DNA from: Coleofasciculus sp. B1-GNL1-01
GTDB taxonomy: Bacteria; Cyanobacteriota; Cyanobacteriia; Cyanobacteriales; Coleofasciculaceae
Strand: one strand, 5' to 3'
NCBI GenBank assembly: GCA_040220235.1
Contig: JAVJTO010000102.1
DNA length: 64,000 nucleotides
Part shown: one piece after another, positions 1-64,000 of the stretch
Layout: each line of letters starts with the position of its first letter
How positions within the stretch are numbered: the first letter of the stretch is position 1
Notes under the pieces: model-generated
Database searches by the model: none
The model's input: the letters and a program-made list of their open reading frames with translations, nothing else
Told to the model about the DNA's origin: nothing
Translations under genes and position numbers: made by a program

Positions 1-290
1 TTGATTTCAGAAACAGCAAGAACATTGTCACCTAGGAGTGGCTCGATTTCAATTAACTGACCATCACTATATACAAAGGCATGACCGTCATGACCGCCAG
101 CGTTGACGGCTACCTGACCCAAATTGTTAATGCTTCTGGCGTAACTGTAAGTCTTTCCTGTAAGAGATCCAAGGTCGGTCAGAGAATACAAAGATGCTGC
201 ATCTGCCGATTGAGATGCAACTAAACCTAGCATGGTACAGGCAGCAGCACCAGCGGCAGCTAAGGTAAGTTGTTTATAGATAAACTTCAT
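1..290 (-). CDS. Secreted HAF-repeat extracellular protein, 5' part (runs off the window start; probably PEP-CTERM type)
   Basis: Not in the ORF track. Manual translation gives MKFIYKQLTLAAAGAAACTMLGLVASQSADAASLYSLTDLGSLTGKTYSYARSINNLGQVAV...GHAFVYSDGQ: signal peptide plus 'TDLG..', 'INNLGQV' and 'HAF' motifs. GAGG lies upstream; alternative ATG at 296. Confidence 0.75.
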   Translation of the reverse strand, partial: MKFIYKQLTLAAAGAAACTMLGLVASQSADAASLYSLTDLGSLTGKTYSYARSINNLGQVAVNAGGHDGHAFVYSDGQLIEIEPLLGDNVLAVSEI

Positions 291-354
291 GAGCATACCT
301 CTCTATAGTTTTTAAGTGTATATTTCCCCGCTTAATTGAGAATTTAGGGTACAG

Positions 355-1047
355 CTAAATTCTATTTCTGCGCTTTAGTGGTAAACCCAGAGATAACACA
401 CTAAGGGATAGTAAACCTAACACAGTAGAAGGTTCGGGAACATCTGTTATGCTTTTGGCAAAGGTTAAGTCATCCATTCCATAGCGAGCATTGGCAACGC
501 CGTGAAGGGTTACAGAACTGAAAGGCTGATCAGAAATTAATCCAGCAAAGGCTCCAATATCTTTGCCTTCCGCTCCCGGAGGAGCATCGTAAAAACTGGG
601 AGCTACATCGCCAATATCGGTTTCAATAAAATAATCTCCGGTTGCTATACCAAACGTGGCAGGTAAGGAAATTCCGAAAGCAAGAATTGGCTGCTCAAAT
701 CCAAATGTGATTGTATCTCGGGTCGGTAAAAAATCCAGTGTTGAAAAGAATAAATTATTAAATTGACTAATATTTACACCACCGACAATCGCAGCATCTC
801 CTGTAGTCAAGGTGTAGGTTATGCCATTGAGAGTTGACCCACTGGGAATGATTGTTCCTTGTGAAAGGTTATCCCATCCTTCCACTGTTTTAATCAATGA
901 TGGATCACTGTCAAGTGATTGGTTAAATGAGGTTCTGTCCTGAAAAATAATAGTGGTAGCGGGTGCTGTTTTTGGACAGGAGAATGTAACGAAAACAGCT
1001 CCTACAGCGGCAAATGCTAATTTCGGGGAAATGCTAGTCATTCGCAA
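355..1047 (-). CDS. PEP-CTERM sorting-domain protein
   Basis: N-terminal signal peptide and C-terminal VPEPSTVLGLLSLSVLSLGLPLKRRNRI (PEP + TM helix + basic tail). Start may be the second Met (MTSIS). Confidence 0.9.
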   Translation of the reverse strand: MRMTSISPKLAFAAVGAVFVTFSCPKTAPATTIIFQDRTSFNQSLDSDPSLIKTVEGWDNLSQGTIIPSGSTLNGITYTLTTGDAAIVGGVNISQFNNLFFSTLDFLPTRDTITFGFEQPILAFGISLPATFGIATGDYFIETDIGDVAPSFYDAPPGAEGKDIGAFAGLISDQPFSSVTLHGVANARYGMDDLTFAKSITDVPEPSTVLGLLSLSVLSLGLPLKRRNRI

Positions 1048-1459
1048 CCTTCCTGGCTAATAGAACTTACTTATAAAAGTAATTAGCTTTATCTATAAGT
1101 AAAAATACTCTATTTTCTCGAATCGGGCTGTGAAGTGTTGATGAAGAAAACGAGGGTGTTATGTAAAGCTTCTATGAAGGGAGGGAAAAAGAGGATGGAC
1201 AGGACTTACGTAGCTGCGCTACATATAGCGTAGCTACTTTGGAGCATACTAAAGCTAATTTGTGGTCTGATCACCTCACACAAAATTAAATATACATCTT
1301 TCAGGCTGCTATTCATTTAGCTATTAAATCAATTAATTGACTATGAATTAAGGTGTGAGCGCCCCAGTTAGACCGTAAGCAATCACCAGATCCAGAAATA
1401 CACTATATATGGTGTTATGAGCGGTATTGTGTTCCCACGAGCCTTCTGCCTCCTGCCTC

Positions 1460-1777
1460 CTAAAAATCATCCAACATCCATTCCGACGCCCGTTCCCCCA
1501 TCTCAATGGGAATACTCACGGCTTTCCCCAGTCGGGGACGTTCACGAGTTTGCTCGATGTACTCTTGCACTTGGGGAACCGCACCCCAACCATGAAGATA
1601 ATGGGCAATGGCGTCCAGACGCTCTAGATACTTGGCTTCAGACAGGGGAAACGACTTTTGCTCTAGGTACTTCCACATCACCTGAACAAAAATTTTTCCC
1701 TGAGTCCGCCGAAGCTGGATGTCATAAGAGCGTCCCCACTTGCTGAGCAGGATTTGGTGCAACTCTTGTCCTGTCAT
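1460..1777 (-). CDS. DUF3067 family conserved cyanobacterial protein
   Basis: KWGRSYDIQLRR...QVMWKYLEQKSFPLSE...RPRLGKAVSIP signature; divergent from petC, a common cyanobacterial arrangement. Confidence 0.85.
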   Translation of the reverse strand: MTGQELHQILLSKWGRSYDIQLRRTQGKIFVQVMWKYLEQKSFPLSEAKYLERLDAIAHYLHGWGAVPQVQEYIEQTRERPRLGKAVSIPIEMGERASEWMLDDF

Positions 1778-2016
1778 AGATCCCTTACCTGGCTGATTGT
1801 TTACATTTTTTTACAAAGATAAAGTTTCTTTACTTTATGAGAAGCGTACAAAAAATGTAATAATACTCATAGCTTACGCCTTAAATCCTTACTTACATAA
1901 GGATTGTGGCAACCCTGCTCGCGGTTGAATCCCTCTTCATAAAAGGAGCGGGGTAAAGAAAATGCTGGGAATCATCCCAGAGTTGTTAAAAAAAATATAC
2001 CCTTAGGCGTTCAGTT

Positions 2017-2559
2017 ATGGCTCAAGTATCTGGCTCCCCAGATGTCCCCGATATGGGGCGTCGTCAATTCATGAACCTCTTGACGTTTGGTACGATTACG
2101 GGTACTTTCGTCGGTGCCCTCTATCCAATCGTCAAGTACTTTATTCCCCCATCAAGTGGTGGTGCTGGCGGTGGTGTCACCGCTAAGGATGCTTTGGGCA
2201 ATGATATCCAGGTTAGCGAATTTTTAAGCAGCCATAACCCAGGCGATCGCACCTTGGCTCAAGGACTCAAAGGTGATCCCACTTATGTAGTCGTGACCGA
2301 AGACAAAGCGATCGCGGACTACGGGATCAACGCGATCTGCACTCACCTGGGATGTGTTGTTCCCTGGAATGCCAGTGAGAACAAATTCGTCTGCCCTTGT
2401 CATGGTTCTCAGTACAACAGTCAGGGCAAAGTGGTACGCGGACCAGCTCCATTGTCATTAGCCTTGGTTCACGCCGACGTCACCGAAGACGATACCCTGA
2501 CCTTTTCCCAGTGGACGGAAACCGATTTCCGCACGGATAACGATCCTTGGTGGACTTAA
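2017..2559 (+). CDS. petC: Cytochrome b6f Rieske iron-sulfur subunit
   Basis: Tat-like RRQFMN, Rieske motifs CTHLGC and CPCHGS, GPAPLSL. Confidence 0.98.
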
Positions 2560-2635
2560 TTGTTTTCGTCATTTGTCCTTCGTTAGGGGCAAATGACATA
2601 GCCCATTTTTGAATTGTGAATTTTTTCCTTAAGCG

Positions 2636-3625
2636 ATGAGAACACCTTCTTTATCGGTGATGTACAAAAGCAGCAAGCGGATTATTACCCAAGCCCTCTT
2701 GCTGACTTTGGCAACAGCGGCATTTTTCTTCATTAGTGATATTTCCCTTCCCCAGTCGGCGGCGGCTTATCCGTTCTGGGCGCAGCAAACCGCCCCGGAA
2801 ACTCCCCGCGAAGCGACTGGAAGGATTGTTTGTGCTAACTGTCACCTCGCAGCCAAACCCACAGAAGTGGAACTTCCCCAATCCGTTAAACCGGATACCG
2901 TCTTTGAAGCTGTGGTAAAAATCCCCTATGACCTGGATACCCAACAGGTCTTAGGAGATGGTTCCAAAGGCGGTCTGAATGTCGGCGCTGTGGTCATGTT
3001 GCCCGAGGGGTTTAAAATTGCTCCCGAAGACCGCATTCCTGAAGAATTACAGGAAGAAGTTGGCGGACTTTACTTCCAGCCCTATAGCGCCGACCAGGAA
3101 AACGTAGTGATTATTGGTCCCCTACCGGGTGAACAGTATCAAGAAATTGTTTTCCCGGTTCTTTCTCCGAATCCAAAAACGGAAAAAGATGTCCATTTTG
3201 GTAAATACTCGGTTCACGTTGGCGCTAACCGAGGTCGTGGTCAGGTTTATCCGGCTGGGAATAAGAGTAACAACACGGTCTACAATTCAGCAAAAGCCGG
3301 TTTAATTTCTCAAATTACCAAGTTAGAAGAAGGCGGCTACGACGTTACTCTTCAAACCCCTGAAGGTGACACAGTTGTAAATACCATTCCCGCAGGACCG
3401 GAATTAGTGGTTTCCGAAGGGCAAGAAGTCACCGCAGGTGAAGCGTTAACCACTGATCCTAATGTGGGTGGATTTGGTCAAGTAGACGGCGAAATTGTCT
3501 TACAAGACCCGGCTCGGATTAAGTGGCTAATGGTCTTCATTGTTGCGATTATGTTTTCTCAACTCTTCCTCGTCTTGAAGAAAAAGCAGATTGAGAAAGT
3601 ACAAGCGGCTGAAATGAATTTCTAA
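2636..3625 (+). CDS. petA: Apocytochrome f
   Basis: YPFWAQ mature N-terminus, CANCH heme motif, C-terminal TM helix and [15 protein letters not shown]. Confidence 0.98.
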
Positions 3626-3667
3626 GTCCAGCGCTTATTCATCCCAGTCAACTCGCTTGATTCAACC

Positions 3668-3703
3668 AAATAAGGGACAGGTTAGCTAACCTGTCCCTTA
3701 TTT
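3668..3703. terminator. Perfect 36-bp palindrome after petA, likely bidirectional terminator
   Basis: AAATAAGGGACAGGTTAG|CTAACCTGTCCCTTATTT between convergent genes, with a T-run on + and an A-run on the left. Confidence 0.8.
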
Positions 3704-3765
3704 TATCAGTGCTATCGGAGCTTTATGAGATTGCTTTCACTCCAGACAAGAGTCCTGAGTAGTTA

Positions 3766-3939
3766 CTACTCAGCCTCTTTTTCTTCGCCTTCACCTTCAT
3801 TTTCATTTTTGTTATCACGATTCCCATAAAAACGTTTGTTTCTTGAGAATGATGAAGAAGAAGACTTCTTGCGAAACTGTCGAGCATAGGCTTGGTTGCG
3901 AGAGGCTTTCTCTTTTTTCAAATTACGGCGTTTAGCCAT
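3766..3939 (-). CDS. Small basic protein of unknown function downstream of rbp
   Basis: MAKRRNLKKEKASRNQAYARQFRKK..., with GGAG RBS upstream of the ATG at 3939; basic N-terminus and acidic tail. Confidence 0.7.
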   Translation of the reverse strand: MAKRRNLKKEKASRNQAYARQFRKKSSSSSFSRNKRFYGNRDNKNENEGEGEEKEAE

Positions 3940-4031
3940 TTTAGATGTCTCCATCAATACAACAAAACGCTTCTATTGAGAGGTGATTGGATTCGTGAGA
4001 TTCAAAAGAAGCGCCAGAGGTAACTCAAAAC

Positions 4032-4319
4032 CTAGAAGCGGTTGTTTCTGCGACCACCACCGCTTTTTGCCCGATCTTCACGAGGTCGCGCTTGATTGAC
4101 CTTGAGTTCACGACCCATCCATTCAGCGCCGTTTAGCTCAGAAATTGCTGAGGCTTCTTCGTCTTCCGTTCCCATTTCCACAAAACCAAACCCCCGCATA
4201 CGACCTGTTTCGCGGTCAGTGGGCAAATGAACCCGCTTGACAGTACCGTACTCGGCAAAGACTTCGGTAAGGTCTTCAGAGGTCACGGAGTAGTCGAGAT
4301 TGCCTACATAAATTGACAT
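4032..4319 (-). CDS. rbp: RRM RNA-binding protein (cyanobacterial Rbp family)
   Basis: MSIYVGNL (RNP2), RGFGFVEM (RNP1), short Gly/Arg tail; start taken at the ATG at 4319. Confidence 0.95.
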   Translation of the reverse strand: MSIYVGNLDYSVTSEDLTEVFAEYGTVKRVHLPTDRETGRMRGFGFVEMGTEDEEASAISELNGAEWMGRELKVNQARPREDRAKSGGGRRNNRF

Positions 4320-4327
4320 CGATTGAT

Positions 4328-4434
4328 GTTCTCCCCAATCAGAAAGTGTGTCGAGAGTCAAGATTTCGGAGAACAGCCTGTCAATACTTTAGGGGGAAAA
4401 CCTATGAATACTGAAAACAAACGTAGTCACCGTT
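4328..4434 (-). promoter_or_regulatory. rbp 5'-UTR conserved boxes (cold-regulation elements)
   Basis: On the minus strand: AACGGTGA (4427-4434, box III-like), TTTGTTTTCAGT (4410-4421, box II), TCTCCGAA (4365-4372, box I) and a GGGGAGA RBS. These match the boxes described for Anabaena rbp leaders. Confidence 0.75.
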
Positions 4435-4601
4435 TTGAGTCTCGATAGACATTCTAACCAATTTCTGCTGTGTTAGGGGATATTGCTTATACATTTCGAC
4501 TGAGAGGTAGCAGCCTAAGCATTTTCAAGGCAAGTCTTAAGGTAGATGACAGGGAAAGGCATCGATCGCACACATATAGATGGATCACTCAAGACCTGTC
4601 T

Positions 4602-5645
4602 ATGCGCGTATCGGCAAAAACGATTCAAATCCTACTGACGATCATCGCCACTATCTTAGCGATCGCGGCGCTGAAGGCAACCAGTGCAATTACCATCCCC
4701 TTAGCGTTTGCCTTTTTCATCGCGGTGTTAGTCCATCCCCTGCAACGTTGGCTGAATCGTCATGTACCCCATTGGCTGAGTTTGGTCATTGTCATGCTGG
4801 TTCTGGCTGGCGTTGTCGGCTTAGCCATCGGCGCACTGCTACTGAGTGCAGAAATCGTGGAACCTAAAGCACCTCAATACCTTGACCGTTTGCAGCAGAT
4901 GTTCCAGAATGCGATGGCTTGGGCAAAACAACGGGGACTTCCTGTGGAACAGTTATCCTCCCAAGGATCTCAAGGTCAATTAACCAATGAAGCAATCGGC
5001 GGACTCAAGTTTCTCTGGGATGGGTTAAGCCTATTTATTTTAATAATTTCGTTACTCGTCTTACTTTTACTCGAAGTCGGACAGTACCGAGAAAAAATTG
5101 AACGGAGTTTGGCGTCTAAAACCAGTGCTAAGGTGATCAATGCTGTCGTGAGAATGAGCGATAAGCTGCGAAGCTATCTTCTAATTCAGTCGTTCACCTG
5201 TGTTCTGACAGGTATACTGACGGGTTTATGGTGTTGGGTGCTAGGGGTAGATTTTGCCTTGGTTTGGGGATTGATCGCATTTGTTCTCAACTACATCCCC
5301 ACTTTAGGGTCGATTGTCGCGGTGATCCCGCCCACGCTACTGGCGCTAATTTTTCAAGGAATTGGGCGGGGAGTAGCAACGTTGGTGGGTTTGGCTGTCA
5401 TTCAAGTGATTTTAGGCAACTTCGTTGATCCCCGTCTTCAGGGACGTACTCTCAAGCTTTCACCCTTTGTGGCGCTATTGTCGATTGTATTCTGGGGTTG
5501 GGTGTGGGGGATTCCGGGCGCACTACTGGGTATTCCGATGACCATGTCTCTGATTGTATTTAGTCAAGAGTTTAAATCAACCCGCGCGATCGCACTCTTG
5601 TTTGGTGATACGGATGACCCAGAGTTGAAAAAGAAATTAAAATAG
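4602..5645 (+). CDS. AI-2E family transporter (PerM/UPF0118)
   Basis: Multi-TM protein with LNYIPTLGS, GNFVDPRLQG and FWGWVWGIPGALLGIP motifs; start placed at the ATG at 4602. Confidence 0.92.
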   Translation: MRVSAKTIQILLTIIATILAIAALKATSAITIPLAFAFFIAVLVHPLQRWLNRHVPHWLSLVIVMLVLAGVVGLAIGALLLSAEIVEPKAPQYLDRLQQMFQNAMAWAKQRGLPVEQLSSQGSQGQLTNEAIGGLKFLWDGLSLFILIISLLVLLLLEVGQYREKIERSLASKTSAKVINAVVRMSDKLRSYLLIQSFTCVLTGILTGLWCWVLGVDFALVWGLIAFVLNYIPTLGSIVAVIPPTLLALIFQGIGRGVATLVGLAVIQVILGNFVDPRLQGRTLKLSPFVALLSIVFWGWVWGIPGALLGIPMTMSLIVFSQEFKSTRAIALLFGDTDDPELKKKLK

Positions 5646-5692
5646 CTATTTGTCCTACATCGGGGTGGCTGAATAAGTATTGGGGTGAGGAA

Positions 5693-5715
5693 AGGGAACA
5701 GGGAACAGGGAACAG
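5693..5715 (+). repeat. STRR heptamer tandem repeat (GGGAACA)n
   Basis: GGGAACA x3. The same unit recurs at about 34115-34143, 37661-37693, 40819-40848 and 42941-42963. Confidence 0.8.
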
Positions 5716-5823
5716 TAATCAAGCTTCTGCCTTCTGCTATTACTTTCAATCTCTACCCACAGATAGGCTCAATGCCCAATCCAACTCGGTATTCTGAGTG
5801 AAGACAGCTATAGGAGACGATTT

Positions 5824-6027
5824 ATGTCTGTTGCCAAAGTTATTGAAGTTGTTTCTTCCTCATCAAAAAGTTTTGATGATGCCATACAACAAGGTTTAGC
5901 CGAAACAGCCACTTCTCTAAAGGGTATTAGCGGATTAGAAGTTGTTAATTGGACGGCTGATGTTGAAAATGATAAGATCGTCAGCTACAAGGTGACAATG
6001 CATATCGCTTTCAAGGTTGAGCGTTAA
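5824..6027 (+). CDS. Dodecin family protein
   Basis: 67 aa, KVIEVVSSSSKSFDDAIQQG...YKVTMHIAFKVE; AGGAG RBS. Confidence 0.9.
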   Translation: MSVAKVIEVVSSSSKSFDDAIQQGLAETATSLKGISGLEVVNWTADVENDKIVSYKVTMHIAFKVER

Positions 6028-6096
6028 TCATCAATCCTCTAAACTATTAGAAGATCCGAAAAGATACGTTCTGCAAGATTCTCAAGACTTTTTTTA

Positions 6097-6243
6097 ATGA
6101 TTGAATCTACCCAAACACCCGTTCCACCAGCAAAACCCCCTGAACCTTCTAAACCTGATGCCATTCCGGTAGAACCGCCACCTCCTCCACCCCCTGTACA
6201 ACCACCACCCCCACCAGTTGATCCCACAAAGGAAGACAAGTAA
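6097..6243 (+). CDS. Putative 48-aa proline-rich peptide
   Basis: MIESTQTPVPPAKPPEPSKPDAIPVEPPPPPPPVQPPPPPVDPTKEDK*; mixed Pro codons; co-oriented with dodecin. Confidence 0.45.
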   Translation: MIESTQTPVPPAKPPEPSKPDAIPVEPPPPPPPVQPPPPPVDPTKEDK

Positions 6244-6400
6244 GTAGGTGGGAAAACAGTGGGGATTGTCATTTGTCTTCTGTCATTTGTAAGGGTATGA
6301 GGATGATTTACGGACGTTAATTTAGTTGGAATGGCACGCTACTCATATTCGGATGGGCAGTGCCAATCCTACGGTATATCTGTTTAAAAATACTCTGGTT

Positions 6401-6811
6401 TTAACCAAACATCTGATGAATGCGATCGCGATACCGATCTGTTACTCGATTACGGCGAATTTTCAGCGTTCGGGTTAATAGACCATTTTCTATAGTAAAC
6501 GGTTCTTCAATTAGCTCAAACTGGGTAATCTGATCATCTGCACGATAACCCGGGCAATCGCGGACTTGCCGATTTAACTCTTGGCGAAATAAATCCCGCA
6601 CAATTAAACTATTCAAATCGATTTGTCCCTCAATCACTTGATGGGTTGAGGATTCATTTTTAGGAACTGTTGTCTGTGAGTCGCCTACACCCGCCTGAAC
6701 TAACGCCTGTTCCAACGCCTCTAAATTGGGAACAATTAAAGCACCCAGAGATTTTTGATCTTGACACACTAGCATAATTTGGTCAATATAAGGACTCCGT
6801 AGATAAGCATC
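6401..6811 (-). pseudogene. C-terminal fragment of a long-chain acyl-CoA/acyl-ACP synthetase (Aas-like)
   Basis: DAYLRSPYIDQIMLVCQDQKSLGALIVPN...EEPFTIENGLLTRTLKIRRNRV is the C-terminal end of the AMP-binding family. An in-frame stop lies immediately upstream and no N-terminal part is present. Confidence 0.8.
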
Positions 6812-6857
6812 TTACCCCGACTAAAAAAAACCTAAAACCACAAAAGATAGATGATAT

Positions 6858-6912
6858 GAACCCGTTTTAACGGGTTTAAGCTTTTAGCCAGAACTTGAGT
6901 TCTCTGCTGACT
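6858..6912 (+). repeat. Double-hairpin dispersed repeat, copy 1
   Basis: GAACCCGTTTTAACGGGTTTAAGCTTTTAGCCAGAACTTGAGTTCTCTGCTGACT, similar to 8115-8172. Confidence 0.75.
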
Positions 6913-8081
6913 TATAGCGAATTTAAAAAGTTCTTTACCGTAGAATCCCACAGTTGTCGATCAACACCAATAAGTTGATGATGACCTGCCTGGGGCGAAA
7001 TGACAAGCTGTTTAGATCCTGGGAGATTCTGAAATAATGCCTTAATCTCTTCTACAGTCGTCCACTTATCTTGTTCGCCGTGAATCACAAGCGCCGGACA
7101 ATCTAACTCTTTGGCAAAGTCAATTGGATTATGGCTAAACCCGTTAAAGCCATGCTGAAGTCCACCCCATAAAACCAGGAGTTCTGCTGTCAAAAATGCC
7201 GGAATCTTGTGATATTTGAGACGACTCCTGAGGGCATTGACTAGGCGAGAAAAAGGCAATTCTAAAATCACCGCATCCGGTTTAATCTTATTCACCGAAA
7301 TCGCTCTCATAATCGCCGCACTGCCCATAGAAACGCCATAAAGTATCAGCGGAGAATTAATGTTCAATGTTTGGACATAGTTGAAAGCCGCGACTACATC
7401 TTGGGCTTCTTTGATGCCAATCGTGACAGTATTGCCACTCGAACCGCCAACTCCTTGAAAATCAATCAGCATTGAATCATATCCCAAGGTAGCAAAACTT
7501 TGGGCAGGTGCGATCAGTTGACTCCCTTTTGTGCCAAGATTCCCTGGAAATAAAAGGACAGTTCCTCTCGAAAAAGCGGCTTGTGAGGGAATTAACCAGG
7601 TTTCTAACCATTCCGACTCACTGATTTTAATCTTATGGGTAGTGTATGGCAATCCTCGGTCTGAAGGTGTGCTAGAATTACTTGGCTTGGGTATTCCGAT
7701 TCCTGGCTGTCCTGGAACTCGAACATGGGTCATCTGGTAGGCGAGAAGATATGCTGAACCATTGACTATAAATAGTAGAATTGCCAATAACCAGCAAAGT
7801 CTAATTTTCCATCGAATTCCAGCCGTTTTAGTCTGTTGATGTGCGAGCAATTTTTTACTCGGCTGCTTGGGTTTTTTCCTAATCCCAGCTACAATCCAGC
7901 ACGATACGCTACCGAAGATAAGAAAAACACTAACGTGTTTGAGAGGAAACAACCAGGCATTAATCCAGCCCAACTGATGCAATATAACTAAAATGATAAC
8001 AATTCCGGCTAAGGCTACCAGAGGCAAGTAACCAACTGTAATCAGGAAGTTACGGGATGAACTCATGGTTAACGTCCTCAT
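6912..8081 (-). CDS. Membrane-anchored alpha/beta hydrolase
   Basis: Three N-terminal TM segments, GVSMG nucleophile elbow, IHGEQD and GHH. Confidence 0.88.
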   Translation of the reverse strand: MRTLTMSSSRNFLITVGYLPLVALAGIVIILVILHQLGWINAWLFPLKHVSVFLIFGSVSCWIVAGIRKKPKQPSKKLLAHQQTKTAGIRWKIRLCWLLAILLFIVNGSAYLLAYQMTHVRVPGQPGIGIPKPSNSSTPSDRGLPYTTHKIKISESEWLETWLIPSQAAFSRGTVLLFPGNLGTKGSQLIAPAQSFATLGYDSMLIDFQGVGGSSGNTVTIGIKEAQDVVAAFNYVQTLNINSPLILYGVSMGSAAIMRAISVNKIKPDAVILELPFSRLVNALRSRLKYHKIPAFLTAELLVLWGGLQHGFNGFSHNPIDFAKELDCPALVIHGEQDKWTTVEEIKALFQNLPGSKQLVISPQAGHHQLIGVDRQLWDSTVKNFLNSL

Positions 8082-8114
8082 CGATGTGTCTACTGCTATA
8101 ACAGGACATAATAG

Positions 8115-8172
8115 GAACCCGTTAAAACGGGTTTAAGCTTTAAGAGGAGAACTTTAGTTCTCGGCTGACTTT
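8115..8172 (+). repeat. Double-hairpin dispersed repeat, copy 2
   Basis: GAACCCGTTAAAACGGGTTTAAGCTTTAAGAGGAGAACTTTAGTTCTCGGCTGACTT; bracketed by the 17-bp direct repeat ATCGATGTGTCTACTGC at 8080-8096 and 8173-8189. Confidence 0.75.
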
Positions 8173-8217
8173 ATCGATGTGTCTACTGCGATTCAAAGAA
8201 ATACTTCAGTAAAAAAA

Positions 8218-8829
8218 TCATAGCAAACCTTGAGGTGGTGTAATCTCAATCCGACCATTTTCAAGGTCTACCACTGGCACAATTTCATCGACAAAAGGAA
8301 TCAAAACGGTTACGGGTTTGGAGGGTTTTTTCCTGACTTTCCGTTGCTTACTAATTCGGTTGGGGAGAGGCGCTTCCGGTTTAGCTGGGGTTGGTTCAGG
8401 TTGCTGGTGGAGTTTGACCTCTAAAAGCATATTCCCCGCCGGAATCACATCCACAACGACACCGACAGCTTCCCCAGTTAACTGGTTGAAAACCTCTAAA
8501 TCCAGCACATCTAGGACATGATATTCATTCTCTCCCAACTCCGGGCGATCGCTCTCTGGAACTAGCAGCATTGCACCCCGCAAGGCTTCGGCTTTTTCCC
8601 GGTTGTCCACGCCAGCAAGTTTCACCACATAGATCCCTTTATTAGGAACGTAACGCCCCCCTAATAGTTCCACAGGTTGCGGTTGGTTATCATGCGATCG
8701 CTTTAACCAACGTTGTCCCGATTTCTCGAAGCGTTCGGGAAAATCCGAATTGGGATAAACTCGTAATTCTCCTTTTAATCCTTGAGGAGCTACAATTTTA
8801 CCAATTTCTAGCCAGTCGTCATTTGTCAT
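8218..8829 (-). CDS. rimM: Ribosome maturation factor RimM
   Basis: [37 protein letters not shown]. Confidence 0.95.
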
Positions 8830-8968
8830 TTGTCATTCGTCATTTGTCATTCGTCATTTGCTTCCCCATCTTCCTCATCGCCCCCTACACCCCTACATAA
8901 GAAAAGGGGTTTGGAGACCAAACCCCTACTGTTCCCATCTTCCCTATCTCCCTCATCTCCCTCATCTT

Positions 8969-10984
8969 CTAGGTAGCCGCAGGTTCAACTGCTTGATCCA
9001 TCAGTTCTCGAAACTGAATCACATCTTGACGGGGATCAGCATGAGTGACTTGAACATCTAAGCGATCGCCTAGTCTAACGGATCGCTTAAATCGCATCAC
9101 CAACTCTAACCCTAAATCTTCTAACAGAATCAAGCCCAAGTTATCGTGTTCGCGTAACCAACGCAACATTAACGCCTGCCACACTTGATCCGGGTGACGC
9201 CGTAAATATTCCAATCCCCAATAGCGATTGGTTTGGCGTTCCACCATCGCGGCTTCTGATGCGGCTGTCGTCACGCCCTGCATGGTTTCTTGCAGGTATT
9301 CCGCCGAAAAGGGTAAGGGATCACCGCGCAGGTGGGCTTTTAGTTGGAAATGATTCAGCAAATCCGTATAACGGCGGATAGGAGAAGTGACTTGAGTATA
9401 AGTTTCCAAACCCAAACCCGCATGACGCAGGGGAGTAATACTCATTTCACTGCGAGGCATACAGCGCCGCATGGCGCAGAAGCGCACTGGACCAGGCGGT
9501 AATACCAGCAGTTCTTCATCAGAGGGCAACTCCGGCTGAGGTTGTCCGCGAAAGGGGAGAGGAATTTGATGGCTTTGACCGTAACGTCCAGCAACTTCCC
9601 CGGCTAAAATCATCATTTCTGCGACCATTAGCCGTGCTTGGGAATCCTCTAACACCTGAATAATGATCTCATCGTGATCACGGACTTTAATCACCGCCTC
9701 TGGCATGTGAATACTAATCGCACCCTGACTTGACCGCCATTCTTGACGACGCTTTGCCCATTTCGCGATCGCGGCTATTTCCGGTTCTGCCTTCACCCCC
9801 AGTTCCAACATTTCATCCACATCTTCGTAGGTGAGGCGATAGGTCGGTTTAATCAGACTAGGGTGAATCTTGTACTCTTGAACACTGCCATCTTCATCGA
9901 GGATTACCCCGAAACTTAGTGTTGGGCAAACTTGACCCTCCACCAAACTCATTGGACCGGTTGCCAGTTCAGCGGGAAACATGGAAATCATCCCCGTCGG
10001 CAAATAGAGTGTCGTACTGCGCCGTCGAGCTTCTCGATCCAGTTCGTCGTCGGGTCTGACTAAGCGGGTTGGATCAGCAATATGAATCCACAGACGCTCT
10101 TTTCCATCGTCAAGTTGTTCTAAACTCAACCCATCGTCGATTTCTGAGGTACTCTCGTCATCAACGGTGTATACCTTCAAATGAGTTAAGTCTAAGCGAT
10201 CTTGATCGGGGTCGGGAGGCGGAGAATCCAGGTATTGTTGCGCCAAGTCAAGCACCTCACGACGAAAGTGAACAGGGTAAGATGAACGCCGCAAAAACAG
10301 ATTCTCGTGAGGAGTCCATAAGCCTAAGTCTACCAACAGATCGAACGCTGCTTGGGGAGTTTGCGGGCGATCCAGGGTAGCTAGTATATCTTGGGCTGCA
10401 CGAGATGTATTTTCCGGATAAAGGACAAACCGTTCTAAGAGTTCAAAGCGAGTGCGATCGCTCTCTTGCCACTCTACCGCTTCACCGTTGAGTTTCTGCT
10501 GAGTGCGGGTTAAAAATTCTTCTTGCTCTCGCTGCTTCGATTCGGCGGCGAGTTGCTGATGTTTAATTTCAGCCACTTTCGTAGCTGGACGTGGTTCATA
10601 GCTATCGGCTTTTTGTTTAAAGTAGAGTTTGTCGTCCGATAGCAAGCAGTGAGCCGCATAACATAGGGATGGGTTTTGGTCAGAAAATAAAAGCTGTGCC
10701 ATTTCCGCACAGGTTACCGCTTTTCCCTCTTCCACCAGCAATTCCCATGCCACTTCCAGGCTGGATGGATCGAGATAGGGTTCGACTTGGCTGAGAAAGT
10801 CGGGAATTTCTGAGACGTCAAATTTACCATCCTGGACTTCGTAGGTAACTTGCCGGGGATGAAGCGTGTGAGATTGACCCTGCTCGTCGATAACCGTCCA
10901 GCGTGTTTTGCCATCTGGACGGTCTACAATCGCTAGATGACGATCGCCTTGCACACGAAATTCGATAAGTGTTCCTTTTTCCAC
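8969..10984 (-). CDS. rnb: Ribonuclease II / RNB-domain exoribonuclease
   Basis: TVDDESTSEIDDGLS catalytic motif, HAGLGL..Y...TSPIRRYTDL. Confidence 0.92.
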   Translation of the reverse strand: MEKGTLIEFRVQGDRHLAIVDRPDGKTRWTVIDEQGQSHTLHPRQVTYEVQDGKFDVSEIPDFLSQVEPYLDPSSLEVAWELLVEEGKAVTCAEMAQLLFSDQNPSLCYAAHCLLSDDKLYFKQKADSYEPRPATKVAEIKHQQLAAESKQREQEEFLTRTQQKLNGEAVEWQESDRTRFELLERFVLYPENTSRAAQDILATLDRPQTPQAAFDLLVDLGLWTPHENLFLRRSSYPVHFRREVLDLAQQYLDSPPPDPDQDRLDLTHLKVYTVDDESTSEIDDGLSLEQLDDGKERLWIHIADPTRLVRPDDELDREARRRSTTLYLPTGMISMFPAELATGPMSLVEGQVCPTLSFGVILDEDGSVQEYKIHPSLIKPTYRLTYEDVDEMLELGVKAEPEIAAIAKWAKRRQEWRSSQGAISIHMPEAVIKVRDHDEIIIQVLEDSQARLMVAEMMILAGEVAGRYGQSHQIPLPFRGQPQPELPSDEELLVLPPGPVRFCAMRRCMPRSEMSITPLRHAGLGLETYTQVTSPIRRYTDLLNHFQLKAHLRGDPLPFSAEYLQETMQGVTTAASEAAMVERQTNRYWGLEYLRRHPDQVWQALMLRWLREHDNLGLILLEDLGLELVMRFKRSVRLGDRLDVQVTHADPRQDVIQFRELMDQAVEPAAT

Positions 10985-11290
10985 CAGCTTTGCTAATCCC
11001 GGTCGTTTATCTTTAGTTTTTAACTAATCCGGCGATAGGTTCCCCAGGCTGCAACTTTTTATTCAGCGTGGGATAAATCGCCAGTAATGCCCATATAAAG
11101 TGGCATTGCATCCAAATTGGATGTGGTGTTCCTCGCCAGAGTTATCACACTCTAAATCTAGTCTAACGGGTGATGGGATGATACCGAAATCATTAGACGG
11201 GGTATCAAAGGATTTAATCATTTGACACCACCGCTTAGTCAGAGATCGATTATCTCACCACTCCTCACCCTGAGCTTCTGTTGAGCCGCA

Positions 11291-11506
11291 TCATCCCTCT
11301 TTGTTGACGAAAGGCAATAATGCTAAAAGGCGAGCGCGTTTAATAGATCGGGTCAATGCCCGTTGCTGTTGAGACGTTAGACCTGTAATCCGACGTGGCA
11401 GAATTTTACCGCGTTCGGTAATGAATTTGCGGAGTAATTCCACATCCTTGTAGTCAATGGGTTCTCCCGGCTTGATTGGAGAAAGACGTTTGCGAAAGTA
11501 GGTCAT
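11291..11506 (-). CDS. rpsR: 30S ribosomal protein S18
   Basis: [26 protein letters not shown]. Confidence 0.98.
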
Positions 11507-11570
11507 GGGCAGTTCTTAGGGGTTTGTGGTCATCAATTTCAGTTTAGGATGCATTGCCATTGTGACATGG

Positions 11571-11765
11571 CTATTTAATTTCTTTATGCACCGTATGCTT
11601 ATTGCAATGAGTGCAGAACTTTTTCAGTTCTAGCCGCCCTGTGGTATTGCGGCGGTTTTTCATAGTGGTGTAGCGAGAGACACCATTTGTGCGCTTGTCT
11701 GGGTTCGTGCGACACTCTGTACATTCTAAGGTTATAACCAGTCGAACACCTTTCTTACTTGCCAT
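11571..11765 (-). CDS. rpmG: 50S ribosomal protein L33 (Zn-ribbon type)
   Basis: ITLECTEC...[29 protein letters not shown]. Confidence 0.98.
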
Positions 11766-11819
11766 AGTCTTACGTCTAGTAAATTAAATGAGGGCGTGAG
11801 TAAATTTAAACACAATCTC

Positions 11820-12365
11820 TTATTTTTGCATACGACGCCGGATTTGGGCAACCCATCGCTTTAGACGCAGATCCAGAGAAAACCCACGACGGGTTTGAAT
11901 CACCAGGGTTTGGGCAATGCGATCGTGAAACGCTTGCTGTTTTTCCGGTTCCGATAAAGCGATGCCACAATCTACCCCTAATGGTGCAATTAACAGCAGC
12001 ATGGAGAGTAGCATGGAGATGCCATTAGCCAAAGCGTTGAAGCCAAACATGGCTAAGAGCGCACAGACACCCAGAATGCCTTCTCGTTTGGTTAGTGTCA
12101 ATAGCCCTGGAAGTTTACCGTATTTGGCATCCAGCACTTTCATATCCAATGCCCAGCGTCCTAAACTCTGACCCTGATTGCTCGATACCAATACGACCCG
12201 CATCCCTAACCACAGTGCCATAAACACTAACACTTGCAAAAAAGGATTTCCACCCGCCATCGAACTAACCAGCCAAACGGCGACAAAATCAATCAGGAAG
12301 GCATAGAACCGTCGCTCTATTGGCACTTGAGGAAAGCGCTTGTATATGGGTTCAAGTTCATACAT
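11820..12365 (-). CDS. RDD family membrane protein
   Basis: RRFYAFLID, GQSLGRWALDMKV, HDRIAQT; usual neighbour of rpmG in cyanobacteria. Confidence 0.88.
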   Translation of the reverse strand: MYELEPIYKRFPQVPIERRFYAFLIDFVAVWLVSSMAGGNPFLQVLVFMALWLGMRVVLVSSNQGQSLGRWALDMKVLDAKYGKLPGLLTLTKREGILGVCALLAMFGFNALANGISMLLSMLLLIAPLGVDCGIALSEPEKQQAFHDRIAQTLVIQTRRGFSLDLRLKRWVAQIRRRMQK

Positions 12366-12700
12366 GGTTAGGGTTAAGTTTAGGGCTTATGCAATCTTTA
12401 TTGATTTTAGCGGACGTTTAAGTGCAATCGTTAGGTCAAAAGCAAGCTGAGTAAGACTTTGAATCTTGTCCCCTTAACCTTAGCCCCCTACCCCAAAGCA
12501 ATTAGAGTCCCCTCCCTTTGTCTCGGATTGAGATTGTCAACAGGAGTGAATTTCCCCACACCCCATACCCCAAAAAATAACTGAACAGCTAACATCTCCC
12601 CCAGCTCCCAGACGTGCCATGGCACGTCTGGAACATTTCTCCCTCTGCTTCATCGTATCTACGAAGCTGCTCAAGTATTTTTATGCCCGCTGCACTAGGG

Positions 12701-13111
12701 TTAAATTTTCTGACGCAATCGTCTAATTATACTGGCGCGACTAATGATTGTCGCCATCCCGTTCTCAATTTTCACAAACACTTTACCCGAAAAGAGGTTA
12801 CGCAACGCCGGACGTTGATACACCACAAAATCATCGAGTTCTGATTTGGGTTCAAAGCCCATCTCGGATAAGCTTGTATTTAGGGTGTTAGTAAAAGCTT
12901 TTTTGTTCTTGAACTCTAGAGAAAAAGTCATGGTGCGATTAAAGTAAGCACCCACTAATCCGGCGATCAAACCGATAGTAATACCATAACGATAAGGAAA
13001 GGGTTGGGTTAAACTTAGCCCGAGAACTTGCGAGGCTAAGAAAGCAACAATCAGAGTCATGCCTGTGAAGTAATAATAGAACGTTGCCCAAAAACCAAGA
13101 CCAAGCTGCAT
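12701..13111 (-). CDS. Hypothetical membrane protein
   Basis: 136-aa ORF with two N-terminal TM helices and a GAGG RBS. Confidence 0.75.
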   Translation of the reverse strand: MQLGLGFWATFYYYFTGMTLIVAFLASQVLGLSLTQPFPYRYGITIGLIAGLVGAYFNRTMTFSLEFKNKKAFTNTLNTSLSEMGFEPKSELDDFVVYQRPALRNLFSGKVFVKIENGMATIISRASIIRRLRQKI

Positions 13112-13262
13112 ACAATAACCTCTATAAATTTAAATCAGTACACAATTATTTACCACAAGTTCAGGATTTTCAAGATTTAGAACTTGCTGCAAAGCCATAG
13201 TCAATCACAAAGGGAAAATCAGCGCGATCGCAGTATCAGTCTTGAAATCTAGTATATTCTTG

Positions 13263-13874
13263 TCAGTTATCCATAAATGCTCGGTAGCGGCTCCAGTACC
13301 GATCGACCGCTATCTCCAGCTCTCCGAACGGAAAATCCGCGCCGTGGGCTTCTTGGAGGGCGACAAAGAAATCGAGAATCGCTGCACCTTCGGCGGGAGC
13401 CAGGCTGTCAAAGCGCTCGTGGAAAATGGCTAGTGGAGTACCGGAATCGAACCATTCGAGCTGCTGCTTACGGAGTAGCTCGGTCATGTCGTCCGGCAAA
13501 CCGAGACCAGACGGGAGCCTAGTAGCTCGATCAAGCGCTTCTACGACGGCTGTACGAGAGGGTTCGGTAAGTGCGCCTACGAGTTCGGAGACGAAGATAC
13601 TCACAGATGGATATGACTCCAGGGAAGCGTACAGGAAGGCTGGTAGGAAGTACCGGAATGCCTCCGGAGCAAGCATCCAGAGATTGCCTTCGACCTCGGT
13701 TCGGAGATCGTACACCGAGAGTTCTGTTGACGTATTCGTAGCTAGGAGTTGGCGCAGGCGATCGCCGTTGTAGTTTACCGCCGATCGCAAGATCTGACTA
13801 GCCACGGGTCGGGGGCGCGAGGCGAACGCATTGAAAAAGCGAGCTTTGAGGTTCTTGTCAGGAAGGATTTGCAT
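13263..13874 (-). CDS. Hypothetical protein (DUF6714-like)
   Basis: 'AF..RPRP' and 'L.PEAFRYFLPAFL' motifs; visibly more GC-rich than its flanks. Confidence 0.65.
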   Translation of the reverse strand: MQILPDKNLKARFFNAFASRPRPVASQILRSAVNYNGDRLRQLLATNTSTELSVYDLRTEVEGNLWMLAPEAFRYFLPAFLYASLESYPSVSIFVSELVGALTEPSRTAVVEALDRATRLPSGLGLPDDMTELLRKQQLEWFDSGTPLAIFHERFDSLAPAEGAAILDFFVALQEAHGADFPFGELEIAVDRYWSRYRAFMDN

Positions 13875-13972
13875 GTCAAACTTTACACAATTAGACGGCT
13901 CACAACTGTTGTGTTAACCTATGTTCTTATGCTTTACCCCCATCATGATTACGCTTACCGGCGCTCTAGGAA

Positions 13973-14039
13973 AGGGCGGGTTTTGAACAACTGTTATCGG
14001 TTATGTGCCGATAGGTTAGTTCCTAAACCCGCCCCTACA
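13973..14039. repeat. REP-like palindrome (GGGCGGGTTT...AAACCCGCCCCTAC family)
   Basis: Inverted arms with a ~40-bp variable loop. Other copies at 31381-31447, 46152-46214, 48626-48836, 58825-58889 and 61279-61343; half copies near 36414 and 63442. Confidence 0.8.
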
Positions 14040-14088
14040 GATTATATTGACCTATTATCTTGACCTGGAGGCGATCGCATCGCAGCCC

Positions 14089-15441
14089 CTACTGATTTTT
14101 CGCCAACGCCTTGGTACGAGCTTGAAATCCTGCCGACTTCAGCCTGTCAACCATACCTTGATAATCTTGTACCCAGTATTTAGGATCAAAGCGCACAAAT
14201 TGGCTCTGATTTAACGCCCCAACCCTAGCGATAACTGGCACTTTTTGCGGTTTCCTCTCCCCAGATTGTTCTTGCAAAATCGACTGGAGACGTTTCAGGG
14301 TAGCTGTGTCCACGCGCTGGGGGGTCAGTTCCACAATAATCATTTGTGCCGTTTCAATCGGTTCGACATCTTCGATAATCATCTGGATTTTCTCATCTCG
14401 TTCATCCGCCTTCCCCCACACAATTAAACGGGCATCCTTTTCAATGAAGGAACTAATTCGCTCAAAGGTTCTCGGAAAAATAACGCCATCGGCTTGACCC
14501 GTGAGATCTTCCATTTGCACAAATGCCATGCGTTCGCCACTGGTTTTGGTGGTGTGAAATTTGACCTCCGTCAGCATGACAATGGCACTTAGGATGGTGC
14601 GTTTATTTTGATCGGCTAACTCATTTAGGTTAATCGGAGTCAGCACCTGATTGGCGACGGGGCGCACGGATTTGAGGGGGTGATCGGAGACATAGAAGCC
14701 AAGCAATTCTTTTTCTTGCTGTAGTTTTTCTTGCGCCGAGAAATCCTCAACCTGCGGGGTTTTCGGAGCAGCTTTCCAGGCATCATTCGCCTCACTGTTG
14801 TTATTGTCCGTGTTTCCTAAGACATCAAAAATATTGATTTGACCACTCTCTCGATCCTTCGCCCGATCTTGCGCCCAACTAATCAGCACATCTAAATCGT
14901 GAATCAGTTGCTTGCGATTCTTCTCTAGGCGATCAAACGCCCCAGAGTAAATTAGGGATTCCAAGGCGCGACGATTCACCACCCGCAACTCCACGCGATC
15001 GCAAAAATCGGCTAATGACTGAAAATCCCCGTCCTTTTCCCGTTGCTGGAGAATAGTCTCAATCGCCCCCTCGCCCAAATTCCGGATTGCCGAGAATCCG
15101 AATAAGATTTTGCCAGAGACTGGGGTAAAATCAACCTGCGATCGGTTAATATCCGGCTGCAAGACATCGATACCCATGGTGGTACAGGTGGCGATGTACT
15201 TCTGCACCTTGTCCTGATTCCCACTACTGGCGGTTAGCAGCGCTGTCATGTACTCCACCGGATAATTGGCTTTCAGAAAAGCCGTCTGATAGGTAACATA
15301 GGCATACGCCGTGGAGTGGGACTTGTTAAAGCAATTGGACGCCACCGAGCCATTTGCCAGCAGAAAATTATGGTCGCGCTCGACGCCAATGTCATAGACT
15401 GGTTGAGTACCCAAGGGTTTACGACCGATAATTTTAACCAC
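14089..15441 (-). CDS. dnaE-c: DNA polymerase III alpha subunit, C-terminal half of naturally split DnaE
   Basis: N-terminal 36-aa IntC ending ASN, followed by the extein [12 protein letters not shown]; HhH and OB-fold regions; GTG start with AGGAG RBS. Confidence 0.96.
15334..15441 (-). other. DnaE split intein C-fragment (IntC)
   Basis: [39 protein letters not shown], closely resembling the Npu/Ssp DnaE IntC. Confidence 0.95.
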
Positions 15442-15479
15442 GTTTAGAACTCCTTAAATCGTTTCCAAATTGCGCTGAC

Positions 15480-16571
15480 ATGCTAAGAGCCGGAATTGTG
15501 GGATTGCCCAACGTAGGCAAATCAACCTTATTTAACGCCCTCGTCGCCAATGCTAAAGCAGATGCGGCGAATTTTCCCTTCTGCACGATTGAGCCGAATG
15601 TTGGGGTTGTCGCTGTACCCGATGAACGGTTGTCTGTGCTGGCGAAAATTTCCACCTCTGAGCAAATTGTGCCAACTCGGATTGAATTTGTCGATATTGC
15701 CGGATTGGTGAAGGGGGCGAGTAAAGGCGAGGGACTCGGGAACCAATTTTTAGCCAATATCCGAGAAGTGGATGCCATTGTCCATGTGGTGCGCTGTTTT
15801 GATGATGAGAATATTATCCATGTTTCCGGTTCCGTTGATCCAGTACGTGACATTGACGTGATTAATCTGGAATTGGCGTTAGCGGATTTAGCCCAAGTGG
15901 AACGCCGCATGGAACGCACCCGCAAGCAGGCGAAAACCTCTAAAGAGGCGCAGTTGGAACTGGAAGCGTTGGAAAAGTTGAGTGCGGGATTGAATGAAGG
16001 TAAATCGGCGCGGAATATTAGTTTAACCGAAGACGAAGCCGAGGCGGTGAAGCCGTTAGGATTATTGAGTGCAAAACCGATTATTTATGCGGCGAATGTG
16101 TCAGAGGATGATTTAGCCGCTGGGAATGAATGGGTGGAACAAGTGCGCCAAGTGGCAACCTCTGAAGCGGCAGAAGTTGTGGTGGTTTCAGCCCAAGTGG
16201 AGTCAGAATTAATTGAGTTACCCGAAGAGGAACGGGGAGATTTTTTGGAGTCGTTAGGCGTGGAAGAAGGGGGATTAAAATCCTTAATTCGGGCTACTTA
16301 TGAGTTATTAGGATTACGCACCTTTTTAACCACGGGACCCAAAGAAACCCGGGCTTGGACGATTACAGCCGGAATGAAAGCCCCCCAAGCGGCTGGTACG
16401 ATTCACACGGATTTTGAGCGGGGATTTATTCGGGCGGAAACGGTTGGTTATGATGATTTAGTAACGTCTGGATCAATGAATGCGGCGAAGGATAAAGGAT
16501 TAGTGCGGGCGGAAGGGAAAGAGTATGTGGTGCAAGAAGGCGATGTAATGCTATTTCGGTTTAATGTGTAA
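15480..16571 (+). CDS. ychF: Ribosome-binding ATPase YchF
   Basis: [42 protein letters not shown]-terminal TGS domain. Confidence 0.98.
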
Positions 16572-16595
16572 GTCCAATTCTCAACTACACACACA

Positions 16596-16615
16596 AAACC
16601 TGCCTACGCAGGTTT
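16596..16615. terminator. Hairpin after ychF
   Basis: AAACCTGC-CTAC-GCAGGTTT between convergent genes. Confidence 0.5.
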
Positions 16616-16730
16616 CAACAGATTTTAGGTAGGGTGGGCAAGAGTTATAAACTAACTCACCCTTATATTATTGTTCGTTGCTCTTACCCACTACAACGGT
16701 AACTGAATTCCTGTGAATTTAAAGTTTTGA

Positions 16731-17339
16731 TCAGCTAATCTCTAGCCTTTTAAAGTCAGCTAGCAAAAACGCGATCGCGCCAAATAATTTATCTAAATCT
16801 GTAATCGCTATTCGGGTTTTCTCTTTCGTAAAAACATCCCCCACAAGCCGCCCCAGTTGCCATAATTCTCCATCGGTAACAATGCCATAGATAGGTTTTG
16901 TTTCATTCTGGTTCATCTTCTGTGCGGCAATTAACTCCGCAAGGCATTGTCCCCACCCTTCAATAAAGTTATTCTGCTTGGCTTCAACAACGACGACAAG
17001 CGGTAAACCCAGTATGGTTTTTCCGAGTTCTGATTTTGTTGATATTAAATAATCAGGTGTACCTGTGAGTTTATGGTCATAAGTAATGGACTTATGGCTC
17101 CAGAGGGTGTATTTATCAACAAAGCTTTTATAGACTTCTCTTAAGATTGGATAAATAACATTTTCACAGCGAGAGGCTTCAGATGTAAAAACATCTATAT
17201 TTTCTAGGTTAAAGTCAAATTCGTTACGGAAATCATCTGAATGCTTCAAGTCAATATATGAAATAAAGTTGTCCTCTGAATACTTAATATTGTATTCTTG
17301 TTGAACTTGAGCCAGGGATTTGAAGTCGGTAAATACCAT
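16731..17339 (-). CDS. Cyanobacterial PD-(D/E)XK-like protein (HsdR_N-like fold)
   Basis: SEASRCE, LTGTPDY...VVEAK, GWGQCLAEL, IYGIVTDGELW motifs. Confidence 0.75.
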   Translation of the reverse strand: MVFTDFKSLAQVQQEYNIKYSEDNFISYIDLKHSDDFRNEFDFNLENIDVFTSEASRCENVIYPILREVYKSFVDKYTLWSHKSITYDHKLTGTPDYLISTKSELGKTILGLPLVVVVEAKQNNFIEGWGQCLAELIAAQKMNQNETKPIYGIVTDGELWQLGRLVGDVFTKEKTRIAITDLDKLFGAIAFLLADFKRLEIS

Positions 17340-17634
17340 AGGTGGTCTACCGCCTCTCAACTAATTTTATGTGCCACATCCTTTTTTCCCTCAAACAGGA
17401 CAACTCAGACTATTTTACTCGATTTAGATAGGCTCTATTTCACTAATATCATGTCCGCCAAAAGAACCGTAATATCCTTCTTCCTTGCAACCTTGCTCCT
17501 TCCCTTGAAGCCTTCTTCCCTCTGCCTTGTCTCCACCTAAATGTCAGTATTCAACCGGACATAATATAACCGCATTAAAGAAGTGTCAAGACCAAACAAA
17601 CCCAACCTGACTTTATGAGTAGTCAACACGTTCT

Positions 17635-19461
17635 TTAGGGATATTTTAACGATAATGATGGGATTATTGACTTGGTTAGGCTAAAGCCCTGACTACGAAC
17701 CGGGGCGATTTGAAATTCATCAAACTTGATTATGTCTGAGTCGGGTTTCCTGGTATCAAAGCGATAACTGCTGACGATTCCTGTGCTGGTGTCTAAGATG
17801 CTAAATACAGTGATATCGTTACTGGAAATATACGGTAAGGGTTGGTTATTCTCCCCCCGTAAGGGTGCAATGGTTGGCAGTATCGGTTCTAATCCATTGG
17901 GATCTCCCGTCGCCGCGTAGTCTTTACCCTCTGGCACTTTACGCTGTTTTTCGCCCAGGTAAGCCCCGTAAGTATTCCCCACATTTGATGATTCCAGAAA
18001 ATGGATTCCCTGAGGATTCACGAAGCGATTCCAAAGATGGGAATGTCCATATAAAACCAGTTGTACGCCTGCGGTTTCGAGTAAGGGGATCACATCCCGC
18101 AGAATATAATCGGCTTGGGGAGGATAATCATAACGCACCCCCGTAATCGTTCCATTCCCATCCCGTTCTATAATTTGTACGGGGTCAGTATAAGGTGGGA
18201 CAATATTGTCGCCTAAGGAATGGGGGGGATGGTGAAACATGACGATTTTATAGTTGGCTTGTTGGAATTCTGGACTGTTGAGTTCTGCCTTGAGCCAGTT
18301 ATACTGAGGACTGCCCCGTTTAATCGGTTCAAAAATATGCTGTCCATATCCCCAAGCCGTGGGATTATTTAAATCGGCTTCTCGTTCCCGATACCGTCCT
18401 TTTGCATTGGGTTTGAGGCTGGGCGTTCTCCAGATGTTGGTAATGTACAGGGAAATTAGACGAATATCACCAAAGGTTATGGCGTAATAGTTCTCGTTTC
18501 CCGGTAGCGTAAAAATTTCGTTGTAGGTGTCGGTATTAAAGGAATGCTCTTTGAGCCAAATGAGAGGGTTATTCGAGTTCAAATGAGCGGACTTTTCTTG
18601 ATATAGTTCTGCTGCAACTTGGCGAGGAATGGGGTCATTGAATTGGTCATTTAATCCGCTATCTGTAGAAAATCGTCCCATAACCTCGTGATTTCCTGTG
18701 GCGGGAAATAAGGGCGCATGTTGAATTAACTCACCTCCGGTGTAGCGGGTAGTAATGTTATTCTTCTCTAGTTGATAATTCGCCTGACCTTGAAGTGCGG
18801 GAAAGAAAGCACCGCCGCGATTATCATCAAACCATTCGGAGGCGCGATCGGGAATATTTACTAAGTCTCCGGCGAGAAAAATGGCATCCACTTTACCCAC
18901 AGTTTCTGCTACCTTTTGTAAATTGGCGGCTGTCATGGGCATGAGTTGGTGATCCGAGGTGAGCAGAATTTTCAGGGGGGTATCAGGGGGAGGTGCAGCG
19001 GCTAAGGTAAATGGGTTACTCTTGATGATTTGTCCATCATTCCGCACACTGGTTACTTGATAGGGAACTCGTTCACCCGGAGTGAGTCCCGTTACCTCGG
19101 CTTCATGTCGCCAGATATCCCTTGGCGTCGGTTTCTGGTAAACTAGAGCATCTTCGGTTTGTTCTCCAACACGGGATTTTTGGTCTTCCCGGGTACGAGT
19201 GAGTTTGGTGGTATTCGCGATCGCAACCCGCCTCAGTCCTTGTCCATAAGCTACACTATGACGGGTTCCAGGAAATTCTGTAAACCAGACGACGCGCACC
19301 GAGGTGTCAGTGGGCAATTGTAGAAATGGATCAGTCAGCAGTTGCGGTGGGAAGCGGTAAGGGGGTTGTTGAGTAAATAGCACGACAATGGGCGCCAGCG
19401 CAATGAAGACGACAAGCAAACCGACAATAAGAAGTGGGCGACTGGTTAAACGATTGACCAT
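17635..19461 (-). CDS. Membrane-anchored metallophosphoesterase with FN3-like N-domain (purple acid phosphatase-like)
   Basis: SDHQ, AGDLV, GNHE, FHHP and GHSH calcineurin-like motifs; N-terminal TM helix. Confidence 0.9.
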   Translation of the reverse strand: MVNRLTSRPLLIVGLLVVFIALAPIVVLFTQQPPYRFPPQLLTDPFLQLPTDTSVRVVWFTEFPGTRHSVAYGQGLRRVAIANTTKLTRTREDQKSRVGEQTEDALVYQKPTPRDIWRHEAEVTGLTPGERVPYQVTSVRNDGQIIKSNPFTLAAAPPPDTPLKILLTSDHQLMPMTAANLQKVAETVGKVDAIFLAGDLVNIPDRASEWFDDNRGGAFFPALQGQANYQLEKNNITTRYTGGELIQHAPLFPATGNHEVMGRFSTDSGLNDQFNDPIPRQVAAELYQEKSAHLNSNNPLIWLKEHSFNTDTYNEIFTLPGNENYYAITFGDIRLISLYITNIWRTPSLKPNAKGRYREREADLNNPTAWGYGQHIFEPIKRGSPQYNWLKAELNSPEFQQANYKIVMFHHPPHSLGDNIVPPYTDPVQIIERDGNGTITGVRYDYPPQADYILRDVIPLLETAGVQLVLYGHSHLWNRFVNPQGIHFLESSNVGNTYGAYLGEKQRKVPEGKDYAATGDPNGLEPILPTIAPLRGENNQPLPYISSNDITVFSILDTSTGIVSSYRFDTRKPDSDIIKFDEFQIAPVRSQGFSLTKSIIPSLSLKYP

Positions 19462-19776
19462 GAATCGTCCTCGATACAAGATTAGATGCAATACTGCTCA
19501 GTTAAACAGGAAAGTAAGAGTCTGTTCGCGTCTTGTTTACGATAATATATTACCTCGACTTCTTCTTTGGCTTTGGTGGTTTAAAGGAAAGAACTGCTCG
19601 TATCCTGAGACAGGAATTTTTTCACCTGACAAAGATGTCAATGATAGAGGTGTTGAGTATCTAAATAAAACTTTACAATCAGCAACCTACTGTTTAAAAA
19701 AGAAATAGCTATCCTGGGCTTTCCTAGGGAGGTTGCTGAACGTTCAGGGATGTAATCTAAATCACTTTAACTGACT

Positions 19777-21165
19777 GTGAGAACCTTACTTAGTCGTTTG
19801 GATCTGTCCTATCTCTATGTTCTGGTGGGAGAAGCAACTCTCGCTCTGACATTTTTCTTCTATATCATTCTTGCTCGTGTCCTCGGACCTGAGCGATATG
19901 AGATTTTCGCGGCTGCTGTTGCCTTGGGAGCCATCCTTTCCCTGCTCATCCAGTTTGGATTTCCAGCACTACTGACTCGCGAGGTAGCCGCCAACCCAGT
20001 CGAAGGATCTAAATCGACAGGTCAGTTTCTGATTATTGAGGGATTAAGCTTCCTGCTTGTTCTCATTCTTCTCTTTCCCCTAGCTCGCTTGTTAGGTTAC
20101 GAAGGTGAAGGTTTAATTGTCTGCTACTTAGTCATCTTTGCCGAACTCTGTCGTAGTGTGAAAATGACGCTACGCGGTGTTCTTAAAGGGATGGGATGGT
20201 TTAGAAGTGAAACGGTTTCCGTAGCCATAGAGCGATTTTTCGCGGTGCTACTTTCATGCATCGTTCTGTTTCTATCAAACAATTTAGTATGGGTAGTCGG
20301 AACGTTTGTTCTTGTCCGTTTCCTGGATATTGTGGGGTTGCTGGTTTACCTGAGTCGGAAAACTTCGATCTGGTTACCTCTCAGCCTGAATAAACTTTGG
20401 CAATCGGTTCGGACAGCTTACCCATTTGCGCTATCTGGCGTTCTGTGGATTCTTTACTATCAGATTGATGTGGTTATGCTCAAGGGATTAGCTCCTACGG
20501 GGGAAGCGGGGTTCTACAGTGCAGCTTACCGGATGCTGGAAATTTTTACTGAGTTGCCACAAGTTATTTTCTATGTCGCCTTCACTCGATTTGCTCGATA
20601 TTATGCCAACGAACCTGAAAAACTTCCAGAGCAGATTTATAAGTGTACGCGCCTTCTTTTAGGAGTAGCGTTACCTGTGATTGTTGTTGCTGGTTTTACC
20701 CAACCTATATTAGTGCAGCTTATTTATGGCGAAGCCTTTGCTCCTTCCGTGAAACCTCTAGCAATTCTGCTACCTAGCCTGAGTTTTAAAATGTTTGGGA
20801 CTTTAGTGCAAAAGTTACTTCAAGCTACCGGACGAGAAAAGCAACTTCCTGCTCTTATGTTTGGAGCAACAATGACAAATGTACTCTCCAATTTTATTCT
20901 TATTCCTTATCTAGGAAGTGCTGGTGCAGCCATAGCAACTTTATTGAGTGAACTAATGCTGTGTTTTATAGGTCTATACATGATGAATCGCATGGAGTAT
21001 AAGCATATAAGCCAACGCCTTAGCATTATTGCAGTAATGAGTTTGCTAGTAACTGCAATTCCCTCGCTGATTCTGTATGGATTGACACCAATTGTTGGGT
21101 TGGGATTAATGCTTCCCAGTATTGCCACGATAGTTGTGATTATGCGCCGTGATCGCTTTTTATGA
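19777..21165 (+). CDS. Polysaccharide flippase (Wzx/MATE-like)
   Basis: Many TM helices, LARVLGPE.Y, YYQIDVVML, AGFYSAAYR, NFILIPYLG..GAAIAT. Confidence 0.9.
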   Translation: MRTLLSRLDLSYLYVLVGEATLALTFFFYIILARVLGPERYEIFAAAVALGAILSLLIQFGFPALLTREVAANPVEGSKSTGQFLIIEGLSFLLVLILLFPLARLLGYEGEGLIVCYLVIFAELCRSVKMTLRGVLKGMGWFRSETVSVAIERFFAVLLSCIVLFLSNNLVWVVGTFVLVRFLDIVGLLVYLSRKTSIWLPLSLNKLWQSVRTAYPFALSGVLWILYYQIDVVMLKGLAPTGEAGFYSAAYRMLEIFTELPQVIFYVAFTRFARYYANEPEKLPEQIYKCTRLLLGVALPVIVVAGFTQPILVQLIYGEAFAPSVKPLAILLPSLSFKMFGTLVQKLLQATGREKQLPALMFGATMTNVLSNFILIPYLGSAGAAIATLLSELMLCFIGLYMMNRMEYKHISQRLSIIAVMSLLVTAIPSLILYGLTPIVGLGLMLPSIATIVVIMRRDRFL

Positions 21166-21461
21166 ATGACCTAAAATCAGCGATCTTTGTTATAAAAAGC
21201 AGCTCTCCTAGACTGGTTATGGCAAATTAGCAATTTAAAGGAGCTTAACCCCGTAAATAGCAAAGGATCTAAACAATTAGAATTGCTTTTTTTAATCTCC
21301 ATGATTCTGGCTTAGCAAAGATTATGGAGATTATTTTGTAGTCATTTATCATAGCTAGTCTAGAAAAGCCAAAAAAGCTAAGCGTCGTCTCTAAAGGGGG
21401 AGTTTCTATCGCCAAAGGAAAATCCCGTGCCATACAATCTGAGCGTCGAGGTCGGAGTACA

Positions 21462-22448
21462 TCACAGAATGCCCTGTTCTTGATACCACTTACCCGTTAA
21501 CGCTAATCCCTTGTCCAAATCGACCTGAGGTTGATAACCTAGTTCTCGTTTAGCCTTTTCAATACTGAAAGCTCGATTCTGCCGGAACCAATCAACCCGT
21601 CTCCGAAACAGAGGTGGATTGATCCCTGGCAGAGGTTTATAAACCATCTCCGTTGCCAAAGCTGCTGTCCAAAGAGGCCAGAAGGGCAGATGTATAATGG
21701 TCAGATTTACACCTATAGCTTTTGCAATCGCTGTGACCAAGTTATTGAGGGTATAGTAGTTTTCATCGGCGATCAGGTATGCCTCCCCATTGCCTTTCTC
21801 TGAGGCAGCAGCGAGTTCAAAGGCATCCACTAAGTTATCGATATACAAGGGGTGGTAGTGACACTGACCATCTCCAAACATTAAAAAGCGTCCCTTTTTC
21901 ACCCGTTTGAAGAGGATAGAAAAGCGCTCTGGATCTCCTGGTCCATATATGGCTGCTGGTCGGAGTGTTAGAACCTTTAGACCCTTTTGCACAAAATCAG
22001 GTATGAGTTTCTCTCCTTCGTATTTTGTGTATTGGTAGTAATCCGCCGGGGTAATCGGCGCATTTTCATCAGCGGGGGTTTGTTTAACATTTCCGTGAAC
22101 CCCACAAGTGCTGCAATAAACGAACTTCTCAATGCCATATTTCAGAGCCGCTTCTAGTAGGTAGCGCGTTCCCTCAACATTTACATCCCAGTAGACCTTC
22201 TTGGGAAGATTGACTTGGCGAAATGCTGCTGCTAAGTGGTGAACCACTTCACACCCTTGGGTAACTTTATCCACAAGATCTCGGTCTGCCACACTGCCAA
22301 TGTGAATCTCTGCGCCTCGTTCCTTGAGTTCATCAAAAAAGAGACCGGGCTTATTATCAATAGCGACTACATCATGCCCTTTTTGTAGTAGACGTCGCGT
22401 CAAATGGCTGCCCGTAAAGCCTGTCCCGCCTGTGACTAAAATTTTCAT
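21462..22448 (-). CDS. NAD-dependent epimerase/dehydratase (extended SDR)
   Basis: [13 protein letters not shown] catalytic motif, [10 protein letters not shown]. Confidence 0.92.
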
Positions 22449-22489
22449 TTTTTTACTCCAAATTAATACAGAAATTTCACCGTAAATAG

Positions 22490-23272
22490 TTAAACCTTTT
22501 TTGTTTCTTTTGTTTCTTTACGGTTGCGAATGATTCGAGCGGGTACTCCAACCGCCACCGCATAATCGGGAAGGTCTTTTGTCACGACAGCTCCTGCGCC
22601 AACAATACATCCTTTGCCAATGGAAACTCCATCCAGTACAATTACGCCAGCACCTAACCATACATCATCTGCGATCACAACCGGTCCTTGTGAGTAAATT
22701 CCCTGTTCCATCATTGGAATATCCAAACGGTCTGATAGATAACGTCCGCCACCGATATAAGAGTTGCCACCAATTAACACAGAACGACCAATAAAAATTC
22801 CGGTAGTAGACGAAAGAATAGTGTTACAGCCAATATCGGTTTTATCTTCGATTCTCACTGAACCTGTTTTACCCCGTATCGCACAATTTCTGGAGACAAT
22901 CACATCATCTCCTAGGTAGACCCCTTCCTCGCCAGCACCGCTGGCATCTAATAGTCCATAATCGTCAATAGCTACACGATCCCCGAGAAAAATCTGTCCA
23001 GGATGACGCAATACAATGCCTTTTCCTAAAATTACTCCTTTACCAATACTCTTGAAAAGGTTGCGATAAAATCGTTTGCGAAGTAAATAACCTAAGCCAC
23101 CGTTAACGTTGCCAAATAAGGATGTTACGACTTCGTATTTTAACAAATAAAAAATTCGGTCATTTCCCAAAACTTTGTTTTGATATCGTTTTAATACAGA
23201 AGATTCTGTTTGACTCAGTTGCTCTGTTAATGGAGTCTTATAGACTCGATTTTTCGTTTTAGGCGATATCAT
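22490..23272 (-). CDS. Hexapeptide-repeat O-acyltransferase
   Basis: Left-handed beta-helix repeats, IADDVWLGAG..IGKGCIVGAGAVVTKD..GVPAR. Confidence 0.92.
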   Translation of the reverse strand: MISPKTKNRVYKTPLTEQLSQTESSVLKRYQNKVLGNDRIFYLLKYEVVTSLFGNVNGGLGYLLRKRFYRNLFKSIGKGVILGKGIVLRHPGQIFLGDRVAIDDYGLLDASGAGEEGVYLGDDVIVSRNCAIRGKTGSVRIEDKTDIGCNTILSSTTGIFIGRSVLIGGNSYIGGGRYLSDRLDIPMMEQGIYSQGPVVIADDVWLGAGVIVLDGVSIGKGCIVGAGAVVTKDLPDYAVAVGVPARIIRNRKETKETKKV

Positions 23273-23304
23273 AGTTACCTCTCAAAAATAATGATGATTA
23301 TCAG

Positions 23305-24057
23305 TTACTTCATTTTTAAGATTTTCCGATTTGTCAAGCTGCAATGCAAAATAACCGGAGAGCCAAACCAATAGGTTAATCCTAACCCTCTGGATAATTT
23401 TTCTAAGGCTGATGAAATGTGAGGGGACTTTAACATTCGATGTAGTACCATGGGCAGAAAAAATTGTGGATAACGGTCAATGGGGGTGAGTCCGAGAGAA
23501 TGGAAGTAATCCAGCAGTTCAGATTCTTGGAAACAGGTAAAAGGTCGTGTGTTGCCTTCTACGCCTTTCTTTAGCTTAAATAAATAGGGTGCGATCGCGT
23601 TCACACTTCTAACCGTCGGATAGTCTACAATCACAGCTTTATCCGCCACCCGACCTAATTCAGCCAGAAAGGGTTTCCATTGACTGACGTGCGGAAGTAG
23701 CCGATAGCTAATCACAATGTCAAACGTGTTATCCGGATAGGGTAAGTCCAAAATATTACCCACCTTAAAGTCACAACGATTAGCGTCCACAAAATGTTGA
23801 ATTCGTGCTTTACAACTCTCTGCACTTCCCAACACTGTAACGTGATAACCGTTCTGAATCAGCGCCTCCGTCAGTTGACCATGCCCACCGCCAACATCTA
23901 AAATCTTGGCATAGGGATAAGCCGCTAGCATCTTCAGCGTTGCGTCTTCTTGAACCTTGAGTAACCAAGCGCCAATTTCCCCAGCAAAACGGGATGCATA
24001 ATCGTCTGAAGATGTTTCGATATCGGCTGTTTCGGGAAAATTATTTGTCGTAACCAT
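23305..24057 (-). CDS. Class I SAM-dependent methyltransferase
   Basis: ILDVGGGHG, LPYPDNTFDIV. Confidence 0.88.
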   Translation of the reverse strand: MVTTNNFPETADIETSSDDYASRFAGEIGAWLLKVQEDATLKMLAAYPYAKILDVGGGHGQLTEALIQNGYHVTVLGSAESCKARIQHFVDANRCDFKVGNILDLPYPDNTFDIVISYRLLPHVSQWKPFLAELGRVADKAVIVDYPTVRSVNAIAPYLFKLKKGVEGNTRPFTCFQESELLDYFHSLGLTPIDRYPQFFLPMVLHRMLKSPHISSALEKLSRGLGLTYWFGSPVILHCSLTNRKILKMK

Positions 24058-24099
24058 TGTTTCATGCCCCTGAACAACTAAGGTTATGCCAACTATTTC

Positions 24100-24891
24100 C
24101 TAGGCTTTATCAATTCTGGCTTTGACAATTAGCATATAACCACTTACTCCTAATAATAAACCATCTAGCTTAGAAAACAGCCAAACAACCGGATAAACCA
24201 AAGAGTACATCCTGAACATTTTTTGGTATCGCTTCATGTCTTGTCCGGTAACAATTCGACCCTTCTGAGATTTTGCGCCTCCCCGTTTCAATACGTCAAG
24301 TGCCAATGTCATCAACGTGTCAATGGCTTCCGAGAAAAACTTAGAATAGGTTCTGTGACTGACTATTTTAAACCGACCCATCAGCAAAGATACTAAGTCA
24401 TCCACGGTATACCCCGGTCTGACATGTCCATGTTTTTCATCCGTCTGTCCAATTGCTAGCCGAAACCTTCGCAGTAGGCTGTTTTTGATATGCGGCACGT
24501 TAATGATTAATTCTCCCCCAGGTTTGATAATACGGAATAATTCCTTAACAAATTCTTCATCGGTGTGAATATGTTCCAAAAAATCGATGATAGCCACTCG
24601 GTCAAATTCGTTATCAGCAAATGGGGTTTGACGACCATCAATCTGAAATACGTTGTCTTTCACCAATCCCCGGATGGAATCAACTGTATGTTCATCTAAA
24701 TCAGCACTTTTCCAGATTCCACCCCGTTGACGAAGCAGATAACTAATCACACCATTATCAGAACCAATATCCAGACAGTGTAACTCAGTACTTTCTCCCA
24801 ACAACGCAGTAATTTCTTGGAATTTTCTCTGTTTCAGCACAGATTTTTCAAATAGTAACAGAGGCCATTCTTTTTCTAATATCTTTTTCAT
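24100..24891 (-). CDS. Class I SAM-dependent methyltransferase
   Basis: CLDIGSDNG, PFADNEFD, FLEH, IIKPGG, HVRPGYT. Confidence 0.88.
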   Translation of the reverse strand: MKKILEKEWPLLLFEKSVLKQRKFQEITALLGESTELHCLDIGSDNGVISYLLRQRGGIWKSADLDEHTVDSIRGLVKDNVFQIDGRQTPFADNEFDRVAIIDFLEHIHTDEEFVKELFRIIKPGGELIINVPHIKNSLLRRFRLAIGQTDEKHGHVRPGYTVDDLVSLLMGRFKIVSHRTYSKFFSEAIDTLMTLALDVLKRGGAKSQKGRIVTGQDMKRYQKMFRMYSLVYPVVWLFSKLDGLLLGVSGYMLIVKARIDKA

Positions 24892-24933
24892 CGTTATTTC
24901 CTAATTATTCACTGTTTCCTTAGTTAAGCATAC

Positions 24934-25788
24934 TCATGGCATCGGTGAATCATTGGTTCGTTGACGCAATTGACTCGCCAAATTCCGTTTATACAATCGC
25001 TCAAAATGGAGGTCGGACTCGAAGCGCATGAAACGGTACACACGGTTAGAATTTAATGATAGCTCTCGATCCAAAATCAACTCTATTCCCTCACCCAACA
25101 CACCTTGATTAATCTCATAGACAATTCTGGCTTCGCCAGTGAATCGCGAACCGAAGTTAAAATCGTAGTCGTCAAAATAGATTACACAACCATTAGGTAA
25201 GTAAGGAATCAACTTGTCAAAAACGATGCGAGTTGAACTATAATAATCACAGTCTATCCAAACTAAAATAGGTAAATTAGTTTCCAGTGTACTGAGACAT
25301 ACATCAGTCAGAGTATCCTGAAAATAGCCTTTGTGAATGTGGTAATTTTGATAGTGACTCCGACAGTAGTCTTCAAGCTCTTGATATCTTCCCTTAAATT
25401 GACCCTTAACCCATCCATCATCTGCAATGATATCTTTGTCTTTTGCATCAACAGAATCGGGCATTCCCTCGAAAGAATCAAAGGTGTGAACAGTGATTCG
25501 GTCATCCATGTCAAGATACTTGGTCGCATACAGCATTTTCGTAAAAGAATAACCATCGGCTGTGCCAAATTCAAGAATAGAAAATTTTCCCTTATACTGA
25601 TTTTTAAACTCCTGAATAACTTCGTAAATTATATCCATTCGATAAAAGCTATTCAGAAGACGACGCAATATCTTACGAGGTTTGTGAATTAAATTTAAGT
25701 AAACCGTTGTTTTCAGATAGTTTCCTGGTAAGAGCTGACCTAAGCGCCGCAACAAGATAATCAATGGAGATTTATCTGGATATTTCAT
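24934..25788 (-). CDS. TylF/MycF-like sugar O-methyltransferase
   Basis: ILEFGT..G, FDSFEGMP, GYFQDTL, IDCDYYSS, FDDY. Confidence 0.85.
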   Translation of the reverse strand: MKYPDKSPLIILLRRLGQLLPGNYLKTTVYLNLIHKPRKILRRLLNSFYRMDIIYEVIQEFKNQYKGKFSILEFGTADGYSFTKMLYATKYLDMDDRITVHTFDSFEGMPDSVDAKDKDIIADDGWVKGQFKGRYQELEDYCRSHYQNYHIHKGYFQDTLTDVCLSTLETNLPILVWIDCDYYSSTRIVFDKLIPYLPNGCVIYFDDYDFNFGSRFTGEARIVYEINQGVLGEGIELILDRELSLNSNRVYRFMRFESDLHFERLYKRNLASQLRQRTNDSPMP

Positions 25789-25801
25789 TTTTTTAGTTGA
25801 T

Positions 25802-26341
25802 TTAGGTATTTCTTCTCGGATTGGCTTTGACTAATCGCAACCATCTTACTCCCCACACTAGCAAAACTGAATAGACCAATTCAAAACTAATCCAGGTTAG
25901 GTGGCTGTAATGCCACAACCCCCTAGAGTGATGAACTCCCGGAAAAATAGTAATTGAAGAGACAAAAAAGTTTTCCGTAAACGGGTACAGCAACGGAATC
26001 CCTCTGCCTTCGGTAAAAAAATCCAAAACCAGATGAGAACTATAGAGAATAAACGTTATCCAAGCCAGTTGCTGGTAAGAGAACTGCCATCGTTTACGGA
26101 GTATGAACGCCAGAATCAAACTAAAGCCAAGGGTAAAAATCAGGCTGTGGGTCAAACCGCGATGGAATGATTCTCCAGTGATGATCTGAGGAATAAAATC
26201 TAGGTCAGCAACGGTAGCTACAAAAACCGGATACAAACACAGGATTTCCCATCGCCTACGCCTAGAGGTTCTGGGTTGAGTTAAGGGTAAAAACTTGGCA
26301 AGAACATATCCGGAAACAGCGTGGGCAAGGGGAGATGGCAT
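25802..26341 (-). CDS. YdjM-like membrane metal-dependent hydrolase
   Basis: AH, DLD, HRGLTHS, SHLVLD, P.LYPF. Confidence 0.85.
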   Translation of the reverse strand: MPSPLAHAVSGYVLAKFLPLTQPRTSRRRRWEILCLYPVFVATVADLDFIPQIITGESFHRGLTHSLIFTLGFSLILAFILRKRWQFSYQQLAWITFILYSSHLVLDFFTEGRGIPLLYPFTENFFVSSITIFPGVHHSRGLWHYSHLTWISFELVYSVLLVWGVRWLRLVKANPRRNT

Positions 26342-26377
26342 AGGTCAAACAGGAGATGACTGTTGATGATCAACAAT

Positions 26378-28063
26378 TTATACTACGGTTAGAAATCGAT
26401 GCTGATTAACCTCCTTCACCGCTTGTATTTCTTGTTCAATTCGGGTGAGACTCCAACCCAGTTCTGTTGCCATGGTTTCGGCACAATGCTTGAGAATGTG
26501 AGGTTCAGGAACGCCAGCGCTACCCATTTCTATACGCCGAAATATCACATCACTTAAGGTTTGCGCCATTTCTTCGCGAACGGCATGAATTACCTCAGCT
26601 TTGAGAACAGCTAACTCATCGACTGGCGCTTGTTGTCGGTGAAGATTGCCCTCTAGGGACTGAAGTATATCCGAATAGGCAGACCCATAGTTATACACCA
26701 GACGACGCATGGTTTCCTCAGTTAATCCATCAGGGGAATTTGTTAGCGCCGTTTGCAAAAAGGTATCAAATTGTTCAATGTCTCCGCCATAAATCGGAGT
26801 GATATCAGAAACCGATTGTGGTGGTTTTTGTCCCCAGGATTTGAACAGTTTGTCTATTGCTTTTTCCGCCACATCTCTGGCGGTGGTATACTTCACACCA
26901 ATAATTGACAGGAGTCCCGGCAATCCTTCACGGGCATGATCGTGGATGTGATACTGTTTTTCCAGTAGGGGTTCTCCGGTGTGAGAATCTACTCCGGTTC
27001 TGGGCAATAGTCCCCCATGGACAAAATCAACATCTTCGGGTGTGAGATTGGCGGGTGGGTATGCCTGGTTAATTTGATCCAGCAGGTCTTGAATATCTGC
27101 TGCGGTAACCTGTAAATCATCGGGTTTCTCATCCCAAACTGTATAGGATGTACCGATGATTGATTTGCCTCGCCAAGGGGCAATAAATAGGAAGCGACTC
27201 CCTTTGTTCAGGATGGCATTGGGGTCACTATTGCTATTGGTGCTAGAAATTCCTACAGCATAGGTTTGGAATAGGGGACGAGTGACGAGGTTAACCGCTT
27301 TAGCCAAAGGCACATTAACAGATGGTGACTCTCCCTGAAGCCAACCCAGAACTTGATTCATCCAGGGACCACTGGTATTGATGACGGTTTTGGCGCGGAT
27401 GTCGAAGTGATTCCCGGTGAGGCTGTCTTTGGCTTTGATACCCGTGATGTGATTACCCTCTTTGAGAAAGCCAATCCCTTCCACATAGTTGGCGACATCT
27501 GCACCCGCTTGTGCGGCAGACTGGAGAAATGAGAGGGGAAGTCGTTCTGAGTTGTAGACTTGAGCATCATAGAAGAGTGCGCCCCCGGTTAACCCTTCGT
27601 TGGGAATACCTGGAAGCAACTGCTGACAGTCTTGAGCAGAAATGACGCGACCATTAGGAATATGTTTTTGGGGATCATCGAGTTGGTTGCGATCGCAACT
27701 AATCATATCATTCACTGCCAGTGCCAGACTCAAGGCTTCTTTTCCCTTCATCCCATGTCCATAGGTGGGAATCAAAACTGGGAGTGGGTGGATTAAGTGA
27801 GGCGCAATCCGGAATAAGGTTCTGCGTTCCCGAATCGATTCCCGCATACGCCGAAAATCAGCGTTTTGCAGATATCGCAATCCCCCATGAATCGTCTTTA
27901 AGCTGTTAGCAGAGGTGGCTGAGGCAAAATCCCCTTTCTCAACCAACGCCACGGATAAACCCCGCAAGCTGGCTTCCCAAGCGATGCAGGCACCATAGAT
28001 ACCACCGCCAATGATCAGTAAGTCGTATGTGTTTCTGGTTAAATTGAGCAGGTTTCTCTTCAT
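26378..28063 (-). CDS. FAD-dependent glycerol-3-phosphate dehydrogenase/oxidase-like protein
   Basis: IIGGGIYG, EKGDFASATS.NS.KTIHGGLRYL, KYTTAR, EEMAQTLSD; start at MKRNLL with AGGAG RBS. Confidence 0.9.
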   Translation of the reverse strand: MKRNLLNLTRNTYDLLIIGGGIYGACIAWEASLRGLSVALVEKGDFASATSANSLKTIHGGLRYLQNADFRRMRESIRERRTLFRIAPHLIHPLPVLIPTYGHGMKGKEALSLALAVNDMISCDRNQLDDPQKHIPNGRVISAQDCQQLLPGIPNEGLTGGALFYDAQVYNSERLPLSFLQSAAQAGADVANYVEGIGFLKEGNHITGIKAKDSLTGNHFDIRAKTVINTSGPWMNQVLGWLQGESPSVNVPLAKAVNLVTRPLFQTYAVGISSTNSNSDPNAILNKGSRFLFIAPWRGKSIIGTSYTVWDEKPDDLQVTAADIQDLLDQINQAYPPANLTPEDVDFVHGGLLPRTGVDSHTGEPLLEKQYHIHDHAREGLPGLLSIIGVKYTTARDVAEKAIDKLFKSWGQKPPQSVSDITPIYGGDIEQFDTFLQTALTNSPDGLTEETMRRLVYNYGSAYSDILQSLEGNLHRQQAPVDELAVLKAEVIHAVREEMAQTLSDVIFRRIEMGSAGVPEPHILKHCAETMATELGWSLTRIEQEIQAVKEVNQHRFLTVV

Positions 28064-28095
28064 GATATGATGCTCCTTACCCTGATTGTGATTAA

Positions 28096-28722
28096 CTAAG
28101 CTTCTACGCTTAACGCTCCGGTTGCACCCTCCACTAATCCTGCATACAACCAATCATAGAGAAGATTGAATTTTCGACAAAACACTTTATACGTGTGATT
28201 CTGTTCAATAAATTCTTTTCCGCTGCTACCTAGTTTGAGTCGTAAATCGGGATCATCAATCAGATTCACCATTCCCTGGGAAAAAGCTTGAGGCTTGGGT
28301 GCTGCAAGTCGGGAAATTTGGCTATTCAACACCTGGGTGTGAGTGGGTAAATCCGTCGCTAGTAATGCTTTGCCGCTGTGTAGATAGGAATAGAGTTTCA
28401 TGGGTGTATTTTTCCCTTTGACTCTAGGCGAGACGACAATATCAGCCTGGGCTAGATATAACCCTAGATCATCAACGGGTTTAGGTCCCAAAAAATGGAC
28501 GTTTTCTAAGATGCCAAGCCGTTTAGCCTGCTGCTTGTACTTCTGAATGTCAGACGCCTCTCCACCGATAATGACTAAATCAGCTAACTTATTTTTCTTT
28601 AAAGTCAAGGCAAAACTTTCCAGGAGGAGATCCACCCCCTGATACGTTTCCAGATTTCCCACATACATTAGCAGTACATGATTAATTCCTAGTTCAGCTC
28701 TCAAATTACTCTGCATTTGCAT
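28096..28722 (-). CDS. GT4 glycosyltransferase, C-terminal nucleotide-sugar-binding domain only
   Basis: YVGNLETYQG, FLG, ADIVVSPR..NTPMKLYSYL.SGK; preceded by its own RBS-like AAGGGTGG. Confidence 0.85.
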   Translation of the reverse strand: MQMQSNLRAELGINHVLLMYVGNLETYQGVDLLLESFALTLKKNKLADLVIIGGEASDIQKYKQQAKRLGILENVHFLGPKPVDDLGLYLAQADIVVSPRVKGKNTPMKLYSYLHSGKALLATDLPTHTQVLNSQISRLAAPKPQAFSQGMVNLIDDPDLRLKLGSSGKEFIEQNHTYKVFCRKFNLLYDWLYAGLVEGATGALSVEA

Positions 28723-28748
28723 ACACCACCCTTTTTACAGAATCTCAG

Positions 28749-29309
28749 TCAGTTCAATAACGATATATCGGGGATAACCACCACATTTTTGGGCTTGTAG
28801 GCTTGAATATCAGTCGCTAATGCCTGACAAACTGCCACAACAACCGCCGCCTTTTGCACCGCTACTCGTTCACAAAAATTCAAAAATGAATTGAGTAATG
28901 TTAACTTTGGATACTTTTCGATAAGCTGCTGTGCTAGAGAAGAATCCATGTCATATACATAGGGAAGCTTGCAGAATAGATTCAGCATTAAGGCAATAAA
29001 GACCGATTCCTCTCCGGCATGAACCAAATCGTAGCGCTTACGGGACATCAAACCGATGACTTTAAAAATCATGAAAAAATCACAGACTAATTTCTTCCAG
29101 GAGAAACCCGGTCTAATGTTGTGAACAAAGGGTAGCCGTGGCGTCCGGTGTATGGTTACGTTGGGATACTGAATATCACGTCCTTCTGGATAAGTTACCA
29201 TGTCAACCTGGTCTCCTCGTTCAGATAACACCCTTAAAACCAAGTTCACGGCAATGGGTGTACCCCGGTTTTGGTAAAAGGGGTGAGGGGCTAATAATAG
29301 AACATTCAT
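28749..29309 (-). CDS. GT4 glycosyltransferase, N-terminal acceptor domain only
   Basis: MNVLLLAPHPFYQNRGTP, YDLVHA, YVYDMDSS, VAVC..L; ends at VVIPD, the normal interdomain linker. Confidence 0.82.
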   Translation of the reverse strand: MNVLLLAPHPFYQNRGTPIAVNLVLRVLSERGDQVDMVTYPEGRDIQYPNVTIHRTPRLPFVHNIRPGFSWKKLVCDFFMIFKVIGLMSRKRYDLVHAGEESVFIALMLNLFCKLPYVYDMDSSLAQQLIEKYPKLTLLNSFLNFCERVAVQKAAVVVAVCQALATDIQAYKPKNVVVIPDISLLN

Positions 29310-30490
29310 CTGATGGGGACTGTTCTTTGAGCCAGATACAGTCCTTTTCTGAAAGCGACTTTTCTTAACCGAGCGTTTTTTTACTCTCGTCAGAAGTTTT
29401 TGGTTAATTAGAAACATTTCTTGCTCCTTTTTTACGTCGATACTCAGAAATAATTTATAGTTGTCGCTGGAACTATAGAGGTAAAAGTTTCTTTACACTC
29501 TCTCTAGGAGATACAAATCTTTACCTGAATTTATTCTCCTACTCCTATTGCATATAAAAGAGATAACATGTATGAATGAAATTTTTCTATGCTTGAAGAA
29601 AAAATTTATGAGAACTTTAAATTCTGGTTTATAAGCAAAAATTATATTAAATCTTGGCGGGAGGTAATTTCGGATGCTCATCCGACTATCCCACTCTCTT
29701 ACCTGGCTTCATTTAGTTCAGAAGATCGGCGCTTACCCACTTAGAGGACATCTAATTCGACACATTCTCCTGATCCCAGCGACTGTATCAGAACTATCAA
29801 TCCAACAATTATAAGAAAACTTTATACCTCTTAAGGCATAAGCCTATAGGCTTACTTCATACAAGCTTTATACAGCGAAGGAAAATATCCTTCGTGAAAG
29901 AAAGTAGAAATACTTATAACCCAGACTCCGCACTTCAAGTTGAAGTACAAGAAGCTACATATCCAATCAAGGGAAAAAGTCTGAAAAATTTACCCCTTGA
30001 ATATCTTTTCAGGAAACCGTAATTCTTTTGGAGATTCTTGTGAGCTTTTTTAAGCAGCAGAAATTGAAGAGTATCTACTCTCCTTAAACGAATTTATCCA
30101 TGCTCAAAAAATTCTCCAATTGCCACGAAGGTGAGTCAAAAAAATCACAGATAATATTTTTGACAAGAGGAGGGCAAGAAGTTCAAAATAAATTGAATTT
30201 TATCCGTTAAGTTAACTATCTGTTTGACTCCATTAATAACTACTGCATGAATCCCTTTAAAACATTGAAATATCCACCGTAATGTTGGATGATTGGTCAA
30301 TTTACCCACTTGATTTTGGCTCTCCCGTACTTAGTGTGATAATATTTACGGAGGACTCCTGGAGGACTAGCACTGACCTGAATCCTTACGAATTCGGAAT
30401 CAACTGTTCAGTTATAGCTCAACTCTAGCTTAATGTCTAGTTTATTTTATGTCAAGCCTACTATTAGTTTATGGATGTATAAATCACTTC

Positions 30491-31264
30491 TTACTTGAGA
30501 GCCACCCAGGAAATAAAGTTATGTAATTTAATCAGAGAATCAATCTGCTTAAAGCCACTATCATACAACATTTGCACCTGCTGGGCTTCTGTTAACGGCA
30601 CTAAAACATTCTCTAGCGCCTCCTTTTTGCGTTCGATTTCAGTACGGGCATAGCCATTATGAGCTTTAAAGGCTTCATAGTGTCGGGTGATTGTCTCTTG
30701 AAATTGGGGATAGGGTGACTTGACCTTTTCACTGATGAAGAGTAAGCCTCCTGGAACCAATCCCTCGTAGATAGTCTGGAGCAAGAGTTGACGCACCTGT
30801 AGCGGCAAAAATTGCAACGTGTAGTTAATCACGACAACACTACTATTCTCAAATGAACAGTTTTCTGCCTTGTCACAGATGAATTCAATCTTATGGATCT
30901 GTTTAATCTGAACTAACTTATGCTCGGCTTTCTCTAGCATAGGTTGAGAATTATCAATCCCAACCAGCGTAGCGTTTTGCTTTAATAAACGTCCCAGTAG
31001 TTCCAAAAATGTCCCCGTAGAACAGCCCACATCAATGATCCGCGTTCCCGGTTGATAATACTCTCTCGCCCAATGAGCGGCACAGGTTAGTACCTCTTGG
31101 TACAAAGGAACGGAACGGGATATCATATTATCGAAAACATTAACCACATCCTGGTTAAAAGCAAATGGTTTGGGCCACACTCCTTTTTCAAAGAGTTCAT
31201 CTTTTTCAGGACTCAGATAAAGTTTTGTGTGATCAAGTTCTGAATCGAGTTTGTCGTAATTCAT
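30491..31264 (-). CDS. cmoA: Carboxy-S-adenosyl-L-methionine synthase
   Basis: F.FNQDV..VFDNMISRSVPLY, DVGCSTG, NYTLQF, SEK, FK..NGY...EI.RKKEALENVL. Confidence 0.92.
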   Translation of the reverse strand: MNYDKLDSELDHTKLYLSPEKDELFEKGVWPKPFAFNQDVVNVFDNMISRSVPLYQEVLTCAAHWAREYYQPGTRIIDVGCSTGTFLELLGRLLKQNATLVGIDNSQPMLEKAEHKLVQIKQIHKIEFICDKAENCSFENSSVVVINYTLQFLPLQVRQLLLQTIYEGLVPGGLLFISEKVKSPYPQFQETITRHYEAFKAHNGYARTEIERKKEALENVLVPLTEAQQVQMLYDSGFKQIDSLIKLHNFISWVALK

Positions 31265-31272
31265 CAGTCAAT

Positions 31273-31510
31273 TGTAGGGGCAAATTTAGGGACTGTAGAG
31301 GCGGATTTAGGGACTGTATGGACGGGTTTAGGAACTGTAGGGGTAGGTTTAGGGACTGTATGGACGAGTTTAGGGACAATTGTAGGGGCGGGTTTAGGGA
31401 ATCAATTCAGCTAGTCACCGATAAATGAACAACAAAACCCGCCCTCCCCACCAATAATGGATAATGGAACAACAAAACCCGCCCTCCTCACCAATAACGG
31501 AACAACAAAA
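31273..31510. repeat. Tandemly amplified REP arms: six ~21-bp left arms, then repeated right arms
   Basis: Units TGTAGGGGCAAATTTAGGGAC, TGTAGAGGCGGATTTAGGGAC, TGTATGGACGGGTTTAGGAAC, TGTAGGGGTAGGTTTAGGGAC, TGTATGGACGAGTTTAGGGAC and TGTAGGGGCGGGTTTAGGGAA, then GAACAACAAAACCCGCCCTCC x2 plus a partial copy. Confidence 0.85.
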
Positions 31511-31668
31511 CTTAATAGACAGTCTAGGACAGTACGAGATAGCATAGCATTCTGTAAATTGTTGTGTAAATTACAGGTGAAGGTTCAGCACGACTCCTTT
31601 CAGGTGGATCGCAATCATAAGCTGTATTTTCTCCCCCCCGTCCGAAAGCACCTATCTCAAAGCCTTAT

Positions 31669-32595
31669 TTAGCAAAAACCTGAAAATAGAACCCCAGAAA
31701 TACGATCATGAATTGATTTCCATTCATTCGCTAAAGCTGTTTCTCCACTGCGGATTTCACGCCCATTTAACTCAGGATGACGAGCATAGAAAACCGCATC
31801 AGCTAATTTATCACGAACACTTACATTGTTCACGCTAGCTTGATCCTGGTCAGAACTTGCAGAGCCACAGTTACTTTCAATCCACCCCACCCAATTCTTT
31901 ACGACCCCGCGCAGGGCATTCCATTCTCGAACATAAAGTTCTTGAGACGGATCAATACTCCTCCCTTCCATGTCTGGATGAACCGCATAAAAGAAGGTAT
32001 CTGTCCAATCATCGACCTCCTCTTTGCGTGACGATGATGACGATGATGTCGAAACTTCTGTTAACTCTGTACCATCCCAGACGTAATAACTGGTTTCCAT
32101 CCAATCAGGTCTTTTTCCCGGAGTATTTTCGGGCGGATTAACCACGAGTAGCCGACTATCCAACTTATGCTTCACACCCGCTTCAGCCACAATACCTGGC
32201 ATATAAACCGAGCCAGTTTCAGCGTCAATAATGGCAACAGATTGACAGCTTGTGCCACATCCCCAAGTCACCACCGTATATTTTCCGGCAAAATTGGGTC
32301 CGGTTTGTGCGCCCTCTCGTAAAACAGTGCGGAATCTTCTAGCATCAGGGTCACTGCTTAAGTCAACGGGTGCAGGATTACCTGAGAAAGATTCGGTTGC
32401 TGGATAATCATTGAAGTCTGGAGGAGATGCTTGCTTGGTGTGGCTTACTTGTGATGCAATTGTTTCCCTATTCGTGTCGAGGGTGTTAGCTTGCTGGGAG
32501 AAAGATTCATGGGCAGACAGTGGGGAAGAGCTAAAACCAAGTGCTAATGTTAGAGTAAGTCCTGAAATTATACGGGTTTTCATGTTATTATTCAT
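31669..32595 (-). CDS. Secreted hypothetical protein, two domains
   Basis: Signal peptide; domain with GPNFAGKYTVVTWGCGTSC; Ser linker; two FY..HP...GR.I...EW repeats. Confidence 0.8.
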   Translation of the reverse strand: MNNNMKTRIISGLTLTLALGFSSSPLSAHESFSQQANTLDTNRETIASQVSHTKQASPPDFNDYPATESFSGNPAPVDLSSDPDARRFRTVLREGAQTGPNFAGKYTVVTWGCGTSCQSVAIIDAETGSVYMPGIVAEAGVKHKLDSRLLVVNPPENTPGKRPDWMETSYYVWDGTELTEVSTSSSSSSRKEEVDDWTDTFFYAVHPDMEGRSIDPSQELYVREWNALRGVVKNWVGWIESNCGSASSDQDQASVNNVSVRDKLADAVFYARHPELNGREIRSGETALANEWKSIHDRISGVLFSGFC

Positions 32596-32810
32596 TGCTT
32601 TTTGCTTTTAGCTTCACCTAAAGGGTAAACAGAGGCTGCCACTCTTTCATCCCTCTAAAGTGTGTCATCTGAAAACTTTAGTAGGCGTGGGTTACGCCAT
32701 AACCCGAAGCCTAGCTATCACGCTTTTGACTGTTCCCCTAGAAAAAAATCACTACATTAACCTCTTCCTTGTTGTTATCCTTCATCCAGGCAGGGAAAAC
32801 GGTGAGTACA

Positions 32811-33425
32811 TTAACTTTTTTGAGGAACCGTGAACTGAACCGAATCGCGTTCGTGTAACTTATTGAACCAATCTCTTAAGTGAATATATTTTAATTGCCA
32901 ATCTTCATCTAGGCGCAAACTGTAGTAGCCTAGGGAACATAAGCCAGCTACATCGGCGGCTGTCCAGGTTTCATCCCCCAACAAGTAGTTAGACTTAGCT
33001 AACTGTTGATCAAAAACTGGCAAAAGGCGATTAATTGACGTTTCTAATCTTGTCCGATAACGAGTGTCGGTGAAATTATTTTTCAAATTTAGTATCCATA
33101 AATTGATGATAGTATCACCTAAATAATCCGCGAGTTCTTCCCATTTACGACACTCAAGCCGTGTCCGAGGCTCACTGGGGTAAAACCTCGGCTGTGGATA
33201 GGTTTCGTCCAGATACTCCGCAATTAATGTAGAATCCCAAATCACCGTGCCATCTTCATCGACAAACACAGGGACTTTACCAATAGGAGAAAGATTGATA
33301 AATTCCGGGGGCTTATCAAGCAGATTGATTTCTCTTAGTTTGCACTCTATATTTTTCTCAGCTAACAGAATTCGGATTTTCCGAGAAAAGTGGGATTGTT
33401 GATGATAATACAATATTCTATTCAT
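32811..33425 (-). CDS. Glutathione S-transferase
   Basis: SHFSRKIR, PIGKVPVF, WDSTLIAEYL, TAADV. Confidence 0.92.
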   Translation of the reverse strand: MNRILYYHQQSHFSRKIRILLAEKNIECKLREINLLDKPPEFINLSPIGKVPVFVDEDGTVIWDSTLIAEYLDETYPQPRFYPSEPRTRLECRKWEELADYLGDTIINLWILNLKNNFTDTRYRTRLETSINRLLPVFDQQLAKSNYLLGDETWTAADVAGLCSLGYYSLRLDEDWQLKYIHLRDWFNKLHERDSVQFTVPQKS

Positions 33426-33616
33426 TAGATATCTCCCGACATTCCGGTTGGTAATCAAACAACCATCTAAACTGCGATTCAGCTAACCAAGTTGGGGTAA
33501 GTTTGTAGATCCAATTTCGCAGCAATGCGTAACTTTTGTTGGTAGGCAATACCCACCCTACGGTATATCATAGGTTTCGGCGACCCCAAAATGCACGCTT
33601 TTCAGCGCCATTCGGC

Positions 33617-33907
33617 TTAATAAGGCATTTCAGTCTCTTCTACATCTGCTGGAGCGTCTGTCAATCCCATGCGATCGAGGGCGATGACAACCCCTACAGA
33701 TACCAATCCTCCTAAAAGTAAACCCATAATCAGAAGCATAATATAGATGCGCTTCAGAGATTTTTTTGTCGCTTTTATATGCTCTGGCGATAGATTAGGG
33801 TCAAGGCTTTCCTGTTCAGTGTCTGGAGATGTCTCATCTGCCCCATCTCGTTGGGGATTGGGAAAGCCGTCATGCTCGAATTCTGGGGGATTTTGATTAT
33901 TCCACAT
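33617..33907 (-). CDS. Small single-TM hypothetical protein
   Basis: Acidic N-region plus one TM helix (IYIMLLIMGLLLGGLVSVGVVIAL). Confidence 0.65.
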   Translation of the reverse strand: MWNNQNPPEFEHDGFPNPQRDGADETSPDTEQESLDPNLSPEHIKATKKSLKRIYIMLLIMGLLLGGLVSVGVVIALDRMGLTDAPADVEETEMPY

Positions 33908-34076
33908 ATCTCTAGTTTGATTATGATTGGCAGGATTCTCATCAGCCTAAAGTTAGACTGATTCTCGGTAACGAGTTTCACGATCCAAAATTTGGAAGCA
34001 ATGACATTGGGTTGCGTTCCTCAACCCAACCTATACAGTTGACATGCACCCGGCTCATATCTAGAGTTATAACAAT

Positions 34077-34207
34077 TAAGTGGGTGGACACAATTAAAGT
34101 TAACGGTTGAGATTAGGAAACAGGGAACAGGGAACAGGGAACAGTAGGGGTTTGAGGCTTGTTTACATGACTTAATCTAGTTAAGTTTATTTCCACCAAC
34201 CTACTTA
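34077..34207. mobile_element. MITE-like element, family B, copy 1
   Basis: Ends TAAGTGGGTGG...CCACCAACCTACTTA with an internal STRR; near-identical to 42903-43026. Confidence 0.75.
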
Positions 34208-34236
34208 ACCTATTCTTATAAATATAAACAGTTTAA

Positions 34237-34947
34237 TTAATATTTCAAGTAAAAGTCTTTAATCAAGCTAATAAATTCAGGAGTATAAACCCGTCTAGTA
34301 GCTTCTATCGTGAGAATGTTTTCCTGAGAGGATAACTGATGTTTCCCAAATTCCAGTACAATCCGTTTAGCTGGACTAGCTAAAGTTGGTTTAACCGAGA
34401 GTTTCCTGTGGCAAAAAAAACCAAAGGCTTCGGCTTTGTCTTGGAAGATTTGGGCTGCCTCAGTGGGGTAAATTACAGCTAGCATGCCATTCTCTCCCAA
34501 AAGCTGTTCCGCCACTTGTAATAGATCCAATTGCTTCAAAGAATCACTATGTCGTGCTACGGTTCTCGCCTTGTGTGACGCTTTACTGGCATTGTCAAAA
34601 AAGGGAGGATTAGACACAATCAGATCATAGCGCTTTGAGCAAGTCGTGGCATAATCTTGCACAGAACTCAGGTACACCTGAATGCGATCGCGCCATGGTG
34701 ATTTCGCCACATTCTCCCGCGCCTGAATGCCAGCCTCTGCGTCAATTTCCACGGCGTCGATGTGCGCCTGCGATCGCTGTGCCAACATCAGCGCCACCAA
34801 ACCCGTCCCTGTGCCGATATCCAGAATGCTTTTTACGCCCGTTATATCCGTCCATGCCCCTAACAGTGTACCATCTGTGCCGACCTTCATTGCACAGCGA
34901 TCGTGAAAGACGGTGAATTGCTTGAAGCGAAAGTATGGATTAGACAT
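34237..34947 (-). CDS. trmN6: tRNA1(Val) A37 N6-methyltransferase (YfiC/TrmN6 family)
   Basis: F.FKQF.V.HDRCAMKVGTDG.LLGAW, ILDIGTGTGLVALMLAQR, DLIVSNPPFF, ARH, C-terminal DFYL. Confidence 0.9.
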   Translation of the reverse strand: MSNPYFRFKQFTVFHDRCAMKVGTDGTLLGAWTDITGVKSILDIGTGTGLVALMLAQRSQAHIDAVEIDAEAGIQARENVAKSPWRDRIQVYLSSVQDYATTCSKRYDLIVSNPPFFDNASKASHKARTVARHSDSLKQLDLLQVAEQLLGENGMLAVIYPTEAAQIFQDKAEAFGFFCHRKLSVKPTLASPAKRIVLEFGKHQLSSQENILTIEATRRVYTPEFISLIKDFYLKY

Positions 34948-35040
34948 TCTCTGTGGTTGATCATGAACAGCTTCCCCCTAACCTACTAATTTAGTAGAAA
35001 TTAGTATATTTTTAGTAGATAGAGTACAAACGGCGTTCAG

Positions 35041-36375
35041 ATGAAAATGCCTCGGTTGCCCAAGCCTTTGCCGCAGTTGTTGGCTGAAGTCTCAGCCTCT
35101 GGTCGTTTGGCGGATATCTTAGTCCTATATGATACCTCGCCAAAACGTCTGGACTACCTACACTGGGATGAAATCCGTTATCGGCAACCCCCAGAGGGAT
35201 TATCCACGGAAGAATGGTGGCTGGCAATTAAGTTGCAGCGAAAGGCATCCTATCAAGATATACCCCTTGTCGATACTCATGGGAATTTATTTCGATTCTG
35301 TGTTCCTGATTTTGTCGCTGAGCAGTTGCATCAAATTGACCGAGGGGCAGGAACATTAATTGGGATACAGCATCCCATTACTAATCCGCAAACCCGTGAT
35401 CGCTATCTAGTACGCTCTTTAATAGAGGAGGCAATTACCTCCAGTCAACTAGAAGGTGCAGTAACAACACGAGAAGTTGCCAAAGCCATGTTAAGTAGTG
35501 GTCGTCAACCCCGCAACCGGAGTGAACAGATGATCCTCAACAACTACCGGACAATGCAGCACATTCGGGAACTCAAAGAGACACCACTTACGCCAGAAAT
35601 TGTGCTGGATATTCACAGGATTATTAGCCAAGATGCTCTCGATAATCCAGATGCTACAGGACGATTACGTAGGCAAGACGAACCGATAGAAATTTCCGAT
35701 GACGAGGGTAATATTTTTTATATTCCTCCTCCATCCGCTCAACTGCCTGAGCGTCTCGCCGCAATGTGTTGCTTTGCCAATAGTGAAACTCCTGATACCT
35801 TTATCCATCCTATTATTCGGGCAATTTTATTGCATTTTTGGCTTGCTTATGAGCATCCTTTCATTGATGGAAATGGCAGAACAGCAAGAGCATTATTTTA
35901 TTGGAAAATCTTGAGAAGCGACTATTGGTTATTTGAGTTCATCTCGATTTCACAGATTATTCTCAAAGCACCAATACAGTATTATCGTTCTTTTCTATAC
36001 ACGGAAACAGACAATAATGATTTAACCTACTTTTTGATTCATCAAACAAAGGTTATTCGTCGAGCATTACAGGAGTTACATAACTACATTACTCAGAAAA
36101 GTCGAGAAGTTGAGGAAACAACAGCGTTATTGAATCAATTCAATAGGCTGAATCACCGCCAACAGGCATTATTAGCTCACGCTTTGAAGCACCCAGGATA
36201 CAAATATACAGTATCTGAGCATCAAGGTAGACATGCAGTTGTTTATCAAACCGCAAGAGTAGATTTGCTCACATTAGCTGAAACGGGCTTACTGGAACAG
36301 AGAAAGCAGGGAAAAGCCTATATTTTTATGGCACCTGTGGATTTAGCTAAACGATTGAGAAATTTGGACAATTAA
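35041..36375 (+). CDS. Fic-domain protein (AMPylase) with C-terminal HTH-like region
   Basis: Canonical HPFIDGNGRTAR; upstream SSQLEG inhibitory-helix motif (class II). Confidence 0.92.
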   Translation: MKMPRLPKPLPQLLAEVSASGRLADILVLYDTSPKRLDYLHWDEIRYRQPPEGLSTEEWWLAIKLQRKASYQDIPLVDTHGNLFRFCVPDFVAEQLHQIDRGAGTLIGIQHPITNPQTRDRYLVRSLIEEAITSSQLEGAVTTREVAKAMLSSGRQPRNRSEQMILNNYRTMQHIRELKETPLTPEIVLDIHRIISQDALDNPDATGRLRRQDEPIEISDDEGNIFYIPPPSAQLPERLAAMCCFANSETPDTFIHPIIRAILLHFWLAYEHPFIDGNGRTARALFYWKILRSDYWLFEFISISQIILKAPIQYYRSFLYTETDNNDLTYFLIHQTKVIRRALQELHNYITQKSREVEETTALLNQFNRLNHRQQALLAHALKHPGYKYTVSEHQGRHAVVYQTARVDLLTLAETGLLEQRKQGKAYIFMAPVDLAKRLRNLDN

Positions 36376-36439
36376 TGATAAAAGTGCGTTTTTTAGGACT
36401 GCTATATCGATCAAACCCGTCCCTACATGTCTGAATTAA

Positions 36440-37648
36440 TCAAGACATTTTACCCAGAAGTAATGCTCCCGGAACAGCTTTTTTAATCCAATCAGTCACT
36501 AAAAGTTGTTCTGGTTCAAAGGTATCAACAGGTTCGCCGTTTATGGTGCGAAAAATAACGTCTTGGGGAACAATCTCTTCACCCGTTGGTAAAACCATAC
36601 CTTGAATCTGTGAACTATCAAAGGAACGCCAGGTGTAAAAAACTACATATTTACCACTTTCGCCAGCCAGAACTTCCGCTAAACAGGCATCATTCCGGTA
36701 TTCAGATAGTTTTGATTTCATCCGGGGAAATAATGCTGTGGTGCGGTTCGCTTTGAAAAAAGGAGCGCGTGTTTCCCGGAACCAGTTTCCCCGTAATTTT
36801 GCCGGATTTTCTAACACCTGGCGACAAATTTTATCAAAATCAATAGCAACATTGTCCTCCTGACTCAGATGCCGTAAGTCCAGACGTACTGTATGTAAAC
36901 CCGCATCACGTAACCCATCTAACCGATCCAGAATAAACTGATCTTTGTCTAAGAACATAAATGTGCCATGGGCAGTTTCTAATGTTGGGAAATGGCGATT
37001 AGGATTATCAGCAAAAGCCGCCGTCGCTTCTAAGTAGAGAGGGGAGTTTGGGTTGAATCGGTATAGCGAATCAATGTCTTCTGTTGTTTCTTTATTCTGG
37101 CTTTCCAGCAACGGGTTTACTAAGAGCGATCGCGGCGAGTAAAATAAGAGAATGGGTCCCACACCCAGCAGTTCACAGGGAACCGATAAGGTTTGGCAGT
37201 ATTCAATTAGCTTTTCTTCCGGTAGTTCAATCGATAATACTAACCGTTCCAAGGATTCCGAAAAAATCTCGCACCATCCCTGCAACGCCTCCAGATTGTG
37301 ATTTCCTGTCTCAACAATTAACTGGATAGGTATCTGAGGATAATGGGTTTTAAGCCAATAAGCAGCGCCCGGATCACACACACGAATGGCACCAAAGAGA
37401 TTGAGTTGCCAAGCCTTTAGCTGATCACAAATGGTTTTCATGACTCGTTCTGGCATTAATACATCCCAGACGAGTACCGGGCGCAGTTCGTTTTGCCAAG
37501 TGTGTTTGGCTAAATCATGTACCTTCGCCTTTGATAATTGTCCCTGTCGTGCTAAGACTATTGGTTCTAATAATACTTCATGTAAATGGGGCGCATTAAC
37601 ACAGCGTTCTAAATCTTCAATTGAGGAAACAAAGGTATTAAATTGCAT
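36440..37648 (-). CDS. Peptidase U32-like protein lacking the Fe-S Cys motif (TrhP1/YrrN-like)
   Basis: ETGNHN, RLVLSIEL, ELLGVGPILLFYSPRSLL and HGTFM resemble the U32 family without the C..C..C triad; directly downstream of the second U32 gene. Confidence 0.7.
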   Translation of the reverse strand: MQFNTFVSSIEDLERCVNAPHLHEVLLEPIVLARQGQLSKAKVHDLAKHTWQNELRPVLVWDVLMPERVMKTICDQLKAWQLNLFGAIRVCDPGAAYWLKTHYPQIPIQLIVETGNHNLEALQGWCEIFSESLERLVLSIELPEEKLIEYCQTLSVPCELLGVGPILLFYSPRSLLVNPLLESQNKETTEDIDSLYRFNPNSPLYLEATAAFADNPNRHFPTLETAHGTFMFLDKDQFILDRLDGLRDAGLHTVRLDLRHLSQEDNVAIDFDKICRQVLENPAKLRGNWFRETRAPFFKANRTTALFPRMKSKLSEYRNDACLAEVLAGESGKYVVFYTWRSFDSSQIQGMVLPTGEEIVPQDVIFRTINGEPVDTFEPEQLLVTDWIKKAVPGALLLGKMS

Positions 37649-37702
37649 TTGTCATTTGTCAGGGAACAGGGAACAGGAAACAGGAAACAGGGAATTCATA
37701 AT

Positions 37703-38932
37703 TCAGACTTCACTAGCAACGGTTACAGGGGAACGGGTGAATCGAACGACATTTAATTTGGTGATATTGTGCGATCGCATGGAGTCATCCGGTTTGGGTA
37801 AGCGCACAATACTGTCCTTTCGCATCGACTCTAACCGTTCACCTGTCATCGAAAAAATCTGATTAACATTCCAGCATATCGGTTTTCCTTGAAACGGGAT
37901 AATTTCAATTTTATCACCGACAGCTAACGGTTCAAGTAACCGTAAAATAATCTCTTGGGACGTCGTATCCATAACCATGCCGAAATATTGGTGAGTTCCT
38001 GTATTAATTCCCGATAACTGTCCAAAGACTGAATCCTTATCGGCTGGTGTGTCTAAGGAACCGGAAAAATAGTCTCGGTTAGGAATCGATTGTAGTTCGG
38101 CTGAGGCTTGGCTGAGTAGCTGTTCATCTAATCTCCCAGCAGCATAAGCATCAATTAATTGGCGATAAACCTTGCAGGTGAGGGCGACATAGAATGATGA
38201 TTTCATCCGCCCTTCGATTTTTAATGAGCAAATATTATGGTTGAAGAACTCACCAATCTGATAAATTCCCCACAAATCTCTGGACGACATGAAGCTAACT
38301 AAATCATCCGGTTGCTTATCCTGATGTTGTAAGTGATAGGGTAATCGACAGGATTGAATACATCCGCCCCGATTAGAATCGCGACCTGCGGTAAAATTAG
38401 AAATGGTGCAATGACCCGAATACGCCATACACATTGCACCATGGGTAAACATCTCCACGTCAATACCGGATTCTTCTCCAATTAAACCCGCTTCAGCAAT
38501 ACTGAGTTCTCGACCAACAATTAAGCGTTTTACTCCCATTTCTTTCCACAAACGGGCGCTATAGGAATTGAGACAAGAGGCTTGAGTGGAAAGGTGAATC
38601 GGTAGAGTTGAACTCCTTTTAATAACTCGGATAACTCCTAAATCAGAGACAATCACCCCATCAACGCCAATAGATTCCAGAAACTGGCAATAGTCAGGGA
38701 GTCCCTGAAAGTCTGCATCGTGGAGAAAAGCATTCAGCGTGACATAAATTTTGGCATCATGGTGATGGGCATATTCGACTCCGTGGGCTAACTCAGAATC
38801 CGTAAAATTATCCGCACGCGCCCGCAATCCATAATTTTGTCCCCCTAGATACACCGCATCTGCACCATAAGCAATGGCGACTTTTAACCGTTCCAGATTC
38901 TTCGCTGGGGCGAGGAGTTCAGGTTTGAGCAT
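37703..38932 (-). CDS. trhP: Peptidase U32 family tRNA hydroxylase (TrhP/TrhP2-like)
   Basis: KPELLAPA, GADAVYLGG, HLSTQA, E.FTHGAMCMAYSGHC.ISN..GRDSNRGGCIQSCR, SLKIEGRMKS. Confidence 0.8.
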   Translation of the reverse strand: MLKPELLAPAKNLERLKVAIAYGADAVYLGGQNYGLRARADNFTDSELAHGVEYAHHHDAKIYVTLNAFLHDADFQGLPDYCQFLESIGVDGVIVSDLGVIRVIKRSSTLPIHLSTQASCLNSYSARLWKEMGVKRLIVGRELSIAEAGLIGEESGIDVEMFTHGAMCMAYSGHCTISNFTAGRDSNRGGCIQSCRLPYHLQHQDKQPDDLVSFMSSRDLWGIYQIGEFFNHNICSLKIEGRMKSSFYVALTCKVYRQLIDAYAAGRLDEQLLSQASAELQSIPNRDYFSGSLDTPADKDSVFGQLSGINTGTHQYFGMVMDTTSQEIILRLLEPLAVGDKIEIIPFQGKPICWNVNQIFSMTGERLESMRKDSIVRLPKPDDSMRSHNITKLNVVRFTRSPVTVASEV

Positions 38933-39041
38933 GTCTGGGTTTAAGGATAAACGGGAACAGCCCTAATTTAACATTCGTAGCGCGATCGCATCCAGAAAAC
39001 TGCTGAATCTACACACACAAGACACACAAGGGGATATCGGT

Positions 39042-39110
39042 CAAGAAACCGGGTTTCTTGTGAGGATGACAACGCAATATCAACCTTTCACCCAAAGAAA
39101 CCCGGTTTCT
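39042..39110. repeat. Paired AGAAACC(G/C)GGTTTCT palindromes
   Basis: CAAGAAACCGGGTTTCTTG at 39042-39060 and AGAAACCCGGTTTCT at 39096-39110. Confidence 0.65.
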
Positions 39111-39271
39111 AGGAATGTCAATCGCCTCGCACCTCCGTAGAAACCCGGAGGCTGGAGTTGAATGGCTGCAAATCTCAGTATTTTTCCCGTAGTTTTCACA
39201 GCAACGCCACTGTAATCATAAAGTAACATCTACGACGACTAACCCGCCTGTCTTGGAGAACGCCATCAGCC

Positions 39272-39610
39272 ATGATTGATTTCGGTTTGCAATTTATTGC
39301 CCATCGCACGGGAGACTTTTTACTGCAAAATTCTTTTTTGGCATTACGCAAGAAGAAGGATTGGCAAGTGGCTGTTTTGCATGGATTAGTCTACACGTTG
39401 CCCTTCTGTCTGTTAACCAACAAGTTAGAATCCCTGATTATTATTTGTGGCACTCATATTATTATTGATTTTTTCAATATATCCAGTTTGTGGGTTCGTA
39501 CTTATAATTGGGACTGGAAAACTGAGGTTCCCCAGGTTCCGTTATGGGTAATGGTGGAAGTCGATCAAACTCTACATTACGCGATTAATTATTTTGCCTT
39601 ACTCCTTTGA
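39272..39610 (+). CDS. DUF3307 family membrane protein
   Basis: AH..GDFLLQ, H...Y, H..ID, DQTLH. Confidence 0.8.
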   Translation: MIDFGLQFIAHRTGDFLLQNSFLALRKKKDWQVAVLHGLVYTLPFCLLTNKLESLIIICGTHIIIDFFNISSLWVRTYNWDWKTEVPQVPLWVMVEVDQTLHYAINYFALLL

Positions 39611-40046
39611 AGTCTGTTTGTTGTCTGAAACCATCTGCCATCTGCCTTGTCCCACCCATCAAAGGGGTAGTCAATCCTGATTGAGTATGAGAATGAGGCA
39701 GGGCATACCGATGACCAATGACAATCTTGTTGAAAGCTTTACAATGGATCGACTCAACTTGTTACTATCTTTACAGATTTTCTCTTATAACAGAAGTAAC
39801 AGACAAGTGGACTTAAGGGTAATGGGAACGCCCCTTCGCACTGCTTGGCTTGTACCCAGATCGCTGGGTCAAAAGCATCTAGTCAGCAAATTCCAGTAGA
39901 GATAGATTTCAGAGGCGCGAAGTATCGCGTCTCTTCTCATTGTTCGCAGCAATTTGATCCATCTCAACTAGAGGCTAGCCTTTAACGTCCGGATCAGATA
40001 GTCTGCTAAGTGTTAGTTTGATCGGAGGATAAGCAACAATCTGATT

Positions 40047-40781
40047 ATGTGTGAGACCCCGAAGCCGTTCCCTGTCATGGGACTACCTGTTCACCGACTC
40101 CAAGAGTACGATCGCTGGCTGGGTAATCGCCTTCAGCAAAACCTGGGGTGTCATGTGGTGACGTTGAATGCAGAAATGGTGATGCAGGCGGAGTGTAATC
40201 CAACTTTGGCAAGTTCAATCCGACAAGCGGAATTAGTTGTCCCGGATGGTGCAGGTGTCATCCTTTACTTACTCCTCCACGGTATTCGACAGCAGCGTTG
40301 TCCGGGAATTGAGTTGGCAGAATCGTTACTGCGACAGGCGGGAGAATTAGGTGAGTCTTATCCAGTTTTTTTCTATGGAGGTAAACCGGGTATTGCCCAA
40401 ACAGCAGCGAAGATATGGCAAGAACAATACCCGAAACTGGCGATCGCAGGAATTGAAGATGGCTATCTGTCCCCAGACGCCGAAGAGCAACTCAAAGTCA
40501 GGTTGGAAAAAGAACAACCGCCATTAATTTTTGTCGGTTTAGGGGTTCCCCGTCAAGAGTTGTGGATTGCCCAAAATCGGCATTTGTGTCCTCAAGCGAT
40601 TTGGATTGGTGTTGGCGGTAGCTTTGATATCTGGGCTGGGGTTAAATCCCGTGCGCCTGTCTGGTTGCGGAATAATCATTTGGAATGGCTGTATCGACTC
40701 TATCAAGAACCTTGGCGCTGGCGGCGGATGATGGCGTTACCGCAGTTTGCTCTCAAAGCGATCGGACAACGTTTGGCTTAG
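40047..40781 (+). CDS. WecB/TagA/CpsF (GT26) glycosyltransferase
   Basis: TLNAE, VPDGAG, GLGVPRQE, GVGGSFD, LEWLYRLYQEPWRWRR. Confidence 0.93.
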   Translation: MCETPKPFPVMGLPVHRLQEYDRWLGNRLQQNLGCHVVTLNAEMVMQAECNPTLASSIRQAELVVPDGAGVILYLLLHGIRQQRCPGIELAESLLRQAGELGESYPVFFYGGKPGIAQTAAKIWQEQYPKLAIAGIEDGYLSPDAEEQLKVRLEKEQPPLIFVGLGVPRQELWIAQNRHLCPQAIWIGVGGSFDIWAGVKSRAPVWLRNNHLEWLYRLYQEPWRWRRMMALPQFALKAIGQRLA

Positions 40782-40939
40782 TCATTTGTCTGATGTCATT
40801 CGTCATTCGTCATTTGTTAGGGAACAGGGAACAGGGAATAGGGAACAGGATAATAGGCTATAGAAATTTTGTCTCCCATCTCCCTCATCTTCCCCATCTC
40901 CCCCATCTCCCCCATCTCCCTATCCCTTGCAGGATTCCA

Positions 40940-42796
40940 CTAACTGTTATTACTGGATCGACGTTCTAGCCGATTTAGTACACGGGTAATCAGTTCAGCT
41001 TCCACAATGGGTTTTTTTATATAGTCATCTGCACCAACGGTAAAAACTTGCTGCACTGTTTGTACTTCGGTATGGGCGGAGAGAAATAACACGGGCAACT
41101 TACTCCAGCGTAAGTCATGACGGACAACTTGACATAACTCAATGCCACTATATTCCGGCATTTCTACGTCTAAAATTAGTAAGTCAGGAGATACAGCTTC
41201 TAGGACATCCCAGAAGCGTTGGGGATGTGCCAACGTGGTGACGTTTAGTCCCCAAGGTTGTAGTAAATGGCGCAGCAGGGCGAGGATTTGTGGGTCATCA
41301 TCCACAACTAAGACGTTAGATTCTCCCGATTTCTGCTGATTAATCGCTTGAGTCACCGCTTGCAAAATTTCTGGGGGAGTCATGGGTTTCTGTAAAAAGG
41401 TAGCAGCGCCTAAACGGGCGGCTTTGACTCGACTGCTTAAATGATTTTGACTGGAAAAGATTAAAACGGGAATGTTGGAGTGTTGGTTAGCAAGTTCTGC
41501 TAAGAGTTCAAAGCCATTTTCTTGGGTGTCAGCAAAGGTGAGATCCAACAAAATTACATTGGGAGGATGTAGCGCGATCGCTCGTTTGGCGGCTTGGAGA
41601 TGGGGGGCGCTATCTACCTGTAATCCCCAGGCTTTTGCTTCAATTTCGATATGTTGGCTGAGGATCTGATCATCATCAATGATTAATAGTCGGGCTGGGG
41701 AAGTAGAAGCCGAGGGCAGATCACTGGCGGGGGGCGTAACCTGATCAAGGGTGGATTTGGTGGCGATCGCCTGTTGCAGGGAGTCGATTAAATGCTTTAG
41801 CTTATGGGCGTTTTGGGGCGTTGCTGGGGTTGGAGTCTGCAGAAGCTGTTCAATTTCGCGGGCGATTTTAGACCCCTCTGCACAACCAAACGATCCTAAT
41901 GAACCCACTAATCGGTGGGCTTCCATTTTGGCGTTCTCACAAAGTTGTTGATTTAGGCTTCCTGTCGCCAACGTTACACTCACTTGCCTAAATACGTCTA
42001 TTTTTTCCGGGAGGCTTTCTTTGAACGTTTGCCAAATTTTGGCAACCGCCGCCATAAGTTTCGCTTCAGACGTGCCATCTGCTACTTTTTCCCTGACTTG
42101 TTTGTTCTCTTGTTCCTGAATGGGTGCATCTTTGAGGCGATACCCTAAGCCGTATACTGTCTCAATTAAATTAATTTTGATCCCAGCCGCTTTTAGCTTT
42201 TGTCGCAACCCTTTAATTTGGGTGGTTACGGCTTCCTCACCGGGAAATTCATCACTCGACCAAATGTGATCAAGGATCGCACTACGGCTAAAAATACGTC
42301 GAGGATGACGCAGGAATAGTTCTAGCAATCCGTATTCTTTGGGCGTTAGGTGTAATGATTCGCCTTTATAGGTTACTTCACCTGTATCCGGTTCTAGCCG
42401 CAGCTTCTCCCAAGTCAACACCTTGGATACCGTGGAGTTACGCCGCCGCAATAATGCTCGAATTCGCGCCATCAATTCGCACAGATCATAGGGTTTAATC
42501 ACATAATCATCCGCACCTGCTTCTAATCCACGAATGCGATCGGCGCTACTTCCTTTGGCGCTGAGGAGGAGAATCGGCATTTGAGCATCTTGATGGCGCA
42601 GTTTTTGACACAGATGAATACCATCTAGGTTTTGGGGGGTAACATCCAAGACAGCTAAGTCATAGTGAGAGGTTTGAGCGAGTTCTAATCCATTTTCAGG
42701 GTTAGTTGCGGCTTCAACGGTGTAGTGATGACTGGTGAGGGCTTCAATTAGGGGTGAAGCTGTCGCTGGATCATCATCGACTATCAAAATCTTCAT
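40940..42796 (-). CDS. Multi-domain response regulator REC-wHTH-HPt-REC-REC (RcaC-like)
   Basis: OmpR-type REC plus winged helix (IETVYGLGY), HPt AHRLVGSLGSFG, then two further REC domains. Confidence 0.9.
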   Translation of the reverse strand: MKILIVDDDPATASPLIEALTSHHYTVEAATNPENGLELAQTSHYDLAVLDVTPQNLDGIHLCQKLRHQDAQMPILLLSAKGSSADRIRGLEAGADDYVIKPYDLCELMARIRALLRRRNSTVSKVLTWEKLRLEPDTGEVTYKGESLHLTPKEYGLLELFLRHPRRIFSRSAILDHIWSSDEFPGEEAVTTQIKGLRQKLKAAGIKINLIETVYGLGYRLKDAPIQEQENKQVREKVADGTSEAKLMAAVAKIWQTFKESLPEKIDVFRQVSVTLATGSLNQQLCENAKMEAHRLVGSLGSFGCAEGSKIAREIEQLLQTPTPATPQNAHKLKHLIDSLQQAIATKSTLDQVTPPASDLPSASTSPARLLIIDDDQILSQHIEIEAKAWGLQVDSAPHLQAAKRAIALHPPNVILLDLTFADTQENGFELLAELANQHSNIPVLIFSSQNHLSSRVKAARLGAATFLQKPMTPPEILQAVTQAINQQKSGESNVLVVDDDPQILALLRHLLQPWGLNVTTLAHPQRFWDVLEAVSPDLLILDVEMPEYSGIELCQVVRHDLRWSKLPVLFLSAHTEVQTVQQVFTVGADDYIKKPIVEAELITRVLNRLERRSSNNS

Positions 42797-42902
42797 GGGA
42801 AACGGGAGAATGGGGAATGGGATAATTCTGTATTCCCTTTGATCTTCACCTGTTTCTCATGGATTCTTGAATGAAACGTACATAATCCTCAATAAAATTT
42901 AA

Positions 42903-43026
42903 TAAGTAGGTGGGGACAATTAAAGTTAACGGTTGAGATTAGGGAACAGGGAACAGGGAACAGTAAGGGTTTGAGGAACATTCACAGAACTTAACATAGT
43001 TCGCTTTATTTCCACCGACCTACTTA
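42903..43026. mobile_element. MITE-like element, family B, copy 2
   Basis: TAAGTAGGTGG...CCACCGACCTACTTA; 7 bp shorter than copy 1 (one GGGAACA unit). Confidence 0.75.
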
Positions 43027-43067
43027 GTAAGGGTTTGGTGACCAAACCCCTACTCCAAACATTAAAT

Positions 43068-44816
43068 TTAAATACATTCCTTAAACGCAACCCAACGGCT
43101 GGCGATGGGCATCCGCCAACCTGTGCCAAACGCCCGATCCGTAATCTTTAATCCGGGTGGTGCTTGGCGGCGCTTAAATTCTGCCCGCGCTACCATTCGC
43201 ATCACTTTATGGACAATTTCTGGATCATGTCCGGCGTCGATGATTTGGGGGGCAGATTGATGGTCATGAATCAGACGTTGTAAGATATCATCCAAGATGT
43301 CATAAGACGGTAACGAGTCTTGGTCAGTTTGATCCGGTTTGAGTTCAGCGCTGGGAGGTTTGGCTAAGACATTCGCGGGTATAATTTCCGCTTGGATATC
43401 TGATAATTGTTCGGGGGTGACTTGGCTTTCCTGTTCTTTCGCTTTAGTGGAATTCAGCCATTGACACAGGGAATACACACGGGTTTTGGGAACATCTGCG
43501 ATCGCGGCTAATCCACCGTTCATGTCCCCATAGAGAGTACAGTACCCTACCGCCATCTCTGACTTATTCCCCGTCGAGATCAGCAGATAGTCAAACTTAT
43601 TCGCGATCGCCATTAACAAGTTTCCCCGAATCCGGGCTTGAATATTCTCCTCGGCTGTGCCAAATTCCGTTCCGGCAAATAGGGGTTCTAAGGTTTGGTC
43701 ATACCCCTGCATCAACTCGCCAATGGGCAAGGTATGGGTTTTAATCTCTAAGTTTTTGGCTAAGGCGAGGGCATCATTAATCGAGTGTTCAGAGGTATGG
43801 GGAGATGGCATAAGCACACCGAGTACATTTTCCCTGCCTAAGGCTTCCGTGGCAAGGGCAGCAACCAGGGATGAATCAATTCCCCCACTCAACCCAATCA
43901 CCACTCGTTTAAAGCCACATTTGCGGGCATAGTCTTGGATTCCTAGAACTAAAGCAGACCAAATTTGAGCATTAGTACTTTCGGGGGCGGGTGCGATCGC
44001 ACTCTTGAGTAAATCTCCTTGGACTGGATCAAAGTCTACCAGCAAAACCTCGGTGGCAAACGCTGGGGCGCGACAAACCATTTCCCCGACGCGGTTAAAT
44101 CCTACACTACTCCCATCAAAGATTAAGTCGTCATTTCCCCCCACCTGATTGGCGTAGAGAATCGGTTGCTGGTAACGTTTAGCACTATGTTGCAACATAG
44201 CTTCCCGCAGTTGCTGCTTGCCCACACTATAGGGCGAGGCGGAGAGATTGACGATCAAATCAACATTCTGCTGGATTAAGTCGGTAATCGGATTGAACTG
44301 ATACGTGCGCTTTCCCCAAAACTCCTCATCGTTCCAGAGATCCTCGCAAATTGTCACACCAATTTTAATCGGGGTAGCTGACTCTGCCTCTAAGGTAAAG
44401 GAATTACTCTGGACTCCAGCTTCAAAATAACGGTTCTCATCAAAGACATCATAGGTGGGCAACAAGCGCTTATGAAACACCTGCTGCACCTTACCACCCT
44501 CCAACAGGGCAATACTATTAAATAACGGTTTACCTCCCGAACTCTCCGCTTTGGAATTCGCTGTCACTGTTCCCACTAAAACTGCTAGGCTTGAGGGTGA
44601 CTGTTCGGCTAAGTTGTCCAGACAGTCTGCCATGGACTCCATAAAACTGGGATTTAAGAGTAAATCTCGCGGCGGATACCCACAGAGGGAGAGTTCTGGC
44701 GTCAATAAGAGGCGGACACCCTGACGCGCTGCTTGATTTGCCGCATCAAGGATTTTTTGGGCATTGCTGGTTAAGTCGCCAATCGTGGGATTGAGTTGTG
44801 CGATCGCAAGTTTCAT
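43068..44816 (-). CDS. nadE: Glutamine-dependent NAD+ synthetase
   Basis: Nitrilase domain (PELS..GYPP.D, K..LP.Y, ICED.W) plus GLSGGIDS and GNKSE. Confidence 0.96.
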   Translation of the reverse strand: MKLAIAQLNPTIGDLTSNAQKILDAANQAARQGVRLLLTPELSLCGYPPRDLLLNPSFMESMADCLDNLAEQSPSSLAVLVGTVTANSKAESSGGKPLFNSIALLEGGKVQQVFHKRLLPTYDVFDENRYFEAGVQSNSFTLEAESATPIKIGVTICEDLWNDEEFWGKRTYQFNPITDLIQQNVDLIVNLSASPYSVGKQQLREAMLQHSAKRYQQPILYANQVGGNDDLIFDGSSVGFNRVGEMVCRAPAFATEVLLVDFDPVQGDLLKSAIAPAPESTNAQIWSALVLGIQDYARKCGFKRVVIGLSGGIDSSLVAALATEALGRENVLGVLMPSPHTSEHSINDALALAKNLEIKTHTLPIGELMQGYDQTLEPLFAGTEFGTAEENIQARIRGNLLMAIANKFDYLLISTGNKSEMAVGYCTLYGDMNGGLAAIADVPKTRVYSLCQWLNSTKAKEQESQVTPEQLSDIQAEIIPANVLAKPPSAELKPDQTDQDSLPSYDILDDILQRLIHDHQSAPQIIDAGHDPEIVHKVMRMVARAEFKRRQAPPGLKITDRAFGTGWRMPIASRWVAFKECI

Positions 44817-45297
44817 GGGAGACACACAATAGGCTAGCTAGGTTCAAGCTAACATGTCATTAGGGGTTAGTCATTAGTCTTTGGTCTAATAGCAAAATAT
44901 AGTTGAGGTTATTTCCACCAACCTACTTAGTGAACCCGGATTCACGATAATACGGTGTCAGTCTGGCTTTTTTCGCTTCCCTCAAACTTCCGCCACAAAA
45001 TAAAATATAGACAGGCAGGTACATTGAAACAGTCTTGCCCGGGGTGGGTAAAACTCAAGTTGAATCACAGGCTTTTGCTGACCTGTCAAAACTGATGACA
45101 GGAACTTGCGGTGGCGGTAGCTGTCATGCATTGGAGTCAATGACCCTCGGTTACTCCGTTAAACCGAGGACTTGGACAAGTCAGCTTCCAACGTAAGCAT
45201 TGTCTACCTCATTGAGTCTAACGTTGGACTCCCGCGAATCATGTTGAAAGTGACTGTGGCAATAGATCCCAGGATTAGATTAGGAGAACATTAAAGC

Positions 45298-46137
45298 ATG
45301 GGTGGTCTCAAACATTTTACCTACCTCGGTGGGATGACGCTAACGGTCGGGTTAGCGTTGGCTTTCACCGCACCTCAACTCAAAGCACAGTCGTTCGATA
45401 TTAGTTTAGAGTTTCCTGAAGGAGAAGATATTGGTGCCCCTGAGAGGACTGGCGGGGGAGGACAAAGAGGTATACCGAATATACCTTGTGTTACCGGAAA
45501 TACAAGATTAACGGCGCTAACGCCAACGAATAATCTAATTACCACCATATCCCCCAACCCTAAATTATTTTGGTATGTTCCCCCTACGACAGCCCAGTCA
45601 GCCGATTTTCTACTTTTGGACGAGCAAAACCAGGAAATTTATTATACGAGGATACCCCTAACCCATAGAGCTGGTATCGTAGAACTCAAGCTTCCTGATC
45701 ACATATCTCTGACAACGGAAAAACGGTATCTTTGGACATTTGCCTTGGTGTGTAATCCCGATGATCGCAGTCAGGATTATTTTGTTCGAGGCTGGATTCA
45801 GCGTCAACCCATTCAGACGGGAATCGCCCCACCCGAAGAACTGAACACTCTTCTTGATCAACTCGTTTATGAACCCGAAGGGATCAAAAAACGTCTCCAA
45901 GACGAAGGATCTAACTATGCTCAAGAAAGGATTTGGGCAGAAACGCTGATGATTTTAGCTCGACTCTATCAGCAATTTCCCAATGACTCCGCGATCGCAG
46001 ATGAGATGAAAGAATTGTTAACGTCGGTTGAGTTGGATAATATTCCAGTTAACTGTTGGGTTCACTCCTGTTCGGTTGAGACTCAAGATGCTGAGGAGAC
46101 TCAAGATGCTGAGGCGATGAGAGAACTAAACGATTAA
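45298..46137 (+). CDS. DUF928 domain protein
   Basis: Signal peptide, GAP..T.GGG.RG, T.SPNP.LFWYVP, Y.W.F.LVC..DRS, IW.ETL; typical partner of CHASE2 proteins. Confidence 0.88.
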   Translation: MGGLKHFTYLGGMTLTVGLALAFTAPQLKAQSFDISLEFPEGEDIGAPERTGGGGQRGIPNIPCVTGNTRLTALTPTNNLITTISPNPKLFWYVPPTTAQSADFLLLDEQNQEIYYTRIPLTHRAGIVELKLPDHISLTTEKRYLWTFALVCNPDDRSQDYFVRGWIQRQPIQTGIAPPEELNTLLDQLVYEPEGIKKRLQDEGSNYAQERIWAETLMILARLYQQFPNDSAIADEMKELLTSVELDNIPVNCWVHSCSVETQDAEETQDAEAMRELND

Positions 46138-46265
46138 ATCTCTCAAACTTAGTCGGGGTGGGTTTAGTCACATCAGAGTGACAACAAACGATAATGGTGA
46201 AACCCGCCCCTACAGAGACGTCATGGCACATCTGGAACATTACACACTCAAAACTCAAAACTCAG

Positions 46266-48578
46266 ATGTACAAATCCTGTAAGCGGTGGCTTTGGCAATG
46301 GCGCGGCGTTTGGATAGTTACCCCAACAGTTACGGGTTTAATCATTCTCCTGCGGTGGACTGGGATGCTGCAAACTTGGGAATGGACAGCTTATGACCAA
46401 TATATGCGTTGGCGTCCCTCTGAACCCTTGGATCAGCGAATTGGAATCGTGGGGATTGATGAGGCGGATGTGAAAAAAATTGGGCAACTTTCTCGATCTA
46501 TTCTTCCCGATCAGATTTATGCCCAAGCTATTGCTAAACTCAAAACCCATAACCCTAAAGCCATTGGTCTGGATGTTTATCGGGATTTACCCGTACAACC
46601 GGGACATCAGGAATTAGTCCAAGTCTTTGAAACAACCCCCAATCTGGTGGGGATTGAGAAAGTGGTTGGCGATAAGCGCCAGGATGCTGTCGCCGCCCCC
46701 CCAGCCTTGAAAGCCAAAGGACAAGTGGGCGCTAATGATGTCATCTTTGATGCTGATACTAAAGTCCGACGGGCACTCTTACAAGTTGAAGATACCAATG
46801 GAGATGTTATTCCCAGTTTCGGATTTTATCTAGCACTTCTCTATCTTGATGCTCAAGGAATTAGCCCCAAACCAATACCAGGGGAACCCAATACCTGGCG
46901 GTTGGGAAAAAGCACGTTTTCTCGCTTCCAAAAAAATGATGGGGGTTATGTCCGCACCGATGCTGGTGGCTACCAAATCTTATTAAATTATCGAGGGAGC
47001 AAGGAACATTTTGAAACGATCTCATTGCATGATCTTCTAGAGGATCGTATCCCTCCAGATTGGGGACGCGATCGCATTATTCTGATCGGCTTTGTCGGGG
47101 AGAGTTTCCAAGACTGGATTTTTACACCCTACAGTAGTAGTTGGTTTGCTTTGCCCGAACGCATGTCTGGGGTGGAATTACATGCTAATATTACCAGTCA
47201 AATCCTTAGTGCGGCTTTAGAAGGACGTCCCCTCATTCAAACTTGGTCTCAACGGCAAGAAAGCCTTTGGATTTTTTTCTGGTCTACTGTAGGCGCTATT
47301 GTAACCTGGCAGGGACGCTATCAGAAGAAAAGGCGACGGGTATCTGTGCAACGATTTTTGAGGCTGATCCTGGCAGGGGGTGTCCTGTTGGCTAGTACTT
47401 ATGGGGCGTTTTTAATTGGGTGGTGGATTCCTGTCGTTCCGCCTCTTTTGGCTTTATCGGGTTCAGTGGTGGCGATTACCAGTTATCTTGCCCATCAAGG
47501 GAGTAAAATCCGCGAAACCTTTGGACGTTATCTCACCAATGAAGTTGTGGCGAATGTTTTAGAAAATCCTGAAGGGGCTAAATTAGGTGGTGAACGGCGC
47601 ACGATTACTATCTTAACGTCAGATTTAAGAGGGTTTACTGCCCTGACTGAACGTTTAATGCCAGAAGAAGTGGTGAATATTCTCAACTTTTATTTTGGCA
47701 CGATGACGGATGTGATTACTCAATACCAAGGAACAATTGATGAATTTCTTGGGGATGGAATTTTGGTTTTGTTTGGTGCGCCGACGCTTCGTGAAGATGA
47801 CGCCCAACGTGCGATCGCTTGTGCCGTGGCGATGCAGTTGGCGATGACATCGGTCAATGAACGCATGAAACATCTGGGTTTACCTCCGTTGACTATGGGC
47901 ATTGGGATTAATACGGGAGATGTTGTAGTCGGAAATATTGGGTCATCGAAACGAACAAAATATGGAGTAGTGGGTTCTCAGGTTAATTTAGCCTATCGCA
48001 TCGAATCCTATACGACAGACAGTCAAATTTTTATCTCTCAGTCTACTCTAAATGCTGCGGGAACTTGGGTGAGAATTGATGGCAAGATACGGGTTCAACC
48101 TAAAGGATTACCCGAACCTATTCCCATTTATCAAGTGGGAGGAATTGGCAAACCTTACTACTTGTTTTTAGCTAAACCTGACGAGCATTTTCTGCCGTTG
48201 GTTGAGCCTATTCGTTTACATTACACTTTTTTGGAAGGTAAGCATGTCAGTGATCTGTTTTTTCGGGGGAGTTTAGTAAAACTGTCTGCCAAAGGTGGCG
48301 AAATCCGCTCAGAACAAGTCATGACTCCTTTGACAAATATAAAAATAAATTTACAGGTTGATGATCGGTTAATCTCAGTAAGTGAAGATATTTATGCCAA
48401 AGTGTTAGATCAGCCCAGCGATGAGCATTCGTTTTATATTCACTTCACTTTTTTGCCGCCGAATGTAGAAGCGATGTTATCTAATTGCTATAAGTTACTG
48501 CGTCAACTTCAGGACGAAAGTTCGGAACCGGAAACAGGGAACAGAGAACAGGACAATAAAAGTTCTTCTATTTTATGA
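46266..48578 (+). CDS. cya2: CHASE2 class III nucleotidyl cyclase, Cya2-like (probable guanylyl cyclase)
   Basis: CHASE2 domain, TM helices, SDLRGFT, IDEFLGDG, KYGVVGSQVNLAYRIES and a C-terminal extra domain. Confidence 0.8.
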   Translation: MYKSCKRWLWQWRGVWIVTPTVTGLIILLRWTGMLQTWEWTAYDQYMRWRPSEPLDQRIGIVGIDEADVKKIGQLSRSILPDQIYAQAIAKLKTHNPKAIGLDVYRDLPVQPGHQELVQVFETTPNLVGIEKVVGDKRQDAVAAPPALKAKGQVGANDVIFDADTKVRRALLQVEDTNGDVIPSFGFYLALLYLDAQGISPKPIPGEPNTWRLGKSTFSRFQKNDGGYVRTDAGGYQILLNYRGSKEHFETISLHDLLEDRIPPDWGRDRIILIGFVGESFQDWIFTPYSSSWFALPERMSGVELHANITSQILSAALEGRPLIQTWSQRQESLWIFFWSTVGAIVTWQGRYQKKRRRVSVQRFLRLILAGGVLLASTYGAFLIGWWIPVVPPLLALSGSVVAITSYLAHQGSKIRETFGRYLTNEVVANVLENPEGAKLGGERRTITILTSDLRGFTALTERLMPEEVVNILNFYFGTMTDVITQYQGTIDEFLGDGILVLFGAPTLREDDAQRAIACAVAMQLAMTSVNERMKHLGLPPLTMGIGINTGDVVVGNIGSSKRTKYGVVGSQVNLAYRIESYTTDSQIFISQSTLNAAGTWVRIDGKIRVQPKGLPEPIPIYQVGGIGKPYYLFLAKPDEHFLPLVEPIRLHYTFLEGKHVSDLFFRGSLVKLSAKGGEIRSEQVMTPLTNIKINLQVDDRLISVSEDIYAKVLDQPSDEHSFYIHFTFLPPNVEAMLSNCYKLLRQLQDESSEPETGNREQDNKSSSIL

Positions 48579-48653
48579 CTTATGAATGAGGGTGAGTTGA
48601 GTTTCTCCGTTATTGGTAACAAGCAAGGGCGGGTTTTGTTGTTCAGTTGTTGG

Positions 48654-48781
48654 TAAGCTGTTCGGCATTTAAACCTTAATATCAATAACGGCGAAAGCCT
48701 TGTAGTGCGTTTAGCGAAGCCATGCCGCAGGCTTTGCATCTTGCTCGCTACTAATACCCAATTTAAATGCATGACAGCTTA
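48654..48781. mobile_element. 128-bp MITE, family A, copy 1 (inside a REP loop)
   Basis: Terminal inverted repeats TAAGCTGT..GCATTTAAA / TTTAAATGC..ACAGCTTA; near-identical to 59241-59368. Confidence 0.85.
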
Positions 48782-48880
48782 ACAAGCTTGCTTTAGTGGC
48801 TAAACCCGCCCCTACAGTGGCTAAACCCGCCCCTACAGTGTTACTCTTTCCCTTCTGCCCTCTGCCTTATTTCCAGCAAA

Positions 48881-49699
48881 TTAAAAAATAGGTGTTCGCT
48901 TAAGAATCGGGGTAGGCTTCCCTAAGTAAAACCCTTGGGCATAATCCACACCTAACGCCTGCAATTGTTCCAGAATTGCCACATTCTCCACATATTCAGC
49001 AATCGTCTTGATTTGCTTCGCCTTAGCCATTTGTACAATCGCCGAGACAATCGCTTCAGAGATAGGATTATGCACGACATCCCGCACAAACATGCCATCA
49101 ATTTTGACAAAATCTAACGGTAATTCCTTCAGATAGGCTAAACTGGACATGCCTGTACCAAAATCATCCAAAGCAAACTGACAACCCAGGTTTTGCAAAC
49201 GCTGGATAAATTGCCGGGTTCTGTCTAGATTGATTAAGGCTACCGTTTCAGTAATCTCGAAGACTAAACTACTGGGAGGAACCGGATGATTAATCACGGC
49301 GTTTTCCAGAAAATCGAGAAAGCCGTCATCATTGACGCTGGAACCGGACAGGTTAAACGCAATAATACACCCACAATAATAATCCCTTGCCCAACAACCC
49401 ATACATTTACTAGGGTGGTAAATGCCATTAAAAAAGGATTCCAACACCCAACGATCAATGGATGGCATTAATCCTGATTCTTCGGCACAGGGAAGAAAGT
49501 AATTGGGTGAGATAATTCTACCATCTTGTCCCACCATTCGGATTAAAATTTCCTTGTGAACATGACCCTTGTCTCCCTGAAGAAGAGGGAAAATCGGTTG
49601 AAAGTATAAGCAAAACCTATCTTCTATAAGGGCAGTTTGTAAGGCTTTACGACTGGTTGATTCTTGACAGAGATTTTGTTGCACATTTTTCACCTCCAA
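48881..49699 (-). CDS. Stand-alone EAL c-di-GMP phosphodiesterase
   Basis: YFQPI, EILIR, NLS, FEITE, DDFGTG.SS, KIDG, AEYVE, QGF. Confidence 0.9.
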   Translation of the reverse strand: MEVKNVQQNLCQESTSRKALQTALIEDRFCLYFQPIFPLLQGDKGHVHKEILIRMVGQDGRIISPNYFLPCAEESGLMPSIDRWVLESFFNGIYHPSKCMGCWARDYYCGCIIAFNLSGSSVNDDGFLDFLENAVINHPVPPSSLVFEITETVALINLDRTRQFIQRLQNLGCQFALDDFGTGMSSLAYLKELPLDFVKIDGMFVRDVVHNPISEAIVSAIVQMAKAKQIKTIAEYVENVAILEQLQALGVDYAQGFYLGKPTPILKRTPIF

Positions 49700-49899
49700 T
49701 TTACCACCTGCTGCTCTTTACCTAAATGCTACCAGAAAGGTGGTTTGAGAACAGGTTATAGGGATAACAGTTAAGCGTGAATGAGGGGCGAAACAAACTG
49801 ATGTAGCAATTATCAATGAGTTCTGGAATCTTCTGTTTTCAGTTAAGCGTTCCTTTTACTCACTAAAATTTTTACGACTCAAGTCGAATCGCTATCGAT

Positions 49900-51084
49900 T
49901 TATTGTTGGGATAAGCGTTTAACGGTTGCACCCCCTAAGCGCTGATCCGCATCTTCCAGTAAAATAGGAATTGTATCAGCATGGGGACTCCGGTGTAAAC
50001 ATGCCTGAAGATTGATTTTTCTGATTTGATTAGCTTTAGCACCTGGAAACCAGTGTCCCGCATTGGTTAAGAGGTTGTAACGCATTTTAGCATATTCAAC
50101 CATATCATAGGCGATCGCTAAATTTCTCAGCCATAAAATTACCGGGATATTCACACCCCCAGGGGTTTCCTCATGGCTGGGTAAACCGATGTGCCAGGTT
50201 TTGAACCAGTCTTCTCCCAGGCGTGCGATCGCGGCGGCTTCTAATCGTGCCACAATCGGGGGTAATATTTCATCAACCTGATCCAATAATTCAACGGCTT
50301 TCAAATGTTCATCAAAATCGCTAGGGCGAGATGCACCTAAACTCAAGGTATGCACCTGGGGATGAGACAGGCAAAACAAGTTATTAAATACCATTGGACT
50401 CAAGGGTTTACAAAGTTCAACTAATCGCTGTGGCGGTTTATACAGCATTCCCCCTTTATCCGACGGACTAATAATAAAAACACCCATATCGTGACGAATT
50501 GCGGCTTCAATTGCCGCCCAATTAAATTGATTAATATAGTACCAGTGCAAATTTACATAATCAAACTGATCCATCTCAATAGTTTTGATAATTAAATCCG
50601 TAGCACCGTGGGTAGAAAAGCCAATAAACCGCACTTTGCCTTGGGCTTGCAACTGACGCGCCACATCCATACAGCCTCCCGGACGAATGCTATCATGAAG
50701 CAATTGCGGCGTGTTTATCCCATGAACTCCCAGCAAATCAACATAGTCAAGGTTGAGGAATTTCAACGATTGCTCAAACTGGCGTCGAAATTCTTTGGGA
50801 TCTGATTTAGGACTGACTTTTGTCTGGACAATTAATTGATCACGGGGGAATTTGGGCAAAATTTTACCTAACTGCATTTCTGACGTGCCGTAACCCCGTG
50901 CTGTTTCAATATGATTAATACCGACTTCAATCGAGCGACGAATTGTTGCTTCTAAGTTGCTTTGATTATCTTTAGGAATTAACCAGGCGGGCATATCTTT
51001 CCACTTGAATTGGTATCGCATTCCGCCACAGGAGAATACTGGCATTTGTAGTTCAGTGCGTCCAAATCGTCTGTACTGCATCAT
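49900..51084 (-). CDS. Aldo/keto reductase
   Basis: YRRFGRTEL, HIETARGYG.SE, QTK, IGFSTHG. Confidence 0.92.
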   Translation of the reverse strand: MMQYRRFGRTELQMPVFSCGGMRYQFKWKDMPAWLIPKDNQSNLEATIRRSIEVGINHIETARGYGTSEMQLGKILPKFPRDQLIVQTKVSPKSDPKEFRRQFEQSLKFLNLDYVDLLGVHGINTPQLLHDSIRPGGCMDVARQLQAQGKVRFIGFSTHGATDLIIKTIEMDQFDYVNLHWYYINQFNWAAIEAAIRHDMGVFIISPSDKGGMLYKPPQRLVELCKPLSPMVFNNLFCLSHPQVHTLSLGASRPSDFDEHLKAVELLDQVDEILPPIVARLEAAAIARLGEDWFKTWHIGLPSHEETPGGVNIPVILWLRNLAIAYDMVEYAKMRYNLLTNAGHWFPGAKANQIRKINLQACLHRSPHADTIPILLEDADQRLGGATVKRLSQQ

Positions 51085-51310
51085 AAGTATGATTAGAAGT
51101 CAAGTGCTTGAATGGTGAATTTTAGACCTATTCTCACTTTAGCCAAAATCAAAATATCTAGCAGTTCGTAGTCGGCACTTTAGCGCCTCTGACTGGAGGA
51201 CTAAAGTCCTCACTACAACCTAGGATGGGGGCGCACTGGCGCTTTACTCATCAGACGCGCTTCACGACTATCAACTGAAAACGGAACATATTATCACCTC
51301 TTTCCCACGC

Positions 51311-53101
51311 TTACGCCAAGCGATCGCGAAAATATTGTTGATACAATTGACACCTAGGTGTGCAATCATTACCAAAGAGTTTTACCAGTCCCATACTGTT
51401 TAATTTAAACGCCTGTTGCGAGGGTAAACGGACTGGCGTCGATGCCATTACTATGGCTTTCATGGCGTCCAATAATTCCGGATAGGTTTGCAAATTCCAC
51501 AAATGGCGGCGCAAATGATCACTATAAATTCCTGCTTCCGTGGGCGCGGTTTGCTGGATGTCCTCTAATGCCATATCCTGACGGGCAATATGATAAAGTG
51601 CCAGTCTCACCAAATAAGGATGTCCACCGACTAAGGTAACGAGAGAATCTACCGTTTCAATCGACCATTCTAATCCATGGCGTCTGGCTAATTCCATCAC
51701 CTGTTCCTGATTAAACTCTGGCAATTCAATCGGTAATCCTACATTAAAGGGCGATTTATTCATATCCAAGGGAACATAGACTTCCGTGGAATGCACTACT
51801 ACTAACCGGAATTTTTGCCAAATCTCGCGCCGTTTCGCTTCCTCATGCAATGCCCGTAATAACCCGAAAAAGTCATCGGCAATTTCCGGAGAGGCAAAGA
51901 GGCGATCCACTTCATCTAAGCCTAATGTCAATGAAGTAGAAATATGGGGCAGTAAATACTGTTCAAAATAGGCTTTACAGCTTTGATTGCTGCCAATCAT
52001 ATCCGCTAACTGGGCATACTTTGCCAGTTGTTCGGGATCGAGTCGCCCCAAAGCTAAACTGATACTGGCACAAAACCATTCTAAGAATGTATTAGAATTT
52101 GCCAATATCCGCTGATTTGCCAGTTGTAAACTTAATGCCACAGTTTGAGATCCCTGCTGTTCAGCATGACGCAGAATTCGCGCCATTAACGAGGTTTTTC
52201 CCATTTGTCGCGGCGCTTTGATTCGGATTAAGGAACCCGGTCGAGTTATGGTTTCATAACAAACCGATTCAATGGGCGGGCGATTGATGTAAAAGGTAGA
52301 GTCAAGATCGACTTGTCCTTCTGGTAATTCCGGTGCAGCGACGGGGAGAGGCGCATAAAGTGATGTATTTTTCTGGGTTTGGGGAGTCAGTTTACTCCAA
52401 GAAATCGCCAATTGATGATCCGTTGGCAAAGCGGTGCGCCCTTGGCTGAGAACCTGGAGAACTTCTGAGGCGAGAATCGTCGGATCATCATGACAACGCC
52501 AGTGCCAGGGTTGAGTGCCTTGGAGATAGCCGAGTAAATCGAAAGGTAAGGGGGTACTCGCGCCGTTTCCATTCTGACAAACGTCCACTAAAATCGGCAA
52601 AATGGCGGGTTTTTGGGGTGTGATGTGGTGTAATGCCTTAGCCAGCCGAACTTGTTCGAGTACCATTTCGCTAACGGCGGTGGTTTTGGATAATAGCAGC
52701 AGTAAGTAATCGGATAGCTTTAAATAGTTATCCAGGGCGGTGTTCTGCTGCGCCAAAAACACGTCATGACCCGCTTGACAAATTGCCTGTTGTATTGTCT
52801 GCGTCAGATTAAAATGGGGCGGGTATCCACTCATCAGCACTTTGGCTCTCATCTCCTGTATTTCATCGGCGTGAGAAGGCGTCTCTAAATCAGCAATATC
52901 CCGCCATTCCTGCCCTAATGCGGCGCACAGTTCCACAAAATTGATATAATCCACGGGTTTGCCGTTGAGGAAGTTGCTCACGGTGGATTGGGAGAGACTC
53001 AAGGCTTCCGCCAAAAGCTTCTGACTGGGAAAGCCATTCCGCAACAGGGACGATTTAACGCGGGAAACGGAGTGAGAGTGAACTTGGAGCGATCGCGGCA
53101 T
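51311..53101 (-). CDS. HTH-TIR-like-AAA_35 domain protein
   Basis: N-terminal XRE-like HTH (SQKLLAEALSLSQSTVSNF), TIR-like middle region, APRQMGKTS Walker A, LDEVD Walker B, SPFNVG, GGHPYL. Confidence 0.85.
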   Translation of the reverse strand: MPRSLQVHSHSVSRVKSSLLRNGFPSQKLLAEALSLSQSTVSNFLNGKPVDYINFVELCAALGQEWRDIADLETPSHADEIQEMRAKVLMSGYPPHFNLTQTIQQAICQAGHDVFLAQQNTALDNYLKLSDYLLLLLSKTTAVSEMVLEQVRLAKALHHITPQKPAILPILVDVCQNGNGASTPLPFDLLGYLQGTQPWHWRCHDDPTILASEVLQVLSQGRTALPTDHQLAISWSKLTPQTQKNTSLYAPLPVAAPELPEGQVDLDSTFYINRPPIESVCYETITRPGSLIRIKAPRQMGKTSLMARILRHAEQQGSQTVALSLQLANQRILANSNTFLEWFCASISLALGRLDPEQLAKYAQLADMIGSNQSCKAYFEQYLLPHISTSLTLGLDEVDRLFASPEIADDFFGLLRALHEEAKRREIWQKFRLVVVHSTEVYVPLDMNKSPFNVGLPIELPEFNQEQVMELARRHGLEWSIETVDSLVTLVGGHPYLVRLALYHIARQDMALEDIQQTAPTEAGIYSDHLRRHLWNLQTYPELLDAMKAIVMASTPVRLPSQQAFKLNSMGLVKLFGNDCTPRCQLYQQYFRDRLA

Positions 53102-53273
53102 TGTTTAAACCAGCTTGTGATCCTGCATTGATCATAAATGCCAATCCCCGTAAAAGTCGATAGGAGATACGGTTTGGGGATTTTGGGGAGGGATGCGATC
53201 GCAAAGCTAATAGAACATGGCTTTAACTGCCCCAGCCCTAACTGACAGCCAAACTAGGAAAACGAAAAAACAA

Positions 53274-53304
53274 TACTCTAAGGAAAAGTACTTTTCCCTA
53301 GAGT
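53274..53304 (-). terminator. Hairpin downstream of the LEVG PEP-CTERM gene
   Basis: TACTCTAAGGAAAAG-TA-CTTTTCCCTAGAGTA near-perfect inverted repeat. Confidence 0.55.
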
Positions 53305-53342
53305 AGATTGTTACTAAGAACTCTCGTCCTAGTGTTCAGAGA

Positions 53343-54173
53343 CTACGACAAATTCTTGTTGCGCTTGCGTAAACCTAAAGCACCCATCAACCCTAACGCA
53401 CCTAAGCCAAGAGTGGTTGTCGGTTCAGGTATGTCTATACCTTCTTTCTCTAGGTCAAAGTCAACTCCATCACCTGTTTCACCGTCTACTGGACTGTCTT
53501 GACCCAATTTTAGTGTGATAAAGCTTACGTCTTTCCAGATTTGGTAAGAGATATTACCATTTGCACCTGGAACAATAGGATTAGAGCCTGTATCTAATAC
53601 CCCGTCAGTGTCCAGAACACCGCCAAAATCAGGAACTCCTGTTGTACCACTCGACTCTGTATCGAAATAGGCAATTTTCAGTTCAGGAATCACCTTCGTA
53701 AAATGGAACTCGTAAGTTCCGACTTCTAACCGTCCTTGTTCTTCACCTTGTCCTGTGACTTCACGTTCTGATGGACGGAACCAAAAGCCTTCTGGAACTG
53801 TCCCAGCATCTCCAGCTTTCAAGTGTACAAATGGGAGACTATCGGGTTCACCGTACCAATTTTCAGTGGCAAGATTGTCTACAAACAAGCGGCTAAGAGT
53901 CCCACTTGTCTCATCTTCTAGGCTGACTATGTGATCTATCCAGTAATCGTTAAGATTAGTTAAACATTGAGTTGGGTCTATGCAACCTAGTGGCTGCTCA
54001 TTCTCGCCATAAAGCAAAATTTCAGTTTCTCCTACATCTTTTCCTATCGACTGAGCCAAGGAAATAGCTGAAGCAGATGGAGCCATAAACCCTGTAGCTA
54101 CTGTAGCCGCAGCGACGAGTGAGGCAATTGCACCAGTATGGCGGAAAAAAGTGGAAATTTTTTGAGTATTCAT
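53343..54173 (-). CDS. LEVG-family PEP-CTERM protein
   Basis: Signal peptide, GRLEVGTY, GDGVDF, IPEPTTTLGLGALGLMGALGLRKRNK. Confidence 0.88.
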   Translation of the reverse strand: MNTQKISTFFRHTGAIASLVAAATVATGFMAPSASAISLAQSIGKDVGETEILLYGENEQPLGCIDPTQCLTNLNDYWIDHIVSLEDETSGTLSRLFVDNLATENWYGEPDSLPFVHLKAGDAGTVPEGFWFRPSEREVTGQGEEQGRLEVGTYEFHFTKVIPELKIAYFDTESSGTTGVPDFGGVLDTDGVLDTGSNPIVPGANGNISYQIWKDVSFITLKLGQDSPVDGETGDGVDFDLEKEGIDIPEPTTTLGLGALGLMGALGLRKRNKNLS

Positions 54174-54588
54174 GGAGATGCTCTCCTTTTGTTGTTGCAC
54201 TAGATTGAGTTAAATGTTACAGGACTAAAACTCAAGAGATAGTGTTGGTGAATAGGGGGACAGTCCTCAATTAGCGGAAGGCGGAGAAAAATATGTCGTT
54301 GTTTATACTAAACTTGACTATATTTTTTAAGGTGAGTGAGCTGACCTCTATGTGACCAACAGCACATTCTGAGTCTAAACAGGTCGGTTTTTATCTGGCT
54401 ATAATTTAATTCTAAGGGCAAACCTGTTCAGGGATAGTATCCAATCAATATCTTCATTAAATCTTTAAATAGTCCTCCTTTTATTGGGCGTTATTGTAAA
54501 TCTTGTATAAAGTTTAGGGTTAATTCCTGAACCATCCCCATGAAAACAATAAAAATTTACATTTTTAGGGACAATGCTCACATTTGTA

Positions 54589-56103
54589 TTAATTTTTGTA
54601 ATGTATTGTCTGATACTCTTCCAACGCTGCCAGCAGTACATTGACTAAAGGATGATCAATCAATTCTTTTAATACCTCAGTCTGCACGCCTTTTAAGCCT
54701 TCAACGACTGAAGCTTTCAGCATCGGATTCTGCTCAATCCTCTCTAGCACCTCGATAACCACCCGTTGTTTTTCCAGAGGCGTATTCGTGGGATAGGTTT
54801 GATCGAGCTGCTGGAGTAACTTTTGAATTTTGGTCGCAGTATCAGTCAGTCGTTGCTTTTGTTCTAGGGTATAAGCGGGTGCGATCGCCGAGTTCCCAGA
54901 CAGGCAACTTTCCACGGACTCACCCTGATTAGACGGGTAAGGCGTGAGGGGTTCAACTAACCGTCTTGCCTCTACATTAATCGTTTCACCAGGATGCACG
55001 GTTTTCTCCGCCAACCGTTGCAGAACCTCGGTTAAGTTGGCACTCTGCTGACGATAGGTAGCCACTTGCTCATATTTCACCTGTAACTGATAACGATAGT
55101 CTTTATCAATCATCTCAAGTTGGGCATCGTACTCACGATTAAGGAAATGCTCAATCTCCAACCGATTGGCATCGATAGGAATGGCAATCCGGATGGTTAA
55201 TACCCCATCAGGGTGATTTTCTAAGGATTGAATCGTGAGGATGTTACTCCCATCCTGGGCTTGACAGGCGTGAAAGGCGGCAAAGAATGCTTGCCAATCA
55301 ATACCATTGCGGAAAATTAAATTAACCGTCTCTAAGGGAACTTGAAAAACCCTCGTGAATTCTCCCGGGGCAAATGTTCCCTGATGGGGACGGCGTTCGT
55401 GTTGATCGGTTTGTAAGTAAACATACTCACAAATCACCTCGGCTAAATTTGTCCCGCTATTGATGTGCCAGTCTTCCAGACAGGCGGCGGTGAATATGGC
55501 TTGGTAAAAATTGGTGTTGAAGGCTTTGCAACGTTGTAAGTTGACGTTCCGCAGATTGGCTTGACTACAATTAGCACCCTTGAGGTTCGTCCCCCTGAGG
55601 TTTGCACCGACAAGGTGGGCACCACTGAGATTCGCCCCACTGAGATTCGCCCCACTGAGATTGGTTCCACTCAGTTTAGCGCCAATCAGTTTTGCTCCCA
55701 CTAAATCAGCACCACTGAGGTTGGCTTTAGTCAAATCAGCACCACTAAGATAGATGTTATTCAGGTTCGCACCAATGAGATTGGCACTAATTAAGTCAGC
55801 ATTTCTCAGATCGGCTGCCATGAGGTTTGCACCGATCAAATCCGCCTCACTTAAATATGCCTCACTCAAATATGCTTCACTCAGGTTTGCGCCAATCAGA
55901 TCCGCTTTACTCAAATCTGCCTGACTTAGATTTGCCCGACTCAAATCAACGCCACTGAGTTTCGCCCCTTGGATAGCAACGCCTTTGCCTGTAGCAAAGC
56001 TGAGATTGGGTCGGATATCTGGGTGGTGCGCTTTCCACGCATTCCATACCTCCACCCCTTGCCTGAGCAAGGCAAGATAGTCTTCATTCGTCTGTGGAGA
56101 CAT
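54589..56103 (-). CDS. Pentapeptide-repeat protein
   Basis: GVEVWNAW, a long A(D/N)LxG array, RRPHQG.FAPGEF and a coiled C-terminal region. Confidence 0.9.
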   Translation of the reverse strand: MSPQTNEDYLALLRQGVEVWNAWKAHHPDIRPNLSFATGKGVAIQGAKLSGVDLSRANLSQADLSKADLIGANLSEAYLSEAYLSEADLIGANLMAADLRNADLISANLIGANLNNIYLSGADLTKANLSGADLVGAKLIGAKLSGTNLSGANLSGANLSGAHLVGANLRGTNLKGANCSQANLRNVNLQRCKAFNTNFYQAIFTAACLEDWHINSGTNLAEVICEYVYLQTDQHERRPHQGTFAPGEFTRVFQVPLETVNLIFRNGIDWQAFFAAFHACQAQDGSNILTIQSLENHPDGVLTIRIAIPIDANRLEIEHFLNREYDAQLEMIDKDYRYQLQVKYEQVATYRQQSANLTEVLQRLAEKTVHPGETINVEARRLVEPLTPYPSNQGESVESCLSGNSAIAPAYTLEQKQRLTDTATKIQKLLQQLDQTYPTNTPLEKQRVVIEVLERIEQNPMLKASVVEGLKGVQTEVLKELIDHPLVNVLLAALEEYQTIHYKN

Positions 56104-56308
56104 AAAATCGTTAGACAAGCTCCGCTTTACGCATCCGTTATAGATGGAAGAAACACAATTAACGCCAAATGCTTCCATAATAAGGGTTTGGTGAATGGGT
56201 TGCCTAGAACTATGAACCAGGAAGTCTCATCAGTAATGAAATGATGGGAATCCCCAACCTCAATCGACCATTGGAAGATAGGTTGGGGAGGATATCAAGC
56301 CAAAAAAC

Positions 56309-56336
56309 AAACGGCGAGGACTTATCCCCACCGTTT
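56309..56336 (-). terminator. Hairpin after the general stress gene
   Basis: AAACGGCGAGGA-CTTA-TCCCCACCGTTT, followed on the minus strand by a T-run. Confidence 0.5.
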
Positions 56337-56374
56337 CTTAAATCTTATCGGATGAACATTGTCCATCCTTATAC

Positions 56375-56953
56375 CTATACCCTGCTACCCATTTGAGGAT
56401 TGGTATTGGCGCCAGGTGCATTATAGATAGCCCAGTCCTGAATTCCTCGATTTTGGAAAATGGGTTGCATATTCAGGATCTCGGTTTCTGTACCCTCTAC
56501 AATCACCACATAATCGCCGACGGAAACTCGTTCGTCATAATATTTAGCAGCATCTTCGGGGATTCCCCAACCAATCAAGGCACCGACTAAACCGCCGCCA
56601 GCACCACCGATAACGCCTCCTAAGAGAGTATTCGCTAAAACGACTCCTAGTTCTGTAGCTGCACCGACTCCAGGAATTGCCAATACGCCTAGACCACCAA
56701 TTAAGCCCAGGAAACCGCCTACCGTACCGCCAGCAGCCGCACCAGCTTTGGCACCTTCTCCCGCTTGGTTACCACCGCTTTTATGGAGATCAGTACCACC
56801 AATTTTCTCATTGAGACTGGCGTCTTTAGCAATCACGGAAACTCGATCCAGATCAAATCCTCTATCTCTGAGTTCCATGAGCGCATTTTCTGCCTGTTGA
56901 CGACTAGGAAAGACGCCAATTGCATGTCTTAATTGTGATTGTGCTACAGCCAT
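56375..56953 (-). CDS. General stress protein (YflT/glycine-zipper type)
   Basis: AIGVF..RQ.AE.A..EL...GF, glycine zipper, GIPEDAAKYY..RV..G.Y.V. Confidence 0.85.
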   Translation of the reverse strand: MAVAQSQLRHAIGVFPSRQQAENALMELRDRGFDLDRVSVIAKDASLNEKIGGTDLHKSGGNQAGEGAKAGAAAGGTVGGFLGLIGGLGVLAIPGVGAATELGVVLANTLLGGVIGGAGGGLVGALIGWGIPEDAAKYYDERVSVGDYVVIVEGTETEILNMQPIFQNRGIQDWAIYNAPGANTNPQMGSRV

Positions 56954-57112
56954 ATTTTTTCTCCCTATACTTCAAAACCGATTAACCTGTCAGAATGCAG
57001 GACTTCGGATTATTGTTGCGTTGTTATTCTCCTTTCTATTTTGGGAAAAGAACACAAGAGATTCATCAGTCTGTAGAGAGAAGCTGTTGATAGGCAATAG
57101 GGAATAGAGAGA

Positions 57113-57166
57113 TGGGGAAGCTGGGGAAGCTGGGGGAGCTGAGGGAGATGGGGGAGCTGGGGAAGA
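57113..57166 (+). repeat. Nonamer tandem repeat (GGGGAAGCT/GGGGGAGCT)
   Basis: About six imperfect 9-bp units; related CCCCATCTC arrays at about 40875-40925 and 8860-8970. Confidence 0.7.
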
Positions 57167-57316
57167 GGATGAACAATGAACTATCAACAATCAACAAATG
57201 ATATCAAGTCCGATAAATTACCCACAATAGCAATGCTGTAACAGCAAAGGTTTCAGGTTTTTTTAGTAGGGGTGATTTGCCGGACATCATCTGACCAATG
57301 ACCAATGACAAATCTC

Positions 57317-58075
57317 CTAAAACAATCCGTCTAGCTCAATTTCCTCAATCATCTGTAAGGCACGGGGATCGCCCACTCTCAACAGGGCAGCTTTTGCATC
57401 TTCCTGCACGCCCATATCTTCATCTTCGGCAAAGGCTTCAATTAAACCGTCAACCGCACCTGCATAGATAGCATTCGAGGGGAGTTCTCGACAAAGCTGT
57501 CCTAATGACCAGGCACAGTTACTGCGTACTGCTGCCATGGGATCTTGCTTTAAGGCAGTAATTAACGGGGGAATACAGGCAACGATATCGTCATAGTCTA
57601 ACTTCGCCATCTGTGCCAGGGAACTTGCTGCCCACAAACGCACAGCAGAGATATCTGTACATAAGGCATCAATCAAGCTGGGCAATGCTTTGCGATCGCG
57701 GCAATTACCTAATGCCCAAACGACTCCTTTACGCACATACCCATTCCAATCCCGGTTCAGTTGCTCTATCAAAGGATCGACGGCTGTTGGATCAGGATTA
57801 CGTCCTAATGCATACGCTGCACTAACCCGTACCAAGGGACAGACATCGTTTAACAAATTAATCAGATGGGGAATTGCCCGTTCATCTTGAAGTTCACAAA
57901 AAGCCCGCGCCGCCAGCATCCGTTGGGGTGTTTCTGGGGCGGTTAGCAGAGCCAGCATCGCTTCTGGATCGGGTTGAGTCTCTTCTGAGTGGTCATCAAT
58001 TGGCTCGATTTCATCCAGAGGGCTATCTAGCTCACCTGCCGCCTCGATTAATCTTAGCTCGTTATTATCATACAT
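57317..58075 (-). CDS. HEAT-repeat (PBS lyase-like) protein
   Basis: Repeated LVRVSAAYALG, VRKGVVWALG, VRLWAASSL and VRSNCAWSLG. Confidence 0.9.
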   Translation of the reverse strand: MYDNNELRLIEAAGELDSPLDEIEPIDDHSEETQPDPEAMLALLTAPETPQRMLAARAFCELQDERAIPHLINLLNDVCPLVRVSAAYALGRNPDPTAVDPLIEQLNRDWNGYVRKGVVWALGNCRDRKALPSLIDALCTDISAVRLWAASSLAQMAKLDYDDIVACIPPLITALKQDPMAAVRSNCAWSLGQLCRELPSNAIYAGAVDGLIEAFAEDEDMGVQEDAKAALLRVGDPRALQMIEEIELDGLF

Positions 58076-58219
58076 ACTTAAAAAAATATCTTATTCAGCG
58101 GTTATTTGTCCTATGTCCTTTGTTATTTGTTATTTTTCCTTTGTCAACTTATCCATTTGAACATTCTCGCACTCAAAAGTATGCCCTGGGAAAAAGTGAA
58201 GCGTCAACACTCAGAACTC

Positions 58220-58711
58220 TTATCCAGACAGCGGTTTCACCATCCAAAGGGACTGGGTTTGGAACCCTAACTTATCGTAAAGGCGCACAGCCGATGGATT
58301 TGACTCAAACACTTGCAACCCAATTTGGCGATCGCCCCGAACTCTAGCCCAGTTTTCAGCATGGCACATCAGCGCTGAACCAATACCCCGACGCCGATGC
58401 TCTGGCATCACGTAGAGTAAAAAAACATGGGCATGGCGATCCCCACTTACCTGATCAATGGCATTTCCCAGCCATAAACCAGCGACAGGTTGATTTGATG
58501 GTGCGGCGTCACCCTCAGGATTGGCTAAGTCTACCCACCATAACGGTGTGTCTTGACAAAAATACCGTCGTACTGTCTCGTCTAAATGAGAAAAATCTTG
58601 CTGTTGCGGGAAAAGCTCTTGGTAACTCAGTTGGAGAAACTTCAACAAGGTTGCCTTCTCCAGTCGAGAGCCAACTCGTAGCTGATAGCCCGGTATTAAC
58701 AATGTATGCAT
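58220..58711 (-). CDS. GNAT N-acetyltransferase
   Basis: LYVMPEHRRRGIGSALM, N..A..LY.KLGF. Confidence 0.92.
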   Translation of the reverse strand: MHTLLIPGYQLRVGSRLEKATLLKFLQLSYQELFPQQQDFSHLDETVRRYFCQDTPLWWVDLANPEGDAAPSNQPVAGLWLGNAIDQVSGDRHAHVFLLYVMPEHRRRGIGSALMCHAENWARVRGDRQIGLQVFESNPSAVRLYDKLGFQTQSLWMVKPLSG

Positions 58712-58899
58712 TTAACAAAGTAGGTTGAGGCAGCAAGGAAGTTGGGGTGCGGGAAGCTGGGGAAGCTAGGGAAGCCAAACGATGCCCTCGAAGGTCATGA
58801 AGGGTCAACACTCGAAACGTAGTCAGGGCGGGTTTTGAACAAAAGTTATCATGAACAGCAAGACGAAAGCCCCTAAACCCGCCCCTACACACTCAACAC

Positions 58900-59064
58900 T
58901 CAAAGCGTCTCCAATCCCCTCATACTCACCGAATTCGTATCTTCAATAGGTGCAGGCGCTGCCATATCATTGGGTAAAAAGATGCGAGCGCTGACGGCAA
59001 GTAACGCGACGACAAAGACTAAGACGATTAGGAACGGAGCAATATATTGGCGAAAAATAGACAT
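58900..59064 (-). CDS. Small single-TM protein (54 aa), missed by the ORF track
   Basis: MSIFRQYIAPFLIVLVFVVALLAVSARIFLPNDMAAPAPIEDTNSVSMRGLETL*; resembles a small protein I recall from other cyanobacteria. Confidence 0.75.
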   Translation of the reverse strand: MSIFRQYIAPFLIVLVFVVALLAVSARIFLPNDMAAPAPIEDTNSVSMRGLETL

Positions 59065-59240
59065 GGGTATCCAAGGGGAGCAAAAGTAACGATAGTCTTA
59101 TCTATCTTAGAATTACGTGACATCCTCTGACTTATCTGAGTCCATGTATCCCAACGCCAACATCGAGCGAAGTCGAGATGAGCGAAGCCAAGATGTATAG
59201 CGTGGGACTTATAGCTCCTCAACTTCTCATTAGTTAAGTT

Positions 59241-59368
59241 TAAGCTGTTCGGCATTTAAACCTTAATGTCAACAATGACGAAATCCTTGTAGTGCGTTTA
59301 GCGAAGCCATGCCGCAGGCTTTGCATCTTGCTCGCTACTAATACCCAATTTAAATGCATTACAGCTTA
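59241..59368. mobile_element. 128-bp MITE, family A, copy 2
   Basis: Same length and terminal inverted repeats as 48654-48781, with only a few substitutions. Confidence 0.85.
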
Positions 59369-59383
59369 GAAGTTGTCTCTACT

Positions 59384-61174
59384 CTAAGAATCGTAATCCC
59401 GATCATCTAATCCCGGTCTGGGCATTGGTACAGCTTTTTTCCGATTAAGCTGACGTAGCAACATTGCCCCCACCACAGCGATGACGAGGAACACCCAACC
59501 CGTCAGGGGTTGTAGCAGCAAAAAGCCTCCGATCGCAAACATAGCACCAAACAACAATAAAATGGCGGCAAATACCCGTTGAATATCCTGTCTCAGGTTT
59601 TGAACAGGTAATAACCCCGTACTTTCCTGTTGACGTTGCCAACCCGGACCTGCTGGACGCACCCGACGATAAAATTCATCTAGAGTTGCCTCAGATTCTG
59701 GCGGCGTCACTAACATGGCTGTAATCCATAACCCACTGGTAATAATTGTCGTTACCAGTAGACGCAAACCAAACTCCTCAATCTGGATAATTGGGACGAT
59801 ACTGGTGGTTAACCCGACAATAAATCCACCCACCATTGCCGTCAGTTCAGCTATGGCGTTAATTCGCCACCAAAACCAGCGTAAGATTAAGACTAAGCCA
59901 GGACCGGTGCCAATGGCAATCACTAACCGAAAAACGGTTGCCACATCCTGAGAAAAGAACGCCGCCATCGCCCCTAATGCCGTCACCACCACTGAAGCAA
60001 TCCGCCCCGCTAATACCAACTCTGACTGTTGAGCATTCGGTCTGATAAAGCGCTGATACAGGTCATTGGTTAAATAAGACGCGCCCCAGTTAATCGATGT
60101 AGACACCGTACTCATAAACGCAGCCAGTAGGGATGTGACGACTAACCCCAACATCACCGGGGGAAGGAAATCCAGCATCAATTTAGGATACCCCAATTCT
60201 CGGTCGGATAAATCGGGATAGACGACAATCGCCACCAGCGCCACGAGTATCCAGGGCCAAGTTCTGATCACATAATGGAGAATATTAAATAACCACGCGG
60301 CTTTCTCGGCTTCCGCTTCATCCTTAGACGCCGCCAGACGCTGCACAAATTCCCCACCACCATCACTCCGACGAAATGTCCACCACTGGAGGAAGATATA
60401 GGCAAAAAAGGTACTGGCGGTAATTCCCGCTGTTTCACTCCAGCGAAAATTATCAGTTATTGGAAAAAAAGATAAAATATCATGTCCAGTCATCTGCTGC
60501 ACTTCTGGCACAAGGACATGAATTCCACCGACATGATTGACCGCCGCGATCGCGACAACAATTGCCCCAAATAGTGCTAAAAAGAATTGGAAAAAATCGG
60601 TAGTTACCACACCCCAAAGCCCCGCAAAACCTGAGTAAATTAAAACTAAAACGCTAACACCAACCACACTCCAAATTTTCAGATTTTCCTCTGGTTCAAT
60701 CCCCAAACTCTGCCAAAGTTCCAAGGCATCCACCACTTTAATCATGGCAAGCATAGCGTAGCCAATAGCAATACAGTTAATCGGTACGGCAAATAAAAAT
60801 GCTTTGGTTCCCCGTAAAATTGCGGCTGTTCGTCCGCCATAACGCAGTTCAGTCAATTCCGCGTCGGTGACAATTTCCGAACGTCGCCACAATCGGGCAA
60901 AGATATAAATCATCACCAGATGGGCGATGCCAAAACTCCACCATTCCCAGTTTCCGGCAATGCCTCGATTACCCACCACCCCAGCAATATAAAGGGGTGT
61001 ATCAATAGAAAACGTTGTCGCTGCCATACTTGTACCCGCTAACCACCAAGGAAGTGATCGCCCAGAGACGAAAAAATCGACCAAACTCCCTGATGCTTTG
61101 CGTGAGAGATAAAGTCCTAAGCCCATTGAACCAATCAGGTAGAGCAGGACAATCAGCCAATCAACCTGTTGCAT
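59384..61174 (-). CDS. Sodium:solute symporter family protein
   Basis: FFVSGRSLPWW..G.SM.ATTFS.DT, ELRYG, AAFMST.ST..NWG; about 13-14 TM helices. Confidence 0.93.
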   Translation of the reverse strand: MQQVDWLIVLLYLIGSMGLGLYLSRKASGSLVDFFVSGRSLPWWLAGTSMAATTFSIDTPLYIAGVVGNRGIAGNWEWWSFGIAHLVMIYIFARLWRRSEIVTDAELTELRYGGRTAAILRGTKAFLFAVPINCIAIGYAMLAMIKVVDALELWQSLGIEPEENLKIWSVVGVSVLVLIYSGFAGLWGVVTTDFFQFFLALFGAIVVAIAAVNHVGGIHVLVPEVQQMTGHDILSFFPITDNFRWSETAGITASTFFAYIFLQWWTFRRSDGGGEFVQRLAASKDEAEAEKAAWLFNILHYVIRTWPWILVALVAIVVYPDLSDRELGYPKLMLDFLPPVMLGLVVTSLLAAFMSTVSTSINWGASYLTNDLYQRFIRPNAQQSELVLAGRIASVVVTALGAMAAFFSQDVATVFRLVIAIGTGPGLVLILRWFWWRINAIAELTAMVGGFIVGLTTSIVPIIQIEEFGLRLLVTTIITSGLWITAMLVTPPESEATLDEFYRRVRPAGPGWQRQQESTGLLPVQNLRQDIQRVFAAILLLFGAMFAIGGFLLLQPLTGWVFLVIAVVGAMLLRQLNRKKAVPMPRPGLDDRDYDS

Positions 61175-61461
61175 GCTTTTGCGATAACGTTTGACCTGAA
61201 TTTGATATGATACATCGCTTTTAGGTCAGATAATTTTAGAGGTTAGATTTTCATGTTTGATCAACCTCTCTCAACTTAGTCGGGGCGGGTTTATTCATAT
61301 CTGGGTGAGGTAAAAAACGATAATAGTGAAACCCGCCCCTACACAGATTGTGTCAGATAGAAAGGTGGCACATCGGTTGGAACTCCACAGGTTTAGCCTT
61401 GGTCAGGTTAACCAAACGTAAGACAATTTTCACTAACGAACGGACGATTGAGGCTAATTTT

Positions 61462-63420
61462 ATGCTATATAGAGCGGTTGCCTTTTCCACTTTGGCTGTG
61501 CTGGTGGGTAGCGATTTAACTCAGCCAGCGATGGCGACTCCCGATTCCCCGACAACCAACCCACCATCGGAAACCAGAAACTATGTTGTCCCCACAGAAG
61601 CCACCTCAGCCACGCCTTCCCCTAGAACAGTCGCCGCTCCAGAAGCGACGCCAACCCCAGAATTTGCCCAATCTGTTCCCACCCTAAATCAATCTCAACG
61701 GTCTAACGATTTAGTTGTTCTCGCCACAGACGTGCAAGTCGTTGGTGTGTCGGAAGAATTGCAGCAGCTTGTCTTAAAAACGATTAGCACTCGTCCAGGG
61801 GGTCAAACCAGTCAAAGCCAATTGGATCAGGATATTCAAGCGATTTTAAATACAGGGTTCTTTGCTAACGTCAGTGTCACGCCAACCGCTAATTCCACGG
61901 GTTGGGCGGTGGTTTATCAGGTTGAACCCGTTATCGCGCGATCGCTCGAACTATCCGGTAACCAGGTTCTCACCCCAGATGTGGCTAATTCTATTTTTAA
62001 TCCGCAATTGGGTCAACCCGTTAGTCCCGCTAACCTACGTCAAGGGATACAACAGTTAGAACAATGGTATGAAGACAATGGTTATATCTTGGCACAGGTT
62101 TTAGACGTGCGATCGACACCGGATGGCGTGATAATCGTTGACGTGGCGGAAGGTGTAGTCAGTGACATTAATTTCCGCTTCCTTGATGAAGAAGGTGAAC
62201 CCACGGAAGGACGAACTCGCGAGGATTTTATCAATCGTGAATTGAACCTACAACCGGGTCAAGTCTTTAATGTAGAGGTTGTCCGCCAAGACTTGCAACA
62301 GCTTTACCAATTGGGATTATTTGATCAAGTAGACATTTCTCTCAATGGTGATGCTAGAAATGTCGATGTTATTTATAATCTGATTGAACGATCAGCCCGT
62401 GGGGTAAATGCTGGTGCTGGATATAGCAATGACAGTGGTGTTTTTGGCACTCTCAGCTATAACGACTTCAATCTCGGCGGTGTGAACCAGAAACTGGGAT
62501 TGAATATACAGTTTAGCCGTCGTGATTTCCAGTTTGATGGAAATTATGGTAGACCCTATCGGGCTAGTAATCCAGAACAACCAGGATATAACGTAAATAC
62601 ATTTCGGCGGCGTACTGTATCCCAGACGTTCGATGAAGATGTTGATCTCGCCAATGGGGATGATCCCCGTGAAGGACAGTTTGGCGGCGGCGTCACCTTA
62701 TCCAAACCCGTGAATCAGGAATGGGATGCGTCGGTAGGCGTCAACTATACCCGTACCAGTATCCGCGATAGTGACGGCGACATTAATGCGGTTGATGAAT
62801 TCGGGAATCGTCTCTCCTTCAGTGATAAAGGAATTGATGATTTAGTTACCGTTTCTGCTGGAGTGACGCGGGATAAACGAGACAATCCAGTCAATCCCAC
62901 CCAAGGTTCTCTGGTGCGTCTGAGTACGGAACAGTCTGTACCGATTGGTAATGGTAGTATTTTGATGAATCGGCTGGAGGCAAATTACTCCCAATATGTT
63001 CCCGTTGATGTATTTAAGGGTAATAGTCAAGAAGTCTTGGCATTTAACGTTCAGGGAGGAACCACGATTGGTGATTTACCCCCCTACAACGCCTTTAACC
63101 TCGGCGGTCAAAATTCGGTGCGAGGCTACGGTACAGGGGATGTCGGAACAGGGCGCAGTTATGTGTTAGCGTCGGCGGAGTATCGGATTCCCATCTTCAA
63201 TCCAGTAGGTGCGGTTGTTTTTGCTGACTTTGCATCGGATTTGGGTTCGAGTGAAACCGTACCGGGAGAACCGGGTGTGGTGCGGGGTAAACCGGGAAGT
63301 GGGTTTGGTTACGGTGCGGGATTGCGCGTCAATTCCCCTGTGGGTATCATCCGCGCCGATTTAGGATTTAATGACCAAGGAGATAGCCGAGTCCAGTTTG
63401 GTTTGGGTCAACGATTTTAA
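61462..63420 (+). CDS. Omp85/BamA-TamA outer membrane protein
   Basis: Pro/Thr-rich N-region, POTRA domains, GG.NSVRGY motif and terminal GLGQRF. Confidence 0.93.
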   Translation: MLYRAVAFSTLAVLVGSDLTQPAMATPDSPTTNPPSETRNYVVPTEATSATPSPRTVAAPEATPTPEFAQSVPTLNQSQRSNDLVVLATDVQVVGVSEELQQLVLKTISTRPGGQTSQSQLDQDIQAILNTGFFANVSVTPTANSTGWAVVYQVEPVIARSLELSGNQVLTPDVANSIFNPQLGQPVSPANLRQGIQQLEQWYEDNGYILAQVLDVRSTPDGVIIVDVAEGVVSDINFRFLDEEGEPTEGRTREDFINRELNLQPGQVFNVEVVRQDLQQLYQLGLFDQVDISLNGDARNVDVIYNLIERSARGVNAGAGYSNDSGVFGTLSYNDFNLGGVNQKLGLNIQFSRRDFQFDGNYGRPYRASNPEQPGYNVNTFRRRTVSQTFDEDVDLANGDDPREGQFGGGVTLSKPVNQEWDASVGVNYTRTSIRDSDGDINAVDEFGNRLSFSDKGIDDLVTVSAGVTRDKRDNPVNPTQGSLVRLSTEQSVPIGNGSILMNRLEANYSQYVPVDVFKGNSQEVLAFNVQGGTTIGDLPPYNAFNLGGQNSVRGYGTGDVGTGRSYVLASAEYRIPIFNPVGAVVFADFASDLGSSETVPGEPGVVRGKPGSGFGYGAGLRVNSPVGIIRADLGFNDQGDSRVQFGLGQRF

Positions 63421-63706
63421 GCCTTAAAATGGTGTCCAAGAAGGGCGGGTTTAGTTACCTTTGTCATGATTGTCGGGATTATTGGGATTATTGGGATTAT
63501 CGCGGTTGTAGGGGCGAGTCGCTGCACATAGTAGGCAGTGTGAGAATTAACTTGTCTCGACTCGCCCTTTTCTAAATGCGGTGTTAGATAATTCCCGATA
63601 GCGGGCGGAGGGCGACCCGATCAAATTAAGGGTTGGATGGTGTTAATTGTGTGCGGCGGGTCGCCCCCACGAGAACACCAACGCCTGTTATAAATCAAGG
63701 CTATAA

Positions 63707-64000
63707 TTATTCCAATTCCAACTTTAATCCTGGCATTAATCGCTGTAAATTCTTTAACGATTTTCCTTGCCAAGGAATTTTATCGGAGCCTTTAATTTCA
63801 ATCTGGATCGTCTTCTTTTTGCGTACATTCAAGACAAATTTAGACAACATGCTAATTCCCGAACTATTGAGGAATTCTAGCTCCCGCAGGTTTAACGTAA
63901 TCAGGGAAGGGTCTTGCTGAATCATCTCATCGAAGATTTTGATGATCGGTTCGTACTCCTTCATTCCACCCAGTCGCAGTGACCCTTCAAAATATACAGT
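63707..64000 (-). CDS. Slr1659-like STAS-type regulator (5' end outside the window)
   Basis: Open frame to the window edge: TVYFEGSLRLGG..EY...LRELEFLNSSGISML...IPWQ.KSLKNLQRLMP. Confidence 0.8.
   Translation of the reverse strand, partial: TVYFEGSLRLGGMKEYEPIIKIFDEMIQQDPSLITLNLRELEFLNSSGISMLSKFVLNVRKKKTIQIEIKGSDKIPWQGKSLKNLQRLMPGLKLELE

Follow-up and report, generated by a model that had tools for sequence, protein, structure and literature searches.

A remnant operon in Coleofasciculus, likely to specify an O2-independent ho5U to cmo5U pathway in place of TrhO

The 64-kb stretch of Coleofasciculus DNA analysed here (the window) contains the remains, interrupted by insertions, of a five-gene cassette, U32A-U32B-trmN6-cmoA-cmoB. 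We consider it likely that this operon completes the anticodon loop in U34 tRNAs that read NYN codons, as an O2-independent ho5U to cmo5U cassette that replaces TrhO and is an old foreign acquisition. A two-subunit TrhP1/TrhP2-like hydroxylase (U32A and U32B) would feed CmoA and CmoB. Judging by homology and retained residues, CmoA would combine prephenate with SAM into carboxy-SAM, and the step from ho5U to cmo5U would fall to CmoB, whose gene is on another contig; TrmN6 would add m6A37 to tRNA-Val(UAC). The cassette would stand in for the O2-dependent TrhO in cyanobacteria and would thus be the only known ho5U route in carrier genomes. Its acquisition would be ancient, with the nearest sampled relatives among MAGs of the phylum of the non-cyanobacterial genome G304.

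Anatomy and linkage of the cassette

The preliminary description of this DNA named four minus-strand genes (U32A, U32B, trmN6 and cmoA) between 30491 and 38932; these ORFs are intact and their profile matches fit the names given. The features of the region are as follows.

30491..31264, minus strand: cmoA, predicted carboxy-SAM synthase, 257 aa (CmoA TIGR00740), with Lys at the position of E. coli Arg199
31273..31501: short tandem repeats upstream of cmoA (21-bp period, six copies; 40-bp period, two copies)
31669..32595, minus strand: 308-aa ORF of no family, variable insertion, signal-peptide-like start (by eye)
32811..33458, minus strand: glutathione S-transferase, variable insertion
33617..33907, minus strand: 96-aa ORF without family assignment, an insertion following trmN6 that same-genus genomes retain
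34237..34947, minus strand: trmN6 (YfiC-like), predicted tRNA m6A37 methyltransferase with NPPF motif and TrmN match, optional cassette member
35041..36375, plus strand: non-cassette Fic-domain gene, 444 aa, an insertion that separates U32B from trmN6
36440..37648, minus strand: U32B, Cys-less U32 paralog and putative TrhP2-like partner, 402 aa, weak PF01136 match (52 bits)
37660..37694: 7-bp repeat in five copies, within the 54 bp that separate U32A and U32B
37703..38932, minus strand: U32A, putative TrhP1-like Fe-S subunit, 409 aa, with PF01136, the Cys motif and a TrhP-type C-terminal domain
Contig C77 of genome G000, 50356-51339 (outside the window): cmoB, adjoining a transposase-like ORF

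The four genes in the window are non-contiguous, with the Fic gene, the 96-aa ORF, the glutathione S-transferase and the 308-aa ORF interposed. The Fic gene is an insertion outside the cassette, because the gap between U32B and trmN6 is only ~220-300 bp in six same-genus loci (L021, L022, L023, L025, L221 and L222). The glutathione S-transferase is present in L021, L022, L023 and L224 and missing from L025, L221 and L222, and the 308-aa ORF recurs in L023, its matches being hypothetical proteins only. Among the six same-genus loci that hold both cmoA and cmoB, these lie no more than ~2.3 kb apart in five and 11 kb apart in the sixth.

Linkage was surveyed in 54 related loci, taking in up to 10 kb of flanking sequence. 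All five genes fall within 10 kb in 11 of them, U32A is directly upstream of U32B in 29, and trmN6, cmoA and cmoB are present in 19, 18 and 16, respectively; at the G105 locus (L137) the five genes are consecutive with gaps of <50 bp. The cassette is therefore linked more often than by chance, as had been proposed, although linkage is not universal and the genes are scattered in most Okeania, Trichodesmium and Dapis loci. Across 62 distinct carriers (64 genome handles minus two duplicates) cmoB is found in 59 and trmN6 in 56, and in an even sample of the class (n=251) all seven genomes with U32B are among the 12 with cmoB. The preliminary description had missed cmoB, on the other contig, and the absence of trhO (see below) had escaped it.

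The cmoA product scores 203.9 bits against TIGR00740 (cut-off 193.3) and has a CmoB partner, as expected of a CmoA. Arg199, the sole carboxylate contact in E. coli CmoA (Kim 2015), is replaced by Lys in 26/26 clade rows and 120/120 protein matches, and we regard the protein as a CmoA variant with predicted activity. CmoB matches TIGR00452 with 348 bits (cut-off 275) and keeps K91, Y200 and R315, which are the Cx-SAM contacts of CmoB (PMC4482062). TrmN is by far the best family for the trmN6 product (276 bits, below the 350 cut-off), which retains the MKVGT start, GxGxG and NPP(Y/F) motifs; the gene also occurs in 14 genus g62 genomes that lack the U32 pair. Candidate substrates are present, namely tRNA-Val(UAC) with A37 and U34 tRNAs for Pro, Thr, Ser and Leu; no tRNA gene lies within the 64-kb window. 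A promoter and terminator scan was uninformative (22 sites versus 18.3 expected and 6 versus 7.9 expected), and eight RNA runs of 2017 contain 0.12-0.25 of the sampled words, which is not evidence for expression or habitat.

The two U32 proteins and their modelled complex

U32A carries the CX6CX15CX3C motif (as defined in PMC11574389) at residues 168-195 (C168, C175, C191 and C195), and the motif is present in 57/57 U32A-type ORFs. E162, C170 and C177 of E. coli TrhP align to E160, C168 and C175, so that U32A combines a U32 domain, the Cys motif and the Glu that is essential in TrhP, as does TrhP1. Its top NCBIfam family is TrhP (265 bits, under the 534 cut-off) and it is 38-40% identical to YrrO. 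The C-terminal match to PF16325 (Peptidase_U32_C) is just under the cut-off (25.5 bits against 28.2; E 1.5e-5) and comes without DUF3656, the arrangement that marks TrhP1; PF12392 is absent from the genome. U32A sequences form a separate 100/100 clade in our trees, where a grouping with YrrO is not recovered, yet not rejected (p 0.41).

U32B is a Cys-deficient U32 gene beside a TrhP1-like gene, as is TrhP2. The Cys motif is found in 0/76 U32B ORFs and 0/120 aligned rows, and five residues (D62, R89, G94, E159 and R173) are invariant over the 120 rows. The predicted fold is a TIM barrel with a C-terminal beta domain (pLDDT 94; best Foldseek match 5d88). U32B is ~20% identical to YrrN, with which it has F-x-S-x-R and HGT motifs in common, and is not nearer to YrrN than to TrhP or YrrO. 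Its branch is very long; a clade with YrrN appears in the reduced tree (59/34) and is missing from the full tree, and a single clade of U32A and U32B is not rejected (p 0.35).

U32A and U32B are predicted to bind as a heterodimer. The modelled complex scores 0.89, against 0.00 for the best of three controls, and runs agree on at least 91% of contacts with partner pLDDT of at least 85. The mark that it passes is reached by 51/78 solved complexes and 2/108 mismatched pairs in a calibration that, unlike the run itself, included no ligand, and 7/44 blind neighbours also pass it. Sequence and fold searches returned no comparable complex and no TrhP-type structure, and phmmer against solved structures found no U32 relative. 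Taken together, the gene features and the model support the two-subunit TrhP1/TrhP2-like hydroxylase feeding CmoA and CmoB that was suggested at the outset.

Exclusion of trhO and origin of the cassette

trhO (PF17773) is found in 0/61 distinct cyanobacterial carriers and in 184/244 non-carriers, a comparison in which 47 of the 65 carrier genome handles have no stated completeness and kin are not independent. It is likewise absent from all 18 carriers of known completeness ≥90%, and present in 40/49 non-carrier relatives, and in 23/27 in the window's own family. G000 contains no trhO remnant, only generic rhodanese matches of at most 46 bits. The RlhA domain, examined as a control, occurs at background rate (6/22 carriers versus 14/49 non-carriers). 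In an RpoB tree built from 19 hand-picked genomes (G060 has no RpoB match), carriers and trhO holders interleave with eight changes, at least four of them forced by starred branches. Sixty of the 244 non-carriers also lack trhO, and the ho5U step is therefore dispensable in cyanobacteria. G304, outside the cyanobacteria, holds both the U32 pair and trhO, and G073 has the same cmoAB type with no U32 pair found and merely a weak trhO match.

A broader reading, which we put forward tentatively and hold to be somewhat doubtful, is that several lineages of these oxygenic phototrophs swapped TrhO for a mobile five-gene cassette comprising an asymmetric U32 heterodimer, in which an Fe-S subunit is joined by a cluster-less scaffold that may be independent of TrhP2, and a Lys-type CmoA. 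The two routes would be incompatible in the same cells, in contrast to Firmicutes and Gammaproteobacteria, and wobble decoding would become tied to prephenate and iron instead of O2, which would suit mats that turn anoxic in the dark or nitrogen fixation at low O2. The fit to nightly anoxia suggested at the outset is conjectural, and one carrier, Trichodesmium, is plankton of oxygenated water.

The trees bearing on origin were built on hand-picked subsets (U32 full, 44 rows; U32 reduced, 26, the other 18 being long-branched or redundant and left out; cmoB, 28) without Myxococcota, Desulfobacterota and most other phyla. Within this sampling, the U32A sequences of cyanobacteria group in one clade, as do their cmoB sequences, each with G304 as sister (87/70 and 95/78; 84/89, respectively; supports unstarred). 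The nearest sampled relatives of both genes are thus, as far as these alignments indicate, MAGs of G304's non-cyanobacterial phylum, to which the combination appears native, the U32 pair occurring with cmo genes in 18/19 of the pair carriers there. The cassette was probably gained from outside Cyanobacteria, in agreement with the foreign origin initially proposed. The accompanying proposal of a hybrid put together from Bacillus and Proteobacteria parts fared less well, since the U32A clade is separate from YrrO, cmoB groups with G304-phylum sequences and not with E. coli, and the combination already exists in that phylum; an assembly from Bacillus plus Gammaproteobacteria is unsupported by either tree. 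Recent transfer is rejected, because the composition of the cassette (GC3 0.38-0.48) matches that of the genome (mean 0.44, sd 0.06). A tree of four cassette genes recovers two groups also seen with RpoB (98/99 and 95/94), consistent with vertical descent; placing G105 deep, with G305 outside, is marginally rejected (p 0.039), an outcome compatible with some transfer.

Rival readings and known systems

The substitution in CmoA raises the question of a different end product. If the Lys-type enzyme made little or no carboxy-SAM, tRNAs could end at ho5U, or at mo5U through a side reaction of CmoB with SAM, which CmoB is able to use for methylation (PMC4482062), or through a resident O-methyltransferase (G000, contig C118) whose orthologs adjoin trhO in 3/8 relatives' loci. 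We think this unlikely: the change from Arg199 to Lys is conservative and fixed, cmoA remains beside cmoB, CmoB retains K91, which selects Cx-SAM over SAM (PMC4482062), and the C118 protein is without the TrmR-specific arginines 86, 90 and 178. It is less probable still that U32A works by itself as a single-subunit TrhP, with U32B an independently decayed duplicate or loose accessory and not a TrhP2 equivalent. The gene order opposite to yrrN-yrrO would agree with such a history, as would the length and C-terminal domain of U32B (~390-400 aa, against ~310 aa for YrrN, which has no such domain) and the single clade of both proteins that the trees allow. Set against it are the conservation of U32B with its invariant residues, its position directly behind U32A in 29 of the 54 surveyed loci and in loci of the G304 phylum, the motifs common to it and YrrN, and the result of the complex test. 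The one-subunit reading touches history and the need for a second subunit; the pathway is unchanged by it.

The U32 pair might also be a split RlhA-like enzyme that hydroxylates C2501 of 23S rRNA or some other target, its link to tRNA genes being hitch-hiking. About half of RlhA1 proteins contain a second U32 motif (PMC5727448), and G000, G304, G306, G307 and G308 have the pair only and no long RlhA. Nonetheless DUF3656, which is unique to RlhA (PMC5727448), is missing from the pair; RlhA coexists with the pair at background rate, whereas trhO never does so in cyanobacterial carriers; and U32A scores higher with YrrO (259 bits) than with RlhA (176) or UbiU (117), and reaches 151 against the 440 cut-off of the curated UbiU family. 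We consider this reading highly improbable. U32B has no UbiV match and none of the Cys ligands that UbiV retains, and the pair resembles UbiU-UbiV and RlhA in its U32 fold and O2-independent hydroxylation, at lower similarity. Split RlhA and UbiU/V identities, which the preliminary description had named as those that would speak against its proposal, were accordingly rejected.

The favoured TrhP1/TrhP2-like pathway has close counterparts in print. B. subtilis TrhP1/TrhP2 (YrrO/YrrN; PepU32#3/#5) act with TrmR to give mo5U34 (PMC6599085). The cassette likewise sets a four-Cys and a Cys-deficient U32 gene in tandem and encodes a C-terminal domain of TrhP type, but its order is P1 then P2, U32B lacks all four Cys and keeps the C-terminal domain, trmN6, cmoA and cmoB take the place of trmR, and trhO is absent. 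CmoA, CmoB and TrmN6 are 35%, 36% and 41% identical to their E. coli counterparts (YfiC for the last) and the CmoB Cx-SAM contacts are kept; the cassette differs from the E. coli cmo5U34 pathway in its two-subunit hydroxylase, the lack of TrhO, the gathering of the genes in one cassette, the Lys in CmoA and a cmoB of another clade. The preliminary description was aware of no account of the pathway in cyanobacteria, yet it and its presence there are already on record: Sakai 2019 (PMC6599085) reports TrhP1/TrhP2 in cyanobacteria in its text, and the neighbour-joining classification in its supplements assigns the pairs of Coleofasciculus, Lyngbya and Trichodesmium to these classes, while CmoB is noted for some Cyanobacteria in Kim 2015. 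Supplementary Data 2 of Sakai 2019 gives Trichodesmium erythraeum the same gene set (TrhO 0, TrhP1 1, TrhP2 1, CmoA 1, CmoB 1), the only one with CmoAB among the table's 32 TrhP1/P2 organisms; the row is uncommented, its genes are scattered, and operon, trmN6, trhO exclusion and origin do not appear with it in those supplementary data. TrhO is present in 22 of the 32 organisms, and the strict either-or seen here in oxygenic phototrophs runs counter to this published tendency of both routes to co-occur. Within the open-licence literature we did not find in print the exclusion of trhO by cassette carriers, the relationship of U32A and cmoB to the G304 phylum, the U32 pair as a modelled heterodimer, or Lys at the CmoA Arg199 position.

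Whether U32 hydroxylases catalyse directly, and what their second subunit does, are described as open questions (PMC6599085, discussion; PMC11574389). With its compact layout, a heterodimer modelled with confidence and no TrhO as backup, the cassette would be a clean system for reconstitution, making possible a first direct test of the role of a TrhP2-like subunit, and the operon provides neighbourhood evidence that m6A37 and cmo5U34 act together. The same cmo5U end product is predicted for trhO-linked cmoAB genes of four other cyanobacteria (G037, G184, G272 and G303), whose cmoB is E. coli-like (~50-52%) and lies beside trhO in three of the four, with no U32 gene in the two tested; these represent a second, separate acquisition.

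Cassette genes in the window and their products

The window carries the four minus-strand genes named in the preliminary description, namely a U32 pair (U32A, four-Cys and TrhP1-like, and U32B, Cys-less and TrhP2-like), trmN6 and cmoA, all of them intact and assigned to families by profile scan:

37703-38932, minus strand: U32A ORF, nearest family TrhP (265 bits against a cut-off of 534)
36440-37648, minus strand: U32B ORF, weak U32 family match
35041-36375, plus strand: Fic gene, interrupting the minus-strand cassette genes
34237-34947, minus strand: trmN6 ORF, TrmN family (276 bits, cut-off 350)
30491-31264, minus strand: cmoA ORF, CmoA family (203.9 bits, cut-off 193.3)

With cmoB, which sits on another contig (C77) beside a transposase-like ORF, the four minus-strand genes probably represent a real, conserved cassette that would direct O2-independent formation of cmo5U34 together with m6A37. 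U32A retains E160, C168, C175, C191 and C195, the first three corresponding to E162, C170 and C177 of E. coli TrhP, all essential there. The Cys motif is present in 57/57 U32A-type ORFs versus 0/76 U32B-type ORFs. The closest named records to U32B are from Coleofasciculus (89-94% identity), and its fold is predicted confidently (pLDDT 94) with the U32 protein 5d88 as top structural match. A model of U32A and U32B with a 4Fe-4S cluster scored 0.89 (best control 0.00), with at least 91% of contacts in common between runs and a partner pLDDT of at least 85. Of 78 solved complexes 51 reach this mark, as do 2 of 108 mismatched pairs; the calibration is approximate because the model includes a ligand, and 7 of 44 blind neighbours also pass. 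The modelling supports a predicted U32A-U32B association, whose interface takes in U32A residues 169-190, adjoining the Cys cluster; sequence and fold searches found no similar complex.

U32A scores highest against B. subtilis YrrO (259 bits; TrhP 190, the 23S rRNA hydroxylase RlhA 176, UbiU 117), and U32B shows about 20% identity to YrrN, TrhP and YrrO alike. Maximum-likelihood trees place each in a separate clade (100/98-100), a grouping of U32B with YrrN receives only 59/34 support, and topology tests reject neither U32A with YrrO (p 0.41) nor U32A with U32B (p 0.35). The pair is thus predicted to work like TrhP1/TrhP2, with no claim to strict orthology. CmoB retains K91, Y200 and R315. CmoA has Lys at the position of Arg199 (26/26 clade rows, 120/120 protein hits), the sole carboxylate contact in the E. 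coli enzyme.

The source genome is 100% complete by marker genes, yet in 172 contigs. Its only two U32 genes are those in the window, and a search of the genome found neither trhO, the O2-dependent tRNA hydroxylase, nor an RlhA domain. tRNA-Val(UAC) has A37, and the Pro, Thr, Ser and Leu sets each include a U34 tRNA; no tRNA-Ala(UGC) turned up, probably because that gene is unassembled. Since C34 tRNAs exist for Ala, Pro, Thr, Val, Ser and Leu, reading of G-ending codons is independent of xo5U.

Linkage and distribution

Of the 54 related loci compared, 29 have U32A immediately upstream of U32B; trmN6 is part of 19 of the 54, cmoA of 18, cmoB of 16, and 11 have all five genes. The five genes are separated by less than 50 bp in genome G105 and are spaced nearly as tightly in Lyngbya PCC 8106; in Okeania, Dapis and Trichodesmium they are mostly scattered, yet retained. 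The same-genus genomes show an operon in the process of breaking up. Here the cassette genes are interspersed with a Fic gene, a 96-aa ORF, a glutathione S-transferase and a 308-aa ORF; the last two are variably present within the genus, and the cmoA-cmoB distance ranges from 0.1 to 11 kb. The Fic gene is missing from this site in six same-genus loci, and at locus L029 a partial gene similar to it (73%) follows U32B, so the site may attract such insertions.

The cassette is rare (7 of 251 genomes sampled evenly across the class). Across 62 distinct carriers of the pair (64 handles minus two duplicates), cmoB is found in 59 and trmN6 in 56. All 7 sampled carriers hold cassette-type cmoB, as does one of 5 further cmoB holders, G073, in which the pair was not found. 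This genome, in 720 contigs, has cassette-type cmoA-cmoB (L270, contig C8) and a weak trhO match (E 6e-6), and shows either a transitional state or a gap in the assembly. The other 4 have E. coli-like cmoB, adjoining trhO in 3. This second cyanobacterial cmoAB type (L144-L147 in G037, G303, G184 and G272), next to trhO in three genomes, has a divergent CmoA with S, N or R at 199. trmN6 is optional (2/7 sampled carriers), and occurs without the pair in genus g62 (L158-L170; 14/18 genomes, mostly with two trhO-domain matches). Split genes, trmN6 in G004 (L224, contig C57) and G433 (contig C40) and cmoB in G450 (L059), reflect either decay or assembly error.

Relationship to trhO

The trhO domain PF17773 matched in 1/65 carrier handles, the non-cyanobacterial MAG G304. 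With G304, G305 (a 'Chloroflexota' MAG) and two duplicates set aside, 61 carriers remain, two of them titled only 'uncultured bacterium'; no match was found in any of these, the 18 with a known completeness of 90% or more included. Background occurrence is 184/244 non-carriers in the class sample, 40/49 non-carrier relatives and 23/27 in the window's own family. Kin among the carriers are not independent counts, but an RpoB tree built from 19 selected genomes mixes carriers with trhO holders and requires 8 changes, of which starred branches force at least 4. The RlhA domain occurs at background rate (6/22 carriers, 14/49 non-carriers), and the pair thus behaves like a replacement for the tRNA hydroxylase, not the rRNA one. 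Against over-reading the exclusion, 60/244 non-carriers have neither route and G304 holds both; there trhO adjoins Lys-type cmoA (L140, contig C130), with the pair and cmoB on other contigs. Anoxia is a plausible candidate explanation for the cassette.

The source genome also encodes a PF01596-type O-methyltransferase without the TrmR-specific arginines, whose orthologs adjoin trhO in 3/8 relatives' loci; L215, L217 and L219 (G009, G036, G031) have this arrangement. The trhO-adjoining enzyme there likewise lacks the TrmR arginines and is a candidate cyanobacterial ho5U methyltransferase.

Origin and published record

Horizontal acquisition, suggested at the outset, is probable. The cyanobacterial sequences of U32A, and likewise of cmoB, make up a single clade with G304 as sister (support unstarred), which with the shared CmoA Lys points to a non-cyanobacterial donor, the G304 lineage or an unsampled one; outgroup sampling is thin. 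In the phylum of G304 the pair occurs in 19/110 genomes, 18 of these 19 with unlinked cmoB, and among 13 cmoA genes read only those of G304 and G349 are Lys-type. Cassette composition is ameliorated. The tree of the cassette recovers two of the RpoB groups, which fits either a single ancient gain with reciprocal losses or transfer between related hosts. MAGs named Chloroflexota, Anaerolineae and Myxococcales also contain similar cmoA genes, and G305 has four genes of the cassette on one 7.6-kb contig; these occurrences suggest mobility, or may be binning errors.

The preliminary description knew of no account of the pathway in cyanobacteria, but trhP1/trhP2 are already reported in some, 22/32 such organisms also having trhO (Sakai et al. 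2019, PMC6599085). TrhP1/TrhP2 labels there include C. chthonoplastes PCC 7420 B4VZ99/B4VZ98, Lyngbya A0YQV8/A0YQV9, T. erythraeum Q10W89/Q10W92 and Halobacteriovorax E1X0A0/E1X0A1. Its Supplementary Data 2 gives T. erythraeum TrhP1, TrhP2, CmoA and CmoB, with TrhO absent; no other organism among the 32 has CmoAB. CmoB in some Cyanobacteria is mentioned by Kim 2015 (PMC4482062); related literature includes PMC5727448, PMC6158493, PMC11574389, PMC6063277, PMC12783734 and PMC13602947. The operon, trhO exclusion, Lys variant and heterodimer were not found in the open-licence literature searched. The additions to the record are the five-gene arrangement, strict trhO replacement, the modelled asymmetric heterodimer, Lys-type CmoA and a likely donor lineage.

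Elsewhere in the genome (contig C70, 19990-20700), another CmoA-like protein (32% to E. coli CmoA) belongs to a cluster of polysaccharide ABC-export, glycosyltransferase and sulfotransferase-like genes. It may provide carboxy-SAM for the carboxymethylation of glycans, or may be an ordinary methyltransferase. A co-oriented minus-strand cluster at 21462-29417 of the window encodes two glycosyltransferase-like ORFs, an FAD glycerol-3-phosphate-oxidase-like protein, YdjM, TylF and two other methyltransferases, a hexapeptide transferase and an epimerase-like ORF; it likely serves envelope glycan synthesis, with no relation to the cassette.
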